DNA from: Candidatus Eiseniibacteriota bacterium
GTDB lineage: Bacteria > Eisenbacteria > RBG-16-71-46 > CAZAMP01
Direction of reading: 5' to 3'
DNA: 64,000 nucleotides
Assembly: GCA_965224245.1 (NCBI GenBank)
Contig: OZ245046.1
Location: forward strand, 2,084,148 to 2,148,147
Part shown: piece after piece, positions 1-64,000 of the stretch
How the letters are laid out: each line of letters begins with the position of its first letter
How positions within the stretch are numbered: position 1 is the first letter of the stretch
Notes under the pieces: model-generated
Told to the model about the DNA's origin: nothing
Databases searched by the model: none
The model's input: the letters and a program-made list of their open reading frames with translations, nothing else
Position numbers and translations under genes: made by a program

Positions 1-16
1 TAAGCGTAAGTCCCTT

Positions 17-2470
17 CTAGACAATACCTTGCTCTTCCAGGTAGTCGATGTCGACGAGGACGTCGCGCGCCTTGCTACCCTCATAACCCGTCACGATACC
101 GGCCTGCTCCAACTGATCCATCAGCCGCCCGGCCCGGGCGTAGCCGATCTTGAGCCGGCGCTGCAGGAAGGACGTCGAGGCCTGCCCCTGGAGCACGACG
201 AGCCGAGCCGCCTCTCCGAACAGGGAGTCGATCTCATCGTCGACCTCGCCCGGCGCCGCCGCCTTCTCTTCGATGTCGATCGGATCGACGCTGGAGGAGA
301 AGCCTCGCAGGTACCGGCAGATGGCCTCGATGTCCTCGTCGGGCAGGAACGCCCCGTGCAACCTCAGTGGCACCGAGCTCCCCGACGGCATATACAGCAT
401 GTCGCCGCGTCCGACCAGGCTCTCGGCGCCGTTCTGGTCCAGGATGGTACGGGAGTCGGTTCGCTGGGCAACCTGAAACGCGATCCGGGCCGGAAAGTTC
501 GCCTTGATGACGCCCGTCAGCACGTCGACCGACGGCCGCTGCGTGGCCAGAACCAGGTGGATGCCCACCGCGCGCGCCATCTGGGCCAGCCGCGCGATCG
601 GCGCCTCGACCTCGGACGCGGTGGTCATCATGAGGTCGGCCAGCTCGTCCACGATGCAGACGATGTACGGCATCCACTCGGGCGGAACCTCCTCGTCGTT
701 CCGGGCCTTTCGCGGCTTCCCGTTCTCGTAGTAGCGCTCGTGGTACGACTTGATGTTTCGGACACCTTTGCCGGACAGGAGGCGGTAGCGGCGCTCCATC
801 TCGCGGACCAGCCAGTTGAGCGCCTTGGTGGCCTCCTTGGGCTCGGTGACGACCGGCAGCGCGAGGTGCGGGATGTTGTTGTAGCCCGTCAGCTCGAGCA
901 TCTTCGGATCGATCAGGATCAGGCGCAGATCCTCGGGCCGGTGCCGGAAGAGCAAGCTGGCGATGAGCGTGTTCACGCACACCGATTTCCCCGATCCCGT
1001 GGTGCCGGCCACCAGCAGATGCGGCATCGTCTCCAGATGATCGGCAAACGGACGGCCCGCCGCGTCCTTGCCGAGCGCGAGCGTGAGCACGCCGAGAGGC
1101 TCGGTGAACACCGGCGACGTCATGACGTCGGTGAAGTGGATCAGCTCGCGCTCGTCGTTGGGGATCTCGATGCCCACGGCGGCCTTTCCCGGCACGCGGG
1201 TCAGGATGCGAACGCGATCGGTGCGAAGCGCCAGCGCAATGTCGTCCTCGCGGCTGACGATCTGATTGACCTTCACCCCCGGCGCCGGCTCGAAGTCGTA
1301 CCGGGTGATGACGGGGCCGGGGTGAACCTCGGAGATTCGGCCGCGGATTCCGAACTCCTCGAGCGTGCGGCGCAGGGTCTCCGACAGACTGAGGATCGCC
1401 TGGCGATCGGTGCGCATCCTGGACGGCGGGGGTGTGGACAGGAGCGAGACCGGGGGCGGGCGGTACTCCGAGGCCGGACGCTTTCGCACCTCCTCGTCGC
1501 GCCGCACCTTGCGTGCCGGCGTGCGAGGCGAAACGTCCGACGCGGAGGGAAGCGGCTCGGGCTCGACGATCCCCGGTGGCGCATCGTCGAGGGGATCCTG
1601 CGCGCCGGGATCGGGCGGAGTGCCCTCTTCGGGCTGGGTTCCGGCAGACCGGGACGTGCCGGCACCGTTGGTCCTCTCCCCGATCGCCGCGCCACCTGCG
1701 AGCGCATCGACGCCGGCCTCGCCAGCGGACGGCTCGGGTGCCACGGATCGAATGGGCCGGGTCGCCGCCGCCCGGGACGCAGCGGCGGCGAGCTCGCGCC
1801 GGCGGGCCAACGCATCGGCGGCCGCGCGCCGGCGGGCCTCTCGGCGCTCTTCGCGCATCGCCGCCAGCGCCCGGCGGCGGCCGGCGAGCCAGCCCGCCAC
1901 CGTGGCCAGCTCGTCGACGAGACGGAGCCGGAGCGCCGAGGTGAGCGTGAGGACCCGGCGACCCACCGGATCGAGTCTCCCCGCGAGCCGGCCGAGCCGC
2001 AGAACGTCGCCGGCCAGAATGGCGGCCGCGATGATGATGGCGACGACCGCGATCCAGGCGCCCGCCCGCCCCACGACGCGTGTGAGGCCGGTGGCGACCA
2101 GGTCCCCGTAGGCGCCACCGGCGCCCGCGGACGCCAGAGCCGAGATCGGCGGCCACCCGAGGACGACGCCGACGAGGATGTTCCGGACGCGCGTGACGGG
2201 GGCCCCGGCCACCAGGCCGACCCCGACGATCGCCACGGCCAGGGGAAGCGCCGGCGCCGCCACCCCGCCGAGCACGTGCAGCGTGAAGCGGGCCAGGTAC
2301 AGTCCGGCCGAGCCGGTCACGTCCGGAGGAAGTGCCGGAATGCGCAACGTCTGCACCGCGACGTCGGAGACGCTCACGAGCGCGAGCAGCCAGAACGACG
2401 CGATCGCGACCGCGAGAACGCCCGCCAGTCTCACGTCTCGCGGGTGCGCTCGTCTTCGTGACCCTGCCAC
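17..2470 (-). CDS. ftsK: DNA translocase FtsK
   Basis: 817-aa ORF: N-terminal hydrophobic segments, Pro/Ala-rich linker, motor domain with Walker A 'GTTGSGKS', 'ATQRPSVDV', and C-terminal gamma domain 'FLQRRLKIGYARAGRLMDQLE'. Confidence 0.9.
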   Translation of the reverse strand: MAGSRRRAHPRDVRLAGVLAVAIASFWLLALVSVSDVAVQTLRIPALPPDVTGSAGLYLARFTLHVLGGVAAPALPLAVAIVGVGLVAGAPVTRVRNILVGVVLGWPPISALASAGAGGAYGDLVATGLTRVVGRAGAWIAVVAIIIAAAILAGDVLRLGRLAGRLDPVGRRVLTLTSALRLRLVDELATVAGWLAGRRRALAAMREERREARRRAAADALARRRELAAAASRAAATRPIRSVAPEPSAGEAGVDALAGGAAIGERTNGAGTSRSAGTQPEEGTPPDPGAQDPLDDAPPGIVEPEPLPSASDVSPRTPARKVRRDEEVRKRPASEYRPPPVSLLSTPPPSRMRTDRQAILSLSETLRRTLEEFGIRGRISEVHPGPVITRYDFEPAPGVKVNQIVSREDDIALALRTDRVRILTRVPGKAAVGIEIPNDERELIHFTDVMTSPVFTEPLGVLTLALGKDAAGRPFADHLETMPHLLVAGTTGSGKSVCVNTLIASLLFRHRPEDLRLILIDPKMLELTGYNNIPHLALPVVTEPKEATKALNWLVREMERRYRLLSGKGVRNIKSYHERYYENGKPRKARNDEEVPPEWMPYIVCIVDELADLMMTTASEVEAPIARLAQMARAVGIHLVLATQRPSVDVLTGVIKANFPARIAFQVAQRTDSRTILDQNGAESLVGRGDMLYMPSGSSVPLRLHGAFLPDEDIEAICRYLRGFSSSVDPIDIEEKAAAPGEVDDEIDSLFGEAARLVVLQGQASTSFLQRRLKIGYARAGRLMDQLEQAGIVTGYEGSKARDVLVDIDYLEEQGIV

Positions 2471-2479
2471 GGACGGCCT

Positions 2480-3652
2480 CTAGTTGCCGGCGACCGAGGT
2501 CAACCGTTCCGCGGACTTCCTGATGGCGTCTTTCCTGTCGGTGGCTTCCCAGGTGAAGCTGTCCAGCTCGCGTCCGAAATGACCGTAGGCCGCGGTCCGA
2601 CGATAGATCGGCCGCCACAGGTCGAGCATCTGGATGATGCCCGCCGGTGTCAGCTGGAAGTGCTCGCGTACGATCTGCTCGAGCGACGCGTCGGGCACGA
2701 CACCGGTCCCCAGCGTGTCGACCATCACCGAGACCGGTTCGGCCACCCCGATCGCATACGCGAGCTGCACCTCGCACCGGCGGCACAGTCCGGCCGCGAC
2801 GAGGTTCTTGGCCACGTAGCGGGCGGCGTAGCAAGCGGATCGGTCGACCTTGGTCGGGTCCTTCCCGCTGAACGCCCCACCGCCGTGCCGGCCCCACCCG
2901 CCGTACGTGTCGACGATGATCTTGCGTCCCGTGAGCCCCGTGTCGGCCTTGGGCCCGCCCTCGACGAACCGGCCGGTCGGATTGATGTGATAGACGACGT
3001 CGTCGTGAACGAGCGCGTCGGGCAGACACGGCTTGATCACCTCTTCACGGATCGCCTCGGTGAGCGCGTTCGTCGAGATGCTCGGCGCGTGCTGCGTGGA
3101 CACCACCACGGTGTGCACCCGGCGTGGTCGTCCGTCGTCACCATACTCGATCGTGACCTGGCTCTTGCCGTCGGGACGCAGCCAGGAGAGGGTGCCGTCC
3201 TTTCGCAGATCCGCGAGGCGATGGGTGATGCGATGCGCGATCAGAATCGGCGTCGGCATCAGCTCGTCGGTCTCGTCGGATGCGTAGCCGAACATCAAGC
3301 CCTGGTCGCCGGCACCGATCCCGTCGCTGCCGTCCACGCCCATCGCGATGTCCGGGGACTGCGCGTCGATGCTCGTGAGCACGGCGCAGGTGTCGGCGTC
3401 GAATCCGTAGTCGGCGTCGGTGTAGCCGATCTCGCGGATCACCCGCCGCACGACCTCGGGGATCTCGACGTAGCCGTTGGTGCGGATCTCGGCCGAGATG
3501 AACGCCAGACCCGTGGTCACCAGCGTCTCGCAGGCCACGCGCGCGTTCTCGTCCTGCCCGATGATCTCGTCGAGAATGCCGTCGGAAACCTGGTCGGACA
3601 CCTTGTCGGGATGTCCTTCGGTCACCGATTCCGACGTAAACAGAAAGCTCAT
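2480..3652 (-). CDS. metK: S-adenosylmethionine synthetase
   Basis: 390-aa ORF with MetK signatures '[14 protein letters not shown]', '[12 protein letters not shown]', '[16 protein letters not shown]'. Confidence 0.95.
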
Positions 3653-3808
3653 TTAGCACTCCCTCGGCGGGGGTGAGCGACTCGGGGCCAGCGAACGCAC
3701 GACACACGGCGCCACGACGTGACCGACGGCGACGAGACGCGTTCTCCAGGGAAGGATCCGACCCGGATGTGGCACTAGCAGCCAGAGGCGGGCCGTGACC
3801 GACCCGGT

Positions 3809-3837
3809 AATGTACGGATGCGTCGAACGCCTGTCAA
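3809..3837 (-). promoter_or_regulatory. putative sigma70-type promoter upstream of metK
   Basis: On the minus strand: perfect -35 TTGACA (revcomp of 3832-3837), 17-nt spacer, -10 TACATT (revcomp of 3809-3814); about 150 nt upstream of the metK ATG. Confidence 0.4.
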
Positions 3838-3863
3838 CGGGCGCCTCCGGCTGCGGGCGCGCG

Positions 3864-5663
3864 TCAGAGCCCTCGGACCGCGGCCAGCTCGGGGAAACGG
3901 TCGGCCAGGAAACCGCCGAGGAGCGACGCGACGTCCGCGGCGGTCGACATCCGCACCGCGCGAGTGGCCACGTCCCGGCTCTCGGCGTAGGAGATGGTGC
4001 GGATCACCTGCTTCACCTCGGGCAGTAGCGAGGGCGTCATCGACAGATCGTCGATCCCCAGCCCCACCAGGAGCACGGTGGCCAGCGTGTCCGCCGCGAG
4101 CTCGCCGCACAGGCTGACCCGGCAGCCCTCCCGGTGGGCGGCCTCGACGGTGGCGTGAATGGCCCGGAGCACGCTCGGGTGCAGCGGATTGAACAGATAG
4201 CCGAGCTTGGCGTTGGTGCGATCGACGGCCAGCGCATACTGAGTCAGGTCGTTGGATCCGATGGAGAAAAAGTCCACCGAGCGAGCCAGCACGTCCGCCA
4301 TCAGCACCGCGGCCGGCGTCTCGATCATGATCCCGATCGTGACGTGCCGATCGAACTCCACCCCCGCGTTCGTGAGCTCCTGCATCACCGCGTCGAGATG
4401 TTCGCGCACGCGATCGAGCTCCTCGGGCGTCGTGATCATGGGGAACAGGAGGCGGACCGGGCCGAACGCGCTCGCCCGGAGCGCGGCGCGCAGCTGCGCG
4501 CGGAACACGTCCTCGTGTCCCAGGAGATAGCGAATCCCCCGGAGTCCGAGAAACGGGTTCTTCTCTCGATCGGCGCCGATGTACGACGCGAACTTGTCGC
4601 CGCCGACGTCGAGCGTCCGGATCACCACCGGCTTGGGCGACAGCAGCTCGAGCGCCCGCCGGTAGATCGCGAACTGCTCGTCCTCGGACGCGAGGTGCGC
4701 GCGCTGCATCAACAGGAACTCGGTGCGGAACAGTCCGACGCCGCTGGCCCCGTAGCGATGCACGGCGTCGATCTCGAGCGGCATCTCGATGTTCGCCAGG
4801 AGGTGGATCTCGCGCCCGTCGGTGGTGACCGACGGCATCTCGCGTGACAGCTCCAGACGATCCATCATCTCGGCGTAGTGACGGCGCACGCGTTCGTACC
4901 GGCGCTCGTCCTCGTCGGTGGGATCGAGGATCAGCCGACCCCGCCAGCCGTCGAGGATCGCGCGACCACCGGCCGCGGTCTCGTCCAGAAGGTTCTCGAT
5001 GCCGAACACGGCGGGTAGCCCGCGCGCGCGGGCCATGATCGCGGCGTGCGCGGTGGCGCCGCCCCGCTCGGTCGCGAGCCCCCGCGCGCTCGTGCCCGCG
5101 ACCGCCACCGTGTCGCCGGGAGTCAGCTCGCGTGCGACGATGATGGCATCCTCGGCCGACACGGTGAGCCCGTCACGATCGTCCTCGGCCAGCCGCCGCA
5201 GGACGCGCCGCTTGACGTCGCGGATGTCGGCCGCGCGCTCGCGAAACAGCCCGCTCTGCATGCGATCGAACGTCTCGAGCACGCGGAGCACGTTCTGACG
5301 GAAGGCATACCCGGCGTTCCGGCGATGCTCTCGGATGTCGGTCTCGGTCGCATCGATGGCCAGGGGGTCGCTCAGGATCATCAGCTGTGCATCGAAGATC
5401 TCGGCGGACTCCGCCCCCAGCTCCTCCACCATCGCGTCGCGCAGGCCCGAGATCTCGTCGATGACGGCGCCCACCGCGGCCCGGAAGCGATCGATCTCCG
5501 CGTCGACGCCGTCGGCCTCGATCAGGAACTCGCCCACCACGACCTCGTTGGGCTCGGCGGTCGCGATGTCGCCGATGGCGATCCCGGGGGAAACCGCGAT
5601 GCCGTGAAGCACGCGCCGGCCGCTGCCGGCGCCCCCGGCTCCGGGAGTGACGCCGGCGGTCAC
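3864..5663 (-). CDS. ptsI: phosphoenolpyruvate-protein phosphotransferase (PTS enzyme I)
   Basis: 599-aa ORF with EI motifs 'GGATAHAAIMARARGLPAV', 'GLFRTEFLL', 'FFSIGSNDLTQY', 'SLCGELA'; 4-nt overlap with the upstream HPr gene. Confidence 0.9.
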   Translation of the reverse strand: MTAGVTPGAGGAGSGRRVLHGIAVSPGIAIGDIATAEPNEVVVGEFLIEADGVDAEIDRFRAAVGAVIDEISGLRDAMVEELGAESAEIFDAQLMILSDPLAIDATETDIREHRRNAGYAFRQNVLRVLETFDRMQSGLFRERAADIRDVKRRVLRRLAEDDRDGLTVSAEDAIIVARELTPGDTVAVAGTSARGLATERGGATAHAAIMARARGLPAVFGIENLLDETAAGGRAILDGWRGRLILDPTDEDERRYERVRRHYAEMMDRLELSREMPSVTTDGREIHLLANIEMPLEIDAVHRYGASGVGLFRTEFLLMQRAHLASEDEQFAIYRRALELLSPKPVVIRTLDVGGDKFASYIGADREKNPFLGLRGIRYLLGHEDVFRAQLRAALRASAFGPVRLLFPMITTPEELDRVREHLDAVMQELTNAGVEFDRHVTIGIMIETPAAVLMADVLARSVDFFSIGSNDLTQYALAVDRTNAKLGYLFNPLHPSVLRAIHATVEAAHREGCRVSLCGELAADTLATVLLVGLGIDDLSMTPSLLPEVKQVIRTISYAESRDVATRAVRMSTAADVASLLGGFLADRFPELAAVRGL

Positions 5664-5974
5664 GACGCCCGCCCTTCGGCGGCTCGCGACTTCTCGACGT
5701 CGAGGACCTCGTCGTCGAACTCCGAGGCGAACAGACGCTCGATCGCACCGACGGCCAGCTCCTCGTCCTCGCCGTCCGCGGAGATCGTCAGACGCGTGCC
5801 CGTGATCGCGGCCAGCATCAGGATGCCCATGATGCTCTTGCAGTCGACGCTCTGGTTGGCGCCGTCGGTCAGTGCGATGCGGCTCCGGAAGCGCGCGGCC
5901 AGGCTGGCCAGCATGCTCGCCGGGCGCGTGTGGAGCCCGGGGTCGTTCAGGACGACGACGTCTCGCTCAACCAT
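5660..5974 (-). CDS. ptsH: phosphocarrier protein HPr
   Basis: Internal ATG at 5972-5974 of the listed ORF gives a 104-aa protein 'MVERDVVVLNDPGLHTRPAS...DCKSIMGILMLAAITG' with the His-15 and Ser-46 sites; the upstream part of the listed ORF is Arg-rich read-through. Confidence 0.85.
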   Translation of the reverse strand: MVERDVVVLNDPGLHTRPASMLASLAARFRSRIALTDGANQSVDCKSIMGILMLAAITGTRLTISADGEDEELAVGAIERLFASEFDDEVLDVEKSRAAEGRAS

Positions 5975-5976
5975 CG

Positions 5977-8112
5977 TCACACCCCGGCATCGTCGCCCTC
6001 GGCCGCGGTGACCGGCTCGGGGACACGTGCGTCGGTGGACAGGATCTCGAGCGACGCGCGCAACGTGACGCGGCCGCGATCGGGCACCAGCGGCCAGACC
6101 AGAAACACCCGCGTGGACTGGAACACGCGGGTCGGAGCATGTCCGTTCAGCGACACCGTCTCGATCGGGAAGCGCAGCACGCGCACCCGCGGCTCCAGCG
6201 AGACGTTGACCTCGAAGCCTCTGCGCTCGTCGACGATCCCCCACCGGTCGACGTCGGGGATCTCGTCCTCGGTCCCGATGTCGTGCGACTCGCCTTCTGC
6301 GAATCGCATGTAGCGCCCGGCGCGTCCCGGGGCGCCCAGGCCGAACGTCCACTCCGTGGCGTACTGCATCCACCCGTCCGGCAGACCGTCGGGGAACGCG
6401 AGATGCCACACGACGTCGAAGCGTGCCCGCTCGGGATCGAGAACGACCTCGCGCTCGATCTCGACCACCGAGCTCTCGACCCGGCAGTTCGCGAAGAGGC
6501 GCAGCCGACCGGGCCCCTCGCGCTCCCACTCGTAGCGGGTGCGGGCGGGCGGCGCGCTGAGGGTGCGGAGGTCCTTGATCGTGGCCAGGGTCACGTCGTC
6601 GTCGAACACGTGATCGCGGAGGCTGTACAGCGGGAAGGGATCGTAGTTCAGGTACGAGGCCAGGTCGCTCTTCGACTGGCGGCGGCGCCCGCCCTTCGAG
6701 CCCGATGCGTCATCGCGCCGCTCCCGGATCGCCGAGTGGTACGACTCCTCGCGACGTGCGACCGTGTCGCACAGGTTCACCGCCCTGGGCTTCAGGTCCA
6801 GCGCGATCAGCGTGCCGCCGTCGTGGGGCGCCAGCGTCAGCGCCAGCTCGCGGTTCTCGACCACGACCTCGTCGTCTCCGTCCAGGTCGATGTCGCGATG
6901 ACTGAAGCGCTGGAACGGCTCGTCGCCGTGCTCCATCCGATCCATCAGCTCCCAGGCGCGGATCTGGTTGGTGAACACGGCGCGACGCAGCTGCGGCGCG
7001 TACACGCCCCCGTGTACGCCGTGCCAGTACGCGCCGTGACTCAGCGAGCGCCAGACCAGTCGCCGTGCCTCGGCGACCCGTTCGGGATCGGCCCCGCGAT
7101 CCTCCAGCGCCTGCACCCGACGCAGGAGATCCAGGCCGCGCTTGTGCATCCAGTTGGCCTCGGGGTAGCGCACGAGAAAGTTGCGCCAGTAGCCCATACC
7201 GAGGAATCGATCGAGTCCGTTGCCTTCCTGCTCCAGACGCGTGCGCAGCGAGTGATGGCGGCGCTGTGCCTCGGGGGGGATGGACCACTCCATCATCTCG
7301 CCGTACGTTCCGGTGGGCAGGTAGAGCTGCCCGGCGGCCTCGACGCCCTCGACCACCTCTTCCAGCGTGCACGTCTGGAGTCGATGGTGCTCGCGCTCGA
7401 GAAGCGCGAAGAAACGGGAGAGCCAGCGTCCCTCCTGGACGCGCTCGAACGAGCCCGGCCACGCGCCGAACTTGGCGCCGTCGTCGGCGAAGACGGCCAC
7501 CCTTCCGCCGCCGGTCTGGCGCTTCAGGAGCTGCGCGACGACCTCCTCGGGCTTCGCCGCGGGGATGAGATCGCGGAGGCTCCGCGGGACCGGAAAGACG
7601 CGGATGGGCATTCCCTCGTCCTCGGTCACGAACGAGTCGTACAGGCGCTTGTCGAGCACACCGATCCGCAGAAACGGCGTGTCGTCCAGCGGCATGTACT
7701 CGATGCCCGCCTGGCCGATGACCTTGGGCAGGGACGGCTCCCAGACGCGCTCGGCGAGCCACAGCCCCCTGGGCACGACGCCGAAGGTGCGCTCGATCAG
7801 CTCCTGGTGGGCGCGGATCTGCGCGACGCGCTCGCGCTCGGGGATGATCGCGAGAATGGGTTCGAAGATCGGCGACGAGAGCAGCTCGACCTGTCCCCGG
7901 TCGACCAGCTGCGAGAGGAGCTCCACGTACGCGGGCCGGCTGGCGATGAGCCACTCGAGCAGCGAGCCCGAGTTGTGGAGAACCACGCGAATCGACGGAT
8001 GCTCGGAGATGGTCACGAGGACCGGCCAGTACGCGCGCTCGTACGCCTCCTCCACGGCGCGGCGGGACTGCCCTTCGGGCTGGTGGTTGTGCAAGCAGAA
8101 CACGAACCTCAT
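5977..8112 (-). CDS. glycoside hydrolase family 57 enzyme (4-alpha-glucanotransferase / alpha-amylase type)
   Basis: 711-aa ORF; N-terminus 'FVFCLHNHQPEG...EEAYERAYWPVL...HNSGSLLEWL...RGQVELLSSPIFEPILAIIP...WLAERVWEP' matches the GH57 catalytic domain along its length (e.g. Pyrococcus 4-alpha-glucanotransferase 'FIFGIHNHQPLG...RGQVEIVVAGFYEPVLASIP...WLTERVWQP'). Confidence 0.8.
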   Translation of the reverse strand: MRFVFCLHNHQPEGQSRRAVEEAYERAYWPVLVTISEHPSIRVVLHNSGSLLEWLIASRPAYVELLSQLVDRGQVELLSSPIFEPILAIIPERERVAQIRAHQELIERTFGVVPRGLWLAERVWEPSLPKVIGQAGIEYMPLDDTPFLRIGVLDKRLYDSFVTEDEGMPIRVFPVPRSLRDLIPAAKPEEVVAQLLKRQTGGGRVAVFADDGAKFGAWPGSFERVQEGRWLSRFFALLEREHHRLQTCTLEEVVEGVEAAGQLYLPTGTYGEMMEWSIPPEAQRRHHSLRTRLEQEGNGLDRFLGMGYWRNFLVRYPEANWMHKRGLDLLRRVQALEDRGADPERVAEARRLVWRSLSHGAYWHGVHGGVYAPQLRRAVFTNQIRAWELMDRMEHGDEPFQRFSHRDIDLDGDDEVVVENRELALTLAPHDGGTLIALDLKPRAVNLCDTVARREESYHSAIRERRDDASGSKGGRRRQSKSDLASYLNYDPFPLYSLRDHVFDDDVTLATIKDLRTLSAPPARTRYEWEREGPGRLRLFANCRVESSVVEIEREVVLDPERARFDVVWHLAFPDGLPDGWMQYATEWTFGLGAPGRAGRYMRFAEGESHDIGTEDEIPDVDRWGIVDERRGFEVNVSLEPRVRVLRFPIETVSLNGHAPTRVFQSTRVFLVWPLVPDRGRVTLRASLEILSTDARVPEPVTAAEGDDAGV

Positions 8113-8609
8113 GTGCCCTCGATCCTCTCGTTCACCGCGTGCACGCTCGGGAGCGGCACGGCATCGTCGCCCGGGAGCGCCCGAAACGTGCTTCGTATGC
8201 CGGCCGTGGCCAGGCGCTCGAACGCGGCCGCCTCGGCGCGCGTCAGCTGTAGATCGTCGCGGAAGCGCACCCGATCCGGGGCCGCGTGCAGGCCGCCGAC
8301 GTTGATCTCATGCACCCGCACCCCTCGCTCGACCAGCGCTTCGACCGCCTCGGGTCCGCGCACCAGCACCAGCGTGACCGGGGCGTCGAACCGCCCCGCC
8401 GCGTAGGCCGTGGTGAACGCGTCGATCGTGATCACCTCGACCGGAACGTCGTCGGGCGCCGATGCCTCGTACACCTCGCGCTCCCACGCGTCCGCGGCCG
8501 CGCGGTCGTCGGCCACGACGATCCGATCGAGCGCCATCGTCGGCACCCACCCGTGGGAGACCTGACCGTGAAGCAGGCGATCGTCGACCCGCACCAGTGC
8601 GATCGGCAC
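8109..8609 (-). CDS. PTS mannose-family EIIB domain protein
   Basis: 166-aa ORF starting 'MPIALVRVDDRLLHGQV', the EIIB-Man signature; ATGA overlap with the GH57 start. Confidence 0.8.
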   Translation of the reverse strand: MPIALVRVDDRLLHGQVSHGWVPTMALDRIVVADDRAAADAWEREVYEASAPDDVPVEVITIDAFTTAYAAGRFDAPVTLVLVRGPEAVEALVERGVRVHEINVGGLHAAPDRVRFRDDLQLTRAEAAAFERLATAGIRSTFRALPGDDAVPLPSVHAVNERIEGT

Positions 8610-8610
8610 G

Positions 8611-9006
8611 TCAGCCGCTCTCCGTGCGGGCGTCGTGAATCCCGCGCCGTCCCTTCATGATGACGCGCTCCACGAGCGCCCCGGCCTCCAGCCGGGCGCG
8701 ATAGTGACAGAACTCGAGCAGCATGGGAAGGTTGACCCCGGCAACACTCTGACATCGTGTGTGTTGCGAGGCCAGGAGCCGGCACGCGGTCTCGCAGCTG
8801 CCTCCCGCGAGGTCGGTGAAGAGGACCAGGTCGTCGCCCGGCCCGAGCGCCTCGATGGCGCCCTCTACCCGCTCGCGGATCGCGTCGGCCGAGAGCCCGG
8901 CGTTGGAGATGACGTTCACGCCGTCCTGGGGCCCGAGAAAGCCCTCCACCGCCTCCACGAGCGCCTCACCCACGCGGCCGTGTGTGACGAGGAGCGCGCG
9001 GATCAC
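8611..9006 (-). CDS. PTS mannose-family EIIA domain protein
   Basis: 131-aa ORF 'MIRALLVTHGRVGEAL...LVLFTDLAGGS', EIIA-Man fold signature. Confidence 0.8.
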   Translation of the reverse strand: MIRALLVTHGRVGEALVEAVEGFLGPQDGVNVISNAGLSADAIRERVEGAIEALGPGDDLVLFTDLAGGSCETACRLLASQHTRCQSVAGVNLPMLLEFCHYRARLEAGALVERVIMKGRRGIHDARTESG

Positions 9007-9046
9007 CGCCGGCCTCTCCGCCCGAGGGGCCGCGGCCCGCGGCGCG

Positions 9047-10021
9047 TCACTCGCGATCCCCGCGCGCGATGGCCTGGAACTGCAGGCGCTTCTTCTGCTC
9101 CATCGTGCGCAGAAGGCGCTCGGAGAAGGCCTGCGCCGGATTGTACCCGTAGGCCTTCACGAGATAGTTCAGCGCGATGACCTCGGCGATGACCGTGATG
9201 TTCTTGCCCGGGAAAATGGGAATCTCGACCATCGGGATCTCGACCCCGAGGATCCGGGCGGTCTTGTTCTCGAGCCCCAGACGTTCGTAGTCCTCGCTGG
9301 AGTCCCAGTCCCGGAGATTGACCTCGACCTCGACGCGCTTCTGTCCGCGGATAGCCCGGATTCCGAACACGGCCTGCACGTCGATGATCCCCAGTCCGCG
9401 GATCTCCACGTGGTGGGTGACGACCGCGTTCGAGGCCCCGATCAGGATGTTGTCCTGGACCCGCTTGATCGACACGATGTCGTCGGCGACCAGCCGGTGG
9501 CCGCGCTCGACGAGATCCAGTGCACACTCGCTCTTGCCGATGGCCGAGCGCCCGGTGAACAGGAGCCCCACGCCGTACACGTCGACCAGGCTCGCGTGCA
9601 CGCTCAGCTCGGGCGCGAACGCCTCCTCGAGGATCGCCGCCAGTCGATGCTGGAAGGTCGTCGTGCCCAGCTCGGTCTGGAACAGCGGCGTTCCCGAGCG
9701 GTTCGCCTCCTGGATGAGGAGATCCTGGGCGGACGTGGTGTGCGCCACCACCACGCACGGCATCTTGAACGAGAAGAGCCGCTCGATGGCGATGCGCTGG
9801 TTGTCGGCATCGAGCGACGACAGGTACGCCTGCTCGACCTCGCCCAGAACCTGCACGCGTTCGCTGAGGAACGACTCCCGATACCCCGCCAGAAGCAGCC
9901 CGGGTCGATTGAGGTCGGACTGGGTGATCGGGATGGGCCCCTCGACCTGCTCGGTGAGGGCGTTGAGCGAGAGCTCGGAGCGATGATCCTCATAAAACTG
10001 GGAGACGCTGATGGTCTTCAT
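9047..10021 (-). CDS. hprK: HPr kinase/phosphorylase
   Basis: 324-aa ORF with P-loop 'GRSAIGKSECALDLVERGHRLVADD' and 'HVEIRGLGII' typical of HprK. Confidence 0.9.
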   Translation of the reverse strand: MKTISVSQFYEDHRSELSLNALTEQVEGPIPITQSDLNRPGLLLAGYRESFLSERVQVLGEVEQAYLSSLDADNQRIAIERLFSFKMPCVVVAHTTSAQDLLIQEANRSGTPLFQTELGTTTFQHRLAAILEEAFAPELSVHASLVDVYGVGLLFTGRSAIGKSECALDLVERGHRLVADDIVSIKRVQDNILIGASNAVVTHHVEIRGLGIIDVQAVFGIRAIRGQKRVEVEVNLRDWDSSEDYERLGLENKTARILGVEIPMVEIPIFPGKNITVIAEVIALNYLVKAYGYNPAQAFSERLLRTMEQKKRLQFQAIARGDRE

Positions 10022-10075
10022 GGGGCTCTCTTCGGGGCCGCGTCGAGCCGTGCCCGATCGCGCCCCCGAGACGTC

Positions 10076-10447
10076 CTAGTCGGTTTCGGCGGCCTCGCCC
10101 GCCTCGGACTCGGCTTGCTTGGCCGCGATCACCGAGCTGGTCGACTCGGCCTTCTCGCGCCGATCGACGAGCTTGTTCTTGTGCTTCTTGACCTGGCGCT
10201 CGAGTCGGTCGATCGCGCCGTCGATCGACGTCACGACGTCGGTGGTCTCCTCGCGGCTCACGAGGTCGGGGCCTCCGGCCACCTTCAGCGAGATCTCGGT
10301 CTGGTAGCGGAACTTCTCCTTGGTGATCGTCACGGTGGCATCGAATATCTTGCCGAAGTAGCGATCGAGGCGCTGCAGCTTCTCCTCGGCGTGCTCGCGT
10401 GTCTTCGGACTCAGCTCGAAATGGCGTGCCGTGGTCGTGATGTCCAT
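10076..10447 (-). CDS. hpf: ribosome hibernation promoting factor (sigma-54 modulation protein)
   Basis: Start moved to the internal ATG at 10445-10447 (SD-like GGAGAGGA upstream); 'MDITTTARHFELSPKTREHAEEKLQRLDRYF' HPF/RaiA-type; position directly downstream of rpoN. Confidence 0.85.
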   Translation of the reverse strand: MDITTTARHFELSPKTREHAEEKLQRLDRYFGKIFDATVTITKEKFRYQTEISLKVAGGPDLVSREETTDVVTSIDGAIDRLERQVKKHKNKLVDRREKAESTSSVIAAKQAESEAGEAAETD

Positions 10448-10546
10448 CGGAGCGTCCTCTCCTTCTGCGACTCGATCCGCCGGGTTCTCGTCGCGTCGCG
10501 ACCGGTTCGGCGAAACACTCACACGATCGGCGACCCGATCACGCGC

Positions 10547-11956
10547 TCAGAACCGCTTCCGGTAGCGCGCGGTCGGGATGCCGAGTTGCTCACGATACTT
10601 CGCGACCGTGCGCCGCGCGATGCGCACGCCGCGGTCGCCCAGGATGTCGGCGATCTTCTGATCGGACAGCGGGCGTTGCTTGTCCTCCTCGTCGATCAGC
10701 TGCGAGATGATGTCTCGGGCGGAGCGGGCGCTCATGTCGCCGCCGTCGTGGCGGGCGATGGCGGCCGAGAAGAAGTACTTCAGCTCGAAGACCCCGCGCG
10801 GCGTCTGCACGTACTTCCCGCGGGTGACCCGGCTCACCGTGGACTCGTGCATCCCGATGCGATCGGCGATCTGGCTCAGGGTGAGCGGCTTCAGATGGCT
10901 GACACCCTTCTCGAAGAACTCGCTCTGCACGTCCACGATGCAGGTCATGACCTTGATCATCGTCTTCCGGCGCTGCTCGATCGTCTGGATGAGCCACCTC
11001 GCGCTGTTGAGCTTGCCCTCGATGTACTCGCGTGCGCCGTCGGCGTCCTTGCCGCCGCGCAGGACGCTCTCGTACGCCGAGCTGATGCGGATGCGCGGCA
11101 CGTTGCGATCGTTCAAGTAGACCTCGTACTTGCCGCTGACGCGCTCGACGACCAGATCGGGGATCACGTACCGCGGGTCCTCGGATTCGATCTCGCCGCC
11201 GGGGTTCAGGCTCAGCATGGCGAGATGATCCTTGGCCAGCTGGACGTCCTCGTCGGAGACCGACAGGGCACGGGCGATCTCGTGGTGTCGGTTCTTGAGC
11301 ATGTCGTCGTAGTGATCGTGAATGATCTGGTAGGCGAGCGTGTCGTCCTCGCCGCGAACCCGGAGCTGGATCAGGAGCCCCTCGCGGTGATCGCGCGCCC
11401 CGACGCCCGCGGGCTCGAAGGTCTGAATGACGGCCAGCACGTTCTCGAGCTGCTCGACCGTCCATCCCGACGTCTCGGCGATCGTCTCCAGCGGCTCGAC
11501 CAGGAAGCCCCGCTCGTCCAGCGATCCGATCAGGTACTCGCCGATCTCGAGCGCCTCGGCATCGCCGACGCCGAGCCGCAGCTGACCCAGGAGGTGCTCG
11601 TGCAGCGATACCTCGGTCACGCGGACCTTCTCGAAGAACTCGGTGTCCTCGGACTCGCGACGCACCGCCGCCATGTCTCGGTCGTCCTGGTAGAACTCGG
11701 CCCAGTCGGGCTCGGTGCGGTCCTCGGGACGCTCCTTGTCGTCGGGCGTCAGCTGCTCTTCCTGGACCTTCTCCGTCTCCTCGTTCTCGAGATTGAGATC
11801 GACCTCCTCGAGAATCGGGTTCGTCAGGATCTCTTCCTTGAGCATCTGCTCGAGCTCGAGCGCGGGCATCTGGAGGATCTTCAGCGCCTGCTGAAGCCGG
11901 GGGGTCATGATGAGCTGCTGGCTCTGTCGGAGCTGCAGCCCAGGCTTCATTTCCAT
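10547..11956 (-). CDS. rpoN: RNA polymerase sigma-54 factor
   Basis: Region I 'GLQLRQSQQLIMTPRLQQALKILQMP', C-terminal HTH and RpoN box 'ARRTVAKYREQLGIPTARYRKRF'; start taken at Met-28 of the listed ORF (GGAGGAA 12 nt upstream); Met-15/Met-30 are alternatives. Confidence 0.9.
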   Translation of the reverse strand: MEMKPGLQLRQSQQLIMTPRLQQALKILQMPALELEQMLKEEILTNPILEEVDLNLENEETEKVQEEQLTPDDKERPEDRTEPDWAEFYQDDRDMAAVRRESEDTEFFEKVRVTEVSLHEHLLGQLRLGVGDAEALEIGEYLIGSLDERGFLVEPLETIAETSGWTVEQLENVLAVIQTFEPAGVGARDHREGLLIQLRVRGEDDTLAYQIIHDHYDDMLKNRHHEIARALSVSDEDVQLAKDHLAMLSLNPGGEIESEDPRYVIPDLVVERVSGKYEVYLNDRNVPRIRISSAYESVLRGGKDADGAREYIEGKLNSARWLIQTIEQRRKTMIKVMTCIVDVQSEFFEKGVSHLKPLTLSQIADRIGMHESTVSRVTRGKYVQTPRGVFELKYFFSAAIARHDGGDMSARSARDIISQLIDEEDKQRPLSDQKIADILGDRGVRIARRTVAKYREQLGIPTARYRKRF

Positions 11957-12055
11957 CTGTGGCTTCCGTTCCTCCGCGACGGCGACGGCCGCCATCGTCG
12001 GACGACCCCGCGTCCGGGCGCGGCGCCGGGTCGACACGAGAGCGTCACTCCGGCG

Positions 12056-12790
12056 CTAGAGCCGAAACGCCGCTCCCAGATAGAGCTTTCTGGCCGTGGG
12101 GTCGTTCGCGAGCTCCTCGGGCGACCCCGAGATGAGTATGCGGCCTTCGAACATCAGGTACGCTCGATCGGTCGTGTTGAGCGTCTCACGGACGTTGTGA
12201 TCGGTTATGAGCACTCCGAGACCGCGTCTCTTCAGGTCGCCGACGATCTGTTGAATATCGGCGACCGCGATCGGATCGATACCGACAAACGGTTCGTCTA
12301 GCAAGATGAAAGATGGCTTCGTCACCAGCACACGCGCGATCTCGACGCGGCGGCGTTCGCCGCCGGACAGCTGATACCCGCGACGATCCACGATGTGACC
12401 GATGTCGAGCTCCTCGAGCGCTTGCTGGAGTCGCGAGGCGCGCGCCTCGCGGTCCAGATCGAGCGTCTCCAGGATCGCCATCACGTTGTCACGCACCGTG
12501 AGTTTACGAAAAATCGAGGGCTCTTGGGCGAGATATCCAATCCCGAGCCTCGCGCGGCGATGCATGGCGAGATCGGTGATGTCGCGCCGGTCCAGGTAGA
12601 TGCGCCCGCCGTCGGGGCGCTCGTTCCCGACGATCATTCGAAACGTCGTCGTCTTGCCCGCGCCGTTGGGGCCCAAGAGCCCCACCACCTCGCCGGGCTC
12701 GACGGCGAGATCGACCTCGCGCACCGCCTCCAGCTTCCCGTACCGCTTGACGAGCTGTTCGACCTCGAGCGCTCGTGTCGTCGTGTCCAC
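12056..12790 (-). CDS. lptB: LPS export ABC transporter ATP-binding protein
   Basis: Walker A 'GPNGAGKTTTF', signature 'LSGGERRRVEIARVL', Walker B 'ILLDEPF'; GTG start at 12788-12790 chosen because the upstream listed residues are Arg-rich and the preceding gene ends at 12798. Confidence 0.85.
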   Translation of the reverse strand: MDTTTRALEVEQLVKRYGKLEAVREVDLAVEPGEVVGLLGPNGAGKTTTFRMIVGNERPDGGRIYLDRRDITDLAMHRRARLGIGYLAQEPSIFRKLTVRDNVMAILETLDLDREARASRLQQALEELDIGHIVDRRGYQLSGGERRRVEIARVLVTKPSFILLDEPFVGIDPIAVADIQQIVGDLKRRGLGVLITDHNVRETLNTTDRAYLMFEGRILISGSPEELANDPTARKLYLGAAFRL

Positions 12791-12797
12791 GCGCCAC

Positions 12798-13481
12798 CTA
12801 CTCCGGGACGCCGACACCGCCGGTGCCGTCGGGGTCCGTGTCTCGGTCGGGAGCACCGTCGAGCGCATCGTCGTCCTCGATCACCGTGCCCTCGAAGTCC
12901 TCGAGGATCTCGAACGAATCCAGCTCGGGATCGGAGACGAGCCCGACCCCGGTGTACAGGTTTCGGCCTTGCACGATCCGGACGGCCGCATCGCTTCGGA
13001 TGAGGCGGTCGCGCTCGTTCCACTCCAGAACCTCGGTCTCCAGGCGCTCCCCGTCGGGCGTGATCACGACGACGTTCGAGCGCGCGACCAGACGCCGCGT
13101 GGGGCCGGTCACCTCACCCTCGTCCGCGGTCAGCGTGGAGGACAGCTCGCCGTCGGAGTCGAAGAATCGAACGGTCACGCCGTGCAGCTCGGTGTGTGGC
13201 GGATCCTCGTGCTGGCGCGCCTCTTCGGCCTCGAGCTCCCACTTCGTGCGCCCGAGCTCGGTCTCTCGCACGCGGAGGCCCCAGCTCTGCTGGGACGTGC
13301 TCAGCGTGTCGGTCACCGGCGAGGTCGCCTCGGGGTCGCGCGCGCATCCGAGCAACGCCAGCACCAGCGCCGAGCTCGTCACCACGACCCGGACCGTGAT
13401 GACCCGGGCCGCGACCACGCGGGCCCCGACTGCGCGGGCCGCGATCGCGCGTGCGGGTGTCCGCGCGCGATGCGGCCTCAT
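12798..13481 (-). CDS. LptC/LptA-family (OstA-like) LPS transport protein, start uncertain
   Basis: Hydrophobic N-terminal anchor with 'LLGC', then beta-rich 'VTVRFFDSDGELSSTLTADEG...SNVVVITPDGERLETEVLEW' typical of OstA-like jellyroll; sits immediately upstream of lptB. Confidence 0.5.
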   Translation of the reverse strand: MRPHRARTPARAIAARAVGARVVAARVITVRVVVTSSALVLALLGCARDPEATSPVTDTLSTSQQSWGLRVRETELGRTKWELEAEEARQHEDPPHTELHGVTVRFFDSDGELSSTLTADEGEVTGPTRRLVARSNVVVITPDGERLETEVLEWNERDRLIRSDAAVRIVQGRNLYTGVGLVSDPELDSFEILEDFEGTVIEDDDALDGAPDRDTDPDGTGGVGVPE

Positions 13482-13494
13482 CGGACCGCGCGCG

Positions 13495-14430
13495 TCAGGC
13501 GGGAGGCGCATCTTTCCACCGTTCATGAAACCAGGCCCACTGTGCGGGATCCTCCCGGATCCACTCCTCGATCGCGGCCGTCCACGCGGTCGTCAACCTC
13601 GAGACCTCGGCGTGCCGAGGTCTCGACGGGTCGGCGTGGAGCACGGGGCCGACGCGTACCTGCCAGCCGCCCCTCGCGGACCGGCGGACTACCATAGGAA
13701 CGATCGGCACGCGGCACAAGACGGCCAGTGTCGCCGGTCCTCCCGACAACCACGCCGGCGCCCCGAGAAAGGTTCCCGCGATGCGTCGTCCGCGGGGGGT
13801 CTGGTCGGCCGCGATGGTCAGTGTCTCGCCTCTTCCGAGCGCACGCGCACACGCCAGCGCATCGGCTCTCGAGATCAGACGCACCCCCGCGCGGGTCCTG
13901 AGCGCCCCGACGAGTCGATCCAGACGCGCTTCGCGAACCCTCCGCACCACCGCGGCCACGCCGCCGGCGCGGCGCCGGGCCAGGATCGACGGCAGGAGCT
14001 CCCAGGGGCCGAGATGCGCCGTCACCACGATCAGCCCGCCCCCGGGGAGCGCATCCCATCGTCCACGCTCGAGCGGGATCTGATCCAGCCACGACCGGCC
14101 GCGCCGCCCCAGGCGTGCGGTATCGACCGCGTGGCGGCCCATCTCGGCGAACGCGGCCACCCCGACCCGCCGGCGCCACGACGACGTGGCATCGGGGTAC
14201 GCCACCCGGAGCTGTTCGTCCACGAGACCACGCTGACCGGGCATCAGCGCGCGCACGAGGGGGGCCAGCGCCCCGACCAGACGGCCGGTGGGACGGGTCG
14301 GCGCGTGGGCCAGCGTGGCCACGAGGGCGCGCGCGACGTGATAGCGCATCCATCGACGGTGCGGCTTCAGCGCCCGCGGAACGAGTCCGCGACCGGCGCG
14401 CGTGCGCCGCGCCGCCAGACCGGCGGTCAT
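13495..14430 (-). CDS. lipid A biosynthesis acyltransferase (LpxL/HtrB family)
   Basis: 311 aa from the ATG that overlaps the kdsD stop (ATGA); 'VVTAHLGPWELL' fits the H-x4-D/E acyltransferase motif; LPS-gene context. Confidence 0.65.
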   Translation of the reverse strand: MTAGLAARRTRAGRGLVPRALKPHRRWMRYHVARALVATLAHAPTRPTGRLVGALAPLVRALMPGQRGLVDEQLRVAYPDATSSWRRRVGVAAFAEMGRHAVDTARLGRRGRSWLDQIPLERGRWDALPGGGLIVVTAHLGPWELLPSILARRRAGGVAAVVRRVREARLDRLVGALRTRAGVRLISRADALACARALGRGETLTIAADQTPRGRRIAGTFLGAPAWLSGGPATLAVLCRVPIVPMVVRRSARGGWQVRVGPVLHADPSRPRHAEVSRLTTAWTAAIEEWIREDPAQWAWFHERWKDAPPA

Positions 14431-15400
14431 GGCCGCAGGCACTCGTGCAGGTGCACGACGCCGATCGGGACGCCGGACGGATCCACGACCACGAGCGAGG
14501 TGATCGCCCCTCGCGGGTTGTTCTCCATGCGCTCGACCGCCGAGGCCACGAGCGCGTCGGGGCCGATCGTCTTGGGCTCGCGGGACATCACGTCGCCCAC
14601 GGGCAGCGCCATCGGGTTCTCGTGCTTCAGCAGGATCCGCTTGAGATCGCCGTCGGTCAGGACGCCGACCAGCTTGCCGCCGTCGTCGACGACGGTCGTC
14701 ATGCCGAGCGCGCCACGGAGGATCTCGACGAGCGCGTCGCGCAGGCTGGCCGCAGCCGGCACGCGCGGCAGCGCCTCACCCACCGCCATCACGTCACGGA
14801 CCCGCCGCGCGATCTGCCGGCCGATCACGCCGCCCGGATGCAGGAACGCGAAGTCGGCCTCGCGAAATCCCCGCTCCTCCATGACCACGACGGCCAGCGC
14901 ATCCCCCACCGCCAGCATCGCGGTCGTGCTCGTGGTCGGCACCAGGCTGACCGACCCCGCCTCGGGCGCGTCGCCGCATCTCACGATCGCGCCTGCCGCC
15001 CGGGCCAGCGGACTGTCGGCGCGCGCGGTCAGCACCACGATGGGCACGCCCACGCGTTCGAGCGCGGGCACCAGCCGCAGAAGCTCCTCGGTGGCGCCGG
15101 TCTTGGAGCACAGGATGGCCACGTCGTCGCGCCGGAGCACGCCGAGGTCGCCGTGCGCGGCGTCGACCGCGTGCATGAAGACCGCGGGAGATCCGGTGCT
15201 GGTCAGCGTCGCGGCGATCTTTCGCGCGACGAGGCCCGACTTCCCCACACCCACCAGCACCACGCGCCCGGTCGCCCCGAGGACGAGTTCGACGGCCTCC
15301 GCGAAGCCGTCGTCGAGCGACTCCGACGCGGCCGCGAGCCCGGATGCCTCCGACGCGATGACGTCCCGTGCCCGGCGGACGAGGCGCATTCGCCGTTCCG

Positions 15401-15404
<4 letters not shown>
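14427..15404 (-). CDS. kdsD: arabinose-5-phosphate isomerase (KpsF/KdsD; SIS plus tandem CBS domains)
   Basis: Internal ATG at 15402-15404; 'VVLVGVGKSGLVARKIAATLTSTGSPAVFMH', CBS pair at the C-terminus; the listed 577-aa ORF carries an Arg-rich spurious 5' extension. Confidence 0.9.
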
Positions 15405-18592
<3,188 letters not shown>

Positions 18593-18797
18593 CACGCATC
18601 CTGACGGCGGTGGTCGCCTCGGTGTGCCGGCCGAGTGCTCGACCGGAGTGCGCTGACCCGGGAACGCCGAGTGGGTAACACCAGGTCCCACGGAGATTAG
18701 AGACGTCGTGCGCGAGCGTCAACCGCGGAGATCGGGGCCGCCCGCCTCCCCGCCGCCGGGCGCGAGCAGACGTCGCGGCGAGCGCCGGACATGCGAA

Positions 18798-18822
18798 CGC
18801 CCGCACCGGACCGGCGCGGGCG
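18798..18822 (-). terminator. putative intrinsic terminator hairpin downstream of rpmA
   Basis: On the minus-strand transcript 'CGCCCGCGCCGG-U-CCGGUGCGGGCG' forms a stem of about 10-12 bp (one G-U), 24 nt after the rpmA stop; no U-tract, as is common in GC-rich genomes. Confidence 0.3.
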
Positions 18823-18845
18823 AAGACGAACGGGACCGGGGATGT

Positions 18846-19106
18846 CTACGACTCGACCGGATAGACCGAGATGCGCTTGCGGCGCTTGCCCACGCGCTCG
18901 AACGCGACGGTGCCGTCGATGATCGCGAACAGCGAGTCGTCGCCGGCGCGCTTCACGTTGTTGCCCGGGTGGAACTTCGTGCCACGCTGGCGAACCAGGA
19001 TCGACCCCGCGGTCACGCGCTCTCCCCCGAACGCCTTCACGCCCAGGTACTGCGGGTTCGAGTCGCGGCCGTTCCGGGAGCTGCCGCCGGCTTTCTTGTG
19101 CGCCAT
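18846..19106 (-). CDS. rpmA: 50S ribosomal protein L27
   Basis: 86-aa ORF '[24 protein letters not shown]...[14 protein letters not shown]'. Confidence 0.95.
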
Positions 19107-19161
19107 CTCGCGTATCCTCCAAGCCCGTTCCGGGCGACCGGCGGGGCCGGTCCGGCCGGGG

Positions 19162-19470
19162 TCAGGCCGAGATCTTCGTGATCTTCAGCTCGGTGAAGTC
19201 TTGACGGTGACCGTTCTTTCGGTGGTAGTCGCGCCGGCGCAGAAACTTGCCGACGAGCACCTTCTTGCCGCGTCCATGCGAGACCACCTCGGCTTCCACG
19301 GACGTGCCGTCCACCGTGGGAGAGCCGACGCGGACCTCGTCGCCGCCGACGAAGAGCACCCGATCCATCACGACGGTGGCGCCGACCGCCTCGTCGCACT
19401 TCGGCACGCGGATCGTCTGATCCTCGGCCACCTTGAACTGAAATCCCTTGAAATCGACAATGGCGTACAT
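19162..19470 (-). CDS. rplU: 50S ribosomal protein L21
   Basis: Internal ATG at 19468-19470 gives '[18 protein letters not shown]...'; immediately upstream of rpmA. Confidence 0.9.
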
Positions 19471-19570
19471 CGCCCGACGCTCCACTGGAAGGGCCCCCAC
19501 GAGCGGAGACCCGGACTACCCCTCGAAGATAATCAAAGGCGGGGATTATGGGGGACGGCCGCCCCTCGGG

Positions 19571-21163
19571 TCAACCCACGATTTCCTTGGTCACGTCTTT
19601 CCCGTTGTGCTGCAAGATGATGCGGACTTCCTCGCGCGACAGCCGCGGATCGTCGCGGAGATCCAGCTCCAGGTCGAGCTCCTTCTCGAGCTCGGTCAGG
19701 CGCTTGCCGTTTCGTTCGAAGACGAAGGTGGCCACCTCGGGGGCGACGCGGACCTGGATCTCGCGCTCCTTGTTGGTGGCGGCGAACCGTCGGAGGAACC
19801 GCTCGAGCCGCATCGCGACCGTCTCCAGGGAGTAGACGTTGCCGGTTCCCCCGCAGCACGGGCACTCCTCGCTGTAGTAGTGCAGCAGTGACTGGCGCTC
19901 GCGCTGGCGCGTCATCTCGATGAGGCCCAGATCGGAGACCTTGAACGTCTTGGTGCGGGACCGGTCGTTGCGCAGTCCGTTCCGGAGCGCGTCCTGGACG
20001 GCCCGCTTGTTCGCCTCGATCTCCATGTCGATGAAGTCGATGACGATGATCCCGCCCACGTCTCGCAGGCGGAGCTGGCGCGCGATCTCCCGAGCCGCCT
20101 CCAGGTTGGTCCGGAGGATCGTCTCCTCCTGGTCCTTCTTGCCCGTGTAGCGGCCGGTGTTCACGTCGATCGCGACCATGGCCTCGGACTGGTCGATGAC
20201 GATGTACCCGCCCCGCTTCAGCCAGACCTTGCGCTCGAAGCTCTTCTCGATCTCGCCCTCGATGCCGTACTCGTCGAAGATCGGCACCCGCCCCTTGTAG
20301 AGGTGCACCCGGCTGACGAGCTCGGGCGAGACCCACTCGAGATAGTCGATGATCTCCTTGTGGACGGCCTCGTCGTCGAGGACGACGCGGTCGACCTGAT
20401 CGGTGAACACGTCCCGGATGAGGCTCCCGGCCAGCGCCATCTCGCGATGGACCAGCGCGGGCGCCGAGACGCGTGCGGCCTTCTTCTCGACGGTCTCCCA
20501 GATCCTCGCCAGGTACGAGATGTCGTTGGCGATGGCCTGGCGATCGCGTCCGCCGGCGGCCGTGCGCGCGATCAGGCCGACACCGTCGGGCCTGAGCTCC
20601 TTCAGGAGCGACCGGAGGCGCGAGCGCTCCTCGCGCTCGTAGATCTTCCGGGAGACCCCCACGTAGTTGACCCCCGGGACGAGCACCAGGTACCGGCCCG
20701 GGAGCGAGAGACGCGCGTTCACCTTCGGGCCCTTCGTGCTGATGGGCTCCTTGGTGATCTGGACCAGCAGCTCCTGGCCCTTCTGGACGAAGTTCTCGAT
20801 CCGGAAGTCGGAGTCCCGCGATCGCCGGCGACCCCCGCGACCGCGAGGCGCCGACTGGCGCGGCTTCTCCTTCTCCTTCTCCTTCTCGTCGTCGTCGTCC
20901 CCCATGTCGAAGTCGCGCATGAAGCCGACCATGTCCGACGCGTGGAGGAAGGCGGTCTTGGGCAGGCCGATGTCCAGGAACGCCGCCTGAATGCCGGGCA
21001 GGACCGCGTTCACGCGGCCCTTGTAGATGTCCCCGACGATGCGGCGGTCCTGAGGACGCTCGACCAGGAGCTCGGTCAGCGCTCCGTCCTCGAGGATGGC
21101 CACGCGCGTCTCGAGCTTCTCGGCGTTGATCACGATTTCGCGGAACATACTCGGCTTGGTCAC
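19571..21163 (-). CDS. rng: Rne/Rng-family ribonuclease (RNase G-like)
   Basis: 530-aa ORF: S1 domain 'GDIYKGRVNAVLPGIQAAFLDIG', catalytic core, zinc-link 'CPCCGGTG'. Confidence 0.85.
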   Translation of the reverse strand: MTKPSMFREIVINAEKLETRVAILEDGALTELLVERPQDRRIVGDIYKGRVNAVLPGIQAAFLDIGLPKTAFLHASDMVGFMRDFDMGDDDDEKEKEKEKPRQSAPRGRGGRRRSRDSDFRIENFVQKGQELLVQITKEPISTKGPKVNARLSLPGRYLVLVPGVNYVGVSRKIYEREERSRLRSLLKELRPDGVGLIARTAAGGRDRQAIANDISYLARIWETVEKKAARVSAPALVHREMALAGSLIRDVFTDQVDRVVLDDEAVHKEIIDYLEWVSPELVSRVHLYKGRVPIFDEYGIEGEIEKSFERKVWLKRGGYIVIDQSEAMVAIDVNTGRYTGKKDQEETILRTNLEAAREIARQLRLRDVGGIIVIDFIDMEIEANKRAVQDALRNGLRNDRSRTKTFKVSDLGLIEMTRQRERQSLLHYYSEECPCCGGTGNVYSLETVAMRLERFLRRFAATNKEREIQVRVAPEVATFVFERNGKRLTELEKELDLELDLRDDPRLSREEVRIILQHNGKDVTKEIVG

Positions 21164-21173
21164 GGGAAAGAGG

Positions 21174-21842
21174 TCAGTGGCCGCTCGGGGGTGTCCGAAA
21201 CGCGGTCGCCGCGCCGAAGACGCGGTGTCCGGCGTCTTCGAGAGCGCGCCGGCATTCGGAGATCGTGGCCCCGGTCGTCCAAACGTCGTCGATTAGAACG
21301 AGGGGAAGATAGGGTGAACTCGGTCGCACTGCAATTGCGCTCTCGAGATTGACGGCGCGTGCCCGCCGCCCGAGGCGCGTCTGCGTGCCCCGCCCCTCCC
21401 GCCGCCCGAGGAGCTCGAACACGGCGTGACCGAGCTCGGCCCCCAGGACACGTGCGAGATCCAGCGACTGGTTGAAGCCTCGCAACCGAAGCCGCGACCG
21501 TGACAGCGGCACCGGCACGAGAACGGCCCGCGGCGGCGGGTCCAGGTCGCCCCACGCGGCCAGGACCCCGTACGCCATCGTCCCGGCCAGCCCCCGGATG
21601 CCCCGGTACTTCCAGCGGTGCACGAGCCGGTGGGCGGTCTCCCCCGCGTACTCGAACCCCGAAATCCCGCCGTCCGGGTGCTCGACGGTCGGCTCCAAAG
21701 CGGCGAGACAGCCCGCGCACACGAACGCGCCGCCGTCCACCCGGGCGCCACACGCCTCGCAGAGATCGGGGGCCACGAGCCGACCGAGGGCCGTTCCCGT
21801 GATCACCGCCTCACGCCGGAGGGTCCGGAAGATCGAGCGCAC
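21174..21842 (-). CDS. ComF-family protein (zinc ribbon plus phosphoribosyltransferase domain)
   Basis: 'CEACGARVDGGAFVCAGC' zinc ribbon and PRTase motif 'LVLIDDVWTTGAT'. Confidence 0.7.
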   Translation of the reverse strand: MRSIFRTLRREAVITGTALGRLVAPDLCEACGARVDGGAFVCAGCLAALEPTVEHPDGGISGFEYAGETAHRLVHRWKYRGIRGLAGTMAYGVLAAWGDLDPPPRAVLVPVPLSRSRLRLRGFNQSLDLARVLGAELGHAVFELLGRREGRGTQTRLGRRARAVNLESAIAVRPSSPYLPLVLIDDVWTTGATISECRRALEDAGHRVFGAATAFRTPPSGH

Positions 21843-22695
21843 GTTCCATCTCCGAGACCGGCACCGGGGGACCGAACCAGTACTCGAACGCGGCCGCCCC
21901 CTGGTGCACCAGCATCCGCCGGCCGTCTTCGGCGCACAGACCGTGCGCCCGGGCCAAGCCGACGAACGTGGAGCCGGGGCGACCGTAGTTCAGATCGATC
22001 CCGATCACGTGTTCGGGAAGCCTCGACCACGGAAGCTCGGGCAGACGAGTGCCCTCTCGACCGAGCGGCGTGGCCTGGATCACGAGCGAGGCGCTCTCGA
22101 ACGCCGGGTCGCAACCCCACACCACCGGGTCCCACGGCAAGAGCCGGCCTCCGGCGGTCTCGACCCAGGACGCACGAGCCGCGTTCCGCGCACAGACGAC
22201 GACGTCGCCGGCGAGCCCGCTGCGAGCGAGGGTGGTCAACACCGCACGCGCGGCGCCGCCCGCGCCGAGGCACACGACCGATCCGCCATCCCACCCCAGC
22301 GCCTCGGCCGCCCGCACGAACCCGATCCCGTCGGTGCTGGTGCCCACCAGACGCCGTCCCTCGACACGGATCGTGTTCACCGAATCCGCCTCGCGGGCGT
22401 CGTCCTCCAGCTCGTCGCAGAGATCGGCCGCCTCTCGCTTGAACGGGATCGTGACGTTCGCACCGGCCAGCCCGTCGTCCACGAGCGCCCGGAACGTCTC
22501 GGCGAACCCGTCGCGGGGAAGCGGCACGGGGAGATACACCGCCGGCAGGTCCCTCGCCCGGAGCGCGGCGTTCTGCAGCGGCGGCGAGAGCGTCTCCGTG
22601 AGGGGATGTCCGACGACCCCGTACCACGCGGTCGCGCCGCCGGGGGCCGGGGACCGGTCGGGACGGGAGTCGGGCTCGCCGGGGCCGATCGTCAC
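21811..22695 (-). CDS. aroE: shikimate dehydrogenase
   Basis: 'YGVVGHPLTETLSPPLQNAAL', Rossmann 'VVCLGAGGAARAV'; the listed first codon is GTG and overlaps the lgt stop; exact start uncertain. Confidence 0.8.
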   Translation of the reverse strand: MTIGPGEPDSRPDRSPAPGGATAWYGVVGHPLTETLSPPLQNAALRARDLPAVYLPVPLPRDGFAETFRALVDDGLAGANVTIPFKREAADLCDELEDDAREADSVNTIRVEGRRLVGTSTDGIGFVRAAEALGWDGGSVVCLGAGGAARAVLTTLARSGLAGDVVVCARNAARASWVETAGGRLLPWDPVVWGCDPAFESASLVIQATPLGREGTRLPELPWSRLPEHVIGIDLNYGRPGSTFVGLARAHGLCAEDGRRMLVHQGAAAFEYWFGPPVPVSEMERALDLPDPPA

Positions 22696-23483
22696 GCGGC
22701 GGCCTCGGCGACACGGCGGTACCGGATGCCGTAGCCGATCAGCCCCACCAGGATCACGACCACCGACAGGATCTGGCTGTCGGTGATCCGGAGCCCGGCC
22801 ACGAGCGTCTCCTGTGACGCCTCGTAGAAGCGGAAGAAGTCGGCGATCAGACGTGCGACACCCTCACCGATCACGAGCAGCCAGAACACCTCGCCGTCGA
22901 ACCGGCGGCGCCGCCAGGCGATCGAGAGCAGCCCGAACAGCACGAAGCCGATCAGCGACTGGTAGAGCTGGCTGGGGTGCAGGTGGTGCGGGTAGCCGAG
23001 GGTGGCCGACGCGTAGGAGTCCGCCGGGAACGTGACGCCCCAGGGGACCTCGCAGCTGCGACCGAAGCAGCATCCGTTCAGGAAGCACCCGATGCGCGTG
23101 AAGCCCTGACCCAGGCAGACGAACGGCGCGAGCGTGTCCGTGTACGCCCACGGTCGATCGGTTCGCCGCCGGAGATAGAAGATCGTGGCCAGCGTCGCGA
23201 GGATCAGGCCGCCGTACAGCGTGAGCCCACCCGACCAGAGTCGGAAGATCTCGAGGGGATCCGAGAGGAACGGGTCGGGATGCTGGAGCGCGAACAGGAT
23301 GCGCGCCCCCGCGACGCCGGACACCACGATGAGCCAGGCCATGCCCAGGATGATCTCGCCGTCGAGTCCGATCGTGCGCGCGCGCTTCGCCGCCCATGGA
23401 ATGCCCACGAGAAACGAGAGCGCCATGAGCGCGCCGAACGATCGCAACGTCAGGGGTCCCAGATGGAACAGTGTCGGAAACAC
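22692..23483 (-). CDS. lgt: prolipoprotein diacylglyceryl transferase
   Basis: 263-aa polytopic membrane protein 'LGPLTLRSFGALMAL...RIGCFLNGCCFG'. Confidence 0.9.
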   Translation of the reverse strand: MFPTLFHLGPLTLRSFGALMALSFLVGIPWAAKRARTIGLDGEIILGMAWLIVVSGVAGARILFALQHPDPFLSDPLEIFRLWSGGLTLYGGLILATLATIFYLRRRTDRPWAYTDTLAPFVCLGQGFTRIGCFLNGCCFGRSCEVPWGVTFPADSYASATLGYPHHLHPSQLYQSLIGFVLFGLLSIAWRRRRFDGEVFWLLVIGEGVARLIADFFRFYEASQETLVAGLRITDSQILSVVVILVGLIGYGIRYRRVAEAAA

Positions 23484-23523
23484 GTGATCTCCTCGGGATC
23501 GGCGGTACGCGCGGGTGCGTGGA

Positions 23524-24813
23524 TCAGTAGGCGTGCCGGCGCATCGCGACGCCCTCGAGGATGCCGGTCAGCGCCATCGTGGCCACGAGGAACGATCCTC
23601 CGTAGCTGATGAACGGTAACGGCAACCCCGTCACCGGCGCCAGTCCCATCGTCATGAACAGATTCACGAACACGTGGTACGCGAGCAATCCCACCGTGCC
23701 CGCGGCCAGGAGGCTCGCGAATCGGTCTCGCGCCAGGAACGCGATGCGCACACCTCGGATCAGCACGAGAAGAAACAGCCCCATGACCCCGACGCTGCCC
23801 ACGAAGCCGAGCTCTTCCCCGACCACCGAGAACACGAAGTCGGTGTGCTGCTGCGGCAGATAGGCCAGGGCCTTCTGGGTTCCCTTCATGTAGCCCTTGC
23901 CGGTCAGCTCGCCCGACCCGATCGCGATCTTCGACTGGATGACCTGATACCCGGCCCCCGATGGATCCCGCCCCGGGTTCAGGAACGTCAGCACGCGGCT
24001 GCGCTGGTAGTCCTCCAGCCGATGCCAGGCATGCGGCGCGGCGAGCCCGACGCCGACGTGGACCACGAGCGTCAGCGCCACCAGGTGGCGCGCGGTTCCA
24101 CGCCAGGTGGAGATCATCACCACCACGATCAGAAACGCGGTCCACAGCACCAGGAGCAGCGCGATCTCGCCAGTGCGGGTCACGGTCCCGGCGCTCTGGG
24201 CGGGGTCCAGCGCCACGCCGAACGGGGGCAGTCGAAACGTCATCAGTCCGGTCACGCCGAGCGCGGCCAGGTAGACGAGCCACGAGAACGGGGTCCCGGC
24301 CCAGAAGAGCGTGGCCACCACCAGCCCCACGAACGCGAGCGCCGTGCCCAGGTCCGGCTGGTTCAGGATGAGCCCCATCGGCAGGAGCGCCAGCAGGAGA
24401 ACGCGCAGAATCGTCCCCGGTCGCGTCGGATCCACGCGCTTGCCGGCCAGAAAGCGCGCGATGACGATCAGCGTCGCGACCTTCGCCATCTCCGACGGCT
24501 GAATCCGGAGCGGCCCGAGATAGAGCCACCGCTTCGCGCCGAAGCCGCTCACGCCGAACACGGCGACCAGGATCAACAGGATGATGCTCGTCGCGTAGAA
24601 CACGTAGGCCATCGAATCGAGGTATCGATACGGGAGCGACGCAGCGGCCACGAAGACCCCGATCCCAACACCCAGCGCCAGGAGGTGCCGGATGAACAGA
24701 GGATCGCGCGGCGATCCGGACGTCGTGCTGTGGATCACCGCGACGCCGACGACCGACAGGAGCAGCACGGCGATCAGGAGCCACCAGTCGGCGTATCGAA
24801 GGCGGCGTCTCAT
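23524..24813 (-). CDS. rodA: peptidoglycan glycosyltransferase RodA (SEDS family)
   Basis: Internal ATG at 24811-24813 (ATGA overlap with the mrdA stop) gives 'MRRRLRYADWWLLIAVLLLS...'; SEDS motifs 'IQPSEMAKV', 'HTDFVFSVVGEELGF'; the listed ORF has a long Arg-rich spurious extension. Confidence 0.85.
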   Translation of the reverse strand: MRRRLRYADWWLLIAVLLLSVVGVAVIHSTTSGSPRDPLFIRHLLALGVGIGVFVAAASLPYRYLDSMAYVFYATSIILLILVAVFGVSGFGAKRWLYLGPLRIQPSEMAKVATLIVIARFLAGKRVDPTRPGTILRVLLLALLPMGLILNQPDLGTALAFVGLVVATLFWAGTPFSWLVYLAALGVTGLMTFRLPPFGVALDPAQSAGTVTRTGEIALLLVLWTAFLIVVVMISTWRGTARHLVALTLVVHVGVGLAAPHAWHRLEDYQRSRVLTFLNPGRDPSGAGYQVIQSKIAIGSGELTGKGYMKGTQKALAYLPQQHTDFVFSVVGEELGFVGSVGVMGLFLLVLIRGVRIAFLARDRFASLLAAGTVGLLAYHVFVNLFMTMGLAPVTGLPLPFISYGGSFLVATMALTGILEGVAMRRHAY

Positions 24814-26681
24814 CCGACCGTCCCGTCCACGTCGCCGGCCAGGTGTGCGTCGCGCCAGTCTCGGTAGCGCTTCCAGAACTCGGCGGCGACCGGTGCGGCC
24901 ACGGCTCCCCCGTGCCCTCGTCGTTCGAGGATGACCACGAGCGCGACCTCGGGCTCGTCGGCGGGCGCAAAGGACACGAAGAGTGCATGGTCCTCGCCGT
25001 GCGGGTTCTGCGACGTGCCGGTCTTGCCGGCCACCGCGAGGCCGTCGATGCGAAGCGTGCGCGCGGTGCCGTTGGTGTCGGTGACGACCCGGCGCATCAT
25101 CCCGCGGACCTGGCCCAGCCAGCCCGCCAGATGCCGCGCGATCTCCGGGGGGGGCTCCGATCCGGGACGTCCGACCCCGGGCCGCTCCACCAGATGCGGA
25201 CGCACCAGACGCCCATCGTTGGCGATCGTGGCCACGTGCGACGCGAGCGCGAGGGGCGTCATCAGGAACTCTCCCTGGCCGATCGCCATGTTCAGTGCGG
25301 CCCCTCGGCTCCAGCCCCGCGATCCGTAGCGATCGGTCAGGTACGCCGCGTCGGGGACGAGCCCGCGTTCCTCGCCCCGGATGTCGATGCCGGTACGCCT
25401 GGCCACGCCGAACGCGTTGGCGTAGCGTGCGATCCCATCGACGCCCAGCATGTCGCCGAGCTGGTAGAAGTAGACGTCGCAGGACTGCGCCAGCGCGCCC
25501 GAGAGCGAGAGCGTGCCGTGGCCCGAGCGCTTCCAGCAGCCGAACGAGCGATTGCCGTAGCGGAACGACCCCCAGCACGGGCTCAGCTCCGTGGACGCAC
25601 GCACGAGCCCCGAGTCGAGCGCGGCGATCGCGATCAACATCTTGAACGTCGATCCCGGCGGGTAGCGGCCCTTCAGGACCCGGTTCAACAGCGGCTTCTC
25701 CGCGTCGGTGGAGAGCGCCGTCCAGCTCGCACGCCCCAGACCGGCCGCGAACTGGTTGGGGTCGAACGTCGGCCTGGAGGCCATCGCGAGGATGGCGCCG
25801 GTGTGGACGTCGAGCGCCACGCCCGCCCCGACGATGGGGGCCCCCCGACGCGGAGCCACCACGGCCACGCTGTCGGTTGCGTCGAGCGCGTTCTCGAGCG
25901 CTCGCTGCAGGTCGAGGTCGATCGTCAGTACCAGATCCTCGCCCGGGACCGCCGGTGTGGGTGTCCTGACGCTCGAGAAGTTCCGGGCGCGGCCGAACGC
26001 GTCGACCTCGACGTAGCTGACGCCGTTGCGCCCGTGGAGGGCGCGATCGAACGCCTCCTCGATCGCCGTCTTGCCCACCTGGTCGTCGGGCTCGTAGCCC
26101 TCCTCGGCCCGGTCCCGGTACTCGTCCGGACTGATCTCGCCGACGTATCCCAGGAGGTGCGCGGCGAGCTTGCCGTGCGGATAGCGGCGAAGCGGCTCCA
26201 CGCGCAGATCCACCCCCGGCAGCTCGGCCAGCGCCTCCGCGACCCGGGCCACGGCCTTCTCGGGAATGTTCTGAGCGACGCGAACGGGCAGATAGCTGCG
26301 GCGCCGGGCCGAGGCCACGCCGTCGAAGATCTCCGCCGAGTCGCGGTCCACGATCGCGGCGACGCGGCCGATCATCTCGGCGAGCCGATCCCCGCCCCGG
26401 AGCTCGGGTGCGTGGGGGTTGATCGTGACCACGAAGCTGGCGAAGTTGTCCACCAGCACGCGCCCCTGGCGGTCGAGGATGTGGCCGCGGCGCGCTCGGA
26501 GGACCTCCTTGCGGAACCGATTGTGGTCGGACATCTCGCGATTGTCCGAGCCCTCGATGACCTGAAGCTCGAAGAGCCGCCCCGCACCGGTCAGGAAGAT
26601 CGCGACCAGCGCGACCGAGAGCCCGATCATGCGACGCCGCCGTGCATCCTCGTTTCCGTACGCTCTCACCGCGCCCCCCAT
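24810..26681 (-). CDS. mrdA: penicillin-binding protein 2 (elongasome transpeptidase)
   Basis: 623-aa ORF with N-terminal anchor, dimerisation domain and transpeptidase motifs 'STFK', 'SRG', 'KTGT'. Confidence 0.9.
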   Translation of the reverse strand: MGGAVRAYGNEDARRRRMIGLSVALVAIFLTGAGRLFELQVIEGSDNREMSDHNRFRKEVLRARRGHILDRQGRVLVDNFASFVVTINPHAPELRGGDRLAEMIGRVAAIVDRDSAEIFDGVASARRRSYLPVRVAQNIPEKAVARVAEALAELPGVDLRVEPLRRYPHGKLAAHLLGYVGEISPDEYRDRAEEGYEPDDQVGKTAIEEAFDRALHGRNGVSYVEVDAFGRARNFSSVRTPTPAVPGEDLVLTIDLDLQRALENALDATDSVAVVAPRRGAPIVGAGVALDVHTGAILAMASRPTFDPNQFAAGLGRASWTALSTDAEKPLLNRVLKGRYPPGSTFKMLIAIAALDSGLVRASTELSPCWGSFRYGNRSFGCWKRSGHGTLSLSGALAQSCDVYFYQLGDMLGVDGIARYANAFGVARRTGIDIRGEERGLVPDAAYLTDRYGSRGWSRGAALNMAIGQGEFLMTPLALASHVATIANDGRLVRPHLVERPGVGRPGSEPPPEIARHLAGWLGQVRGMMRRVVTDTNGTARTLRIDGLAVAGKTGTSQNPHGEDHALFVSFAPADEPEVALVVILERRGHGGAVAAPVAAEFWKRYRDWRDAHLAGDVDGTVG

Positions 26682-27169
26682 CGAACGCGCCGCGGGATGA
26701 GGTGCCGTCCCACCAGTGCGAAGATCACCGCCGCCGCCACCAGGGTGTACAGGACGTCCGGGACGCGCGCCACGAAGAACTCCGCGAGGCCCACGAGCGG
26801 ACGTGTCAGGTGACGTGCGGTCGTGACCACGATCGCGTCGGTCAGCCCCGCGGCCGCCAGCAGGATGACCTGCACCGGGAGGCTCGTCGAGTCGACGTGC
26901 TCGGCGGCTCGTCCGAGTAGCCAGGCGGTGATCGACAGCGAGAGGGCGCGGGCGCCGAGATACTCCGGGGTCGACACGTCCAGAAACAGCCCCGACACGA
27001 ACCCCGCCCAGACGCCGACGTTCCCGCCGAAGCGCAGCGTGACCACGAACACGCCCATCAGCGCGAAGTCGGGTCGAACGCCCCGGATCGCGACGGCGTC
27101 CGGGAGCTTGTCGTGAATCACCAGCGCGGGCACCAGGATCGCCACGACCCGCCAGATCACGTCACGCAT
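26666..27169 (-). CDS. mreD: rod shape-determining protein MreD
   Basis: 167-aa polytopic membrane protein directly downstream of mreC; call rests on position and hydrophobicity. Confidence 0.7.
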   Translation of the reverse strand: MRDVIWRVVAILVPALVIHDKLPDAVAIRGVRPDFALMGVFVVTLRFGGNVGVWAGFVSGLFLDVSTPEYLGARALSLSITAWLLGRAAEHVDSTSLPVQVILLAAAGLTDAIVVTTARHLTRPLVGLAEFFVARVPDVLYTLVAAAVIFALVGRHLIPRRVRWGAR

Positions 27170-27200
27170 GTCGAAGATCCGTTCGGCGTGCGGCCGCGCG

Positions 27201-28037
27201 TCATGGCGTCAACCCCTCCGGCAGCTCGTCCAGCGTCGGCTGTCCCGGCGTCAGGAACACCTCCTCGAGCCGGGAGAACTCGACGAAGGGGTCCACCCAC
27301 ACCCGGCGGATGAGCTCGTTGTCCGACGGCTCCACGCGCGTGACCGTCCCCACCGGGATCCCTTTCGGAAAGATCGTGCCCAGCCCGCTCGTGACGAGCG
27401 TGTCGCCGGGCGCGACGTCCTCCTGCGTGGGCACGTGGTCCAGCCGGAGGCGCCGGCCGCCGGGCCCTTCGGAGCGCACGACGCCGGCGACCCGGCTTCG
27501 CCGGGTCAGGACGTGGACGGCGCTCCGCGAGGACGCCAGCGAGCGAACGAGCGCGAAGCCCAGACCGCGCTCCACCACGTGCCCGACCAGGCCGTCGGGC
27601 GTCAGCGCGACCAGCGACCGCGAGGCCAGCGAGTCGGGCAACGAGACCCGGAGCGTCAGGTAGTTCCAGTCCCGGTTGACGTCCTGACCGCGACCCACGA
27701 CACGCGCCGCGATGAGCGTGTCCGAACGCTGGGCGCGAAACCCCAGGAGCGCCGTCAGGCGCTCGTTCTCGGCCGAGGCCTCCACGAGACGTGCGATGTC
27801 CTGCTCGGCATCGGCCAGCGCCCGGCGGAGCTCCTCGTTCTCGGCCCGCACCTCCCACAGGTCCTTCAGGGTCGCGTCGACGGCGCCGGCCGGGTACAAG
27901 ATGGACGCACGGATCCCACGCACCAGCGACAGCTGAACGGTGTCGCCGAGAGAGAGGAAGAGAATCGACAAGAACGTCGTCGTGGCGAGAGGGCCCCAGC
28001 TCTGCCACCAGTGGGCGGGAATGAACCGCCAGATCAT
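27201..28037 (-). CDS. mreC: rod shape-determining protein MreC
   Basis: N-terminal anchor, coiled coil 'ENEELRRALADAEQD', C-terminal beta domain 'TSGLGTIFPKGIPVGTV'. Confidence 0.85.
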   Translation of the reverse strand: MIWRFIPAHWWQSWGPLATTTFLSILFLSLGDTVQLSLVRGIRASILYPAGAVDATLKDLWEVRAENEELRRALADAEQDIARLVEASAENERLTALLGFRAQRSDTLIAARVVGRGQDVNRDWNYLTLRVSLPDSLASRSLVALTPDGLVGHVVERGLGFALVRSLASSRSAVHVLTRRSRVAGVVRSEGPGGRRLRLDHVPTQEDVAPGDTLVTSGLGTIFPKGIPVGTVTRVEPSDNELIRRVWVDPFVEFSRLEEVFLTPGQPTLDELPEGLTP

Positions 28038-28125
28038 CGAATGCGTTCCTCGACCGAGTGGGACTTCGAGCCGCCCTCGAGCCCGCCCCCGGCGCGACGC
28101 GGGGTCGCGGGCCGGGGACGTGCCG

Positions 28126-29175
28126 TCAGCTCATGCTCCTCATGAGGACTTTCTCGTACTCCTCGAACTTCTCGTGGATTCGACCGGCCCCGAGCACCAC
28201 GCAGAGCAGGGGATCCTCGGCCACGAGGATGTTGAGGTTGGTGGCTTCCTTGAGGAGCTGGTCGAGGCCGCGCAGGAGCGCGCCGCCGCCGGTGAGCACG
28301 ATGCCGCGATCGACGATGTCGGCGGCGAGTTCGGGCGGCGTCCGCTCGAGCGTCTGCTTGAGTGCCTCGACGATCGAGTCGATGGGCTCCTTCAGCGCTT
28401 CGCGCACCTCGACGCTGGAGATCTTGATGCTCTTGGGGATGCCCGTGATCAGATCGCGCCCCTTGATCTCCATCTCTTCTTCCGGGTCGATCGGAAACGC
28501 CGATCCGATCTTGATCTTGATCTGCTCGGCGGTCTGATCCCCGATCAGGACGTTGTAGGCGCGCTTGACGTACTGGACCACGGCCTCGTCCGCCTTGTCG
28601 CCCGCGACGCGAACGCTGGTCGCGTTCACGATGCCGTTGAGCGTCATGACCGCGATCTCGCTGGTGCCGCCCCCGATGTCCAGGATCATGTTGCCGCAGG
28701 GCTTGCTGACCGGCAGCCCCACGCCGATGGCCGCCGCGATCGGCTCGGGCACGAGGTACACTTCGCGGGCCCCGGCCTGCTCGGCCGAGTCGCGGACGGC
28801 GCGCTTCTCGACCTCGGTGATGCCCGACGGAACCGAGATGATCACGCGCGGCCGCACCAGGAACCGCGACGTGATGACGCGGGAGATGAAGCGACGCAGG
28901 AGCTGCTCGGTGCTCTCGAAGTCGGCGATGACGCCGTCCTTCAACGGGCGAACCGCCTCGATCGTGCCGGGCACCTTCCCGACCATCGCCTTGGCGTCCT
29001 TGCCCACCGCGACGACCTTGCCGGTACTCTTCTCGACCGCCACCACCGAGGGCTCGTTCAGCACGAGGCCCTGGCCCTTGACGTAGACGAGCGTGTTGGC
29101 AGTGCCCAGGTCGATCGCGATGTTGTTGGTAAACATCGTCTTGAGACGATTGAACACGCTGGCGTTCCTCTTCAT
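28126..29175 (-). CDS. mreB: rod shape-determining protein MreB
   Basis: 'IAIDLGTANTLVYVKGQGLVLNEPSVVAV...DIGGGTSEIAV...LTGGGALLRGLD' aligns with E. coli MreB; start set at Met-18 of the listed ORF, Met-14 (29187) is equally possible. Confidence 0.9.
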   Translation of the reverse strand: MKRNASVFNRLKTMFTNNIAIDLGTANTLVYVKGQGLVLNEPSVVAVEKSTGKVVAVGKDAKAMVGKVPGTIEAVRPLKDGVIADFESTEQLLRRFISRVITSRFLVRPRVIISVPSGITEVEKRAVRDSAEQAGAREVYLVPEPIAAAIGVGLPVSKPCGNMILDIGGGTSEIAVMTLNGIVNATSVRVAGDKADEAVVQYVKRAYNVLIGDQTAEQIKIKIGSAFPIDPEEEMEIKGRDLITGIPKSIKISSVEVREALKEPIDSIVEALKQTLERTPPELAADIVDRGIVLTGGGALLRGLDQLLKEATNLNILVAEDPLLCVVLGAGRIHEKFEEYEKVLMRSMS

Positions 29176-29489
29176 GGTGGTCGTCATCGCGGGGTGGGAT
29201 CCTTTCGGTAGGAAGCGCGGCGACAATCGCCGCGGAACGTATCAGCCCCTTCCGTACAGCCGCAATACCTTTTCAATCGGACCACTCGCGTAACATCCTG
29301 AATCCGCTGATCTTGACCGGCCACACCGTCGGTGCTAGCGTCCGTCCCCCGACGCACCCGACGTCGTGACACGGCGTTCCGGCGATCGCGGCGGGAACCG
29401 CCGCGCGAGATCGCGGTTCAGACGGCTATGGACTCCAATCCTCGTCTCAGCGCCGCGCGGTGCGGCGCGCGAAACGGAAGGGTCGATCG

Positions 29490-29942
29490 ATGAAGCACTT
29501 CCTCATCGCCGTGACGGCGATCGCCCTGGCCGTCGGTCTCGCCGCGGGCCCGGCCTCGGCCCAGGACGAGCTGACCGGCTACACCGGCGTCGTCCGCGTT
29601 CAGGGGCAGCTCGACGGCTCACCCGCCGCGACGGTTCGCGCCTACGTCAGCGGCTTGCTGGTCGCCGAGGCCGAAGCCGGTCCCACGGGGTCGTACACGA
29701 TCGAGTTCGAGGTCTCGGGCGCGGTCGATCAGACCGTGGTCGTCTGGTTCATCCCCTCGGACGAGGACAAGGTGCCCGATCTCCTGATCCTGAAGGAGAG
29801 CTCGCGGGCCCGACGCAACCAGGTGTGGAACCCGTGTCTGCCGCGCGCCAAGGCCCAGGACCTCGTGCTGTACGACTGCCAGTTCAAGAGCGAGAAGGAC
29901 TACTTCGACGCCCTCGAGGGCAACGACTGCTGGAACGAGTAG
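29490..29942 (+). CDS. hypothetical secreted protein
   Basis: ATG at 29490 (GGAAGGG 8 nt upstream); signal peptide 'MKHFLIAVTAIALAVGLAAGPASA'; four Cys in the mature part; high GC3. Confidence 0.6.
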   Translation: MKHFLIAVTAIALAVGLAAGPASAQDELTGYTGVVRVQGQLDGSPAATVRAYVSGLLVAEAEAGPTGSYTIEFEVSGAVDQTVVVWFIPSDEDKVPDLLILKESSRARRNQVWNPCLPRAKAQDLVLYDCQFKSEKDYFDALEGNDCWNE

Positions 29943-29988
29943 TCACGCCCGGGCCGGCCGCCGCCCGGCCGATCCGACGGGCCGGGAC

Positions 29989-30813
29989 CTACATGGCCCT
30001 CGCGCGATAGGCGGCACGGAACCGATCGGCCAGGTCGGCATCGCGCCCCTCGGCCCACTCCCCGACGCGTACCCACGCTCTCGCGTGAATGAACCGGTCC
30101 CGGTCCAGCGCCAGACCGACGTGGCTGGCCCGCTCGCCCTCACCCCAGAAGATCACGTCGCCGGGGCGAAGGTCGGCCCGCTGGACGCGATCGCCGCGGG
30201 TGCGAAACCACTCCTCCTGCTGCCACGAATCGCGTGGCGCCGGCAGCCCGCCGGCGACCAGCGCCATCTGGACGAGGCCCGAACAGTCGACGCCGCTCGG
30301 CGTGCGCCCGCCCCATCGGTACGGGGTGCCCAGGAGCGCCGAGGCCAGCGCCAGCGACGTGGTTCCGACGTGAACGTCGTCGGCGTAGAACGGTCGTTCG
30401 GCGTCGGCGGGCACCTCGCCCGGCGTGCCGTCCGGGAGCACCACCGCATGTCCGCGGTGCGAGCGCCCTTCGCGGCGCAGGACGCCCCCGTACACCCAGG
30501 TCCGGATGGGGACCCCTTCGCGCGTGCGAACGATCGTCTCGCGCGCGCCGACGCGCACCGGAGACGGTCCGGGCCAGGTCGTGTCGACCCGGACGGTCTG
30601 CTCGGCGGGGACCCAGCCGGAGTATCGGTCGGGCATCGTCACGCGGAGCCACGTGTCGCCGTCCACGACGCGGACCTCCCCGACGTCGAGGGGCTCGCCG
30701 CCGAGCGCTTCCGAGACGCGCTCGGTCGCGCGGCTCGGCTCTCTTCGGAGCGCGACCAGCCCGACGTTGGGCGCCACGCGGGAGGTGTCGTTCCAATCGG
30801 TTGGTGATGTCAT
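29989..30813 (-). CDS. NlpC/P60 (C40) family peptidoglycan endopeptidase
   Basis: Catalytic 'YRWGGRTPSGVDCSGLVQ' and 'GDVIFWGEG...SHVGLAL'; start set at the ATG that overlaps the upstream gene stop (ATGA). Confidence 0.8.
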   Translation of the reverse strand: MTSPTDWNDTSRVAPNVGLVALRREPSRATERVSEALGGEPLDVGEVRVVDGDTWLRVTMPDRYSGWVPAEQTVRVDTTWPGPSPVRVGARETIVRTREGVPIRTWVYGGVLRREGRSHRGHAVVLPDGTPGEVPADAERPFYADDVHVGTTSLALASALLGTPYRWGGRTPSGVDCSGLVQMALVAGGLPAPRDSWQQEEWFRTRGDRVQRADLRPGDVIFWGEGERASHVGLALDRDRFIHARAWVRVGEWAEGRDADLADRFRAAYRARAM

Positions 30814-32183
30814 CGGAACACCTGTACCAAGTGATAGTCGCCGAGGCCGATCTCGTCGACGAACCGGAATTCGCGCCCGAGCGCCGCGTAATACCACACC
30901 TCGACCCACGGGCGCCCGCCGCTGGACGGAGTCCGGTCGATTCGATCAGGGTGTCCGTTCTGAAGCAACACGAAACCGCGATCGGTCTTCCAGCCCGGCT
31001 GCGTTCCCGTGCCGAAGTGCTGGTTCGCGAAGCGCAGCCGTCGAAAGAAGTCGTCGCGGTACTCGTTGGTCGGCGTGCTCGGATCCGGATCCCGCTCGGC
31101 CCAGAACGCGGCCCAGGCCTCGGCGCGATCCTCGGGGGCGACGTTGCGCAGTTCGTCCAGCTCGTCGTCGCTCGCGATCGCGTCGATGATCTCCAGCGTC
31201 TCGCTGAAGCCGGTACGCAGCGAGAGCAGCGACTCGTCGGCGCTGAACCAGATCTCGCGGTAGATCTCGTGGCTCTCTCGCGGGATCTTGACGCTCACCT
31301 CGACCCGGTAGTCGCCGAAGCCGAGGCTTCCCGTGTCGAGGGGCAGCATCACCAGCGTGCGGAACCCCTCGCAGGGCAGCTCCTCGGTCCGCGCCTGGAG
31401 CGTGCGCTCGTAGTCGTCCACGAGCCGATAGCTCACCCGGTAGCGCTCGCGGCAGCCGTGGGGCGCGTAGAGCTCCCCGACCAGGGTCAGCGACGTGGCG
31501 TCCCGGCCCACCACGCGGCTCACGATCGGGAACCCGAGATCGCCGGCCGGTCGGGCCACGATGCGACTCGCCGGCTCGGCCGATAGATACATCGTGCTCA
31601 GGGTGAACGGGGACTCCGAGATCGAGTCGATCCGGAGATCGCGCTTCACGCGCGAACGCCGTTCGGTTCCGGGTTGTCCGAGCTCCACCTGGAGCTGATA
31701 CCGGCCCGGGTCGAGCCGGATGGGAATGACCTGCAGCACGTGCCGATCCTCGGACACCGGATCGTCCACCGTGACCGACTGGGTCAGGACGTCGCCGTCC
31801 ACCTGCGTGCCGCCGCGCCGAACCTGCCACGCCACCACGTACTCGGTGGACGTCTCCCCGGGCTCGAAGAACAGGTGCGTGACCGCCAGGTCGAGTGTGA
31901 TCCAGACCGTGCCCTGGTCGCTGCCCTCGGTGTGGAAGACGAGAACGTCGGCCGTGAAGGGGTGGTTGCCGGCCGCCTCGAGAGGCGGCGGCTCCGCCCC
32001 CGCGGGACGGGGGCCGCCGATTGCGATCAGGGCCGCCAGAACAGCGACGCCGAGCGCGTGGTGGCCGCTCCACCGTCGCGCACGCGGCCCGGCGCGGCGC
32101 GAGGGGTGGCGACGCCGTCCGCGCCGAATGCCGGGGATCCGGTGCGCCGGCGTCGAAACGTCCGCTGTCGACATCGAGGTCAC
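30810..32183 (-). CDS. GWxTD domain-containing protein
   Basis: 457-aa ORF with signal peptide and the eponymous motif 'QPGWKTDRGFVLLQNGHPD'. Confidence 0.75.
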   Translation of the reverse strand: MTSMSTADVSTPAHRIPGIRRGRRRHPSRRAGPRARRWSGHHALGVAVLAALIAIGGPRPAGAEPPPLEAAGNHPFTADVLVFHTEGSDQGTVWITLDLAVTHLFFEPGETSTEYVVAWQVRRGGTQVDGDVLTQSVTVDDPVSEDRHVLQVIPIRLDPGRYQLQVELGQPGTERRSRVKRDLRIDSISESPFTLSTMYLSAEPASRIVARPAGDLGFPIVSRVVGRDATSLTLVGELYAPHGCRERYRVSYRLVDDYERTLQARTEELPCEGFRTLVMLPLDTGSLGFGDYRVEVSVKIPRESHEIYREIWFSADESLLSLRTGFSETLEIIDAIASDDELDELRNVAPEDRAEAWAAFWAERDPDPSTPTNEYRDDFFRRLRFANQHFGTGTQPGWKTDRGFVLLQNGHPDRIDRTPSSGGRPWVEVWYYAALGREFRFVDEIGLGDYHLVQVFR

Positions 32184-32190
32184 TCCGATC

Positions 32191-33072
32191 TCATCCGTAT
32201 GCGCGCCGGACGGTCTCTGTCAGCAGTCGGCGAAACGAGGCCGAAACCTTACCCGCGATCTCGGTGACCTCGTCGTGTGTGAGCTTGTGGGGCGAGAGGC
32301 CCGTGCCGAGGTTGCTGATGCACGAGATGGCCAGCACCTCCGGACCCGACAGTCGCGCCGCGATCGCCTCGGGCACGGTGGACATGCAGGCCGCATCGCC
32401 CCCCAACCACCGGTACAGCCGGACCTCGGCCGGGGTTTCGTACGAGGGACCGCGTCCGAACACGAGACACCCTTCGCGAAGCGCGATTCCGGTCGCGGCC
32501 GCCGCCTCGTGGGCGGCCGCGCGCAGACGTGGCGAGTAGAGCCAGTCACCGCCGAGTGCATCCCCACGGGCACCGCCGCGGCCCGCGGGCACGAGCGAGG
32601 CGACGTCGCCGCCGGCGATCGTCGGGGTCAGCCCGAGGCTGATGTGGTCGGCCACGAGCATCAGGCTTCCGGGCGTCAGATCCGACCGCATCGCGCCGGC
32701 CGCGTTGGTCAGCACGACGCCCCGCACCCCGAGGGCGGCCATCACGCGCACCATGTGCGTCACGGCCCCTGCGTCGTATCCCTCGTACCGATGTACGCGC
32801 CCCTGGAGCACCACGACCGGCACGCCCTCGACCCGACCCGCCACCACCCGACCCGCGTGACCGGCGACGGTGCTCACCGGCACGTGGGGCAGCGCGTCGG
32901 TCGGGACCGCGCGGGCGTCGTCCAGGGCGTCGGCGAACGGGCCCAGGCCCGAGCCGAGGACGACGCCGGCCCGGGGCTCGGCCTCGTCGGAGAGGCCGAG
33001 CGCGTCCCGCACCGCATCGGCGGTCTCACGAACCCGACGAGGCGGGACGACCCGGTCCAACGCGACCTCCAC
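32191..33072 (-). CDS. purine nucleoside phosphorylase (PNP/MTAP family)
   Basis: 'GVVLGSGLG', 'TVAGHAGRVVAGRVEGVPVVVLQGRVHRYEGY', 'CMSTVPEAIAA'. Confidence 0.85.
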   Translation of the reverse strand: MEVALDRVVPPRRVRETADAVRDALGLSDEAEPRAGVVLGSGLGPFADALDDARAVPTDALPHVPVSTVAGHAGRVVAGRVEGVPVVVLQGRVHRYEGYDAGAVTHMVRVMAALGVRGVVLTNAAGAMRSDLTPGSLMLVADHISLGLTPTIAGGDVASLVPAGRGGARGDALGGDWLYSPRLRAAAHEAAAATGIALREGCLVFGRGPSYETPAEVRLYRWLGGDAACMSTVPEAIAARLSGPEVLAISCISNLGTGLSPHKLTHDEVTEIAGKVSASFRRLLTETVRRAYG

Positions 33073-34798
33073 GTGGTCTCTGGATGCCGAACTTCTTCAT
33101 CTTGTACCGCAGGTTTCGCTCGGAGATCCCCAGCTCGCCGGCGGCGCGCGTCTGGATCCAGTCGTGCTTCTCGAGGGCCTGAACCAGCGCCGTCTGTTCG
33201 AGATCCTCGAGGGTGGCCCCGTCCAGGGAGAGCGAGCGTCCATCCCCGTCTCCGGCGGCCCGTACCTCGGGAGAGAGCAGATCGACGTCGATCGTCTCGT
33301 CCTGACTCAGCACCAGGGCGCGGGAGATCACGTTCTCGAGCTCTCGTACGTTGCCCGGCCAGTCGTACTTGCAGAGCGCATCCAGCGCGGCCGGCGTCAG
33401 CCGGCGCCCGGGGCTCTCGAACTGCTGTCCCAGCGTGGACAGAAAGTGATCGGCCAGGAGCGGGATGTCCTCGGGACGGTCGCGGAGCGCGGGCAGCGTC
33501 AGCTCGATCACCTTGAGCCGGTAGTAGAGGTCCTCGCGGAATCGCTTCTCGGCGATCGCGTTCTCCAGGTCGATGTTGGTGGCGGCGATGATCCGGACGT
33601 CCACGTCGATGGACTTGCGTCCCCCGACGCGCTCGAACTGCTTCTCCTGGACGACGCGGAGCACCTTGGCCTGCACGACGAGGCTCATGTCGCCGATCTC
33701 GTCCAGGAACAGCGTGCCTCCGTTCGCCTGCTCGAACTTCCCGGCACGCCCCTCCACACCGGTGGCGGTGCCCTTCTCGATCCCGAAGAGCTCGGACTCG
33801 ATCAACGTCTCGGGCAACGCCGCGCAGTTCACCGACACGAAGGGACCCGTGCGCGTGCCCTGGTAGTGGATGACCTTCGCGATCAGCTCCTTGCCGGTGC
33901 CGTTCTCTCCCCGGATCAAGACGCTGACCGGTTTTCGTCCCACTCGTTCGGCCAGGGCGAACACGTCGCGCATGGGTCGCGATCGGCCGATGATCCCGTG
34001 GAACGAGAACCGATCGGAGACCTCGGCGCGCAGGCGCGCGTTCTCCTCGGCCAGGCGAGATTCCTCGTGGCGCACCCGGGCGAACGCGAGGGAGTTGCGG
34101 AACGCCACGCCGGCATGGTCGCAGAACATGCGCAGGAAGGTGCGATCGGACTCGTCGAAGAGACCCTTCACCGAGCGGCTCTCGAGATACACGACGCCGT
34201 AGACCTCGCCGTCCAGCAGGATGGGCGCGGCGAGGACCGAGAGGATCTGCAGCGCGACCACGGACTGCTTCGAGCGCAGCGCGTCGTCGTCGAGCGCGTT
34301 TCGCGTGTAGTACGGCTCGCGGGTCTCGCGCACCTTCGCGACCACGGTCTGGCTGATCTCCCGCTCGGCGCCCTCGATCGTCTGCTGGTCCACGTTGCGG
34401 GCGGCCCGGATCACGAGATCGTCGCCGGCGCTCAGGAAGAAGAACCCGCGCTCGGCGCGCGAGTGCTCGATCACGAGATCCATGACCACGTCGAACAGCT
34501 CGTCCTCTTCGAGGACGGCCGACAGCGTCCGTGTCACCTCGAGGATCGTCCGCGCCATCGTCTCCGCCGCGCCGTCGCCGCCGGGCGCCTCGGTCCGGAG
34601 CTCGGGGAGCAGCGTCTCGCGTCCCTCACGCAGCAGCTGGTCCAGCCGACTCAGGGCCAGCCGGACCGTCTCGATCTCCGACCCGGTGATCGGCGCGTTC
34701 GGGTCCACCCCAGAGGCGAACTCGGCGGCCCGTCGCACGAGGCGATGCGCCTGATCGATCAGCTGGTCGAGACGCGCGAGCGCATCGGTGGACGACAT
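33026..34798 (-). CDS. sigma-54-dependent transcriptional activator (GAF sensor, AAA+ domain, Fis-type HTH)
   Basis: Internal ATG at 34796-34798 gives a 590-aa protein; Walker A 'GENGTGKE', GAFTGA-type loop 'ESELFGIEKGTATG', Walker B 'GGTLFLDEIG', C-terminal HTH; the listed ORF has an Arg-rich extension. Confidence 0.85.
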   Translation of the reverse strand: MSSTDALARLDQLIDQAHRLVRRAAEFASGVDPNAPITGSEIETVRLALSRLDQLLREGRETLLPELRTEAPGGDGAAETMARTILEVTRTLSAVLEEDELFDVVMDLVIEHSRAERGFFFLSAGDDLVIRAARNVDQQTIEGAEREISQTVVAKVRETREPYYTRNALDDDALRSKQSVVALQILSVLAAPILLDGEVYGVVYLESRSVKGLFDESDRTFLRMFCDHAGVAFRNSLAFARVRHEESRLAEENARLRAEVSDRFSFHGIIGRSRPMRDVFALAERVGRKPVSVLIRGENGTGKELIAKVIHYQGTRTGPFVSVNCAALPETLIESELFGIEKGTATGVEGRAGKFEQANGGTLFLDEIGDMSLVVQAKVLRVVQEKQFERVGGRKSIDVDVRIIAATNIDLENAIAEKRFREDLYYRLKVIELTLPALRDRPEDIPLLADHFLSTLGQQFESPGRRLTPAALDALCKYDWPGNVRELENVISRALVLSQDETIDVDLLSPEVRAAGDGDGRSLSLDGATLEDLEQTALVQALEKHDWIQTRAAGELGISERNLRYKMKKFGIQRPRGGRVGPGRPASSGS

Positions 34799-34854
34799 GG
34801 CGAGACCTTCCCCTTTCCGATGACGCGCCCGGTCAGTGAGCGGCCGGGGCGCGC

Positions 34855-36039
34855 TCAGGTGACGCGGAGCCGCTCCCAGACCCGTCGTGGCCAGTCTCGC
34901 ACGCCACGCACGCGTGCGCGCACGCTTCCCGACGCCGGCACGCCCGCCGCCGCGCAGTCGAGCAGTCCCAGGAGGCCGACCAGCGTCGAGTCGTCGTGCG
35001 CCGCGGGGGCGAACGCGTCGGGCACCCGGGCGCGACGGACCGACGTCCGCGCGACGCGCTCGGCGCGCTCGGTGGCGCCGGGGGCCTCGGCCGGCACACC
35101 GGCGATGACCCAGCCGCCGATCGTCGGCGGATGCTCGAGCCCCGCCCAGGTGTTGTCGAGGGCGCGACGAGCGGCCTGAAGCGTATCGTCGATGAAGTCG
35201 GCCACGATCCGCGAGAGCGGATCGCCGGCCGGCGAGACCGGCATCGTGGGCACCCGCCGACGCGCCTCGTCGGGCGTCATGGGAACCTCCAGCGCCAGCG
35301 CACTGGCCAGGGCCGAGAATCCCGGCTCGATGCTGCGATGGTAATAGAGACGGCGATCGCTGAAGACCGACAGCCGTGACGCGTCCCAGGCGATCTCGAG
35401 GTGTGCGGTCCCCTGGCGTCGCTCGTAGTCGGTCAGCGCGAACGGTGCCGCCGCCACGGACCCGAGCACGAGCTCGGCGCCGGTCAGCCCCAGCTCGTCG
35501 AACACGTCCTGGTAGTCGGCGTACGGGGCGGACTGCGCGTAGATCCCCAGCGCCTCGATGCCGAGCACGTCGCCCCGGAGCCCGACCGGGTTGTCGGTCT
35601 CGCGGTACTCGTCCAAAACGAAACGCCACGGCAGCACCTGCAGGAGCGCCCGATCGTCGGCGGCCCGTCTCGCGGTGTCGTGGACGAGGCGTGCGACGTC
35701 GTCGTCGGTCAGAGGACCGCCGGGCGGCAGCTCGCAGGATCGGGTCAGAAACTGGATCTCGATGAACGATCCGTGCACCCCGCACACGATCCGGTCGAGG
35801 GGCTGCGTCGCCGAGACGCGCTCGAGGCTCGTGACCAGGCGATCGAGGGCGTCGGCGAAGGCGGCGGCGTCGGCCACCGTCCCACCCCTGAGGCCCGCGC
35901 TCTCGGTCTGCTCGACGAAGTCGAGGGTTGCCAGGCGTCCCTCGCGTGCGCGACCGACTGCCAGCGTGAGCTTGTCCTCGTCGAAGGTCAGGGCCGCGAT
36001 CTTCCGCGAGCGCTCCGGATCACGTGAGGACAACGGCAT
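34855..36039 (-). CDS. hypothetical protein, possibly an actin-like ATPase of the FtsA/PilM type
   Basis: ATG at 36037-36039; 'KIAALTFDEDKLTLAV...ESAGLRGGTVAD' resembles the N-terminal region of FtsA/PilM-like proteins; weak assignment. Confidence 0.4.
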   Translation of the reverse strand: MPLSSRDPERSRKIAALTFDEDKLTLAVGRAREGRLATLDFVEQTESAGLRGGTVADAAAFADALDRLVTSLERVSATQPLDRIVCGVHGSFIEIQFLTRSCELPPGGPLTDDDVARLVHDTARRAADDRALLQVLPWRFVLDEYRETDNPVGLRGDVLGIEALGIYAQSAPYADYQDVFDELGLTGAELVLGSVAAAPFALTDYERRQGTAHLEIAWDASRLSVFSDRRLYYHRSIEPGFSALASALALEVPMTPDEARRRVPTMPVSPAGDPLSRIVADFIDDTLQAARRALDNTWAGLEHPPTIGGWVIAGVPAEAPGATERAERVARTSVRRARVPDAFAPAAHDDSTLVGLLGLLDCAAAGVPASGSVRARVRGVRDWPRRVWERLRVT

Positions 36040-36223
36040 CTCGCCCCTGTGTTTCGCGCGTACGTGCGCGTTTTCGCCGGCCGCCGCCGTCACCGGTCCC
36101 GGCGCGGCCCGGGCGGCGCGCACCAGCCGTTGACCCGCAAACCCGTGGGACTGCTAGAATGACCGGCTTCGAAGGACACGTCAGCCGCAATTTAGCCTAT
36201 TCGGCGATGAGGAGTACAGCCCC

Positions 36224-37339
36224 ATGGCGAAGTCCAAGGTCGTGGTGATCAAGACGACACCCGAAACCGTCGTGGACGACTACGTGCGCGGCATGAAGCT
36301 CGCGGGCGTGGACACGGCGATCGACAGGTCGGCCACGACCATTCTGAAGGACAACATCTCCTGGCACTTCCCGTTCCCGGGCGCGAACACGACGCCCTGG
36401 CAGCTGGAAGCGGCCATCGTGGGGTTGAGATCGTTCGGGAACGCCGACCTCGTGTGCGTGCAGAACAAGACCGTCGTCACCGACGCCCACAAGGGCGAGC
36501 GACTCAATCACTACGACTCGGTCTTCGAGGCCTACGACCTGCCCGTCCTCTACAACTTCAAGAAGTCCGACATGACCTGGTCGACGTACCAGCCCAAGGC
36601 TCGGATGCGGATCCTCCCTCACATCTATCCCGAGGGGATCCTGATTCCCGACTACTTCTTCGGAAAGAACATCGTCCACCTCCCCACCGTGAAGACGCAC
36701 ATCTACACGACCACCACCGGCGCCATGAAGAACGCGTTCGGGGGTCTCTTGAACACGCGGCGGCACTACACGCACAGCGTCATCCACGACACGCTGGTGG
36801 ATCTGCTCGCGATCCAGAAGGAGATCCACCCCGCGGTGGTGGCGATGATGGACGGAACCACCGCGGGATCGGGACCGGGGCCGCGCACGATGACGCCGCA
36901 CGAGAAGGACGTGATTCTCGTCTCCACCGACTCGGTGGCCATCGACGCCATCGCGGCCAAGATGATGGGCATCGATCCGATGAGCCTGAAGTACATCGCG
37001 CACGCGCACGAGGACGGGCTCGGCTGCGGCGACGTCCGCGACGTCGAGGTGATCGGCGAGGACATCTCGAACGTGAACTGGAAGTTCAGCGTGGGCAACA
37101 ACGGAGCCAGCCGCGTGGGCAACGTGATGTGGTTCGGGCCGCTCAAGTCGATCCAGAAGGTGTTCTTCCACACGCCGCTGGTGAACGTGTTCGTGATGGG
37201 GTCGTTCCTGTACCACGACTACGTCTGGTGGCCGACGTACGGCACGCGCATCTTCTCGGAGTGGCGAAAGACCAAGTGGGGCCGCCTGTTCGATCAGTAC
37301 CAGTCGTCGGTGCCCTCCCGCCCGACAGCCGCCTCGTAG
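36224..37339 (+). CDS. DUF362 domain-containing protein
   Basis: 371-aa ORF; GAGGAG 10 nt upstream; family-level resemblance only; high GC3. Confidence 0.65.
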   Translation: MAKSKVVVIKTTPETVVDDYVRGMKLAGVDTAIDRSATTILKDNISWHFPFPGANTTPWQLEAAIVGLRSFGNADLVCVQNKTVVTDAHKGERLNHYDSVFEAYDLPVLYNFKKSDMTWSTYQPKARMRILPHIYPEGILIPDYFFGKNIVHLPTVKTHIYTTTTGAMKNAFGGLLNTRRHYTHSVIHDTLVDLLAIQKEIHPAVVAMMDGTTAGSGPGPRTMTPHEKDVILVSTDSVAIDAIAAKMMGIDPMSLKYIAHAHEDGLGCGDVRDVEVIGEDISNVNWKFSVGNNGASRVGNVMWFGPLKSIQKVFFHTPLVNVFVMGSFLYHDYVWWPTYGTRIFSEWRKTKWGRLFDQYQSSVPSRPTAAS

Positions 37340-37374
37340 GCGTCGACGTGTCTCCTCGGAATCCGGATGGTGGC

Positions 37375-38505
37375 GTGCTCCGGTGCGCTCGGCGCCGCCG
37401 GTGGGGCCCTCGCGGCGCCCCTCTCCGGGCGACTGCGCCCCTCCTCGCGCTGGCGGCGACGCTCGCCGGGATCCCGCGCGAGGCGAGCGCCGGCGCGGCC
37501 GACGAGGCCGTCATCGCGCCGCTCCGGACCCGCGTCGACAACGAGCTCTATCCCCTGGCCGGCACGCGCTGGGGCGGGATCGACCTGAACCGGCGCTCCG
37601 GCTTCATCGAGTGGCAGCGCCGCAGCGCGCCTCCCGAGCTCTGGCGGGAGATCGCGCACACGTGCTCGACGCTCGTGGCGATCATGCCCACGGCCGCCGC
37701 GCGCCAGGAGCTCGTGGGGCTTCACCTGGCGGCCGCCGCGTACCCGTGGCTCCTCGATCCCGGGTTCGGCGACGACGCCTGGGCCGACATGATGGCCGCC
37801 CAGTCCCGCCTCTTCGAGGCCTGGCTGGACGTGTACCCCGACGTCCTGGATCCCGAAGGTCCCCAGCGGAGCGGCGCCCCCGGCGGCATCCGGCAGATGA
37901 CGATGGCGATGTCGGCCCTCCGCTCGACGACCCCCCCGCCTCCCTCGGAGGACGACCCCAACCCGCGCGAGCGCGTGTACTGCATCGAGTTCGCCGAGGG
38001 GGTGTCGGTCCTGGACCCGACCCTCTTCGCATGGCTCACCGTGCAGGTCATGCACACCTTCGTGGACCGCGCCACCGGGTTCGACTGTCCGTGCGTGTAC
38101 GACAACGCGATGTGCTTCTGGGTGGATCTCTTCGACGCACGTCACGACGAGCAGCCCTGGTCACCGTACGTGGAGACGGTTCGTGAGCGCGTGGCGCGGT
38201 CGTGGAGGCTCGATCGCGCTCGCATCCTGCGCTGCATCCGGCGCGGCTACGAGCAGATCGGCTCGGAGATGGACCTGGCCGGGATCGATCGCGGCGACGT
38301 GCTCGCGCTCGCGCTGGCCGGATCCGCCGAGCGCAACCGGTACCTTCGCTGGTGCGGCCTGCCCTCGAGATCGGGGACGTTCCCGGCGAATCCGGACGCG
38401 TTCTATCTGCCGTCGCCCGATGAGATCCGGGCCATCCTGGCCGGCGCCGATGCGGAGACGGTGACGTTCCCGACCCTCGACGCGTGGTGTCCGGGCGCCG
38501 AGTGA
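37375..38505 (+). CDS. hypothetical secreted protein
   Basis: Frame-1 ORF with high GC3; GTG at 37375 gives a signal-peptide-like N-terminus 'RCARRRRWGPRGAPLRATAPLLALAATLAGIPREASA'; the opposite-strand ORF 37294-38145 is Arg/Gly-rich and was rejected. Confidence 0.5.
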   Translation: MLRCARRRRWGPRGAPLRATAPLLALAATLAGIPREASAGAADEAVIAPLRTRVDNELYPLAGTRWGGIDLNRRSGFIEWQRRSAPPELWREIAHTCSTLVAIMPTAAARQELVGLHLAAAAYPWLLDPGFGDDAWADMMAAQSRLFEAWLDVYPDVLDPEGPQRSGAPGGIRQMTMAMSALRSTTPPPPSEDDPNPRERVYCIEFAEGVSVLDPTLFAWLTVQVMHTFVDRATGFDCPCVYDNAMCFWVDLFDARHDEQPWSPYVETVRERVARSWRLDRARILRCIRRGYEQIGSEMDLAGIDRGDVLALALAGSAERNRYLRWCGLPSRSGTFPANPDAFYLPSPDEIRAILAGADAETVTFPTLDAWCPGAE

Positions 38506-38533
38506 GCGCCGGCGACGGGGAGCGTGCCGGCGG

Positions 38534-39391
38534 TCACGTCGAGGCCGGCTTGCGGGCCACGACGGCGAACTCGGACGCCGCGGGATCGAACTCGCCTCCG
38601 GCCACGTCCCCGAGAACCTCCTCGACGACGAGACCGCTCCCCTCGACCTCACGCGTGAGCGCACCCGGATCGTAGTGCTGGAGCCAGTTGTAGACGACCC
38701 GTACCCGCGCCGGCTCCACGATCGTGTACCGGTCGAGCACCACTTTCTCCGCGTCGTACTTGAAGGTGCGGAGGAAACCGAAGTACGGCTCGGGCGACCA
38801 GAACCCCCCGAGGAGATCGCGGCCGACCTCGAGGCGCTCCTCCCGGCGCTCGAATGCGCCGAGCGACACGACGTCGAGGAGGAGCGCTCCGCCCGGCTCC
38901 AGGATCGCCTGGAACACGTCCAGCAGGCGGCGTCGCTGAACGGGACCGAGCGCGCAGAAGTCGCACATGATCATCGTGACGAGGTCGAACCGTTCACTCC
39001 ATCGGTGCTCGAGGTAGTCGGCGTGAACGTGATCGACCGAGACCCCCCGGCGCCGGGACAGCTCGCGCGCGTATCGGATCGAGCGCTCGGAGAAGTCGAT
39101 TCCGTGCACGCGAGCGCCGGCGGCCGCGAGCCGCGTGGTATAGAGCCCCGGCCCGCAGCCGAAGTCGGCCACGCGGGCGCCGCCCCCGAGTGCGAACCGA
39201 TCGGCGATCCAGGCCGCGGACCGATCGATGAACGCCCCCGATCGCGACGCCAGGTCGCTCGTTCCGTCCAGGTGACACTCCAGCATCCGGGCCGACGTGT
39301 GTGGATCGGTCCAGAGCTCGGCGACCGTGTGAACCTCGAACGGTGCCGGTCGCGCGTCGATGCTCTCGAGCGCGCCGTAGAGGTCGTTCAT
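38534..39391 (-). CDS. class I SAM-dependent methyltransferase
   Basis: Internal ATG at 39389-39391 (ATGA overlap with the permease stop); motif I 'VADFGCGPGLYT'. Confidence 0.8.
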   Translation of the reverse strand: MNDLYGALESIDARPAPFEVHTVAELWTDPHTSARMLECHLDGTSDLASRSGAFIDRSAAWIADRFALGGGARVADFGCGPGLYTTRLAAAGARVHGIDFSERSIRYARELSRRRGVSVDHVHADYLEHRWSERFDLVTMIMCDFCALGPVQRRRLLDVFQAILEPGGALLLDVVSLGAFERREERLEVGRDLLGGFWSPEPYFGFLRTFKYDAEKVVLDRYTIVEPARVRVVYNWLQHYDPGALTREVEGSGLVVEEVLGDVAGGEFDPAASEFAVVARKPAST

Positions 39392-40302
39392 GCGCGGCTC
39401 TCCTCGTCGTACGGAACGCCCACGTTCCCCGGCGGTGTCGATCGTCCGATGAAGCCGCACAGGACGACGAGCGTCAACACGTACGGAATCATCTGCACGA
39501 CGTGTGAGGGCACGTCCACGCCGAGCGAGGTCTGGAGCCTGATCTGGAGCGCCTCGGCGAACCCGAACACCAGGCTGGCCAGGACGGCCCCCCCGGGGCG
39601 CCACTTGCCCACGATCATCGCCGCCAGCGCGATGTATCCGCGTCCAGCGGTCATTCCGGACGTGAACGACGCCTGCTCGCTGGCCAGATACGCCCCCGCG
39701 AGCCCGGCCAGGAGGCCCGAGGCGAGAACGCCCGCCGTCCTCACCCGGCGCACGCGGATGCCGAGGCTCGCCGCCGCCACGGCGTGCTCGCCCACCGCGC
39801 GCAGCCGGAGCCCGAAGCGGGTCCGGTAGAGCACGACGTGCGAGGCCACCGCGATCAGGAGCGTGGCCAGGACGAGCGGATGCGAGAGGGTCGGGCCGAC
39901 CACCGGAATCGCCGACAGCCCCGACACCGCCCCCGGATCGAACCCGACGATGCGCGGCGAGTTCGAACTCGAGCCGAACACGAGCTTCAAGGTGAAGTCG
40001 GTGGCTCCGAGCATCGTCAGGTTGATCGCGATGCCCGAGACGATCTGCTCGCCGCGAAAGCGGATGGTCACGATCGCGTGCACGCCCGCCACGGCGAGAC
40101 CGACCAGGAGTGCCGCGAGCACGCCGAGCTCCGGAGCCTGACCGAAGTACGCACCGATCGCGAAGCCGAACGCGCCGGCGAGCATGATGCCCTCGAGCGC
40201 GATGTTCACCACCCCCCCGCGCTCGGAGAACATCCCCCCCAGCGACGCCAGCACGTACGGGATCGAGATGCGGAGTCCCTGGGCCACGAAGGCGATCTCC
40301 AT
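39388..40302 (-). CDS. ABC transporter permease (BMP/nucleoside-type system)
   Basis: 304-aa polytopic membrane protein, second permease of the operon. Confidence 0.8.
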   Translation of the reverse strand: MEIAFVAQGLRISIPYVLASLGGMFSERGGVVNIALEGIMLAGAFGFAIGAYFGQAPELGVLAALLVGLAVAGVHAIVTIRFRGEQIVSGIAINLTMLGATDFTLKLVFGSSSNSPRIVGFDPGAVSGLSAIPVVGPTLSHPLVLATLLIAVASHVVLYRTRFGLRLRAVGEHAVAAASLGIRVRRVRTAGVLASGLLAGLAGAYLASEQASFTSGMTAGRGYIALAAMIVGKWRPGGAVLASLVFGFAEALQIRLQTSLGVDVPSHVVQMIPYVLTLVVLCGFIGRSTPPGNVGVPYDEESRA

Positions 40303-40303
40303 G

Positions 40304-41368
40304 TCAGGACCTCCCGGCCAGTGCGGCCTTCGCGCGCTCGACCCGGAGCCGCTCGGCGACCGAGCGGCTCACCAGGATCATCAGGATCACGACACCCTGG
40401 AGGATCGAGACGATCTCCTTCGGCACGAGGTCGCTGACGGTCAGCCCGCCGTGCTGCATCGCCCCGAACAGGAGCGCGGCCAGCACGACGCCGATGGGCC
40501 GGCTCTGCCCCAGCATCGCCACCGCGATGCCCATGAAGCCGACGCCGTCGGAGAAGTTCGCTCCGAAGTAGTGCCGGTAGCCGAGCACCTCGTGCACCCC
40601 GACCAGCCCCGCCATCGCACCGCCCAGCACGAAGGCCGTCCGCTGGCGGGCCCCGACGGCGATGCCCGCCGCGCCGGCCGCGCGCGGGTTCAGCCCCACC
40701 GCGCGGAGCTCGAATCCGAGCGGGGTCCTCCACAGGAATACGTGGACGAGCGCGGCGACGACCAGCGCGACCGCGAGGGCGACGCTCACCGATGCGCCCC
40801 GGAAGGCCGGGATGATCGTCGAGAGCCGGGGCAGCCAGATCGACGACGGCACGTGCTCGGTATGGATGGTCTCGGGCACCGCCATGTGGTACGTCACGAC
40901 GTATCCGGTCAGCGCGATCGCGACGAAGTTCAGCATGATCGTGCTGATCACCTCGTGCGCGCCGAAGCGGCTCTTCAAGGCGCCGGCGATCCCGCCCCAG
41001 AGCGCGCCCCCGAGCGCCGCGGCGATCATCACGCCCGCGCACAGCATCGGTCCGGGCACGCCCGGCAACGCCAGCGCCAGCGCCGCGGCGGCGAACGCGC
41101 CGACGTAGAGCTGACCCTCGGCGCCGATGTTGAACAGCCCCGCGCGAAACGGAAGCGCCACCGCGAGCCCCGTGAAGATCAGCGGCGTGGCGTTGAACAG
41201 CGACTGCCCCAGGCCGTAGGGGGACAGGAGCGTCTCGGAGACGAGCCGCGCCAGCACCACCATCGGAGACGCACCGGCCACGGCGACCAGGATCGCGCCG
41301 ATGCCGAGCGTCAACGCAGCGGCGGCGACGGCGGTGACGAGATCGATCCGTCTCGCGTCGGTGCTCAT
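40304..41368 (-). CDS. ABC transporter permease (BMP/nucleoside-type system)
   Basis: Polytopic membrane protein; start at the ATG that overlaps the ATPase stop (ATGA). Confidence 0.8.
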   Translation of the reverse strand: MSTDARRIDLVTAVAAAALTLGIGAILVAVAGASPMVVLARLVSETLLSPYGLGQSLFNATPLIFTGLAVALPFRAGLFNIGAEGQLYVGAFAAAALALALPGVPGPMLCAGVMIAAALGGALWGGIAGALKSRFGAHEVISTIMLNFVAIALTGYVVTYHMAVPETIHTEHVPSSIWLPRLSTIIPAFRGASVSVALAVALVVAALVHVFLWRTPLGFELRAVGLNPRAAGAAGIAVGARQRTAFVLGGAMAGLVGVHEVLGYRHYFGANFSDGVGFMGIAVAMLGQSRPIGVVLAALLFGAMQHGGLTVSDLVPKEIVSILQGVVILMILVSRSVAERLRVERAKAALAGRS

Positions 41369-42912
41369 CGGACGCTCGCTCGACCGCCGAGCATCCACTC
41401 ACCCAGCACCTCGGGCGTGGCCTCCTCACCCGGAAGCTCGGCCACGATCGCACCGCGCACCATCACCAGGATGCGATGCGACAGCGTCGTCAGCTCGTCC
41501 AGCTCGGCGCTCACGAGCAGCACCCCCAGCCCGTCCGAGGCCGCCTCGGCCAGCATGCGGTGGAGCGACGCCACCGCGCCCACGTCCACGCCGCGCGTGG
41601 GCCCGGCCGCCACCAGGAGGACCGGATCTCCGGCCAGCGCGCGGGCCAGGACCACCTTCTGCTGATTGCCGCCCGAGAGTTCCTCCACCGGTGCCCCGGC
41701 GTCGGGCGGTCGCACGTCGTAGCGCCCGACGAGCGCCTCCGCCTCGCGGGTGACGGCCGCGCGATCGCGGAGGAGCGCGTTCGCGAACGGGCGGCGGCGA
41801 TGTCGGCCCAGGACGAGATTGTCCGCGACCGAGAACGTCGAGACGAGCCCCTCGTCCAGCCGGTCCTCGGGGACCAGTCCGATGCCGGCGTCGGCGAAGG
41901 CACCGCGGTCCCGCCCGCGGAGCTCGGTCGCGCCCAGCGTGATCCGCCCCGAGTCCGGCGCCCGCAGTCCGGACACGACCTCCACGAGCTCGGTCTGTCC
42001 GTTTCCGGCCACACCGGCCACGCCCACCACCTCGCCCGCGCGCACGCCGAGGGACACGTCGTCGAGAAGCGTGTGGCCGTGGGAGTCCGTCAGCGAGACC
42101 CGATCCAGCGACAGGAGCATCTCGCGCGAGCGCGGCGCCGTCCGCCGCGGCGGCACCGGCAGCGAGCGTCCGACCATCGCGTGCGCGAGAGACTCGATGG
42201 TCACGTCCGACACGGCGGACGTGGAGATGGTGCGACCGCGCCGCATGACGGTGGCGCGATCGGCCACCCGCACCACCTCGGACAGGCGGTGCGTGATCAG
42301 GATGATCGTGCGTCCCGACGCTGACAGCCCGGTCAGCGCACGGAACAGTCCGTCGGTCTCCTGGGGGGTCAGCACCGCGGTGGGCTCGTCGAGCACCAGC
42401 ACGCGGGCGCCCCGGTGCAGGAGCTTCAGGATCTCGACCTGCTGCTTTGCACCCACGCCGAGCGTGTCCACGCGAGCGCACGGATCGACCGGCATGCCGT
42501 GCTCGGCGCCCAGCTCCGCCACGCGCGTGTCCGCCCGGCCGCGGAGGTGGAAGCCGGCGCGTACCGGCTCGTGACCGAGGACGACGTTGTCGGCCACCGT
42601 GAGGGGTGCGACCAGCGTGAAGTGCTGGTGGACCATGCCGATGCCGGCCGCGATGGCGTCGCGCGGAGACCGGAGCTCGATCTCGCGTCCGTCGACGCGG
42701 ATCTGGCCCGCGTCGGGACGCGTCTCGCCGTAGAGGATGCGCATCAGCGTGGATTTGCCGGCGCCGTTCTCGCCCACGATCGCGTGGATCTCGCCCCGGT
42801 TCGCCGAGAACGACACGCCGTCGTTGGCGATCACACGCGCGAACCGCTTGACGATGCCGGTCAGCTCGACCGCGGGCGTCGTGCCGTTGTCCGCCCTCGC
42901 CCCGGGGGTCAT
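41365..42912 (-). CDS. ABC transporter ATP-binding protein with tandem nucleotide-binding domains
   Basis: Internal ATG at 42910-42912; first NBD 'GENGAGKST', 'VLVLDEPTA'; second NBD 'GVAGNGQTEL', 'LSGGNQQKV'; the listed ORF has an Arg-rich 5' extension. Confidence 0.85.
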   Translation of the reverse strand: MTPGARADNGTTPAVELTGIVKRFARVIANDGVSFSANRGEIHAIVGENGAGKSTLMRILYGETRPDAGQIRVDGREIELRSPRDAIAAGIGMVHQHFTLVAPLTVADNVVLGHEPVRAGFHLRGRADTRVAELGAEHGMPVDPCARVDTLGVGAKQQVEILKLLHRGARVLVLDEPTAVLTPQETDGLFRALTGLSASGRTIILITHRLSEVVRVADRATVMRRGRTISTSAVSDVTIESLAHAMVGRSLPVPPRRTAPRSREMLLSLDRVSLTDSHGHTLLDDVSLGVRAGEVVGVAGVAGNGQTELVEVVSGLRAPDSGRITLGATELRGRDRGAFADAGIGLVPEDRLDEGLVSTFSVADNLVLGRHRRRPFANALLRDRAAVTREAEALVGRYDVRPPDAGAPVEELSGGNQQKVVLARALAGDPVLLVAAGPTRGVDVGAVASLHRMLAEAASDGLGVLLVSAELDELTTLSHRILVMVRGAIVAELPGEEATPEVLGEWMLGGRASVR

Positions 42913-43985
42913 CGCGTGCGCGGCACCGTCACGCGCCCGGAGACGATGTCGTCCCGGTAGGCCTCGACCTGCGCGTGCACGTCGTCGTCGATCAGCTCCC
43001 GGTTGTGATCGTCGTAGACGTAGTCGACGCCCCGCTCGGCCAGTCCCAGCTCGCGCACGCCTCCCGAGAAGCGACCGGCCAGCTCGGCCTTGATCGTCTC
43101 GAAGACCGCGACGTCCACGCGCTTGACCATGCTGGACAGGATGCGCCCTGGCGCCTCCTCGTATTGATCGGAATCGACGCCGATCGCGAAGCGCCGCGTC
43201 TGGCGCGCCGCCTCGAACACGCCGAGACCGGTGGCGCCGGCCGCGTGGAAGATCACGTCCGCCCCGGACTCGTACTGCGCGAGGGCCAGCTCCTTGCCCT
43301 TCGACGGGTTCGCGAACGCCTCGCCGGTGACCCCGGCGTAGCTGACGAAGACGGTCACGTCCTCGCGCGCGTGCTCGGCGCCGGCCTCGTACCCCGCCTG
43401 GAAGCGATGGATCAGCGGGATGTCCATGCCGCCCACGAACCCGATCTTGCCCGTCTTCGACGTCAGCGCGGCCAGCGCGCCGACCAGGAACGAGCCCTCT
43501 TCCTCCCGGAACCGGAGCGCCGTCAGGTTCGGCGGCAGCGTCTCGCCGTCCTTCAGCGAGTAGTCCACGCAGGCGAAGTGCCGATCGGGGAACTCCTCGG
43601 CGATGTGCCGGATGTCGTCGGAGAACAGAAACCCGACCCCGAACACGAGCTTCAGGTCGGACGCCGCCATCTTCCTGAGCGACGGCTCGCGATCCGCGCC
43701 CGATGGTGGCTCCAGGATCTCGAAGTCGATCCCGAGCGAGTCGCGGGCCCGCAGGAGTCCCCGGTATGCGGCGTCGTTGAACGACTTGTCCCCGAGACCG
43801 CCCACGTCGAACACGAGCCCGACCACGGGACGGGACTGGCTGGACGACTGGTCCGCGCGGCATCCCCAGAGCACGACCGCCCCCAGCGAGAGGCCCACGA
43901 GCGCGGCCGACACCCCGCGGGCGAGGCGGCGCCGGGGCGGGTCCGGAACGCGCGTGCCACAGCGGTCGGCCATCATCCCTCCCTC
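42909..43985 (-). CDS. BMP-family ABC transporter substrate-binding lipoprotein (nucleoside-binding type)
   Basis: Start at 43983-43985 (GAGGGAGGG upstream); lipobox 'LWGC'; '[17 protein letters not shown]', 'FGVGFLF'. Confidence 0.8.
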
Positions 43986-44545
43986 GGCGGCTGGAAGCAG
44001 TGGCGGCATCGCGCCTCGTAGACGTCGGCGGCCCCGACCACGATGCGCTCGCCCGACGGTGTCTTGCGCTGGCTCCGATTGCCCGGCCCCCCGCACACCA
44101 CGCAGATGGCCAGCGTCTTGGTGATGTACTCGGCGATGGCCAGGAGCTCGGGGATCGGCTCGAACGGGCGACCGCGGTAGTCGGTGTCGAGCCCGGCGAC
44201 GATCACCCTCCGGCCGCCCGCCGCGAGATCCTGACACACACCGACCACGCGCGGACCGAAGAACTGCACCTCGTCGATGCCCACGACCTGGGCGTCGCCG
44301 GCCAGCTCGGCGATCTCGGCCGACGTGGACACGGCCTGCGACGGCAGGCTGATCTGACTGTGCGACACGATGTGATCGGCGCGGTAGCGGTCGTCGAGCT
44401 TGGGCTTGAAGATCGCCACCCGCTGCTTGGCGATCTCGGCGCGGCGCAGACGGCGAATGAGCTCCTCGGACTTTCCGCTGAACATGCTGCCGCAGATGAC
44501 TTCGACCCAGCCCGGCCGTCCGGCCGGATGCGGCGGTGGATTCAT
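43973..44545 (-). CDS. tdk: thymidine kinase
   Basis: '[17 protein letters not shown]', '[10 protein letters not shown]', C-terminal zinc ribbon 'CVVCGGPG...RCRHCF'. Confidence 0.85.
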
Positions 44546-44598
44546 GCGAGGACTCCCGACGACCGCCGGCGCCGTGGATCGCGCCGGGTCGTCCGCGT

Positions 44599-45237
44599 TC
44601 AGTTCATGCCCGCGAGCTGCGAGCGGATCTTGGTCTTCAACAGATCGACGGCCACGTGATTGTAGCCGCCCTCGGGAATGATGACGTCGGCGTAGCGCTT
44701 GGTGGGCTCGATGAACTGCTGGTGCATCGGCCGGACGTACGCCTCGTACTGCGCGATGATCGACTCGACCGAGCGCCCGCGCTCGAACACGTCCCGCTTG
44801 AGGCGGCGGATGAACCGCACGTCGGGATCGGTGTCGATGTACACCTTGATCCGCATCTTCTCGCGCAGTCGCCGGTCGTAGAACACGAGAATACCCTCCA
44901 GGATCACGATCCGCGAGCCGCCGGCGCGCGTGGTCTCCCGGGTGCGAACGTGGTTGACGTAGTCGTACACGGGGACGTCCACGTGCGTGCCGGACAGCAG
45001 CGTGTCGACGTGAGCCCGCAGGAGGTCGGTGTCGAACGCGTCTGGATGGTCGAAGTTGAACGCGGCGCGCTCGGGCTCGGGCATGTGGCCGAGGTCACGG
45101 TAGTAGTTGTCCTGCCGGAGGATGACGACCTTGTCGGGCCCCAGGTCGTCGTAGATGGACCGGGCCACCGACGTCTTGCCGGAGCCGCTGCCACCGGCGA
45201 TGCCGATCAGGATCCCCTCCTGCTCGCGCAGGATCAT
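44599..45237 (-). CDS. udk: uridine kinase
   Basis: Internal ATG at 45235-45237 gives 212 aa '[15 protein letters not shown]...LRQDNYYRD...YDYVNHVR'. Confidence 0.9.
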
Positions 45238-45539
45238 GCCCCACCTCCCCCGGAGTCCCGGCCGGACGACGGCGAGCGCGATACGTCGTCCACCACCCCG
45301 ACGATCATCGTGCGTACGGGACCACGGCCGGTCTCCATGACCACCGCGGCGCCGCCGCCTTCGTCGTTGACGAGGACCCGATCGCCCACACCCGCGTCCA
45401 CGCTGTCCAGCGCGATCACGTCGTCGGGCTCGAGCTCGCCGCGATCGTTCTCGTACGCGATCACGAGCAGCTTCCATCCCACGAGCGCGGGATGCTTGAC
45501 GGTGGACACCACCTCGCCGGTCACCCGCGCGACACGCAC
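45234..45539 (-). CDS. EutN/CcmL/PduN-family bacterial microcompartment vertex protein homolog
   Basis: GTG at 45537-45539 (GGAGGA 8 nt upstream, 1 nt after the dNK stop) gives 101 aa 'VRVARVTGEVVSTVKHPALVGWKLLVI...ALDSVDAGVGDRVLV...PVRTMIVGVVDDV', collinear with E. coli EutN; the stop overlaps the udk ATG. Confidence 0.7.
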   Translation of the reverse strand: MRVARVTGEVVSTVKHPALVGWKLLVIAYENDRGELEPDDVIALDSVDAGVGDRVLVNDEGGGAAVVMETGRGPVRTMIVGVVDDVSRSPSSGRDSGGGGA

Positions 45540-45540
45540 G

Positions 45541-46194
45541 TCAGTCCTCCGGTCCCGCGTCCAGCGCACCCAGGCGACGCGCGCGGGCCCGTACGTCTCG
45601 GTAGATCCGCTCGAGGCCGTCGTCGAGAAAGTCGGGCGCCTCGGTGTCGACCTCGAGCACCTCGAAGCGATCGCGCGCCTCGGCCATCCAGGCCGCATAC
45701 GCGTTCTCCAGCCGCTGCAGGTACTCGCGCGAGATCCCCTGCTCGCACTCGCGGCCCCGGCTCTGGATCCGCTCCACGTGGGTGTCGATCGACGCCTTGA
45801 GGTACAGGATGAGATCTGGCGGGCGAAGCCCGTCGACCATCTCCCAGAACAGCGATCGGTAGGTGTCGTAGTCGATGCGCGACATGTCCCCTTGCCGGAG
45901 CAATGTCGTCGCGAAGACCTCGGCGTCCTCGTAGATCGTGCGATCCTGGATGAACGAGCGTTTCTCCATCACGAAGCGCTTCTGGGCCTTGTAACGCTCG
46001 GAGAGAAAGTACATCTGCAGGTGGAACGACCACCGCGCCATGTCGGCGTAGAAGTCCTCGAGATACGGGTTCTCGATGACGGGCTCGTAGTACACCGGCC
46101 AGCCCAGTCGCTGGCTGAGCGTGCTCGAGACGTGCGTCTTGCCCACGCCGATGTTGCCGGCGACCGCCAGGAAGAAGCCGCGCCCGGCGCTCAC
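45541..46194 (-). CDS. deoxynucleoside kinase (dAK/dGK/dCK family)
   Basis: P-loop 'VAGNIGVGKTH', 'YYEPVIENPYLEDFY', 'ERS'-type motif region; GTGA overlap with the hpt stop. Confidence 0.85.
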   Translation of the reverse strand: MSAGRGFFLAVAGNIGVGKTHVSSTLSQRLGWPVYYEPVIENPYLEDFYADMARWSFHLQMYFLSERYKAQKRFVMEKRSFIQDRTIYEDAEVFATTLLRQGDMSRIDYDTYRSLFWEMVDGLRPPDLILYLKASIDTHVERIQSRGRECEQGISREYLQRLENAYAAWMAEARDRFEVLEVDTEAPDFLDDGLERIYRDVRARARRLGALDAGPED

Positions 46195-46718
46195 ACGCCC
46201 GCCTCGGCCGGATCGAGAACGCCGATGTAGGGCAGCTCGCGGTGCCGCTCGGCGTAGTCCATGCCGTACCCGACCACGAACTTGTCGGGGATCGCGAAGC
46301 CCACGTAGTCCACCTTCACGTCCACCTCGCGCCGATCCACCTTGTCCAGGAGCGCGCAGGTCCTGAAGGACCGGGGGCGCCGGATCTGGAGGCTATCGCG
46401 CATGTAGGCCAGCGAGCGACCCGAGTCCACGATGTCCTCGACGAGCAAGAGATCGCGGCCGGAGACGTCGGTGTCCAGGTCCTTCAGCAGGCGCACGACG
46501 CCGCTGGAGGACGTGCCGTCCCCGTACGAGGACACGGACATGAAGTCGACCTCGTGCGGGATCGGCAGCCTGCGCATGAGGTCCGACATGAACATGAACG
46601 AGCCCTTGAGGACGCCGACCAGGATCAGGTCGGCGTCGGGACCGTAATCGCGCGTGATCTCCCCGGCGAGCTCGTCGACCCGCCGGTCGATCGCCTCGCG
46701 CGTGATGAGTATCTCCAC
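46191..46718 (-). CDS. hpt: hypoxanthine phosphoribosyltransferase
   Basis: GTG at 46716-46718 (GGGGGGAG upstream) gives 175 aa; PRPP motif 'LLLVEDIVDSGRS', 'YVGFAIPDKFVVGYGMDYAERHR'. Confidence 0.85.
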   Translation of the reverse strand: MEILITREAIDRRVDELAGEITRDYGPDADLILVGVLKGSFMFMSDLMRRLPIPHEVDFMSVSSYGDGTSSSGVVRLLKDLDTDVSGRDLLLVEDIVDSGRSLAYMRDSLQIRRPRSFRTCALLDKVDRREVDVKVDYVGFAIPDKFVVGYGMDYAERHRELPYIGVLDPAEAGV

Positions 46719-46851
46719 GGCTGAGCTCCCCCCTGCGCGCGCTTGCGGAATTGAGTCGGCGAGGGTAGCGTCCCGCTCGAGAGGGGTCAATCGGTCTCCC
46801 CGGCACACGCCGCAACGCGGTACGGCTCCGAACGCTCGCCCCGAGGTCGCC

Positions 46852-47949
46852 ATGGCAGACGACGCCACCACCCATCCTCCGATCACCCGCGAGCTGATCC
46901 TCGCGCTTCCCAAGACCGACCTCCACGTACACCTGGACGGATCCCTCCGGCCGGAGACCGTGCTGGAGCTGGTCGGGCAGTACGGGATCGAGCACCCGGC
47001 GAGGACTCCCGCCGAGATGCAGCGCGCGCTCAGCGTGGACGGGTCCCGATCCCTCGAGGAGTACCTCGAGGTCTTCGAGTTCACGCTGCGCCTGCTCCAG
47101 GAGCGCTCGTCCATCGAGCGAGTGGCCTACGAGCTGGCCGTCGACGCGGCCGCCGAGAACGTCCGGCACCTGGAGGTGCGATTCGCCCCGATTCTCCATC
47201 AGAGTCAGGGCCTCTCGCTGGACGAGATCCTGGACGCGGCCCTCGCCGGGCTCTCGCGGGCGAACTCCGAGACCGGCATCCGGACCGGCGTCATCGTGTG
47301 CGGCATCCGGCACATCCGCCCCGAGCGCTCGCTCGATCTGGCCGACCTGGCCGTGCGCTACAAGCACCGGGGCGTGGTCGCGTTCGATCTGGCCGGCGCC
47401 GAGCGGGACAACCCCGCCAAGCATCACCTGGAGGCGTTCTACCGGGTCCTCAATGCGAACCTCAGCTGCACCGTGCACGCCGGTGAGGCGTTCGGCCCGG
47501 CCTCCATCCACCAGGCCATTCACTACTGCGGCGCGCACCGGATCGGGCACGGCACACGGCTTCGGGAGGACCCCGAGCTCCTGGCCTACGTCAACGATCA
47601 CCGGATCCCGATCGAGATGTGCCTCACGTCCAACCTGCACACCGGCGCGATCTCGCGCCTCGAGGACCATCCGTTCCGCGACTACTTCGACCTGGGGCTC
47701 CGGGTCACGCTGAACACCGACAACCGGCTCATCTCGAACACGACGGTCACCGACGAGCTGGTCCTGGCCTGCGAGATGTTCCGGCTCACGCCCGGCGAGC
47801 TACGCTACGTGATCCTGAACGGATTCAAGAGCGCCTTCCTGCCCTTCGCCGAGAAGGTCGAGATGATGGCCCGCGTCGTGGAGGAGCTGGATTCGGTGCT
47901 CCAGGCGCATCATCCCGACAGCTCCCACCACGGCCGGTCGATCCTCTGA
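46852..47949 (+). CDS. add: adenosine deaminase
   Basis: Internal ATG at 46852; 'LPKTDLHVHLDGSLRPET', 'HAGE', 'HRIGHG', 'TLNTDN'; the listed ORF has a spurious 5' extension. Confidence 0.9.
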   Translation: MADDATTHPPITRELILALPKTDLHVHLDGSLRPETVLELVGQYGIEHPARTPAEMQRALSVDGSRSLEEYLEVFEFTLRLLQERSSIERVAYELAVDAAAENVRHLEVRFAPILHQSQGLSLDEILDAALAGLSRANSETGIRTGVIVCGIRHIRPERSLDLADLAVRYKHRGVVAFDLAGAERDNPAKHHLEAFYRVLNANLSCTVHAGEAFGPASIHQAIHYCGAHRIGHGTRLREDPELLAYVNDHRIPIEMCLTSNLHTGAISRLEDHPFRDYFDLGLRVTLNTDNRLISNTTVTDELVLACEMFRLTPGELRYVILNGFKSAFLPFAEKVEMMARVVEELDSVLQAHHPDSSHHGRSIL

Positions 47950-47992
47950 ACATCCCCGTCCACGCGGTCCTCACCTCGTGGCGGGAACACGC

Positions 47993-47998
47993 TATAAT
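47993..47998 (+). promoter_or_regulatory. isolated consensus -10 hexamer (TATAAT)
   Basis: Perfect TATAAT 60 nt upstream of the 48059 ATG in a 70% GC background; no good -35 partner. Confidence 0.25.
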
Positions 47999-48058
47999 GG
48001 ACGGGTCGCGCATGCGCGGCGCGAACCGTCGACGCACATCCCCGGAGCTCCATTCGGC

Positions 48059-48517
48059 ATGCCTCAGCTCGAGCAAACGAAGGTCCGTGTCTCCCGCCAA
48101 ACCGTTCGAATCCTCTGGTGGGCCTACGCCGGCGCCGTGGCGCTCTCCACCGTCCTGACCCTGGTCGGAACGGGCACGCGTGGAGAGACCGGGACGACCT
48201 GGTCGATTCCGGTGGCCGTGTGCCTGGGGGCCGCGCTGGTGGCCGCCATCTTCTCCTACCAGGTCATGATGTCGCTGCCCGGAGCCGGACATCAGATCTT
48301 CGACACCGTCGGCGATCACTTCGAGCTGGCGATTCGCAACCTCTTCTTGCGATTCGTTCTCGCCGGCGGCGCGGCGACCGGCACCGGGCTCGTGGGGGCC
48401 GTCACGTTCGCGCTCGGTGCGAACGGCGTGCTCAGCCTGGCCGTGATCGGCCTGGCGTTCGGGCTCCTGTTGCTCCTCCGCCAGCGCGTCGCACCGCTGG
48501 TTCACTACCTGGCCTAG
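48059..48517 (+). CDS. hypothetical membrane protein
   Basis: ATG at 48059 (GGAG upstream); about 4 hydrophobic segments; high GC3; the opposite-strand ORF is Arg-rich. Confidence 0.55.
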   Translation: MPQLEQTKVRVSRQTVRILWWAYAGAVALSTVLTLVGTGTRGETGTTWSIPVAVCLGAALVAAIFSYQVMMSLPGAGHQIFDTVGDHFELAIRNLFLRFVLAGGAATGTGLVGAVTFALGANGVLSLAVIGLAFGLLLLLRQRVAPLVHYLA

Positions 48518-48593
48518 CTCACCGGACCCGTCGCGCGCGGGCACGGGAGCGGGCGCGCTGCACCGCGATCCCCCGGACGGGCACCGAGGTCGC

Positions 48594-48622
48594 TTGAACC
48601 GAACGCCTTACGCGGCTATGCT
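48594..48622 (+). promoter_or_regulatory. putative sigma70-type promoter
   Basis: TTGAAC (48594-48599), 17-nt spacer, TATGCT (48617-48622), about 90 nt upstream of the 48715 ATG. Confidence 0.35.
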
Positions 48623-48714
48623 GTGCGGCCTTCGAACGCCCCCGGGGCGAACGGGCGTCTCCGACGTGCTCCGTCCCGGCTCGATTTCTCCCCCAAACGG
48701 AGGGCTTCCCGAAC

Positions 48715-49359
48715 ATGCCCAAAGCGATCTGCGGAGTCGTACTCGCCGCCGGCTACGGATCGGTCGGTGAGCAGCGGAAGGTCCATCTGACGGTCGACCG
48801 GAAGACGCTGGTGCGTCGAGCCGTGGATCGCTTCGACGAGACCGGCGTCTCCAGCGTGCTGGCCGTCATCGACCCCCGGGACGAGACCACGCGCCGGTCC
48901 CTGGAAGGCAGCCGGGCCACGATCGTCGAGGCGGCCACCGCACAGGTGAGCGCCGGCGTCGCCGCGGCGCTGGAGGGCGCGACGCCCGACGCCGACGCCT
49001 ACGCGTTCGTGCCGGCCACGCTGGCGCTGATCACGCCCGAGCTCCTGGCTCAGTCCCTGTCGGCCTTCGAAGAGACCGCCGACGGGATCCTGGCCACGGT
49101 CTACCAGGCGGTCCCGGGCTATCCGATGATCGTCGAGCGCCGGTTCCGGGATCCGCTCCTGGCCGCGGTGAAGGAGCAGTCGGACCCCCTGGGGCTTCTC
49201 CTGCTCGACCACCCTCGGGACGTGTTCGATCTCCACGTGATCACCGACGCGCCGATCTTCGACGTCGACGACGAGAGCGACTACGAGGAGCTGCACCGGC
49301 GGCTGGGGCTGAGCGTGCCCGAGTCGAGCCCCTCGTCCTCCGAGGGAGCCGGCGTCTGA
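48715..49359 (+). CDS. nucleotidyltransferase-family protein (MobA/MocA-like)
   Basis: 'ICGVVLAAGYGS...G' N-terminal NTP-transferase motif and C-terminal 'DVDDESDYEEL', as in MocA-type cytidylyltransferases. Confidence 0.6.
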   Translation: MPKAICGVVLAAGYGSVGEQRKVHLTVDRKTLVRRAVDRFDETGVSSVLAVIDPRDETTRRSLEGSRATIVEAATAQVSAGVAAALEGATPDADAYAFVPATLALITPELLAQSLSAFEETADGILATVYQAVPGYPMIVERRFRDPLLAAVKEQSDPLGLLLLDHPRDVFDLHVITDAPIFDVDDESDYEELHRRLGLSVPESSPSSSEGAGV

Positions 49360-49409
49360 CGACGCGCACCCTGCGCCTCATCCAGCGCCGGCGTCCCGCC
49401 GGACACGAG

Positions 49410-49445
49410 AAACGCCTCCCCGGGCCGGTGCCCGGGGAGGCGTTT
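49410..49445. terminator. bidirectional intrinsic terminator hairpin
   Basis: Perfect 15-bp inverted repeat AAACGCCTCCCCGGG / CCCGGGGAGGCGTTT with a 6-nt loop, between convergent genes ending at 49359 (+) and 49511 (-). Confidence 0.6.
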
Positions 49446-49510
49446 CGTCGTGTCGTCCGAGACCGTTGCCGGCCGAGGCGGCCCGTGGCCGCCCCGGGTC
49501 GACATCCGGT

Positions 49511-51289
49511 CTAGCGATACTGGCTCTTGATCTGGCCCCAGCTCTTGCGGTGGATCGGGGTCGGGCAGCTGACGCCGTCCTCGATGTCCGTCCGCCGCCG
49601 CGGCAGGACCTGGTAGCCCTCGTCGTACGGCGAGGAGCTGTCGAACTGGCCCGCGATCCCGGTGATCGTGAACGGCATGACCGGAATGGCCGAGCCGTCG
49701 ATGTCGGTGTCGCTGTCCACGCGCATCTCCGAGGGACCGGTACCGTCGTCGATCACGAGGTTGACGCTCACGCCGTCGGCCGGCCACTCGCCCGAGATGA
49801 TCTCGACGCCGCAGATCTTGATCAGGCAGTCGTCGTAGGCCTCGCCGTTGGAGGCGTACTCGCCGGTCGTGATCTCGATGGGCTCCGGCAGCGGCGCGGT
49901 GCCGGAGATCACGAGGCTCGTGATGCTGGTGATCTCGGTCTTGCCGTTGAAGAAGTCCAGCGTCCCGACGACCTCGGTGATGAAGTCACCCTCGGCGATC
50001 GGGTTGGCGAAGGTGTCGTAGCTGAAGTCGAAGAGCGTGATGCAGCAGCCGGTCGACGGCTGGTAGACCTGGATCTCCAGGCCGCCCACCCGGAACACGT
50101 CGGTGGCCACGGTGGCCACGACGTCCGTGATGCGCACGAGCTCGCCGAAGTGAACCGGGAAGCCGTTCGCGTCGTTCTCGTCCAGCTGACAGACGGTGTA
50201 GTCGGTCGGATCGGTGACCGGATCGCAGTCCGGATCGTTGAACGCGCCCGGCGTGGGCGTGATGTCGGCCACGAAGTCCTCGGCGTTGTCGTCGGTGTCC
50301 ACGCCGTCGGGGCAACGCGCGATCGACGTGCCACCCGGGACGTCCGGCGCCGCGGTCCCGCCCTCGCAGACCAGGTCCGGATCCTCGCCGTAGCACACGC
50401 TGTCGATGTTCTCGGCGGGGTCGGTGATGTCGTATGTGCCGTCGCCGTTGGCGTCGAAGGCCAGGACGACCTGGTCCGGTCCGTTCTGCCAGTCGGCGGT
50501 CGCGTCGATGAAGTCGGCCTCGGCCACCGTCGCGTCCTGGGCCACCACGAAGTAGCCGTCGCCCGGGATCGCGTTGCCGTCGAGCACGAGCGTCGCGTAC
50601 ACGACGCCGCCGTTGCCGTTCACGCCGATGAGCGCGTGACCGTCGAGGCTCTGGCCCGCGTTGCCGTAGAGCTCGGTGAACATACCCACGTCGGTGCCCG
50701 AGCCGTCGTAGAGCACCTCGTTGATCACGAGCGCGACGCCCGTGCCGCAGACGAGATCGTTCTCGGCGCCCGGCGTCGGCGTGTCGTCGGCCAGGAAGTC
50801 GACCTCGTTGTCGTCGGTGTCGGAGCCGTCCGGACAGCGGGCGAGCGAGACGCCGCCGAAGACGTCCTCGGCGAAGGTGCCGCCCTCGCAGACGAGGTCG
50901 GGATCGGAGCCGTAGCACACGCTGTCGATGATGTTCACTCCCTGCACCAGGCGGACCTGATCGGGGCCGTTCTGCCAGTCCGCGGTGCCGTCGACGAGGT
51001 CGGCCTCGGTCACGGTCGCGTCCTGACCGACGACGAAGTAGCCGTCGGCGGGAATCACGGATCCGGTCAGATCGATCGTCGCGTACACGACGCCGCCGTT
51101 GCCGTTGACGCCCTCGAGCGCGTACCCGTCGAGGCTCGTGCCGGGCTCGCCCTTGAGCTCGGTGAACATGCCCGCATCGGTGCCCGGGCCGTCGTACAGC
51201 AGCTCGTTGATGACGATCTGCGCTCCTGCCGTCCCGGCGAACCCGGTCAGCGCGAGAACGGACGCGATCGTCACTTGCAACCGCTTCAT
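49511..51289 (-). CDS. secreted protein with two tandem lamin-tail-like domains
   Basis: Internal ATG at 51287-51289 (AAGGAG upstream); signal peptide 'MKRLQVTIASVLALTGFAGTAGA'; two ~162-aa repeats each with 'INE(L/V)LYDG.GTD.GMFTEL', 'GVNGNGGVVYAT', 'GYFVV.QDATV', 'DSVCYG.DPDLVCEGGT', 'ARCPDG.DTDDN'. Confidence 0.75.
   Translation of the reverse strand: MKRLQVTIASVLALTGFAGTAGAQIVINELLYDGPGTDAGMFTELKGEPGTSLDGYALEGVNGNGGVVYATIDLTGSVIPADGYFVVGQDATVTEADLVDGTADWQNGPDQVRLVQGVNIIDSVCYGSDPDLVCEGGTFAEDVFGGVSLARCPDGSDTDDNEVDFLADDTPTPGAENDLVCGTGVALVINEVLYDGSGTDVGMFTELYGNAGQSLDGHALIGVNGNGGVVYATLVLDGNAIPGDGYFVVAQDATVAEADFIDATADWQNGPDQVVLAFDANGDGTYDITDPAENIDSVCYGEDPDLVCEGGTAAPDVPGGTSIARCPDGVDTDDNAEDFVADITPTPGAFNDPDCDPVTDPTDYTVCQLDENDANGFPVHFGELVRITDVVATVATDVFRVGGLEIQVYQPSTGCCITLFDFSYDTFANPIAEGDFITEVVGTLDFFNGKTEITSITSLVISGTAPLPEPIEITTGEYASNGEAYDDCLIKICGVEIISGEWPADGVSVNLVIDDGTGPSEMRVDSDTDIDGSAIPVMPFTITGIAGQFDSSSPYDEGYQVLPRRRTDIEDGVSCPTPIHRKSWGQIKSQYR
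50219..51220 (-). repeat. intragenic tandem duplication (2 x about 486 bp)
   Basis: DNA-level repeat, e.g. 'cgtcgcgtacacgacgccgccgttgccgtt' at 50591-50620 and again at 51077-51106; period 486 nt equals the 162-aa protein repeat. Confidence 0.65.
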
Positions 51290-51530
51290 GCGATGCACTC
51301 CTTTTGCGTTGCTGGCACTGGACCGCCGGAGCCTCACCCGGCCGGGTCCCGCGCGCAGGCGGGCACCCTCCCGGCCGGCCGACACCCGAACGGTCGGTCG
51401 CTGGATCTCCCATGGTCGCGTCATTTGCGTCAAGTCTATCACCGGCCTCGGTTTGGTACCACATGCGCGGCCCCCATCGGGCCCCATCACGAAGTTCTCA
51501 TCCACCGGCGCGCTTGCTAGACTGCCGCGC

Positions 51531-51974
51531 ATGAGCGCTCACCCCAAGCGACCGGACGGCCCTGCGCGCCCCGATCCGGGCACACGGGCCGCCCTCGAGG
51601 GCCTCGTCTCCCGGTGCGGGCCGTCGCCCGGTGACCAGTGCCCCGCTCTCGCGGCCTGCGGCGACACCGCGGGCCCGATCGGGGTCGCGGTCACGGTCCG
51701 GAGCCAGACGCCCGGCCTCGGCGCCTGCGCGACCCGGCTCGTCCTGGCCCGCGCCGTGGCCGAGGGACGGGCCGCCACACACCTGGTCGTGGACGGCGAC
51801 TGGCAACGGCTGTGCGGGCTCTGCCTGCAGACCCTGCTCGAGCTGGCGCCCGAAGCCCCGGTCTTTCCGCTCGGCCCCAACCCCTCGGCCCCGGTGCCCT
51901 GGCGATCGTTGATCCCGGATCCGTTCGTCTCGTTCATCCCCGAGCCGGCCCCCGGAGGCCCCCGTGTCGACTGA
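51531..51974 (+). CDS. hypothetical Cys-containing protein
   Basis: ATG at 51531; high GC3; 147 aa with 'CGPSPGDQCPALAACGD' and 'CGLC'; its stop overlaps the rpiB start. Confidence 0.5.
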   Translation: MSAHPKRPDGPARPDPGTRAALEGLVSRCGPSPGDQCPALAACGDTAGPIGVAVTVRSQTPGLGACATRLVLARAVAEGRAATHLVVDGDWQRLCGLCLQTLLELAPEAPVFPLGPNPSAPVPWRSLIPDPFVSFIPEPAPGGPRVD

Positions 51975-52431
51975 CCGGCCGAGGCGGGTCGCCATCGGAG
52001 CCGACCATGCCGCCTATCGTTACAAGGTCTCGCTCATGGAGTGGATGAGAGAGGAGCTGGCGGGCGTGTCGGTCCTGGACTGCGGCACCCACTCCGAGGC
52101 CCCGGTCGACTACCCCGACATCGCGGCCGCGGTCGCGAACGCGGTCCGGACCGGCGAGGTGGACCGCGGCATCGTCATCGATCACGCCGGGATCGGATCC
52201 ACGATGGCCGCGAACAAGATCCGCGGGGTCCGGTGCGCGCTGTGCCACGACGAGGCGACCGTCCTCAACAGCCGCCGCCACAACGACGCGAACGTCCTGG
52301 CGCTGGGAAGCGCGGTCGTGAACGTCGGCTACGCGCGCACGCTCGTCCGCGTGTGGCTCGCCGCGCCGTTCGAGGGCGGACGGCACGCGCGGCGCGTGGA
52401 CAAGATCATGGCGCTCGAGGGCTCGTCGTGA
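51964..52431 (+). CDS. rpiB: ribose-5-phosphate isomerase B (RpiB/LacAB family)
   Basis: 'RVAIGADHAAY...VIDHAGIGSTMAANKIRGVRCAL...RRHNDANVLALG...EGGRHARRV' aligns with E. coli RpiB; GTG start. Confidence 0.85.
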   Translation: MSTDRPRRVAIGADHAAYRYKVSLMEWMREELAGVSVLDCGTHSEAPVDYPDIAAAVANAVRTGEVDRGIVIDHAGIGSTMAANKIRGVRCALCHDEATVLNSRRHNDANVLALGSAVVNVGYARTLVRVWLAAPFEGGRHARRVDKIMALEGSS

Positions 52432-53234
52432 TCGTCCCCGGCGGCAACGCCGTCCCGCCCGCGCTCCGCCGGGCCATCGAGGAGCGCGGCCCGAGCGCGA
52501 GTCCGGCGGCCGGGGGCCGTGCCCCGATCGCCTCGATCGCGTCGGTCGTCGACCACACGCTGCTCCGGGCCGACGCCTCGCAGACCCAGATCGAGACGCT
52601 CTGTGCCGAGGCGATCGAGTACGGCTTCGCGTCGGTGTGCGTGAATGCGATCTGGGTGCCGGTGGCCGCGCGCGCGCTCACCGGGTCGGACGTGAGCGTG
52701 TGCACGGTGGTCGGCTTTCCGCTGGGTGCCATGCGCTCGCCGATCAAGGCGCTCGAGGCCGAGACCGCCCGGGCACGCGGCGCGCGGGAGATCGACATGG
52801 TGGTGAACGTGGGCGAGCTGATCGGCGGCGGCGCCGACCGGGTCCGCGAGGACATCGCAACCGTCCGCCGCGTGCTGTCACCCGACGCCACGCTGAAAGT
52901 GATCCTGGAGACGGCGTTCCTCTCCGACGACCAGAAGCGACTGGGCGCCCGCGTGGCCGTCGAGGCCGGCGCGGACTTCGTGAAGACGTCCACCGGCTTC
53001 GGCCCCGGCGGAGCGACGGTGCCCGACGTGCGGCTGCTCGCCGAGACCGTGGGCGAGCGGTGCCGGGTCAAGGCCTCGGGCGGCATCCGGACGCTCGCCG
53101 CGGCGCGGGCCCTCGTCGAGGCGGGCGCGGCGCGCATCGGGGCCAGCGCCGGCGTGGCGATGGCGCGTGAGGAGCGCGGGCTCTCGACGACGACGACGAT
53201 CCCATCGGCCCCACCGCCTCACGGCGGCTACTGA
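52428..53234 (+). CDS. deoC: deoxyribose-phosphate aldolase
   Basis: GTG at 52428 overlapping the rpiB stop; 'VDHTLL', 'VVGFPLG', 'KVILET', Schiff-base lysine region 'AGADFVKTSTGF', 'KASGGIRT'. Confidence 0.85.
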   Translation: MIVPGGNAVPPALRRAIEERGPSASPAAGGRAPIASIASVVDHTLLRADASQTQIETLCAEAIEYGFASVCVNAIWVPVAARALTGSDVSVCTVVGFPLGAMRSPIKALEAETARARGAREIDMVVNVGELIGGGADRVREDIATVRRVLSPDATLKVILETAFLSDDQKRLGARVAVEAGADFVKTSTGFGPGGATVPDVRLLAETVGERCRVKASGGIRTLAAARALVEAGAARIGASAGVAMAREERGLSTTTTIPSAPPPHGGY

Positions 53235-53365
53235 GCCGGATCCGGCCTCGCTCCCGGCGGTCGCCGCGCCCGGGCCCACCCGGAAAAGGGTGGCGAACGC
53301 CCGAAGCGGAACACTAGACTCGCCCGCACGTGAACACCCGTCGACGACCCCAACGCTCCCGTGGG

Positions 53366-56269
53366 ATGCGCATGACGTTGCCGCTTCATCAGCGCCGCCG
53401 AGCCCTCCCGGGCCTCGTCGCGATCGTCCTGGTCACGCTGGCGACGCTCGTCGCGTCGACGACGACCGCCGGCCTCGCGCGCGCGGCGGACGCCCCCGCC
53501 GGTCAGACCGGCATCGTCCGGGGCACGGTCGTGGACGGCGACTCCCAGGAGCCCCTCCCCTTCGCCAGCATCATCGTCAAGGGGACCACGCGCGGCGCTC
53601 CGTCGCGCGACGACGGCTCGTTCGGCATTCGCGGCGTCGCCACCGGCAGCCAGGCGCTGCTGGTGACCTACGTCGGCTACTCGCCGATGGAGTTCCCCGT
53701 CCTCATCCATGCCGGCGAGGTGACCACGGTGCGCATCGAGCTGTCGCGGTCGGTCGGCTCGGTCGAGGAGGTCAAGGTCTTCGGAGACCGTCCCCTCGTG
53801 GACGTGCGCGAGACGTCCTCGTTGAAGACGCTCTCCACGCAGGACATCGACGACCTGACGATCGAGCCCACGCTGGAGTCGCTGCTGGGTCAGCAGGCCG
53901 GCGTGTCGGTCCAGGACGGTGAGATCCACATCCGGGGCGGACGATCCGACGAGACCGCGCTGATCGTGGACGGCGTGTCGCTGAAGGACGCCGTCTCGGG
54001 CGCGGCGGTGGCGGGCGCGCTCAGCGCCGGATCGGCGGCCGAGGTGTCGGTGGCCAAGGGCGGCTGGAGCTCCAAGCACGGTGACGCGATCAGCGGCGTC
54101 GTCGACGTGCGGGTGCGCGAGGGCACCGAGCAGTGGAAGGGCTCGGTCAGCTACACCACCGATGCGATGGTGGGCACGCAGTCGCTGCACTACGCCAATC
54201 TCCAGCTGAGCGGACCCAACGTGCTGTTGAAGCCGTTCTCGGCGCTGTTCGGCATCGACCGCTCGCAGCCGGCCACGTTCCACCTCGACCTGTCGACCGA
54301 GCTGTCGGACACGTACCTGCCCTCGGTCCGGGATCTCGGCCCGGGACGCCGGCGACTGAAGTCGTCGTACGTCAACACGCTCCTCGGGAAAGACCTCGAC
54401 TTCGGAGACTTCTTCACCCCGCGCGGCAGCAACGACTGGCGCTTGACCGCGAAGACGGGCTGGACGGTTCATCCCGCGCACAAGCTCACCGCCACGTACA
54501 TCAAGTCGCTCGGCTTCTCGAGCCAGTTCCAGGCGGTGGACATCGGGGAGGTGAACCAGAACATCACGCAGTACCCGTGGGCCTGGAGCCACCGCCTCGA
54601 CGACCACTACACGATCTCGACCGACTTCTACGCGCTGTCGCTGCAGTGGAAGCACTCGCTGGGCGACACGAAGTACCATCAGCTGCGCACCAAGTATCGC
54701 TTCTCGGCCACGCACCAGGACGTCCGCGGCCTGAACTGGGCCGACTACGAGGAGCCGTCGGACGAGATTCTCGACGACGATCACCCGTACTTCGTCGACT
54801 CCGGCACCGCGCCCCAGTACCACGACCGCTACTCCGAGCTGGCCGGCATCGACTGGGACTTCGTGTCCAACGGCGAGCACCACGACGTCGAGTTCGGGGT
54901 CAGTGCCGGCTACGAGGACGTGCAGTACTTCAGCCTCGACGCCTACAGCGTGACCCAGGACGCGCCCCTCGGTGACGAGTACGACCTCTTCCGCGTCTTC
55001 CCGGCCAAGGGCAGCTTCTACGTCGACGACAAGATCGAGTATCCCGGCATCGTCATGCGCGTGGGTGTGCGCGGCGACGTCTTCTTCCCGGGCGAACGCG
55101 TGGAGCGCCTGTTCGACGCGGCCGATCGACCGGGCTTCAACGAGGCCACGCGGGCGGAGTGGTACGACGCCACGAACGAGATCTTCGGGCGGCGCTACAA
55201 GATCCGCTTCAGTCCGAGCCTGGGGATCAGCCATCCGATCACCGATCGCAGCAACTTCTTCTTCAACTACGGTCGGTTCACGAAGTGGCCCACGTACTTC
55301 TACATGTACGCGGCCACGGGCGGCATCTCGTCGCCGGAGTTCGCCAACATCGGCAACCCCAACCTCGACCCACAGATCTCCGCGCAGTACGAGTTCGGTG
55401 TGGGGCACCGGCTCTCGGATCGGCTCTCGCTTCGCGCACAGGTCTTCTTCAAGGACATCTACGACTACCCGACGTCGGTGCCCGTGGAGCTCGGCACCCG
55501 CGAGACCCGGCGCCAGACGTTCTTCGTCTACCGCAACGCCGACTACGGGCGATCGCGTGGAATCGAGATCGAGGTGCAGCGCCGGCGCGAGCGCTACGCC
55601 TGGTACTCGGCCAGCTACTCGTTCTCGGTGGCCTCCGGCAAGTCGTCCGATCCTAATGCGCTCAACGTCGTGCAGTCGCTCGGTGGCGACGCGCGAGAGA
55701 CCGATCTCGAGGAGCAGTTCCTGTGGTGGCATCGCCCACACAAGCTGACGCTGTCGGGCGGCTATCAGGTCGACGCCGATCAGCGCGCCCCGAAGCTCTT
55801 CGGGTGGAGGCTTCCCAGGGAGTGGAAGCTGAGCTTCTTCTGGCTTCTCCAGTCCGGCGAGGCCTACACGCCGACCACCCCGCTGGGTACGCGCATCGAC
55901 AAGAGCTACTCGCGCAACGGCCCCATCGACAGCGTGTTCGATCTGAACGTGGTCAAGACGTTCCGGGTGGGCGATCGGCCCTTCCAGCTCACGTTCTCGG
56001 CCCGCAACCTTTTCAACCACCGGACGGTGCTCGAGATCGACTCGGCCACCGGAGACTCGCCGCGATCGGGGCTGGGCTCGAACTGGCGACCCGCCGAGAG
56101 CCCGCAGGAGCTCGTCGCCGTGGGCTACACGGTGCGTGAGACCGACACGCTGTACGAGGAGCTGGCCGGCTTGAACGACGCCATCGTGCGTTCGATGACC
56201 GGGCTGTTGAACCCCGCGTACATCGCCGCGCCGCGCAGCCTCCGGGTGGGCATCGGCTATGAGTGGTAG
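53366..56269 (+). CDS. TonB-dependent receptor, SusC-like (carboxypeptidase-regulatory-like domain, plug, beta-barrel)
   Basis: Signal peptide; 'GIVRGTVVDGDSQEPLPFASIIVKG...YVGYSP' CarboxypepD_reg-like; plug 'VEEVKVFGDRPLVD...IHIRGGRSDETALIVDGVSL'; barrel ending in an aromatic residue '...RVGIGYEW'; start could be 53330 (GTG), 53366 or 53372. Confidence 0.8.
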   Translation: MRMTLPLHQRRRALPGLVAIVLVTLATLVASTTTAGLARAADAPAGQTGIVRGTVVDGDSQEPLPFASIIVKGTTRGAPSRDDGSFGIRGVATGSQALLVTYVGYSPMEFPVLIHAGEVTTVRIELSRSVGSVEEVKVFGDRPLVDVRETSSLKTLSTQDIDDLTIEPTLESLLGQQAGVSVQDGEIHIRGGRSDETALIVDGVSLKDAVSGAAVAGALSAGSAAEVSVAKGGWSSKHGDAISGVVDVRVREGTEQWKGSVSYTTDAMVGTQSLHYANLQLSGPNVLLKPFSALFGIDRSQPATFHLDLSTELSDTYLPSVRDLGPGRRRLKSSYVNTLLGKDLDFGDFFTPRGSNDWRLTAKTGWTVHPAHKLTATYIKSLGFSSQFQAVDIGEVNQNITQYPWAWSHRLDDHYTISTDFYALSLQWKHSLGDTKYHQLRTKYRFSATHQDVRGLNWADYEEPSDEILDDDHPYFVDSGTAPQYHDRYSELAGIDWDFVSNGEHHDVEFGVSAGYEDVQYFSLDAYSVTQDAPLGDEYDLFRVFPAKGSFYVDDKIEYPGIVMRVGVRGDVFFPGERVERLFDAADRPGFNEATRAEWYDATNEIFGRRYKIRFSPSLGISHPITDRSNFFFNYGRFTKWPTYFYMYAATGGISSPEFANIGNPNLDPQISAQYEFGVGHRLSDRLSLRAQVFFKDIYDYPTSVPVELGTRETRRQTFFVYRNADYGRSRGIEIEVQRRRERYAWYSASYSFSVASGKSSDPNALNVVQSLGGDARETDLEEQFLWWHRPHKLTLSGGYQVDADQRAPKLFGWRLPREWKLSFFWLLQSGEAYTPTTPLGTRIDKSYSRNGPIDSVFDLNVVKTFRVGDRPFQLTFSARNLFNHRTVLEIDSATGDSPRSGLGSNWRPAESPQELVAVGYTVRETDTLYEELAGLNDAIVRSMTGLLNPAYIAAPRSLRVGIGYEW

Positions 56270-57284
56270 CGCGCACGCAGCCGCGGCGATCGGCGCTGCC
56301 CGCGCGGCCGCCGCCGCTCTCGCGGCGATGGCGGTCCTCTCGTGCCTGGCGGGCCCCGTCTCGGCCATCGGCGACCAGCGCTCGGGCACCAGCTCGGGCA
56401 CGTTCCTCAAGATCGCCGCCGATCCCCGGGGCGCCGCGATGGGCAACGCCGTGGTGGCCGACGCGCCCGGGATCACCGCGCTCGTCTGGAACCCGGCATC
56501 GCTGACCACGCTGGGCACGATGCAGCTCATGGCGTCGTACACGCGCTGGCCGGGCGAGATCGACTACTCGTACGCGGCGCTGGCCAGCTACGTCGGGCGC
56601 TTCTCCGGCACCGTGGGGCTCCAGATCGGCCACCTCGGCGTCGTCATGGAGGAGACGACCGAGGCCAATCCGACCGGGACCGGCGAGAACTTCGGCGTCC
56701 GGGACTGGTTTCTGGCGGGAACCTACGCGCGCCGGTTCACCGACCGGCTCTCGTTCGGCCTCACCGCCCGGTTGGTGCGCGAGGAGCTCGGCACCGAGAT
56801 CGGCGGTCCGTCCTCCACGAACGTGCTGTTCGACTTCGGGACGCTCTACTACATGGACTTCCTCGATCTGAAGCTGGCGTTCGCGCTCCAGCACTTCGGT
56901 CCCGAGTTTCAGCCCAGCGGTGAGTACGTCTCGGCCGCGACCGGCGCGGAGACGAGCTACGAGCCCTTCGCCCCTCCCACGACGTTCCGCCTCGGCGTTT
57001 CGGGTCCCATCCATCGCACCGAGCACACGCTGATCCGGGGCAACGTCGAGATGAACCACTTCTCGGACGCCGACGAGACGCTCCGCGTGGGCACCGAGTT
57101 CGGCTTCGACGACATGTTCTTCGTGCGCGCCGGATACGACATCGCCGCGGACGCGATGAAGTTCTCGGCTGGAGCGGGCTTCCACACGCGTTTCGGATTC
57201 AGCACCGGAGACGCGGACTACGCGTTCACCGATGCCGGCCCACTGGGAGTGGTACACCGCGTTGCGATTCGCATCGATCTGTAG
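56259..57284 (+). CDS. PorV/PorQ-like (FadL-fold) outer-membrane beta-barrel protein
   Basis: Signal peptide; N-terminal 'GTFLKIAADPRGAAMGNAVVADAPGITALVWNPASL' matches the FadL/PorV-family motif; amphipathic beta-strand pattern; start overlaps the last codons of the receptor gene. Confidence 0.5.
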   Translation: MSGSAHAAAAIGAARAAAAALAAMAVLSCLAGPVSAIGDQRSGTSSGTFLKIAADPRGAAMGNAVVADAPGITALVWNPASLTTLGTMQLMASYTRWPGEIDYSYAALASYVGRFSGTVGLQIGHLGVVMEETTEANPTGTGENFGVRDWFLAGTYARRFTDRLSFGLTARLVREELGTEIGGPSSTNVLFDFGTLYYMDFLDLKLAFALQHFGPEFQPSGEYVSAATGAETSYEPFAPPTTFRLGVSGPIHRTEHTLIRGNVEMNHFSDADETLRVGTEFGFDDMFFVRAGYDIAADAMKFSAGAGFHTRFGFSTGDADYAFTDAGPLGVVHRVAIRIDL

Positions 57285-57312
57285 ACCGGCGCACCCCGGC
57301 GCCCCTGGGCGC

Positions 57313-59274
57313 GTGGGCCGCGCCCGGAGGATCCTGGCGCTCTGGGGGACGGGTACGATCGTGATCGGTTGTGCCGAGAAGTTCGACCTGCCGCCGGTGC
57401 CCGAGCCGTTCATCCCGGTACCCGGTGCGTACAACTTCGACCACGAGTGGCGCGGCATGGGACGCGTCGTGGACATGGCGATGACGGGCGTGCAGCTGTA
57501 CGTGCTGACCGAGCGCGACGGCAGCCGCACCGTGGAGGGCTACCTGGCCACCGCGGCCGAGCCGGTCGAGCTCCCGGACTTCCTGATCGGCGACTACGCC
57601 GGCGCCCGGCGCCCGGTCGCGATTGCGCAGCAGGGCGATCACCTGTACGTGGCCGATGCACGCGGCCCCGACGCCTTGACCCTCGAACGCGAGTGCGGCG
57701 GCGACGACTGCGCGCTTCGGCTGACCGCGGGCGCCGGCGGCTCGATCCAGCACCTGGCCGGCCGCGACCTCGTCGAGCGCGTCCGACAGGACTTCCGGCT
57801 CGACATGCGCTTCCGCCTCGACGCGTTCCCCGACGGGTCGCGCGCGTGGATCACGCTGGGGACGGCACCCGGGCGGCCGGCGATCTGGCTCGAGGTGGGG
57901 CGCGATCGGTTCATCCGGCCCGTGCGCTCGGACGGCGCGTTCCCGGTGGACTCGCTGGCCTTCGGGCTCGGCGAATGGCACGACATCTCGATTCGTCACG
58001 ATTGGGCCGGAAGCACGTACGCGGTCACGATGGACGGCACGCGCTTCACGACCAACGTCCCCGTCTACTATCCGCTGGAGGACGACGCCATCGGCGCGCT
58101 GTCGATCCGGCTGACCGGCGACGGTGTCTCGGGCGCCGTGGACGACGTCGTGCTGTCGATCGACCAGAGGGCGCCGGGCGCGATCACCGATCTGACCGTC
58201 GAGCCGGTCAGCGCGGCGGCGGTGCGTCTGCGCTGGACGGCACCCGGCGACGACGGCGACACCGGCACCGTGGAGCGATACGAGATCCTGTGGGCTCGCC
58301 GCGAGGCGCTGCTCGAGGACGGCACTCCGGTACCGGGGCCCACCCCGCTGCCGGCGGGGAGCCTCCAGACGTTCGATCTCCTGGGCCTGGGAGGCGCCGA
58401 TTCGGTCTACGTGTACGTGACCGCATACGACGAGAGCGACAACGCGGGTCCCCCGTCGAACCTGGCGGTCACCGCCGTGACGTCGCCGCATCGCGTCCCG
58501 CGGGCTGCGCGAGCGGGACGGCCGGCCCGCACGCTTCCGGACACGCTCCTCGTCATCGACTTCGAGGACGTGTCGGAGCTGGACGCGTGGACTCTCGGTC
58601 CGTTCTTCACCAACGACCCGGCCCCGGCCGTCCTGCGCTACGATCTCCGCGAGGGCGGCGACCCGGAGCTCGCGATGACGAACCCCGACTGGTATCACGT
58701 GCACGGGATCGCGGTCTCCCCCACGCGCATCGTGTACGTGTCGGTGGAGACGCGCGACCCGGCCGATCCGTCCGGGGTGCTCCGGCTGGGCGAGATCCAG
58801 CGCTTCGACGCCGCGGGGCGCCCGCTCGAGCCCCTGGCCGAGAGCGGGAGCGGCGCCGGCTTCGTCTCCTCGCCGCGTGGCATCTACTTCGACAGCGAGA
58901 ACGTGCTCGTGGCCGACGCCGAGCTGAACCGCGTGCAGAAGCTGGACGCGTCCACCACCAACGAGGGTCTCGTGCAGATCCCTCCGCTCGACGTCAGCGA
59001 GGCCTGGTTCAGCGCGCCCACCGAGGTGGTCAGCGACGAGCGGCTGTTCATCTACGTCGCGGACACCGGCTCGGATCGCATCCTCCGCTTCGACCGCGAG
59101 GGTGCGTTCGCGGACACCGTGTACGCCCCGATGTACGAGCCGACCATCGGCGCCGGCGTCCTCGCGCGCCCCAGCGCGATCGAGGCCGACTCCGCCAGCG
59201 TGTGGGTGGCCGACCCGGCAAACGAGCGCATCGTCGTCCTGACGCGGGCGGGCACGATCTCGGGAGGTGGATGA
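57313..59274 (+). CDS. lipoprotein with fibronectin-III-like and NHL-repeat-like regions
   Basis: GTG at 57313 gives signal plus lipobox 'RILALWGTGTIVIGC'; 'VRLRWTAPGDDGDTGTVERYEIL' Fn3-like; repeated 'LY(V/I)AD...R(I/V)..LD' NHL-like blades; the ATG at 57232 is an alternative start. Confidence 0.6.
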   Translation: MGRARRILALWGTGTIVIGCAEKFDLPPVPEPFIPVPGAYNFDHEWRGMGRVVDMAMTGVQLYVLTERDGSRTVEGYLATAAEPVELPDFLIGDYAGARRPVAIAQQGDHLYVADARGPDALTLERECGGDDCALRLTAGAGGSIQHLAGRDLVERVRQDFRLDMRFRLDAFPDGSRAWITLGTAPGRPAIWLEVGRDRFIRPVRSDGAFPVDSLAFGLGEWHDISIRHDWAGSTYAVTMDGTRFTTNVPVYYPLEDDAIGALSIRLTGDGVSGAVDDVVLSIDQRAPGAITDLTVEPVSAAAVRLRWTAPGDDGDTGTVERYEILWARREALLEDGTPVPGPTPLPAGSLQTFDLLGLGGADSVYVYVTAYDESDNAGPPSNLAVTAVTSPHRVPRAARAGRPARTLPDTLLVIDFEDVSELDAWTLGPFFTNDPAPAVLRYDLREGGDPELAMTNPDWYHVHGIAVSPTRIVYVSVETRDPADPSGVLRLGEIQRFDAAGRPLEPLAESGSGAGFVSSPRGIYFDSENVLVADAELNRVQKLDASTTNEGLVQIPPLDVSEAWFSAPTEVVSDERLFIYVADTGSDRILRFDREGAFADTVYAPMYEPTIGAGVLARPSAIEADSASVWVADPANERIVVLTRAGTISGGG

Positions 59275-61307
59275 TGCGGCGGTGGTTCGAACGAGGGGTG
59301 TGTGCTCTCGGACGCGTGGCGATCGCCGCCGGGATGGGTGCGCTCGTCGCGGGCCCGCTCACCGAGGCGGCGGCCCAGATCACCGCGTTCGACGAACGCG
59401 TCACCACCGCCGGCAACATCGGCCTCACGGTCTCCAACTACGCCAGACAGGGGAACGACTTCCGCAACCGATCCTCGTCGTTCGAGTTTCCCGCCCGGAG
59501 CGGCGAGGAGCACATGACGCGGGGCGGAATCTGGATCGGCGGCATCGTCCTGAACGCCGCCGACGCGTCGCTGGACACCCTCGTGACCACGTCGGTCAGC
59601 GACGACTACGGCGGTGCCGAGCTGGGCTCGAGCGCCGAGTTCACGCCGGTGCGCGGCGCGGGCTGGCCTCCGGGCACGTCGATGCTCGAGCGATCCGCCC
59701 AGCCCTCGAGCGCGTTCTTCTCGCCGCAGGCCATCGCCGATCAGGAGTTCGTGGCCATCTGCGTGGACACCGTGCGCGTGGGGACCGGCGTGGATCGACA
59801 TCGCCCCCTGAACGTCAAGCTGCGCCAGGAGGCACTGGTCTGGGGCTTCAACCCGTACGACGGGATCGTGTTCATCAACTTCGAGCTGACGAACCTGAGC
59901 CGCACCCGCAACGTCTTCGACGTCTACGTGGGTCTCTACACCGAGCTGACCAGCGGCAACAAGGACGCCGCCGATCGGTGGCCGCCGCCGGGCGCGTGGT
60001 ACGGCACGAAGAACATCGCGTGGGTCGACTCGCTGCGCTATCTGGCCGAGCAGCGCGCGCCGGGGCTGTCGGGCGACCCGTACGAGGTGTCCTCCTGGTG
60101 CGGCGCTCAGATGCTGGGCATCTCCACGTCGATCCCGGGGGACGACTCCACGATCGACGACAAGACGACCACGTTCGTGTGGTGGGAGTGGCAGGACGAG
60201 ACCCCGGAGACCGATCGGGAGCGATACGAGGTCATGTCCTCGGGCGAGACCACGCCGACGCAGTTCGACGAGTTCAGCGATCTCGGCGCCGATCCGGTCT
60301 CCCTGACCTCGATCGGGCCGTTCTCCACGCTGTCCGCCAACGAGGCCGACACGGTGCGCTTCTCGATCGCGTACATCGGCGGGCTGGACGCCGAGGACCT
60401 CAACGACCGAGCGAAGATCGCGCTCGACGCGTACCGCCAGGGCTTCCGCATCCCGAAGCCGCCACCGGCCCCGGACTACCTCGTGGAGCCCGGACCGAAC
60501 GAGATCACGATCCGCTGGGACGACACGGCCGAGCGCACGCCCGACCCGCAGACGGGCCTGATCGACTTCGAGGGCTACCGGCTCTATCTGGGCCGATCGT
60601 CCGAGTCGACCGCGCTGGATCTCCTGAAGGAGGTCGACGTCGTGGACGACTACACGTACTCGCCCGACGCCACGCAGGAGGACATCCGCTTCAACACGGG
60701 GCTGGAGTCGGTCCTGTCCGACGATCCGATCATCGTCGTGGACGGCGAGGACACGCTGCGCTACGTGTACGAGTACGTGATCCGCGACCTCCGTGACGGG
60801 TTCAAGTACTGGACGTCGCTGACCGCGTTCGACAAGGGCACGCAGGAGATCGGTCCCCTGGAGAGCGGCCTGGCGCTGACCCAGCGCCTGTCGATACCGG
60901 GATCGAGCCCGGTGCCGGTCGACGACGGGTCGGGGCGCGTGTCGGTGTTTCCGAACCCGTACCGGGGATCGGCGGCCTGGGACGGCGAGCAGCTCCGCGA
61001 TCGCTATCTCTGGTTCCGCAATCTGCCCCAGCGGGCGCGCATCCGGATCTACACGCTGGGCGGGGATCTCGTGGATTCGTTCGACTTCGACGGCGACACC
61101 TACGACGCGCGGGACGTGCGCGGCATCTACGATCCGACCGACCCGCGGAACCCGGAGATCGATCTCCCCGTCATGTCCGGCGGCATGGCGGCCTGGGACC
61201 TGATCACGCGAGACGACCAGGCGATCGCCACCGGACTCTATCTGTTCAGCGTCGAGGACCTGGCGACCGGCCGCCGGGACCTCGGGAAGTTCCTGGTTCT
61301 GAAGTAG
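59271..61307 (+). CDS. secreted protein with C-terminal sorting-type domain (FlgD-Ig / T9SS-CTD-like)
   Basis: ATG overlapping the upstream stop; signal peptide 'ALGRVAIAAGMGALVAGPLTEAAAQ'; last ~110 aa 'VSVFPNPYRGS...RIRIYTLGGDLVDSFDFDG...AAWDLITRDDQAIATGLYLFSVED...GKFLVLK'. Confidence 0.6.
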   Translation: MMRRWFERGVCALGRVAIAAGMGALVAGPLTEAAAQITAFDERVTTAGNIGLTVSNYARQGNDFRNRSSSFEFPARSGEEHMTRGGIWIGGIVLNAADASLDTLVTTSVSDDYGGAELGSSAEFTPVRGAGWPPGTSMLERSAQPSSAFFSPQAIADQEFVAICVDTVRVGTGVDRHRPLNVKLRQEALVWGFNPYDGIVFINFELTNLSRTRNVFDVYVGLYTELTSGNKDAADRWPPPGAWYGTKNIAWVDSLRYLAEQRAPGLSGDPYEVSSWCGAQMLGISTSIPGDDSTIDDKTTTFVWWEWQDETPETDRERYEVMSSGETTPTQFDEFSDLGADPVSLTSIGPFSTLSANEADTVRFSIAYIGGLDAEDLNDRAKIALDAYRQGFRIPKPPPAPDYLVEPGPNEITIRWDDTAERTPDPQTGLIDFEGYRLYLGRSSESTALDLLKEVDVVDDYTYSPDATQEDIRFNTGLESVLSDDPIIVVDGEDTLRYVYEYVIRDLRDGFKYWTSLTAFDKGTQEIGPLESGLALTQRLSIPGSSPVPVDDGSGRVSVFPNPYRGSAAWDGEQLRDRYLWFRNLPQRARIRIYTLGGDLVDSFDFDGDTYDARDVRGIYDPTDPRNPEIDLPVMSGGMAAWDLITRDDQAIATGLYLFSVEDLATGRRDLGKFLVLK

Positions 61308-61318
61308 GGGTATCGCCG

Positions 61319-62839
61319 ATGGAGTCGAGTCGATCGATTGGAGCCATCGGGGCGCGCGCGGCTCTCGCGGCGGCCTCGGTGGTGCTGGTCGTGGCCGGCT
61401 GCGAGGCCCCCACCGGCTCCCGGGTCGGCAACCTGCCGCCCGAGACGTACCTGTTCATCAGTGACGCCGAGACCGACACCACGAGCTACGTCGTGGACCT
61501 CCACTGGTGGGGATCGGACCCCGACGGCGACGTGGTCGAGTATCAGTTCCGGATCGACAGCCTGTGGACTCCCGATCCGACCGATACGTTGACCGCCGAC
61601 GACCCGCCGTGGGTCCGCACGGTCCGCACCGAGCGGACGTTCACGCTGCCGGTCGAGGGCACCGGCCGGTCGGCGGTGGTGACGTTCCGCGCCGTCGACG
61701 ACGCGGGCGCGATCGACCCGATGCCGGTCACCCAGACCTTCCACCTCCGGAACCGAAAGCCGACGCTGGAGTTCGGCACAGACCTGGCTCGGCCCACCCG
61801 CTCGCTGCCCGCGGTCACGTTCTCGGTGGTCGCCGAGGACCCCGAGGGCGACGAGACGATCGTCGGCTACCGCGTGTGGTTCGACGGCGAGGACCGGGAG
61901 ACGGACGCGCGCACGATCCCCGGGCCCGCGGTGGCCCAGATCGCGCTCGGTCCCGACGACTTCCCGAGCGCCGGCGCGCTGACGATCAACATCGTGGCCG
62001 TCGACGACTCGAACACCGAGAGTGACCGGGTGCTCCGGCACACGTGGGACGTCATCGACACCGAGGCCAAGCGGGTCCTCATCGTCGATCAGTATCCCGC
62101 CGGTGGGCTGTTCGACGCGGACATCGCCGCGTTCTGGCGGAACGTCACCGAGGCGCGCCTGTCACCGGACGAGATCATCACGTTCGACTACACGGCCGAC
62201 GGCGGCTTTCGCACGACGGCCGAGGTGGAGCTGAGCTTCTCGGCATTCGAGGCGGTCATCTGGTACTCGGGGCTCCAGCCGAACAACCTGACCCAGACGC
62301 TCCGGCGCATCCAGGAGCTCAGGCGGGCCAGCCAGGCGATGGAGCGATACACCGCCGGCGGCGGGAACGTGCTCCTGTCGAGCACGTTCGCGTTCGGAAA
62401 TGCAGTGAACCCGACCGAGGGTGCGGCGTCGGCCGCCTGGGATTCCGCCGCCACGTATCGCCTCTTGCGGATCACGCGCGAGTTCACGAACCCTCAGGGC
62501 AACACGAACTTCCTGTTGTTCCCGACGATCACGTTCGGCTTTCCGGCCGAGTGGGCACTCCCGACCACGCATCCGCAGGGACTGCTGAACTACGTGGACT
62601 TCCTGGCCGTCCCGACCCGCATGACCCGGCTCATGTGGGTGCCTCCGGGGTCTCTCAACGTGGGCTTCGACGATGACGGCAACTTCGTCCAGAACGAGGT
62701 CGACTACGACTGCGCGTTCCGGATCGACACCGAGGGCGGCGGCGCGTTCGTCATCGCCACGCTGCCGCTGTCGCGGCTGAACCCGATCACCTCGGGCGAG
62801 ACGTTCGTGAACCGGGCGTTCGATGCGTTCGGGCTCTGA
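61319..62839 (+). CDS. hypothetical lipoprotein
   Basis: AGGGG 10 nt upstream; signal plus lipobox 'AALAAASVVLVVAGC'; 506 aa with no recognisable catalytic motif. Confidence 0.55.
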   Translation: MESSRSIGAIGARAALAAASVVLVVAGCEAPTGSRVGNLPPETYLFISDAETDTTSYVVDLHWWGSDPDGDVVEYQFRIDSLWTPDPTDTLTADDPPWVRTVRTERTFTLPVEGTGRSAVVTFRAVDDAGAIDPMPVTQTFHLRNRKPTLEFGTDLARPTRSLPAVTFSVVAEDPEGDETIVGYRVWFDGEDRETDARTIPGPAVAQIALGPDDFPSAGALTINIVAVDDSNTESDRVLRHTWDVIDTEAKRVLIVDQYPAGGLFDADIAAFWRNVTEARLSPDEIITFDYTADGGFRTTAEVELSFSAFEAVIWYSGLQPNNLTQTLRRIQELRRASQAMERYTAGGGNVLLSSTFAFGNAVNPTEGAASAAWDSAATYRLLRITREFTNPQGNTNFLLFPTITFGFPAEWALPTTHPQGLLNYVDFLAVPTRMTRLMWVPPGSLNVGFDDDGNFVQNEVDYDCAFRIDTEGGGAFVIATLPLSRLNPITSGETFVNRAFDAFGL

Positions 62840-63106
62840 GGTCCGAGGCCGCCCCGCGGCCCGGCCGGGATCCCGGTCGCGCTGACCGGACGGACACCCG
62901 CGTCGAGCCCCGCATCTGTTGTCGGCTCCGAGGGCCATGTGATAGACTCTGCGCGCTCGAAACAGACGAGACGCGCGCCGCACCGACAACGCAACTTCGC
63001 CATTTACAGCCACTTGCGGCCGTCATCCAGAAACGGAAACAAGGGCGACGGACGCCGCAGATCGCGTCGGCGGCCCCGGCACCGCATCCGATCGAAGGAG
63101 CCTCTC

Positions 63107-64000
63107 ATGCAGCGAGCCATCGGCTCTCTCGTGTGCGCCGGCGTGGCGTTGACCGCGATGGTCGCCCCCGCCGTCGCCGACCTGACCATCTACGACATCC
63201 AGGGATACGGAGCTGTGACGCCGGGCAATCCCGTGGACGTCGACGGCGTCGTCGTCACGGGCATCTACGCGTTCGGGTTCATGGCGCAGGAGCCCGACGA
63301 GGATGCCGGGTCGTCGATGTTCGGCCGCACGTACGGCGGGATCTGGGTGTACACCGGCGGCGCGCCGGACGTCGAGTTCGGCGATCTCGTGGACCTGGAA
63401 GGCGAGTACCAGGAGTTCTTCGACGAGTCCGAGATCGACGTGACGGTGGCCGGCAGCAGCGTGATGATCGTCGGAACCGCCCCGCAGCCGCCGTACCTTC
63501 CGGTCGTCATCACCGACATCAACGACGAGCTCGCCGGTGAGCCGTGGGAGGGCGTCCTGATCGAGACCACGCAGCCGAACATGGTCTCCACCGATACCCT
63601 CAACACCGGCTGCGGCAGCGCCTCCCCGACGCGCTGGGGCGTCTACCAGACCAGCGCGCCGACCGACTCGCTCTTCGTGCGAAACTCGGTCACCACGCAC
63701 GAGATCCCGATCCCCGGATCGCCGATCTCGTACCTCCGTGGCCCGATGAGCTTCCACCGGTGCCTCCGGAAGGTCATTCCCCGGGACAACGACGACATCG
63801 GCTACATCGCCGCGCCCAACATCGTCTGGGCGTACTCGACCGGCAACACGTCGTGCGACATCGTGTTCAGCCGCGACGTCACCCAGGCCAGCGCCGAGGA
63901 TGTGCTCAACTACTTCTTCGCCTCCGGGGTCGCGGTTCTCGCCGCCGAGCGCGACGCGAGCGACTTCAGCGTCGTCCACCTGACGACGTCGACACAGTTC
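63107..64000 (+). CDS. hypothetical secreted protein, 3'-truncated by the window edge
   Basis: Not in the ORF track because it has no stop; ATG at 63107 with AAGGAG 7 nt upstream; 298 codons open to the window end; signal peptide 'MQRAIGSLVCAGVALTAMVAPAVA'; high GC3. Confidence 0.55.
   Translation, partial: MQRAIGSLVCAGVALTAMVAPAVADLTIYDIQGYGAVTPGNPVDVDGVVVTGIYAFGFMAQEPDEDAGSSMFGRTYGGIWVYTGGAPDVEFGDLVDLEGEYQEFFDESEIDVTVAGSSVMIVGTAPQPPYLPVVITDINDELAGEPWEGVLIETTQPNMVSTDTLNTGCGSASPTRWGVYQTSAPTDSLFVRNSVTTHEIPIPGSPISYLRGPMSFHRCLRKVIPRDNDDIGYIAAPNIVWAYSTGNTSCDIVFSRDVTQASAEDVLNYFFASGVAVLAAERDASDFSVVHLTTSTQF

Follow-up and report, generated by a model that had tools for sequence, protein, structure and literature searches.

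An operon in the Candidatus Eiseniibacteriota genome analysed here begins with a gene for a TonB-dependent receptor, whose stop codon is overlapped by the start of a gene for a small outer-membrane barrel of the PorV/PorQ family (Table 1). We consider the chances about evenly balanced that the six genes of this operon encode an outer-membrane module for nutrient capture and import, resembling SusC/SusD in function but differently built, with nucleic acid as its substrate in this organism; the contact between the barrels, the docking of C-terminal domains (CTDs), the surface location and the substrate are parts of this reading that we infer. The module is apparently undescribed so far and would be an alternative to the SusC/SusD pair.

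Table 1. Genes in and around the receptor operon. Positions are those of the window, the 64,000-nucleotide stretch of DNA that was analysed.
Feature	Position	Strand	Evidence and remarks
PnrA/Bmp-type nucleoside ABC importer, two permeases	40304..41398, 39388..40302	-	BPD_transp_2 twice
PnrA/Bmp-type nucleoside ABC importer, ATPase	41365..42900	-	ABC_tran E 2.3e-49
PnrA/Bmp-type nucleoside ABC importer, binding protein	42909..44237	-	Pfam Bmp E 1.4e-61
Uridine kinase	44599..45477	-	Pfam PRK E 8.7e-46
Deoxynucleoside kinase	45541..46194	-	Pfam dNK E 8.1e-53
Phosphoribosyltransferase	46191..47114	-	Pfam Pribosyltran E 2.2e-25; N-terminal part of the ORF probably untranslated
Adenosine deaminase (add)	46654..47949	+	Pfam A_deaminase E 1.2e-95
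Secreted protein, two lamin-tail domains and C-terminal OB-like region	49511..51532	-	Pfam LTD E 3.2e-12; divergent from the operon
Ribose-5-phosphate isomerase B (rpiB)	51964..52431	+	LacAB_rpiB at the orthologous position in L001 and L003
Deoxyribose-phosphate aldolase family (deoC)	52500..53234	+	Pfam DeoC E 2.3e-14; directly upstream of the receptor
TonB-dependent receptor	53366..56269 (ATG; 967 aa) or from GTG 53330 (979 aa)	+	Pfam domains
PorV/PorQ-family outer-membrane barrel, 341 aa	56259..57284	+	NF033709
Predicted lipoprotein, NHL beta-propeller repeats and fibronectin-III-like insert	57313..59274	+	Pfam NHL E 3.1e-9, fn3 E 0.0035
P678, secreted, 678 aa	59271..61307	+	ATG overlaps the NHL gene stop (ATGA)
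P506, predicted lipoprotein (lipobox VAGC)	61319..62839	+	Ig-like sandwiches and class-I glutamine-amidotransferase/ThuA-like flavodoxin-fold domain
Sixth gene, incomplete at the window edge	63107..64000	+	Signal peptide, ExeM/NucH-type N-terminal non-catalytic domain

The receptor and its PorV-like partner

The receptor consists of a signal peptide, a carboxypeptidase-regulatory-like N-terminal domain (Pfam CarbopepD_reg_2, residues 63-150, E 5.5e-18), the TonB-box-like motif EEVKVFGDRP, a plug (Pfam Plug, residues 162-257, 26.8 bits against a cut-off of 23.9) and a barrel (Pfam TonB_dep_Rec_b-barrel, residues 404-894, E 1e-23), which is the SusC-type N-terminal layout that the initial annotation had claimed for it. 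The protein ends in GYEW, with an aromatic W as its last residue, before a TAG stop at 56267-56269. It shows the general features of TonB-dependent transporters, namely a plug, a 22-strand barrel domain, a TonB-box-like motif and a C-terminal aromatic residue, and the TonB-box-like and plug motifs are kept across 54 aligned sequences, the window included. These sequence features mark the receptor as a genuine importer of the TonB-dependent type, its TonB dependence being predicted. The closest solved structures, 9gbc_A and RagA (6sli_B), match the N-terminal part only. The label “SusC-like” holds for this layout but not for family membership. Against the SusC/RagA model TIGR04056 the receptor scored 67.4 bits, where the cut-off is 368.25, and the match was confined to residues 63-228 (model positions 3-167); because the score is far under the cut-off and only the N-terminal ~165 residues match, the receptor is placed outside the true SusC/RagA family. 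Profile searches with Pfam and NCBIfam models found no SusD-family match among the five downstream proteins or the neighbours, as the initial annotation had proposed.

The ATG of the PorV-like gene lies at 56259 and the receptor stop codon ends at 56269, so that the 11 nt overlap reported earlier can be read directly from the sequence, as can the signal-peptide-like N-terminus of the 341 aa product with its FadL/PorV-family motif. The protein matches the PorV/PorQ family model NF033709 at 167.2 bits against a cut-off of 90 over the full length (model positions 3-325 of 326), and its family profile finds the solved PorV of F. johnsoniae (6h3i_F) at E 1.9e-25. The more specific models yielded 61.6 bits for PorV (NF033710, cut-off 250), 71.3 bits for PorQ (NF033711, cut-off 220) and 43.9 bits for PorV2 (NF052325, cut-off 325), and the FadL/TodX model Toluene_X (PF03349) yielded 20.7 bits against a gathering threshold of 29.7 (E 1.6e-4). 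By its profile scores the barrel is a subfamily apart from PorV, PorQ and PorV2, and the earlier designation as a PorV/FadL-like barrel is supported for PorV/PorQ and not for FadL. The profile checks set beforehand, for a plug in the receptor and for the family of the second protein, thus left both assignments in place.

Conservation of the pairing in related genomes, another check proposed at the outset, was found throughout. Of 55 genome loci 52 were informative, mostly from Candidatus Eisenbacteria, and every one of these has the receptor gene immediately before the PorV-like gene; the pairing also occurs in single loci of a Rhodothermaceae MAG, a Flavobacteriia MAG, a relative with 34% G+C and others. 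This is far beyond chance. Among the 57 sequences scanned for the overlap (the window and 56 loci), the ATG is located 11 or 14 nt before the end of the receptor stop codon in 35 and overlaps that stop by 1 or 7 nt in 4 more. The conserved start/stop overlap, together with a receptor in every informative locus, argues for stoichiometric co-assembly of the two proteins.

Surface proteins encoded with the pair

The initial annotation envisaged a two-barrel module. The coupled and conserved pair bears this out in part, but the module is not made of two barrels only, as the P678 family is a constant third partner of the pair and a beta-propeller protein is usually present. The set of receptor, P678-family protein, PorV-like barrel and propeller recurs in distant lineages, in loci that range from 34% to 72% G+C, and in four loci of other lineages the P678-family gene sits between the receptor and PorV-like genes, in the SusD position. 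This family comprises at least 7000 clusters at 50% identity and has no Pfam model or annotation. P678 itself starts with a super-sandwich domain that resembles the carbohydrate-binding ones of GH15/65/94 enzymes. [quoted passage not shown] This CTD-like domain gave no direct match to the Pfam PF18962 and TIGR04183 models, and FlgD_ig matched 1 of 47 distant family members. Profile-profile comparison of the P678 C-terminus with bona fide T9SS CTDs of the same loci gave a probability of 95.8% (E 8e-9), and the motifs PNPY, IRIYTL.GDLV and GKF.VIK are kept in the family; on this comparison the P678 C-terminus is probably homologous to T9SS CTDs.

The NHL gene, read from its GTG start at 57313, begins MGRARRILALWGTGTIVIGC and has the lipobox VIGC, while its longest open reading frame starts at 57232; its orthologues come after the PorV-like gene in most loci. 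P506 fits no family, and its fold is like those of ThuA/GATase1 and GH42 accessory domains. The sixth gene matches the N-terminal part of NF033681 (E 1.9e-8 in the window, 1e-13 in L001) and is kept downstream in 29 loci. By our reading its ExeM/NucH-type domain is OB-fold-like, and the Pfam OB-fold matches on its relatives are sub-threshold. Full-length orthologues contain two such ExeM/NucH-type domains and a FlgD_ig/Por_Secre_tail CTD, scoring 32.2 bits with TIGR04183 against a cut-off of 23 in L003 and E 3.5e-11 with FlgD_ig in L001. Further CTD proteins are encoded in the module loci, and bona fide Por_Secre_tail proteins are among those of related loci.

Gene neighbourhood, substrate and alternative readings

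The surrounding genes (Table 1) were compared across loci. In 31 loci adenosine deaminase immediately precedes the operon, and udk is near it in 18; rpiB lies upstream in 32 of 62 loci and deoC in 7, with deoC upstream of the receptor also in L001, L007, L048, L051, L055 and L056. In the window, the true start of deoC is maybe slightly upstream of 52500, and that of add is probably near 46900, the A_deaminase domain running from residue 86 of the open reading frame on. The divergent lamin-tail protein yielded no catalytic domain and a weak comparison with DUF5689 (E 0.058), and its orthologue in L001 matches the N-terminus of the ExeM exonuclease (E 3.8e-5). The operon of the window yielded neither a nuclease nor a phosphatase catalytic domain; the Flavobacteriia locus encodes an enzyme of the endonuclease/exonuclease/phosphatase (EEP) family with a CTD. 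Because nucleoside-salvage genes surround the locus and the flanking secreted proteins have non-catalytic domains of ExeM/NucH type, extracellular nucleic acid or oligonucleotides are most likely the substrate here, an assignment from gene content that we make with moderate confidence. Counterpoints are that neither the super-sandwich fold of P678 nor the ThuA/GATase1 fold of P506 suggests DNA, and that the adjacency of add and rpiB could be synteny inherited within one phylum.

Under the reading as a nutrient-import module, the overlapping start and stop codons would keep receptor and PorV-like barrel in fixed proportion, and the small barrel would sit beside the receptor in the outer membrane. 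Its extracellular loops may hold the uncleaved type-IX-style CTDs of P678 and of the sixth-gene protein, in the manner of PorV retaining PorU and PorQ retaining PorZ, and the predicted lipoproteins, the NHL propeller and P506, would complete the complex. Nucleic-acid products would pass through the receptor, be dephosphorylated and then be taken up by the PnrA-type ABC system, and the imported nucleosides would enter the reactions of adenosine deaminase, the uridine and deoxynucleoside kinases, the phosphoribosyltransferase, DeoC and RpiB. Precedents exist for the separate steps: cognate PorV-like barrels retain uncleaved CTDs at the surface (PMC10202324), the FadL-type barrel BamG is bound to another barrel and a surface lipoprotein (PMC12578637), and ddbABCDEF is a functional precedent for loci of TonB-dependent DNA utilisation (bioRxiv 10.1101/2025.03.18.642099). 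The literal import/export coupling suggested initially is disfavoured; the nucleoside-salvage genes here and the glycoside hydrolases elsewhere favour import in which CTD proteins are docked at the surface.

An unlikely alternative retains this architecture with an oligosaccharide as substrate, the adjoining nucleoside genes being merely inherited neighbours. The GH15/65/94-like domain of P678, the fold that P506 shares with ThuA and GH42 accessory domains, the sugar-phosphate enzymes rpiB and deoC, and the presence of related modules within glycan loci (GH38 in L005, GH3/GHL10 in L061) are consistent with it. However, glycoside hydrolases were absent from the surroundings of the operon, both in the window and in those Eisenbacteria loci that were examined, the conserved neighbours (adenosine deaminase, uridine kinase, deoxynucleoside kinase and the PnrA-type ABC system) are nucleoside-specific, and both flanking secreted proteins have ExeM/NucH-type domains.

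We regard it as quite improbable that the operon encodes a T9SS sub-complex for attachment or display, comparable to PorQ-PorZ or PorV-PorU, with the receptor-like barrel as an anchor or export part and no importer, a reading that corresponds to the import/export coupling suggested initially. The family of the small barrel, the several CTD proteins encoded across loci, a propeller gene adjoining that of the PorV-like barrel, in the way PorZ goes with PorQ, and an Eisenbacteria locus that is apparently single-copy and phylum-wide would agree with such a role, whereas the receptor retains the plug and TonB-box-like motif that are hallmarks of energised import, the small barrel scores under the PorV and PorQ equivalog cut-offs, and the loci, with their regulators, ABC importers and hydrolases, resemble nutrient-utilisation loci. 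Still harder to sustain is a scheme in which the proteins share their expression but not a complex, and the PorV-like barrel shuttles the CTD cargo of the locus without touching the receptor; canonical PorV does shuttle cargo unbound to a TonB-dependent transporter (PMC10202324), but the start/stop overlap is kept across deep divergence and no informative locus lacks the receptor. A FadL-type channel for hydrophobic molecules beside an unrelated receptor is barely credible, as the weak Toluene_X match and TodX matches at E 5e-4 are set against the far stronger PorV-family scores, the constant co-occurrence of the small barrel with CTD proteins and the absence of lipid-metabolism genes.

SusC/SusD pairs are the accepted paradigm of polymer capture in Bacteroidota, which raises the question of how uncultured relatives in the Fibrobacteres-Chlorobi-Bacteroidetes (FCB) group that have no SusD give their TonB-dependent transporters surface binding proteins. 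The nutrient-import reading, with its triad of receptor, PorV-like barrel and CTD protein, offers a concrete and testable answer, assigns a role to many unassigned PorV/PorQ-family paralogues and defines P678 as a large unannotated protein family. Extracellular DNA is a major pool of phosphorus, nitrogen and carbon in the soils and sediments that Eisenbacteria inhabit, and the nutrient-import reading suggests a second, independent way in which it can be taken up in a TonB-dependent manner. More tentatively, the module may belong to an unrecognised, FCB-wide class of TonB-dependent “utilisomes”, DNA-specialised in Eisenbacteria, in which a PorV-family barrel bolted to the transporter docks type-IX-secreted, CTD-tagged substrate binders of the P678 family instead of SusD; if true, this class would be a physical link between type IX secretion and TonB-dependent import.

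Comparison with known systems

The two flanking secreted proteins share lamin-tail and N-terminal non-catalytic domains with the ExeM/NucH extracellular nucleases, unlike which the proteins of the window yielded no endonuclease/exonuclease/phosphatase catalytic domain. The ddbABCDEF genes of Bacteroides and related natural-transformation genes of Riemerella likewise combine a TonB-dependent transporter with a surface partner other than SusD. The ddb locus is PUL-like, is dedicated to extracellular DNA and feeds nucleobase and nucleoside metabolism, and its surface partner DdbD structurally resembles a DNA-binding domain (bioRxiv 10.1101/2025.03.18.642099). Its partner is a DUF5689 protein, where the module has ExeM/NucH-type proteins, related ones with T9SS-type CTDs, a PorV-like barrel and P678; a ddb-type locus also has secreted catalytic nucleases, whereas catalytic nucleases were not detected in the window.

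Compared with the T9SS pairs (PorV-PorU, PorQ-PorZ, SprA-PorV, and PorP/SprF with type B cargo), the module resembles the attachment pairs in encoding a PorV/PorQ-family barrel with CTD-bearing proteins and a propeller protein. It differs from them in that the PorV-like gene is expression-coupled to a TonB-dependent receptor rather than to porU and in a context of nutrient uptake rather than general secretion. The BamG-BamA-BamH assembly of the Bacteroidota BAM complex likewise has a FadL/PorV-type barrel: BamG is a 14-strand barrel in tight association with a larger one, and its extracellular face holds a surface protein (PMC12578637, PMC12611786), an arrangement that the barrel contact proposed for the module would resemble. 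The large barrel is a different one, BAM serves protein insertion rather than nutrient import, and BamG, unlike the PorV-like barrel here, belongs to the FadL branch and has an extended N-terminal tail.

With the SusC/SusD (RagA/RagB) utilisomes the module shares a transporter with carboxypeptidase-regulatory-like domain, TonB box and plug, and an operon, placed in substrate-specific loci, that opens with the receptor gene and goes on to encode partners exposed at the surface as well as accessory lipoproteins. In place of a SusD-like TPR lipoprotein, the partners here are a 14-strand PorV-family barrel and a CTD-bearing protein of the P678 family, and, unlike SusC/SusD of Bacteroidota, the module occurs mainly outside Bacteroidota.

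The receptor and its PorV-family partner

Three Pfam domains cover the receptor, which lies in a window of about 69% G+C: CarbopepD_reg_2 at residues 63-150 (E 5.5e-18), Plug at residues 162-257 (26.8 bits versus a gathering score of 23.9) and TonB_dep_Rec_b-barrel at residues 404-894 (E 1e-23). The receptor's C-terminus reads ...GYEW, and its TAG stop occupies 56267-56269. A TonB-box-like motif, EEVKVFGDRP, is positioned between the N-terminal domain and the plug, and a motif of this type is kept across 54 aligned receptor sequences, the window's among them. This layout is that of an authentic TonB-dependent transporter. The initial annotation had described a SusC-like receptor with a PorV/FadL-like barrel in place of SusD. 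The plug domain and the lack of a SusD-like gene in the receptor operon agree with that description; the SusC-like designation is supported by the carboxypeptidase-regulatory N-terminal domain but not by the SusC/RagA family model, which the receptor does not reach (67 versus 368 bits).

NCBIfam NF033709 (PorV/PorQ family) aligns with the whole length of the smaller barrel and scores 167.2 bits against a cut-off of 90, confirming the barrel's proposed placement in the PorV family. With this assignment and the plug in the receptor, neither of the two refuting outcomes named in the initial annotation was seen. A profile of PorV-like relatives detected the Flavobacterium johnsoniae PorV structure (6h3i_F) at E 1.9e-25, and TodX-type FadL proteins at E ~5e-4 only. 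As it falls short of the curated thresholds of the PorV, PorQ and PorV2 models and of Pfam FadL/Toluene_X, the protein is by sequence a member of the PorV/PorQ family but not PorV, PorQ or PorV2. Its ATG at 56259 precedes the end of the receptor stop at 56269, giving an 11-nt overlap; this overlap, the length of 341 aa, the signal peptide and the N-terminal motif had all been read correctly from the sequence.

To determine whether the pairing is kept in related genomes, as the initial annotation had suggested checking, a one-genome-per-species scan was conducted, yielding 55 loci. Almost every one belongs to a Candidatus Eisenbacteria MAG, and identities are 36-43% apart from one locus at 59% and one Rhodothermaceae locus at 30%. 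The receptor is upstream of the PorV-like gene in 52/52 informative loci; the other three either begin at contig ends (L020 and L059) or contain an assembly gap (L057). Besides the two contig-end loci, two more were considered as counter-examples and rejected: in L057 a 100-N gap (9900-9999 of ‘chromosome’ CP070702.1) falls exactly at the expected receptor position, and in L028, a long-read MAG, the receptor (8109-9995) is broken over several reading frames, either through assembly error or as a pseudogene. In 35 of 57 sequences (the window and 56 loci), the distance from an ATG to the end of the receptor stop is 11 or 14 nt; in 4 more, an ATG overlaps by 1 or 7 nt, and therefore translational coupling itself is conserved. 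The most distant PorV-family match, P0061 from a Bacteroidetes MAG (L063, 8001-9098; E 9.5e-4), adjoins an alpha-2-macroglobulin gene and has no adjoining TonB-dependent receptor, so receptor association is a property of this subfamily rather than of all PorV/PorQ proteins.

Operon anatomy and the P678 family

Five genes are closely packed in the operon (see table), and the boundaries of three of the encoded proteins agree with public gene calls. In tblastn searches with the window proteins, the order receptor, PorV-like, NHL, P678, P506 was found in essentially all loci with enough flank. The GTG start of the predicted NHL lipoprotein, at 57313, yields MGRARRILALWGTGTIVIGC. This protein has ~650 aa in the window versus 384-542 aa in orthologues from three related loci (L001, L002 and L003), and part of the extra length is a stretch resembling fibronectin III (Pfam fn3, E 0.0035) that is inserted ahead of the NHL repeats. 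An Rfam search of the window detected neither riboswitches nor RNAs of any other family.

Features of the operon and its surroundings in the window
Feature	Position	Strand	Description
TonB-dependent receptor	GTG 53330 or ATG 53366 to 56269	+	Pfam domains
PorV-like gene	56259-57284	+	341 aa; ATG start; signal-peptide-like N-terminus with the PorV/FadL-family motif
NHL lipoprotein (predicted)	57313-59274		NHL repeats and fibronectin-like insert; 28-nt gap after PorV-like gene
P678	59271-61307		secreted, 678 aa; start overlaps NHL lipoprotein gene by ATGA
P506	61319-62839		predicted lipoprotein, 506 aa, lipobox VAGC; 11 nt after P678
Gene 6	starts 63107		continues beyond window
Lamin-tail protein	49511-51532	-	secreted, two lamin-tail domains; divergent from rpiB/deoC
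Adenosine deaminase	within 39388-47949		E 1e-95; farther upstream of operon
Deoxynucleoside kinase	within 39388-47949		E 8e-53
Uridine kinase	within 39388-47949		E 9e-46
Phosphoribosyltransferase	within 39388-47949		
PnrA/Bmp-type nucleoside ABC importer	within 39388-47949		complete
Purine/uridine phosphorylase-family gene	32191-33072		7 kb beyond nucleoside salvage block

Distant PorV-like relatives (27-34% identity), from loci ranging from 34% to 72% G+C, have the same receptor type nearby, often with a large unannotated gene between the two. This middle gene encodes 608 aa in L005, 1388 aa in L006, 693 aa in L061 (a Rhodothermaceae MAG) and 889 aa in L064, and a profile of P678 homologues matches it in all four (E 5e-35, 7e-21, 3e-20 and 6e-46, respectively); a JGI contig also has a middle gene, of 1040 aa. 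L004 and L062, the latter from a Flavobacteriia MAG, have a P678 homologue as well, placed a few genes upstream, where a P506 homologue and proteins carrying type IX secretion C-terminal domains (CTDs) are also encoded. Since receptor, P678 homologue and PorV-like gene recur across loci, the constant core is a triad, usually followed by a beta-propeller protein. It occurs in two layouts, and in the second P678 takes the position that SusD has in a SusC/SusD pair. The pair noticed initially is conserved, but the third constant partner, P678, had been missed. A second P678 paralogue is found directly upstream of the receptor in L003 (5116-7110), L011, L017, L022, L026, L031 and L050; the window has deoC where many Eisenbacteria loci have this paralogue.

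P678 has no sequence match in Pfam, NCBIfam or the PDB, and a Pfam match is likewise absent in 46 of 47 diverse family members. In an exhaustive profile search, 7003 cluster representatives passed E 1e-3 and 884 passed 1e-30. The AlphaFold2 model (pLDDT 77, pTM 0.75) predicts fibronectin-III-like domains after the N-terminal super-sandwich domain, and the model has no whole-chain structural match. The last ~125 residues show the CTD hallmark motifs VFPNPY, IRIYTLGGDLV, GLYLFSVED and GKFLVLK; standard CTD models give no score on this domain, and direct Pfam/NCBIfam scans of the C-terminal 135 aa returned nothing at E up to 1. The window protein has an insert of ~25 aa here that some relatives do not have. 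Comparing the profile of this domain with that of eight C-terminal domains, from proteins of these loci annotated as CTD-bearing, gave a probability of 95.8% (E 8e-9). P678 is a constant partner with a predicted CTD. For P506, the model (pLDDT 80.5) predicts Ig-like sandwiches and a ThuA/class-I glutamine-amidotransferase-like flavodoxin fold, and no catalytic assignment could be identified from this predicted fold. In full-text literature outside subscription journals, we found no description of the P678 family or of any pairing between a TonB-dependent receptor and a barrel of the PorV family, only analogies to the latter; an earlier description of either in subscription journals is possible.

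Gene context and candidate substrate

The receptor is immediately preceded by rpiB and deoC, which share its strand, and a nucleoside salvage block lies farther upstream. Within this block, the ORFs assigned to adenosine deaminase and phosphoribosyltransferase overlap, and translation of both probably begins at internal starts. Related loci carry such genes close upstream of the operon too: adenosine deaminase and rpiB in 31-32 of them, udk in 18 and deoC in 7, with many of the others having no upstream flank; the association with nucleoside genes is not peculiar to the window's genome. Window positions 1-37339 hold housekeeping genes (ftsK, metK, ptsI, hprK, rpoN, pyrG, lgt, mreC, mreB and genes for a GH57 enzyme, a DAHP-synthase-family protein, RNase G, PBP2, an NlpC/P60 peptidase, a GWxTD-domain protein and a DUF362 protein). 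As core housekeeping genes fill the rest of the window, the operon belongs to a stable part of the chromosome and not to an island.

The divergent lamin-tail protein ends in ...KSWGQIKSQYR, and neither a CTD nor a catalytic domain is recognisable in it. The C-terminal half of this window protein matches Pfam DUF5689 at a sub-threshold E 0.058, and in L001 the orthologue aligns with the N-terminus of ExeM exonuclease. All DUF5689/OB-fold matches on operon-flanking proteins were sub-threshold in Pfam and were not relied upon. A hairpin at 49403-49453, between the convergent MobA-like and lamin-tail genes, is probably a bidirectional terminator; two microRNA models matched it at chance level (E 0.6-0.9). 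Gene 6 is kept in 29 loci. The part of the ExeM/NucH DNase model that it matches is N-terminal and non-catalytic (E 1.9e-8 in the window, 1e-13 in L001), and we read this region as OB-fold-like. Full-length gene 6 orthologues terminate in a FlgD_ig/Por_Secre_tail domain. In the Flavobacteriia locus, a CTD-bearing enzyme of the EEP family (endonuclease/exonuclease/phosphatase) accompanies a 741 aa ExeM/NucH-like CTD protein.

Other loci contrast with this context. L005 contains GntR, a sugar ABC system, GH38 and CTD-tagged DUF4961/DUF5005 proteins, and L061, with GH3, GHL10 and CTD proteins, is a glycan-type locus built on the triad. Over 1-20933, L061 comprises a GH3/beta-lactamase fusion, an HGSNAT-like acetyltransferase, the receptor, a P678-like gene, a PorV-like gene, a TIG + propeller protein, a Por_Secre_tail protein, and a GHL10 protein with FlgD_ig. 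With a nucleic-acid context here and glycan contexts there, the triad looks like a general platform deployed in substrate-specific loci. The same machine might handle a glycan in the window as well. These relatives and the predicted folds of P678 and P506 favor that reading; against it stand the operon's nucleoside-specific neighbours and the lack of glycoside hydrolases nearby. Gene context points to nucleic-acid-derived substrates for the window's triad.

Proposed mechanism and known systems

Translational coupling is conserved in this operon, its accessories comprise predicted lipoproteins and propeller proteins, and related loci place it in utilisation contexts. We propose that the PorV-like barrel assembles beside the receptor and holds P678, and probably the gene 6 protein, at the cell surface by an uncleaved CTD, which would set substrate-binding modules over the transporter. 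Captured oligonucleotides would be imported in a TonB-dependent manner and processed in the periplasm; the PnrA-type ABC system would take up the products, and the nucleosides would be salvaged or catabolised via add, udk, dNK, PRT, DeoC and RpiB. The docking step is suggested by analogy, because cognate PorV-like barrels keep CTDs uncleaved in the PorU-PorV, PorZ-PorQ and SprF-type pairs (PMC10202324). Similarly, BamG, a FadL-type barrel bound to BamA and the surface lipoprotein BamH, offers a structural precedent for two barrels acting together (PMC12578637; PMC12611786).

The operon could instead encode a type IX attachment or display sub-complex whose receptor-like barrel does not import, but the utilisation contexts of the loci make this less likely, as does conservation of the plug and of a TonB-box-like motif. 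That the PorV-like barrel is a dedicated shuttle making no contact with the receptor is likewise weakened, here by the conserved gene overlap. A FadL-type hydrophobic channel is contradicted by the family scores.

The proposed surface-capture module works like SusC/SusD but is not such a system, given the family model result and the missing SusD-like gene; the triad is likewise placed in different substrate-specific loci. Overall, the observation behind the initial annotation was confirmed and its interpretation partly supported. [quoted passage not shown] In contrast, the window has DUF5689 only at the sub-threshold level noted for the lamin-tail protein, and no catalytic nuclease was found in it. 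We rate the window module as a combination of TonB-dependent utilisation loci with proposed PorV-family CTD anchoring.

Follow-up and report, generated by a model that had tools for sequence, protein, structure and literature searches.

A conserved outer-membrane locus of Candidatus Eiseniibacteriota with a TonB-dependent receptor, a PorV/PorQ-family barrel and DUF5689-like proteins, and its possible role in utilisation of extracellular DNA

Extracellular DNA represents a large pool of phosphorus, nitrogen and carbon in soils and sediments. To our knowledge, its passage across the outer membrane without a secretin and a pilus is represented by two recent cases only, both from Bacteroidota.

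In B. thetaiotaomicron, ddbCD encode a DUF5689 protein and a TonB-dependent barrel with a CarboxypepD_reg domain, and the locus is needed for depletion of DNA; this comes from a preprint (bioRxiv 10.1101/2025.03.18.642099). Binding of DNA by DUF5689 has so far been deduced from structure only, likewise at preprint stage. The same pairing is found in R. anatipestifer, where RA0C_RS04915/04920 are essential for natural transformation (PMC8459023). Other precedents concern barrels with a partner. BamG, a 14-strand barrel of the FadL family, is permanently associated with a larger barrel and with a lipoprotein of the cell surface, and serves as a dock for a surface protein (PMC12578637). [quoted passage not shown] Proteins with T9SS tails have been reported solely from the FCB superphylum (PMC12398890). 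Literature searches for Eisenbacteria together with T9SS, and for PorV together with TonB and Ignavibacteria, returned no papers.

The locus considered here lies at the right end of a 64,000-nt stretch of DNA, referred to as the window. Its genes C, D, E and F, all on the plus strand, make up the distal end of a single conserved outer-membrane locus, to which the receptor pair A and B also belongs (Table 1). The initial annotation had recognized these four consecutive genes, with C taken from 57313, and this arrangement stands. The genes are tightly packed: A and B overlap by 11 nt, C and D by 4 nt, and D and E are 11 nt apart; the spacing between E and F (267 nt) is wider than the packing from A to E. 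The order A-B-C-D-E-F is kept in about 40 Candidatus Eisenbacteria-type loci, and a rearranged order, D-F-E-A-B-C-G, occurs in Ignavibacteria and Melioribacteraceae. A and B are syntenic in every locus with enough flanking sequence, and C neighbours B in both locus types. The scan for promoters and terminators performed no better than chance, and an Rfam search of the window gave zero matches. In the reading proposed below, the observed part consists of this conserved gene order, the homology of the domains and the fold of D.

Table 1. Positions of the locus genes and of neighbouring features in the window
Feature	Position	Strand	Description	Basis or remark
Nucleoside uptake/salvage island	39388..47949	- (adenosine deaminase +)		Pfam
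G	49511..51289	-	Divergently transcribed secreted protein; two lamin tail domains and DUF5689-like C-terminal module	Ends '...SWGQIKSQYR'
rpiB, deoC	51964..53234	+		Co-directional with A, 96-nt gap to A
A	53330..56269	+	TonB-dependent receptor; N-terminal carboxypeptidase-regulatory-like domain, TonB-box-like segment, plug, barrel	Pfam
B	56259..57284	+	PorV/PorQ-family 14-strand (FadL-like) outer-membrane barrel	Start overlaps A stop
C	57262..59274 (or from GTG 57313)	+	Lipoprotein; NHL beta-propeller and clade-specific insert	Pfam, homology
D	59271..61307	+	Secreted, 678 aa	Signal peptide; family without Pfam coverage
D, C-terminal domain	60936..61304	+	Residues ~555-677; seven-strand sandwich, two insertions	
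E	61319..62839	+	Lipoprotein; Ig/Fn3-like domains	Lipobox, weak profile matches
F	63107..64000	+	Secreted; 5' part only, 298 aa	Signal peptide and first of two DUF5689-like OB-type modules

Judging from its sequence, A is a TonB-dependent transporter, with plug, barrel and TonB-box-like segment. Pfam recognizes the barrel (PF00593, TonB_dep_Rec_b-barrel, 85.4 bits), the plug (PF07715, 26.8 bits, cutoff 23.9) and CarbopepD_reg_2 (65 bits), and the segment 'EEVxVxGxRPLVDV ... IHIRGGR', whose 'EEVxVxGxRPLVDV' part precedes the plug, is conserved across 45 orthologs. A scores far below the SusC/RagA model TIGR04056 (67 vs 368 bits required), and the match covers the N-terminal part only. A SusD-like domain is found in no gene of the locus.

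The earlier designation of B as PorV-like is borne out by the family model NF033709 (PorV/PorQ family, 167.2 bits, cutoff 90; residues 46-340 aligned to model positions 3-325) and by a match to PorV of F. johnsoniae in the PDB (6h3i_F, E 1.3e-6). B falls below the cutoffs of the PorV equivalog NF033710 (61.6 vs 250 bits), of the PorQ equivalog NF033711 (71.3 vs 220 bits) and of PorV2 (43.9 vs 325 bits). Because its gene always lies directly downstream of the TonB-dependent receptor gene, a dedicated, fixed receptor partner fits B better than a general shuttle, and BamG offers a precedent.

C and E had been described as lipoproteins with lipoboxes VIGC and VAGC, and conservation of the lipobox cysteine among orthologs agrees with this. 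In C, the lipobox is followed by a conserved 'xKFxLPP', and in E Cys28 is invariant in alignment A4. The strict lipobox pattern is present in 19/28 orthologs of C and 42/58 of E, the rest having mostly near variants (GGC, FSC, GSC) or a wrongly called start. C contains NHL repeats (Pfam, E 2.5e-9) and an insert with a weak fn3 match. E is marked by the motifs 'NxPPxT' and 'WWGxDxDG'; weak fn3 matches appear in 8/39 members (Pfam) and weak Ig/cadherin matches in a PDB profile search, and its C-terminal domain matches no family in Pfam run on 39 orthologs or in the PDB profile search.

D and F had been read as signal-peptide proteins, and their N-termini are indeed of SPase-I type as far as sequence tells. 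Three domains follow the signal peptide of D: a galactose-mutarotase-like beta-supersandwich (residues ~35-390), a domain of Fn3-like type (~395-545) and, at the C-terminus, a divergent domain of T9SS type. By comparison of folds, the large N-terminal domain is similar to accessory domains of carbohydrate enzymes; the supersandwich is a generic fold, and the YidC periplasmic domain matches it too. The D family is large: it counts 2131 cluster representatives at E<=1e-30 and extends, among the matches listed, over several FCB-group phyla at least.

The tail of D was the sorting domain of the initial annotation, and here the picture is mixed. PF18962, PF13860 and TIGR04183 match neither whole D nor its isolated C-terminus, even at E<=10, and an HMM built from bona fide tails of the locus also fails to detect it, so that membership in the curated profiles did not materialize. 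Among curated models, only the tail part of the PorZ model is hit, and that marginally (E 0.03). What stood were the quoted motifs and the homology itself. Profile-profile alignment of the D tail with bona fide T9SS tails gives 96.6% in hhalign (E 6.5e-10, columns 12-126 vs 17-102) and covers the full length of the domain, in which D carries two insertions; reversed sequences reach 23-26% over 14-15 columns and other beta-sandwich domains at most 7.6%. The AlphaFold2 model (pLDDT 91.4) has seven strands across residues 557-676. D thus ends in a genuine but divergent T9SS-type tail, whose homology is visible only at the profile-profile level.

PorZ provides the sole sequence-level match of the D tail among solved structures. 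This does not make D a PorZ homolog, a candidate that we rejected, since the match is confined to the tail and the PorZ beta-propellers are absent. The tail, which closes with '...GKFLVLK', is also the best-conserved region of D. Its conservation and its closeness to the retained PorZ tail make permanent docking a better fit than transient shuttling. Conservation as such is weak evidence for retention and was rejected as proof of it, because the canonical tail of F likewise exceeds the body of F in conservation.

The canonical sorting domain of the locus appears to belong to F rather than to D. F is cut short by the end of the window, and this assignment comes from orthologs only; a sequence search for full-length F from this genome gave three fragments only. 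Full-length orthologs have 633-645 aa and end in a canonical T9SS tail, with FlgD_ig (PF13860) in 36, Por_Secre_tail (PF18962) in 31 and CHU_C in 23 of 40; the orthologs from loci L080 and L082, 53-56% identical to F, both carry PF13860. In close relatives such canonical tails are found on F orthologs and on nearby S8 peptidases. The earlier remark that core T9SS machinery is missing from the window holds, T9SS components being absent from all window ORFs scanned.

The body of F suggests a link of the locus to nucleic acids. Its two DUF5689-like modules give 99.2% and 99.4% in hhalign against 1.1% for a reversed control, and among the 40 orthologs Pfam finds an OB-fold in 12, DUF5689 in 4 and CBM_56 in 8. 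The part of F inside the window matches the N-terminus of ExeM/NucH nucleases (E 1.9e-8). An AF2 model of partial F made from four sequences (pLDDT 36.4) was unusable. The second link is provided by G, which has the same position and orientation in L080/L081. Pfam finds LTD in it at 47 bits and DUF5689 directly only at E 0.035; its C-terminal module matches, by BLAST at E 1e-19 to 1e-12, proteins of the Ignavibacteria loci whose scores exceed the DUF5689 cutoff. In the window's own proteins DUF5689 is thus seen by profile-profile or transitive evidence only. The Ignavibacteria operon closes with a gene that combines DUF5689 (36-65 bits, cutoff 28.6) with Fn3 and a PLD-type nuclease (44-62 bits). 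No nuclease is recognisable in window genes A-G, and C, D and E hold no nucleic-acid-related domain.

The surroundings are rich in nucleoside genes. Those just upstream of A, rpiB and deoC, are 57-70% identical to L080/L082 genes annotated PF02502 and PF01791; among related loci, 19 have rpiB and 6 have deoC upstream of A. The minus-strand part of the island encodes two ABC permeases and an ABC ATPase (BPD_transp_2 x2, ABC_tran), a PnrA/Bmp nucleoside-binding protein (Bmp, 208 bits), uridine kinase (PRK, 156 bits), deoxynucleoside kinase (dNK, 178 bits) and a phosphoribosyltransferase (Pribosyltran, 89 bits); adenosine deaminase (A_deaminase) scores 321 bits. Besides the locus of the window, 22 related loci have nucleoside genes at their flanks; the Ignavibacteria loci have none adjacent. 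Their adjacency in the Eisenbacteria-type lineage could be inherited synteny.

As the most likely role of the cluster we suggest the capture of extracellular DNA that is then taken up; the reasons are the DUF5689 and lamin-tail domains, the PLD-type nuclease of Ignavibacteria and the adjoining nucleoside genes. In a more specific form, in which our confidence is about evenly balanced, the locus would be a variant of the ddb type, a PUL-like apparatus for DNA utilisation where some of the lipoproteins have given way to T9SS-exported proteins and a PorV-like barrel. C and E would arrive at the cell surface as lipoproteins, and the C-terminal domains of D and F would take these two across the outer membrane along the type IX route. 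B might be a fixed partner beside A and hold the probably uncleaved tail of D, possibly also that of F, in a manner resembling PorQ-PorZ or the PorP/SprF-like barrels with type-B cargo. At the surface, F and G would bind extracellular DNA, or another nucleic acid, through their DUF5689 modules. DNA fragments or breakdown products would then enter through A in a TonB-energised step, and the nucleosides would be consumed by the PnrA-type ABC importer together with add, udk, dNK, phosphoribosyltransferase, deoC and rpiB. Localisation of the proteins, docking of the tails to B, the substrate and the direction of transport make up the conjectural part of this scheme. Several observations speak against it: the window's version has no recognisable nuclease, C, D and E are devoid of domains related to nucleic acids, the N-terminal domain of D and the CBM_56 matches of F orthologs point to carbohydrates, the nucleoside genes may be neighbours through inherited synteny, and the tail of D escapes all curated tail models.

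The presumed apparatus can be compared with ddbABCDEF of gut Bacteroidales (DdbC transporter, DdbD DUF5689 protein). Both combine a TonB barrel, DUF5689 and surface proteins without known domains in a PUL-like layout, and the Ignavibacteria operon adds a nuclease domain to the likeness. The ddb loci differ in that lipoproteins serve as DUF5689 partner and as accessory proteins, and in that they encode three nucleases. Here DUF5689 resides in the T9SS-tailed F and the lamin-tail protein G, and the locus additionally comprises a barrel of the PorV family and members of the large families D and E. Of the hallmarks of a ddb-type system, the TonB transporter and a DUF5689 protein are present and secreted nucleases in the locus are not. 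The likeness of A to DdbC and RA0C_RS04915 concerns the CarboxypepD_reg plus barrel architecture alone. Should the proposal be true, the principle of "TonB-dependent barrel plus DUF5689" would reach several little-known, mostly uncultured phyla, a new mode of assembly would be added in which T9SS-exported subunits and a PorV-like barrel take the place of lipoproteins, and the large unannotated families D and E would obtain their first functional context.

As for the barrel, B may hold a surface protein by an uncleaved tail, in which it would resemble the pairs PorQ-PorZ and PorV-PorU. The D tail is nearest the PorZ tail in sequence and fold; B, unlike PorQ and PorV, is encoded with a TonB-dependent receptor and not with T9SS genes. 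The PorP/SprF-like barrels follow the same principle of a dedicated barrel next to anchored T9SS cargo, but differ both in barrel family (PorP/SprF vs PorV/PorQ) and in tail (type B vs FlgD_ig/type-A-like). The partner of BamG is BamA and not a TonB-dependent transporter, and its function is another one. For the T9SS field, the locus presents a natural test case for PorV-family barrels as dedicated anchors of uncleaved tails beyond the attachment complex. The architecture of a lamin tail with an OB-type N-terminal module in ExeM/NucH (NF033681) is common to G and F; the endonuclease/exonuclease/phosphatase domain of these nucleases is absent from F, in the part seen and in orthologs, and from G.

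The locus had originally been interpreted as cargo plus shuttle. Of this, the surface-directed nature of the proteins, the T9SS-type tail of D and a conserved unit with a PorV-family gene remain supported. In such a scheme B would be a PorV-type shuttle moving cargo D from the T9SS translocon to the attachment complex, with the cargo gene placed beside the shuttle gene. Membership of B in the PorV/PorQ family and the T9SS-type tails of D and F speak for it, and PorV is known to bind such tails (PMC5562754). We consider it rather improbable: the bit score of B lies well below the PorV equivalog cutoff, its gene always follows the receptor gene directly instead of accompanying T9SS genes, and the tail of D, best conserved and nearest the retained tail of PorZ, fits permanent docking better. 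A, C, E, the DUF5689 modules and the nucleoside island would also be left unexplained; together, the DUF5689, lamin-tail, PLD-type nuclease and nucleoside genes indicate DNA utilisation or uptake and not a simple cargo-plus-shuttle locus.

Another reading is a PUL-like glycan locus, where the supersandwich of D, the CBM-like module of F and C would bind polysaccharide and fragments would enter via A. The generic nature of the supersandwich fold weakens this idea. Every version of the locus lacks a glycoside hydrolase or lyase catalytic domain, SusD and a sugar-catabolic gene, and DUF5689, the lamin tail domains, the PLD nuclease and the nucleoside genes would stay unaccounted for, so we regard binding of glycans as fairly improbable.

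The same apparatus might import intact DNA for natural transformation instead of nutrition, as proposed for RA0C_RS04915/04920. The common core is a TonB-dependent, CarboxypepD_reg-bearing outer-membrane barrel paired with a DUF5689 protein (PMC8459023), and the window version is without a recognisable nuclease. The Riemerella locus lies near competence genes, and neither a PorV-like gene nor homologs of D and E have been described there. Here the operon is linked to genes of nucleoside catabolism and salvage and not to comEC, dprA or comF, and the Ignavibacteria version has a PLD-type nuclease; transformation is in our opinion a very improbable purpose. A housekeeping complex for outer-membrane biogenesis or maintenance, comparable to the Bacteroidota BAM with BamG and surface lipoproteins, is suggested by the size and phylum range of the D family and by the ability of FadL-like barrels to act as structural subunits, but we find it extremely improbable in view of the importer-typical plug and TonB-box-like segment of A, the absence of BamA, LptD and Lol-type domains, and a DUF5689, lamin-tail and nuclease content that suits substrate handling.

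Returning to DNA utilisation, a bolder extension can be formulated, which we deem unlikely. A PorV-family barrel would act outside the T9SS proper, being a permanent subunit of a TonB-dependent transporter, and with tail-docked DUF5689 proteins it would constitute an ancient gate for DNA import in the outer membrane. The families D and E, which have thousands of members and no Pfam coverage, would be in its core, and ddb and the Riemerella system would be reduced derivatives. If true, the gate would be common to Eisenbacteria-type lineages, Ignavibacteria, Zixibacteria, Calditrichota and some Bacteroidota, and would serve feeding and/or natural transformation.

Some minor observations concern gene boundaries. 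Comparison with the L080 ortholog indicates that C probably starts at TTG 57262 and not at GTG 57313. The database copy of D (P0001) begins one codon later and has 677 aa. In L014, a gap of 8 bp separates the end of the adenosine deaminase gene from a D paralog, which in turn lies ahead of A.

Comparison across genomes shows that genes A to F (table below) form a conserved locus rather than a chance grouping. Among species-representative genomes, at least 594 loci with relatives of D were found, and CP070702.1, OZ244990.1 and CP054675.1 are closed carrier genomes. Among the matches listed, the order A-B-C-D-E-F, identical to that in the window, recurs in about 40 Candidatus Eisenbacteria-type loci, and the order D-F-E-A-B-C, followed by G as seventh gene, is found in Ignavibacteria, Melioribacteraceae and some Bacteroidota MAGs. 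The closest relatives among these matches, L080/L081 (JGI metagenome) and L082 (GCA_975963955.1), are 49-63% identical to the window at protein level and reproduce its full layout, including the divergent lamin-tail gene and the upstream rpiB-deoC pair. In the window, where G+C content is about 70%, genes A to E are packed as in an operon: A and B overlap by 11 nt, C and D by 4 nt, and 11 nt separate D from E. The genome itself is closed and deep-branching (MetK, L27, L21 and MreB each form a singleton cluster at 90% identity), and its closest locus relatives among the matches listed are Eisenbacteria-type MAGs.

Genes of the locus and neighbouring nucleoside-related genes (window coordinates)
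Feature	Position	Strand	Description
PNP_UDP_1 phosphorylase	32191-33093		
Nucleoside uptake and salvage island	39388-47949		PnrA/Bmp-type ABC importer, udk (uridine kinase), dNK (deoxynucleoside kinase), phosphoribosyltransferase, add (adenosine deaminase)
G	49511-51289	-	Two lamin tail domains; DUF5689-like C-terminal module
rpiB + deoC	51964-53234		End 96 nt upstream of A
A	53330-56269	+	TonB-dependent receptor: N-terminal carboxypeptidase-regulatory-like domain, plug, barrel
B	56259-57284	+	PorV/PorQ family
C	57313-59274	+	Lipoprotein, lipobox VIGC; alternative start TTG 57262
D	59271-61307	+	678 aa, signal peptide, divergent tail
E	61319-62839	+	506 aa, lipoprotein, lipobox VAGC
F	from 63107	+	298 aa within window, then window end

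A signal peptide followed by Cys is recurrent in orthologs of C and E. Of 58 E orthologs, 42 show the strict lipobox pattern; for C the count is 19 of 28. Most of the others are close variants or proteins with a badly called start, and Cys28 is invariant in the E alignment. Comparison with the L080 ortholog, which begins 'MRFIAS...', suggests that TTG 57262 is the more likely start of C. Read by eye, the N-termini of D and F look like cleavable signal peptides; in the AlphaFold2 model of D, the first ~30 residues form a low-confidence helix.

The initial annotation joined the PorV-like gene and a T9SS-type tail on D into a cargo-plus-shuttle locus. That observation is confirmed in part, and its interpretation is supported in part. 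Both the PorV-like gene and the tail are real, and the two are linked, but a curated-profile match of D was not obtained: neither the whole protein nor its last 125 or last 179 residues matched PF18962, PF13860 or TIGR04183 at E<=10. The sole profile match of the D tail is marginal (E 0.03) and falls in the tail of the PorZ model, and an HMM built from 58 bona fide tails of related loci did not detect D. When 36 D-family tails were aligned with bona fide tails profile to profile, the alignment ran end to end with 96.6% probability (E 6.5e-10), with two insertions in the D tail, one of ~10 residues after 'PNPY' and one of ~25 in a later loop. Reversed sequences, used as controls, reached 23-26% over 14-15 columns, and three further beta-sandwich domains from this locus at most 7.6%. 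The AlphaFold2 model of D (82 homologs; pLDDT 91.4, pTM 0.90) places seven strands in residues 557-676. Judged by these alignments, the C-terminal domain of D is a relative of bona fide T9SS tails. It is also the most conserved part of D: homologs average 55% identity to the window copy there, versus 35% and 40% in the two remaining domains. This is a weak argument for a retained functional tail, because the ordinary tail of F likewise exceeds the F body in conservation. The D family is large (2131 cluster representatives at E<=1e-30); no Pfam domain was found in any D homolog, and the named homologs are all called 'hypothetical'. Phaeocystidibacter luteus, a cultured bacterium, encodes a D homolog (WP_151666839.1). 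In the Eisenbacteria-type loci L014, L007 and L024, a second D paralog lies between adenosine deaminase and A (L014:2875-4809, L007:2692-4701, L024:2932-4920), so that D-type proteins stand on both sides of the transporter.

Within this locus, the tail of canonical T9SS type would be that of F. Orthologs of F in Eisenbacteria-type genomes are 633-645 aa long and end in above-cutoff PF13860 and/or PF18962 domains; FlgD_ig is present in 36 of 40 F orthologs, Por_Secre_tail in 31 and CHU_C in 23, and the window copy ends before that part. T9SS-type tails have been reported from the FCB superphylum only (PMC12398890). Because S8 peptidases with FlgD_ig tails directly follow F in close relatives (L080:15753-18908, L082:1-1955), further T9SS-type cargo may be encoded in the window's genome past position 64000.

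B scores 167 bits on NF033709 (cutoff 90) and stays below the equivalog cutoffs of both PorV (62 of 250 bits) and PorQ (71 of 220 bits); among solved structures, F. johnsoniae PorV comes closest (E 1.3e-6). Since its gene is always directly downstream of A among the matches listed, and since it is neither PorV nor PorQ proper, we infer that B is a fixed partner of the transporter which docks a tail. The likeliest candidate for this tail is the conserved PorZ-like one of D. Precedents for such docking are PorQ, which holds the uncleaved PorZ tail (PMC10202324), the PorP/SprF-like barrels that are encoded beside type-B cargo and anchor it (PMC9143113), and the FadL-like BamG, a permanent partner of BamA and a surface lipoprotein (PMC12578637). 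The cargo-plus-shuttle label thus captures the link between tail and PorV-like gene and undersells the rest: as read from the sequence, the locus is a complete surface apparatus centred on the transporter.

The substrate of this apparatus is probably nucleic acids, as five independent observations suggest. Firstly, F contains two DUF5689-like modules (hhalign 99.4% and 99.2% against the DUF5689 alignment; reversed control 1.1%). Single-sequence Pfam searches find an OB-fold in 12 of 40 F orthologs and DUF5689 in 4 of 40, and window F resembles ExeM/NucH extracellular nucleases at their N-terminus (E 1.9e-8). Secondly, G has a pair of lamin tail domains, and its C-terminal module, weakly similar to DUF5689 directly (E 0.035), matches Ignavibacteria locus proteins in BLAST with E 1e-19 to 1e-12, and those exceed the DUF5689 cutoff. 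Thirdly, these Ignavibacteria proteins, encoded directly after C, combine DUF5689 (36-65 bits, cutoff 28.6) and an Fn3 domain with a PLD-type nuclease/phosphodiesterase domain (44-62 bits, cutoff 27). Fourthly, two proteins known as partners in DNA uptake belong to DUF5689. One is DdbD of B. thetaiotaomicron, predicted to partner the TonB-dependent transporter DdbC by binding DNA; its locus, ddbABCDEF, is needed for exogenous DNA to be depleted (bioRxiv 10.1101/2025.03.18.642099). The other is RA0C_RS04920 of R. anatipestifer, where natural transformation requires both this protein and the carboxypeptidase-regulatory-domain barrel RA0C_RS04915 (PMC8459023). For DUF5689 itself, DNA binding is a predicted property. 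Fifthly, nucleoside genes are neighbours of the locus. Members of the island (udk, rpiB, add or deoC; once cdd and PnrA) lie beside it in 22 related loci among the matches listed, and the adenosine deaminase gene of L014 stops 8 bp ahead of the D paralog preceding A. In Ignavibacteria loci the nucleoside genes are not adjacent, and the adjacency may be synteny inherited within one lineage.

We propose that C and E would act as surface lipoproteins and that D and F would be exported via the type IX pathway. B would sit beside A and dock a tail. DNA would be held over the channel of A by the DUF5689 modules in F and G, and what is taken up would go on to the ABC importer and the salvage enzymes encoded nearby. 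DNA import for transformation may be a variant of this scheme. A glycan reading of the locus keeps some weight through the N-domain of D and through CBM_56 matches in 8 of 40 F orthologs.

With nucleic acids as substrate, the locus would work similarly to ddb, as a PUL-like DNA-utilisation system. It is not a member of ddb as defined, because in this genome it has no in-locus nuclease (none is recognisable in the window version) and no lipoprotein DdbD; its additions are subunits with T9SS tails, a barrel of the PorV family and two large families that lack annotation. No published description of the A-F cluster was found in the searchable literature.

Several minor observations accompany the locus. 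An insert in the middle of C (window 57700-58700) varies among close relatives: in the window it matches fn3 weakly and includes a stretch that looks lectin-like by eye; the L082 copy (L082:7911-10001) carries a lamin tail domain with 49% identity to that of window G; and C of Eisenbacteria-type loci, at only ~320 aa, is without it. A GWxTD-domain protein (30810-32216, minus strand) and a DUF362 protein (36158-37336, plus strand) are encoded amid housekeeping genes (ftsK, metK, ptsI, GH57, pyrG, PBP2, mreBC, lgt, lptC, rpoN region). Finally, G ends in '...KSWGQIKSQYR' (49511-49546, minus strand), a copy of the extreme C-terminal motif [ST]WGx[IVL]Kxx[YF]R followed by a stop. The motif, which has the look of a short signal for sorting or docking, recurs at L006:4270-5001, L039:18864-21464(-), L057:6238-6990, L057:7106-7870 and L080:669-2450(-), its carriers being otherwise differing secreted proteins of Eisenbacteria-type loci without a T9SS tail or transmembrane helix.

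Follow-up and report, generated by a model that had tools for sequence, protein, structure and literature searches.

The 64,000-nucleotide stretch of Eisenbacteria DNA that we analysed (the window) ends inside a gene for a secreted protein whose N-terminal part is predicted to consist of two consecutive OB barrels. Our best explanation, to which we assign a probability of roughly 55%, is that this protein (hereafter the OB protein) is a non-catalytic, surface-anchored ligand-capture protein belonging to an Eisenbacteria TonB-receptor locus. The signal peptide, the first tandem-OB module and the start of an Ig-like domain lie inside the window; the remaining architecture is deduced by orthology. 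The features discussed below are collected in Table 1.

Table 1. Features of the OB-protein gene and of its neighbourhood (window coordinates)
Feature	Position	Strand	Evidence and remarks
Adenosine deaminase (add)	46654..47949	+	Pfam, E 1e-95
Second superfamily member: signal peptide, LTD, LTD, tandem-OB, no catalytic domain	49511..51289	-	Pfam LTD in 2 stretches; hhalign; translation
deoC (deoxyribose-phosphate aldolase)	52536..53234	+	TIGR00126, 246 bits vs cutoff 117 (equivalog); directly upstream of receptor gene
TonB-dependent receptor, CarboxypepD_reg N-terminal domain and Plug; first gene of string	53330..56269	+	Pfam, NCBIfam; collinear in L003, L004, L006, L007
PorV/PorQ-family outer-membrane barrel	56259..57284	+	NF033709, 167 bits vs cutoff 90; collinear in four loci
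NHL-repeat / fn3 protein	57232..59274	+	Pfam; collinear homologs in L003, L006, L007
Conserved exported protein, 678 aa, no recognised family	59271..61307	+	GC3 frame analysis; homologs in five loci
Conserved lipoprotein, 506 aa, lipobox VVAGC, no recognised family	61319..62839	+	Translation; gene immediately upstream of OB gene
Candidate promoter: TTGTCG (62919-62924), 18-nt spacer, extended -10-like TGTGATAGACT (62938-62948)	62919..62948	+	Putative, from sequence; 169 nt before ATG
RBS AAGGAG	63095..63100	+	Read from sequence; 6-nt spacer to ATG
5' part of OB-protein gene, 298 codons	63107..64000	+	Open frame, GC3, orthologs; cut by window end
Signal peptide of the Sec (signal peptidase I) type; residues 1-24, cut at AVA|D	63107..63178	+	Hydrophobicity profile, A-x-A site
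First OB barrel of module 1, ~residues 25-125, YhcR/ExeM-front-like	63179..63481	+	NF033681, 9sf8, AF2, Foldseek; boundaries approximate
Linker and second OB barrel, ~residues 126-235, ending in motif KVIPRDNDDI	63482..63811	+	AF2 strands, Foldseek
Start of Ig-like beta-sandwich linker domain, residues 236-298	63812..64000	+	Low-confidence beta strands; cut by window end

A gene for a secreted protein is cut by the window end

The first-pass annotation of this DNA had described 298 open codons from the ATG at 63107. The translation of this region is indeed free of stops and identical to the peptide strings quoted there, and the ORF is missing from the ORF list, as had been noted, since it runs past the window end without a stop. 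Its GC3 is high, as claimed (codon-position GC 0.61/0.47/0.93). The AAGGAG placed 7 nt upstream is also present, its distance from the ATG differing from ours only by counting convention. Because stop trinucleotides are on average ~74 codons apart in this window (GC 69%), 298 open codons are weak evidence when taken alone. Proteins 53-61% identical to the ORF occur in syntenic loci elsewhere, and we therefore accept it as a real gene. Protein-pattern scans of genome and metagenome contigs yielded relatives, the source contig not being among them. The closest relative in a word-indexed protein search was 55% identical, and P0051, a complete 645-aa representative with 53% identity, is colinear with the ORF over residues 1-297. 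Thus, the ORF almost certainly belongs to a genuine gene encoding a secreted protein; judged by its relatives, the window is expected to hold the 5' 46% of it, with a full-length product of about 630-650 aa.

The signal peptide that the first pass had called clear is of the Sec type, with an arginine at position 3, a hydrophobic core spanning residues 4-21 (Kyte-Doolittle values up to 2.4) and a heuristically placed cut after A24. It contains no lipobox. Equivalent, conserved signal regions are found at the N-termini of the orthologs.

Two in-frame upstream starts, GTG at 62939 and TTG at 63014, were rejected: neither has an RBS and both lie within the 267-nt gap preceding the ATG, where codon-position GC is flat (0.65/0.67/0.75). 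An antisense ORF (63023-63979) was also rejected as a gene, since its codon-position GC (0.92/0.49/0.61) is the mirror image of that of the OB-protein gene, which marks it as a shadow frame. The gap may contain a promoter. Both strands of the window together contain a single copy of the motif TGTG(A/C)TAGACT. It is also found upstream of the two closest orthologs, exactly in L001 and, in L002, with 2 mismatches and the same TTGTCG. No candidate promoter of this type was found upstream of the orthologs in L003, L004, L006 and L007, and a sigma-70 consensus promoter scan of the gap returned nothing, the TTGTCG/TGTGATAGACT candidate falling under the scan threshold. The gap also has two terminator-like hairpins, but these belong to the minus strand and have no bearing on the OB-protein gene. 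An Rfam search of 62500-64000 gave only a sub-threshold chance match to a snoRNA.

The N-terminal module resembles the front of extracellular nucleases

The N-terminus had been likened to the OB-like modules at the front of extracellular nucleases, and profile comparisons agree with this. Residues 47-162 match positions 3-116 only of the 546-position ExeM/NucH profile NF033681 (E 1.9e-8); with 33.6 bits against a curated cutoff of 300, the protein is not a member of that family. The profile of the OB-protein family matches residues 19-161 of PDB 9sf8/9sf9, a solved EEP-domain protein, at E 1e-6 and at its N-terminus only. In addition, residues 19-104 align with 35% identity to the beginning of the nuclease unit in an ExeM/NucH enzyme from Salisediminibacterium (L008), a genuine nuclease that covers NF033681 positions 2-545. 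By these three comparisons, an N-terminal YhcR-like OB region is present. The motif that closes the second barrel recurs in the L008 nuclease, as KLMPRDNADL, and in DUF5689-type relatives. Pfam was empty for the 298 aa even at E 10, the Ig-like segment (residues 236-298) being equally unrecognised; two of the 32 family members gave weak Pfam tRNA_anti-codon matches (best E 1.9e-6). The sole single-sequence PDB match of the 298 aa, malate dehydrogenase at E 0.42, was dismissed as chance.

An AF2 model of the ORF has a pLDDT of 76, rising to 81-97 over residues 21-160. The first barrel is modelled with five strands (42-54, 57-61, 78-82, 93-104 and 107-111; pLDDT up to 97) and, together with the Foldseek results, is consistent with the five-stranded closed beta-barrel of an OB fold. 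The strands of the second barrel fall within residues 151-233; here pLDDT is 62-78 for residues 161-210 and reaches 89-91 for residues 211-230. The top Foldseek matches were the tandem-OB HIN-200 structures 5z7d (p204 HINab-dsDNA) and 2oq0 (IFI16 HINa), at E 1.6e-4 to 5e-4, followed by further tandem-OB or OB proteins (Teb1 AB, RPA, CST); RPA, Stn1, the AspRS/LysRS N-domains and YgiW matched with a probability of 0.97-1.0. TM-scores were low throughout (0.2-0.3 normalised by query length), and any ligand suggested by Foldseek is biased by the preponderance of nucleic-acid binders among the OB folds of the PDB.

For both modules of the family, the closest structural matches are proteins with two consecutive OB barrels, namely HIN-200 (IFI16, p202, p204), Teb1 AB, RPA and Thermus SSB. 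They have no detectable sequence similarity to the OB protein (10-15% identity), and at such TM-scores the modelled likeness goes no further than structural analogy or very remote homology. Moreover, these proteins bind DNA via basic surfaces, whereas the mature OB protein is very acidic (pI 4.05), its first 136 residues containing 1 K/R against 25 D/E. The near-invariant columns of the family include a single basic residue, the R of a PR..D motif. Consequently, the OB protein has no obvious DNA-backbone-binding surface. The OB region of the L008 nuclease and a DUF5689 relative, P0007, are equally acidic.

Orthologs carry a second module and a sorting domain and lack a catalytic domain

Orthologs were collected from seven syntenic or partial loci, of which five are complete or reconstructable and two are cut by contig ends. 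Full ortholog ORFs are present in L003, L004, L006, L007 and L009, and the ortholog in L001 was reconstructed across a frameshift. Word-indexed searches under-sampled the family (3, then 49 matches, all ≤531 aa); an exhaustive search yielded ~35 full-length clusters, and the full-length set used here consists of 32 representatives of 607-680 aa. In the complete orthologs and these representatives the order is signal peptide, OB-OB, Ig-like, OB-OB, T9SS sorting domain. The OB part of NF033681 was matched by 32/32 representatives and, again only in this part, by the complete orthologs (51-60 bits). TIGR04183, the T9SS C-terminal domain (CTD), was matched by 30 of the 32 and by the complete orthologs at 28-34 bits (cutoff 23), and a CTD profile built from the family matched every ortholog (1e-19 to 1e-33). 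The C-terminal half of one ortholog is predicted to be all-beta, and the fold matches of its module 2 were to OB folds only, CcmE and OBody among them. Some giant proteins contain up to 56 copies of the Ig-like segment (profile positions 232-330).

The first pass had placed a catalytic part, if any, beyond the window. An Exo_endo_phos (EEP) domain was found in 0/32 full-length representatives and in none of the complete syntenic orthologs, and the window contains no EEP-like ORF elsewhere; the suggestion was thus not upheld. We note that the words 'if any' were a hedge, and rightly so. The absence of this domain bears on the alternative that the OB protein is a genuine ExeM/NucH-type nuclease with its EEP domain just past the window end. 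In its favour, module 1 shares homology with the front part of real nucleases, and JGI labels some relatives 'predicted extracellular nuclease', but the relatives so named that we scanned had no EEP match either. In the seven syntenic or partial loci the orthologs lack the domain, the 607-680 aa of the representatives being filled by OB, Ig and CTD, and the colinearity with P0051 leaves the same picture for the window copy; we regard a nuclease as highly improbable. As judged from the orthologs, the protein is very likely a non-catalytic double tandem-OB protein with a T9SS CTD.

The family can be compared with two sorts of secreted protein. Like ExeM, NucH and Xds (NF033681; ExeM of Shewanella, PMC6085458; Xds of Vibrio, PMC6746945), the OB protein is secreted and has a homologous N-terminal OB region. 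These enzymes have an EEP catalytic domain, which the orthologs lack, and combine it with LTD and a GlyGly-CTERM or cell-wall anchor, whereas the OB family has two modules, an Ig-like domain and the T9SS CTD. In ExeM, deletion of the YhcR-like region, with its two OB folds, abolishes activity; the region is thought to hold the substrate, DNA binding having been deduced rather than observed (PMC6085458). T9SS type A cargo (TIGR04183 / PF18962) likewise has a sorting domain of ~80 aa at the C-terminus, which the orthologs carry at scores above the curated cutoff, while the C-terminus of the window protein itself lies beyond the window. An N-terminal Sec signal peptide, heuristically assigned, is present as in such cargo, and a gene for a PorV/PorQ-family protein, the partner of T9SS cargo, is part of the conserved string described below. 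The T9SS has been characterised in Bacteroidota, and in Porphyromonas PorV and PorQ anchor PorU and PorZ. No core T9SS component (SprA/Sov, PorU, GldK-N) was seen among the window genes scanned, and a literature search for Eisenbacteria together with T9SS found nothing.

The OB gene ends a conserved TonB-receptor gene string

The OB gene is the last of a six-gene string, four genes from the receptor gene and separated from the lipoprotein gene by the 267-nt gap. The string is collinear in L003 (43-59% identity); L004 has five of the six genes, with no match to the NHL protein, and L006 and L007 have all six at 27-39% identity. In L001, L003, L004, L006 and L007 the OB gene is immediately preceded by a gene for a homolog of the 506-aa lipoprotein. 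The 678-aa protein has no Pfam, NCBIfam or PDB match, and the lipoprotein matches no family or PDB entry. The family CTD profile matched the tail of the 678-aa protein in the L006 homolog only (E 3.8e-4) and not in the window copy. An ORF of 1312 aa (57369-61307) was rejected as a single gene, the GC3 coding frame being confined to its 3' half.

These data can be set against the possibility that the OB protein is a structural surface or matrix protein, such as an adhesin or a surface-layer component, with OB and Ig domains as scaffolding and a place in the string that reflects co-inherited gene order. Its candidate promoter and the long gap would suit an independent gene, the Ig-like segment is the repeat unit of giant surface proteins, and distant relatives occur in unrelated contexts. 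The association with a TonB receptor does not extend to the whole superfamily, three distant lipoprotein relatives having no receptor gene nearby; the contig of the DUF5689-positive P0007 is too short to show its neighbourhood. Against this, five loci have the OB gene right behind the same lipoprotein gene, and four have it behind the whole receptor string, down to ~30% identity. Without selection on linkage, such retention would be difficult to account for, and we consider a structural role improbable. We conclude that the OB protein probably works with the conserved TonB-receptor locus.

Genes of nucleoside metabolism adjoin the string. The true start of deoC is probably near 52430-52540, where the GC3 frame switches. 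A deoC homolog (68% identity) occupies the same position in L003, and in L006 and L007 the gene just before that of the receptor encodes an adenosine deaminase homolog, so that one or the other gene is found there in 4/4 loci where the region is visible. Between add and deoC lies the gene of the LTD-LTD-OB-OB protein (Table 1). Its C-terminal 229 aa were aligned by hhalign to the family alignment A6 with a probability of 96.2% (E 2.1e-9). This OB module was seen only by profile-profile comparison: a BLAST/HMM search for paralogs within the window found none, and a PDB sequence search gave no match to the LTD protein.

Comparison with DdbD

The closest functional analogue of the OB protein appears to be DdbD (DUF5689; PF18942) of the Bacteroides DNA-utilization locus. 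In the B. thetaiotaomicron locus ddbABCDEF, which serves DNA utilization, DdbD is predicted to bind the substrate as partner of DdbC, a TonB-dependent transporter; the DdbD model resembles the p202 HIN domain, and DNA binding by DdbD has been deduced (PMC12478041). In Riemerella anatipestifer the DdbD homolog RA0C_RS04920 is needed for natural transformation, and the pair formed by a CarboxypepD_reg outer-membrane protein and the DUF5689 protein is essential for it (PMC8459023).

The sequence relationship to DUF5689 is indirect. The window ORF did not match the Pfam model (gathering score 28.6 bits) even at E 10, and the L004 ortholog reached E 0.099; at E up to 1e-3, DUF5689 was matched by four of the 32 family members, the best at 2.3e-4. 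P0007 scores 34.7 bits with DUF5689, above the gathering score, and is itself matched by the family profile at E 4.7e-28. At the sequence level, the homology is thus remote and transitive and does not amount to family membership.

Like DdbD, the OB protein would be non-catalytic, extracellular and built from the same two-barrel tandem-OB unit, which in ExeM, NucH and Xds stands ahead of the catalytic domain, and its predicted fold resembles the dsDNA-binding domains of HIN-200 proteins; the AF2 model and Foldseek agree with a HIN-type tandem-OB fold, at low TM-scores. Each locus has at its head a TonB-dependent receptor that begins with a CarboxypepD_reg domain, and each is linked to nucleoside or nucleobase metabolism. 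The differences are several. The OB protein comes from Eisenbacteria and DdbD from Bacteroidota. A Sec signal and a T9SS sorting domain characterise the former, whereas DdbD is treated as a surface lipoprotein, and the module is duplicated in the OB family, with an Ig-like domain between the copies, unlike in DdbD. The OB gene lies four genes downstream of the receptor gene, while ddbC and ddbD are adjacent; a PorV-family gene follows the receptor gene in the OB locus, which differs in this from ddb; and no nuclease was recognised in the OB locus, against three in ddb.

The Riemerella precedent raises the alternative that the OB protein is a DNA receptor for natural transformation, as proposed for the DUF5689 protein, and not for nutrition. 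The window receptor also begins with CarboxypepD_reg, and a locus free of nucleases would fit the uptake of intact DNA. However, the competence genes comEC, dprA and comF were not seen among the window genes scanned, the conserved neighbours are the catabolic deoC and add, and the homology to DUF5689 is remote. We consider a role in transformation quite improbable.

The ligand of the OB protein

Nucleic acid is the ligand that we name as most likely, tentatively and at slightly less than even odds. A capture protein of the same TonB-receptor locus might instead bind something else, either protein or peptide, together with an S8 peptidase, or a glycan compatible with an acidic protein, the nucleoside genes then being an unrelated neighbouring operon. 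In L001 and L003 the next gene downstream encodes an S8 peptidase with a T9SS CTD, an indication of protein substrates. The strong acidity described above, with no conserved basic patch, is in keeping with such a ligand, as is the lack of any recognised nuclease or phosphodiesterase anywhere in the conserved locus. OB folds bind sugars and proteins too, as the CcmE and OBody matches recall, and the L008 nuclease has carbohydrate-binding domains beside its OB module. On the other hand, all characterised contexts of the module are related to nucleic acids (ExeM, Xds, YhcR, DdbD and Riemerella competence). The adjacency of deoC or add survives rearrangement across loci with 27-39% protein identity, and a second protein resembling the ExeM front is encoded among the nucleoside genes. 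We therefore hold a ligand other than nucleic acid to be somewhat unlikely.

Discussion

In the explanation that we favour, the OB protein would be exported by Sec and then pass through the T9SS by means of its C-terminal domain. It would remain anchored at the cell surface, perhaps through the PorV-family barrel of the same string. There, its four OB barrels would capture a polymer and deliver either the polymer or its degradation products to the TonB-dependent receptor. The polymer would most likely be extracellular nucleic acid, whose deoxynucleoside products may feed the adjacent deoC and adenosine deaminase.

A bolder proposal, which we think unlikely, is that a TonB-dependent system for scavenging DNA and deoxynucleosides exists outside Bacteroidota and has so far gone unrecognised, with this family as its surface DNA receptor; the system would be the Eisenbacteria counterpart of ddb. 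Its DdbD-like protein would be T9SS cargo rather than a lipoprotein, held at the outer membrane by the PorV-family barrel via a retained CTD, in the manner of PorU and PorZ in Porphyromonas, and the 678-aa and 506-aa proteins would include a new type of nuclease or phosphodiesterase.

The OB family shows that the front module of ExeM/NucH is often used without a catalytic domain. Proteins that have only this OB front are easily labelled 'extracellular nuclease', as JGI has done for several relatives, and this may inflate the counts of secreted nucleases in metagenome surveys. The sole functional precedent for non-catalytic tandem-OB proteins is the recently described DdbC-DdbD system for DNA utilization and transformation in Bacteroidota. 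The combination of TonB receptor, PorV-family barrel, T9SS-sorted tandem-OB proteins and deoC or add in one conserved Eisenbacteria locus suggests that outer-membrane DNA capture may be commoner and more diverse in architecture, and the presence of a PorV-family gene inside an operon of cargo and receptor hints at a dedicated anchoring of T9SS cargo beside the transporter. The locus also provides concrete genes to test in Eisenbacteria, a little-known, uncultured phylum of soil and sediment.

A real gene for an exported tandem-OB protein

The reading frame beginning with the ATG at 63107 (hereafter the OB gene) is open for 298 codons on the + strand and reaches the window's final base with no stop; the peptide strings quoted in the first-pass annotation are present in its translation, and the ORF lister had left it out solely for running off the window end. 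Since stop trinucleotides are rare here (one per ~74 codons, at 69% GC), openness alone is little proof. The reported ribosome-binding site is in place (AAGGAG at 63095-63100, 6 bases ahead of the ATG), and the high GC3 was borne out by a codon-position GC of 0.61/0.47/0.93, a signature found in all the neighboring genes. An antisense ORF at 63023-63979 was rejected for its mirror-image shadow pattern (0.92/0.49/0.61). The signal peptide was likewise recognizable by a single arginine, a hydrophobic core of 18 residues and a cleavage site between AVA and D; the N-terminus contains no lipobox. We conclude that the ORF is a genuine gene and that its product is exported. The ORF is in frame with the upstream lipoprotein gene, the frame being open from the TGA at 62837-62839 to the ATG (window 62837-63109). 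Codon-position GC is flat across the 267-nt gap 5' of the ORF, which, together with the N-termini of the orthologs, argues against read-through or a longer protein.

The OB gene seems to have its own promoter. The 11-mer TGTGATAGACT (62938-62948), which TTGTCG precedes by 18 nt (62919-62948), occurs just once in the window, counting both strands, and is found again 5' of the two nearest orthologs (at 2810 in locus L001 and 509 in L002). The two elements possibly form a promoter of the extended -10 type in this phylum, which would leave ~160 nt of 5' UTR.

The visible module is homologous to a nuclease front end

A Pfam search of the 298-aa window ORF gave no match, and the Ig-like repeat domain described below was not detected in it by Pfam. 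The sole NCBIfam match was to the model for the ExeM/NucH extracellular endonucleases, covering only profile positions 3-116 of 546 and scoring 33.6 bits, far under the family cutoff of 300. The ortholog profile matched a solved "EEP domain-containing protein" (9sf8/9sf9, E 1e-6), over the first 160 residues only. The sole locus recovered from outside Eisenbacteria, L008 of Salisediminibacterium halotolerans, encodes a 1225-aa protein matching the whole ExeM/NucH profile (2-545) and the Pfam EEP domains; the window ORF aligns with the very start of this nuclease unit, and the two share an end-of-module motif (KVIPRDNDDI in the window ORF vs KLMPRDNADL). An AlphaFold2 model built from 50 sequences (pLDDT 76; 81-97 over residues 21-160) shows a pair of beta-barrels in tandem and, after them, the beginning of a beta-sandwich. 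Against the PDB, Foldseek returned OB folds only, at modest E-values (1e-4 to 1e-2) and low TM-scores, ranking the tandem-OB dsDNA-binding HIN-200 domains (p204, IFI16) and Teb1 AB at the top, then RPA, CST and aminoacyl-tRNA synthetase anticodon-binding domains; this lean to nucleic-acid binders partly reflects which OB folds were crystallised. Thus, the earlier proposal of an OB-like module as at the front of nucleases is correct for both homology and fold.

Orthologs lack a catalytic domain

The part of the protein past the window end was read from orthologs. P0001 and P0002, the database proteins nearest to the window ORF (54-55% identity), finish in junk sequence caused by frameshifts; in L001, coding resumes in another phase and continues across a second module as far as a PNPFNP...TLLK tail. 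These frameshifts lie in low-coverage assemblies (L001 ~4250-4350; L002 ~1900-1972), and as a result public protein sets hold truncated, junk-tailed versions and a separate "FlgD_ig" fragment. Complete or C-terminally complete orthologs were found in L003 (47%), L004 (37%), L009 (61%), and L006 and L007 (~30%), all laid out as signal peptide, OB-OB, Ig-like domain, OB-OB and C-terminal domain. An exhaustive profile search over 1.84 billion representatives yielded 2320 proteins at E <=1e-3 and 78 at E <=1e-30. Among the top 150 matches, about 35 have a length of 607-680 aa and align from residue 1 onward; P0051 (645 aa), which ranks first among these, shares 53% identity with the window ORF and is colinear with it over residues 1-297. 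The OB part of the ExeM/NucH model was matched in all 32 full-length (607-680 aa) proteins, the T9SS type A sorting domain TIGR04183 in 30/32 and FlgD_ig in 28/32. The modelled C-terminal 464 aa of the L004 ortholog are all-beta, and their confident part (module 2) matches OB folds only.

The first-pass annotation had allowed for a catalytic part beyond the window, and the shared front end could be read that way. Exo_endo_phos was found in 0/32 full-length proteins, and the orthologs offer neither room nor signal for such a domain, which makes it very improbable that the window protein is a nuclease. Membership of the ExeM/NucH family was rejected because score and catalytic domain both fail. 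The orthologs are non-catalytic proteins with a T9SS sorting domain, and orthology predicts the window protein to be a T9SS type A cargo. The family (dozens of 50%-identity clusters) is unnamed in Pfam and NCBIfam.

Three relatives (P0005, P0033, P0037) were named "predicted extracellular nuclease" by JGI. The EEP Pfam match was absent from all 50 aligned relatives, and OB-only proteins are likely over-annotated systematically as nucleases. Separately, the Ig-like segment (profile positions ~232-330) is the only part repeated, in up to 56 copies, in a set of giant proteins (P0050 of 5729 aa, P0053-P0055, P0060 and others); the OB family's linker domain is a widespread surface-protein repeat.

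A conserved receptor string beside nucleoside-catabolism genes

Upstream gene limits were set by GC3 phasing, which gave five tightly packed genes on the + strand (Table). A 1312-aa ORF at 57369-61307 was discarded as a high-GC artefact, coding in its 3' half only, where the true gene begins at 59271.

Table. Genes around the OB gene in the window and in fetched loci
Feature	Position	Strand	Remark
Adenosine deaminase	window 46654-47949
Secreted LTD-LTD protein with tandem-OB module	window 49511-51289	-	between add and deoC
deoC	window 52536-53234
TonB-dependent receptor	window 53330-56269	+	CarboxypepD_reg and Plug domains
PorV/PorQ-family barrel	window 56259-57284	+	167 bits vs cutoff 90
NHL/fn3 protein	window 57232-59274	+
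Exported 678-aa protein	window 59271-61307	+	no known family
506-aa lipoprotein	window 61319-62839	+	no known family
Nucleoside-catabolism gene	L003 5-355
Nucleoside-catabolism gene	L006 2-817
Nucleoside-catabolism gene	L007 5-454

By tblastn, the whole string plus the OB gene keeps its order in L003 at 43-59% identity and, at 27-39%, also in L006 and L007; in L004 five of the six genes were matched, NHL being the exception, and L001 has the last three. The 678-aa and 506-aa proteins, conserved in five loci, gave no Pfam, NCBIfam or PDB match and are candidate new surface enzymes or binding proteins. In L001 and L003 an S8 peptidase with the T9SS sorting domain seen in the OB family lies 3' of the OB gene. 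Elsewhere the window carries housekeeping genes (FtsK, MetK, sigma-54, RNase E/G, PBP2, MreB). By their record titles, the relatives fall in Candidatus Eisenbacteria/Eiseniibacteriota. The L007 contig (DATJGS010000012.1) is labelled Candidatus Saccharimonadaceae yet carries an Eisenbacteria-type TonB receptor/PorV string; since outer-membrane genes are unexpected in Saccharibacteria, it is probably mis-binned.

The gene immediately 5' of the receptor gene is deoC in two loci, the window and L003; L006 and L007 have adenosine deaminase in this place, and the window has an adenosine deaminase of its own 5 kb farther up. All four loci showing that region therefore have one or the other directly upstream and in the receptor's orientation, despite rearrangements between the loci. 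A 397-aa deoC ORF (52041-53234) was rejected as over-extended by ~165 codons, a separate 173-aa gene lying at 51913-52431. In its conserved position, the OB gene closes a TonB-receptor/PorV-family string beside nucleoside-catabolism genes.

The C-terminal ~200 aa of the LTD-LTD protein match the OB-family module (hhalign 96% probability, E 2e-9), a module missed by BLAST and HMM searches. By this alignment, the protein is a complete non-catalytic ExeM/Xds front without the EEP enzyme. A homolog of the LTD-LTD protein was not recovered among the fetched loci.

Proposed role and ligand

We propose that the OB protein would be displayed at the cell surface through T9SS, with the PorV-family barrel of the locus perhaps serving as its tether, and that its four OB barrels would capture a polymer for the receptor. 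The most likely single ligand is extracellular nucleic acid, to which we assign a probability of roughly 40%; it is favoured because all characterised contexts of the module are nucleic-acid related. In ExeM, deletion of the two-OB region abolishes activity (PMC6085458), and in Xds an OB fold is placed between the LTD and EEP domains (PMC6746945). The nearest functional analogue, DdbD (DUF5689), is predicted to bind substrate for the TonB-dependent transporter DdbC, its partner in a DNA-utilization locus of Bacteroides; the DdbD model is similar to the HIN domain of p202, and natural transformation requires its homolog in Riemerella (PMC12478041, PMC8459023). The OB-family profile matched P0007, which is above the DUF5689 gathering score, at E 4.7e-28, and DUF5689 was matched weakly in 4/32 members. 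Judged from these profile matches, the sequence link to DUF5689 is remote but real; Pfam DUF5689 membership was rejected as below threshold.

Several observations count against DNA. Nothing in the sequence speaks positively for a surface that binds DNA: the pI of the mature protein is 4.05, there is 1 K/R vs 25 D/E in the region of the first barrel, and the sole nearly invariant basic residue of the family is the arginine of a PR..D motif. The OB region of the L008 nuclease and the DUF5689 relative are equally acidic, so cation-bridged DNA binding is possible. No nuclease was recognised in the locus, the S8 peptidase 3' of the gene suggests proteins as substrates, the OB gene does not adjoin the receptor gene and seems to be served by a separate promoter, and distant ~500-aa two-module lipoprotein relatives are not beside receptors. 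DNA binding by DdbD and the ExeM OB region has itself been only inferred in the literature (PMC12478041, PMC6085458). Different metagenomes encode such distant ~500-aa lipoproteins immediately 3' of the ribosomal operon rpoA-rplQ (L010 4263-5732; L013 6001-7527; L014 698-2224); two of the distant relatives directly follow the operon, a conserved position.

The OB protein would work most like DdbD. The two differ in phylum and gene position, and in anchoring (Sec and a T9SS C-terminal domain vs treatment as a surface lipoprotein); unlike in DdbD, the module is duplicated around an Ig-like domain, and a PorV-family gene follows the receptor gene. The OB gene itself encodes an ordinary uncharacterised secreted protein. 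If confirmed, the ddb-like DNA capture that we infer here, outside Bacteroidota and with T9SS-anchored receptors, would be notable.
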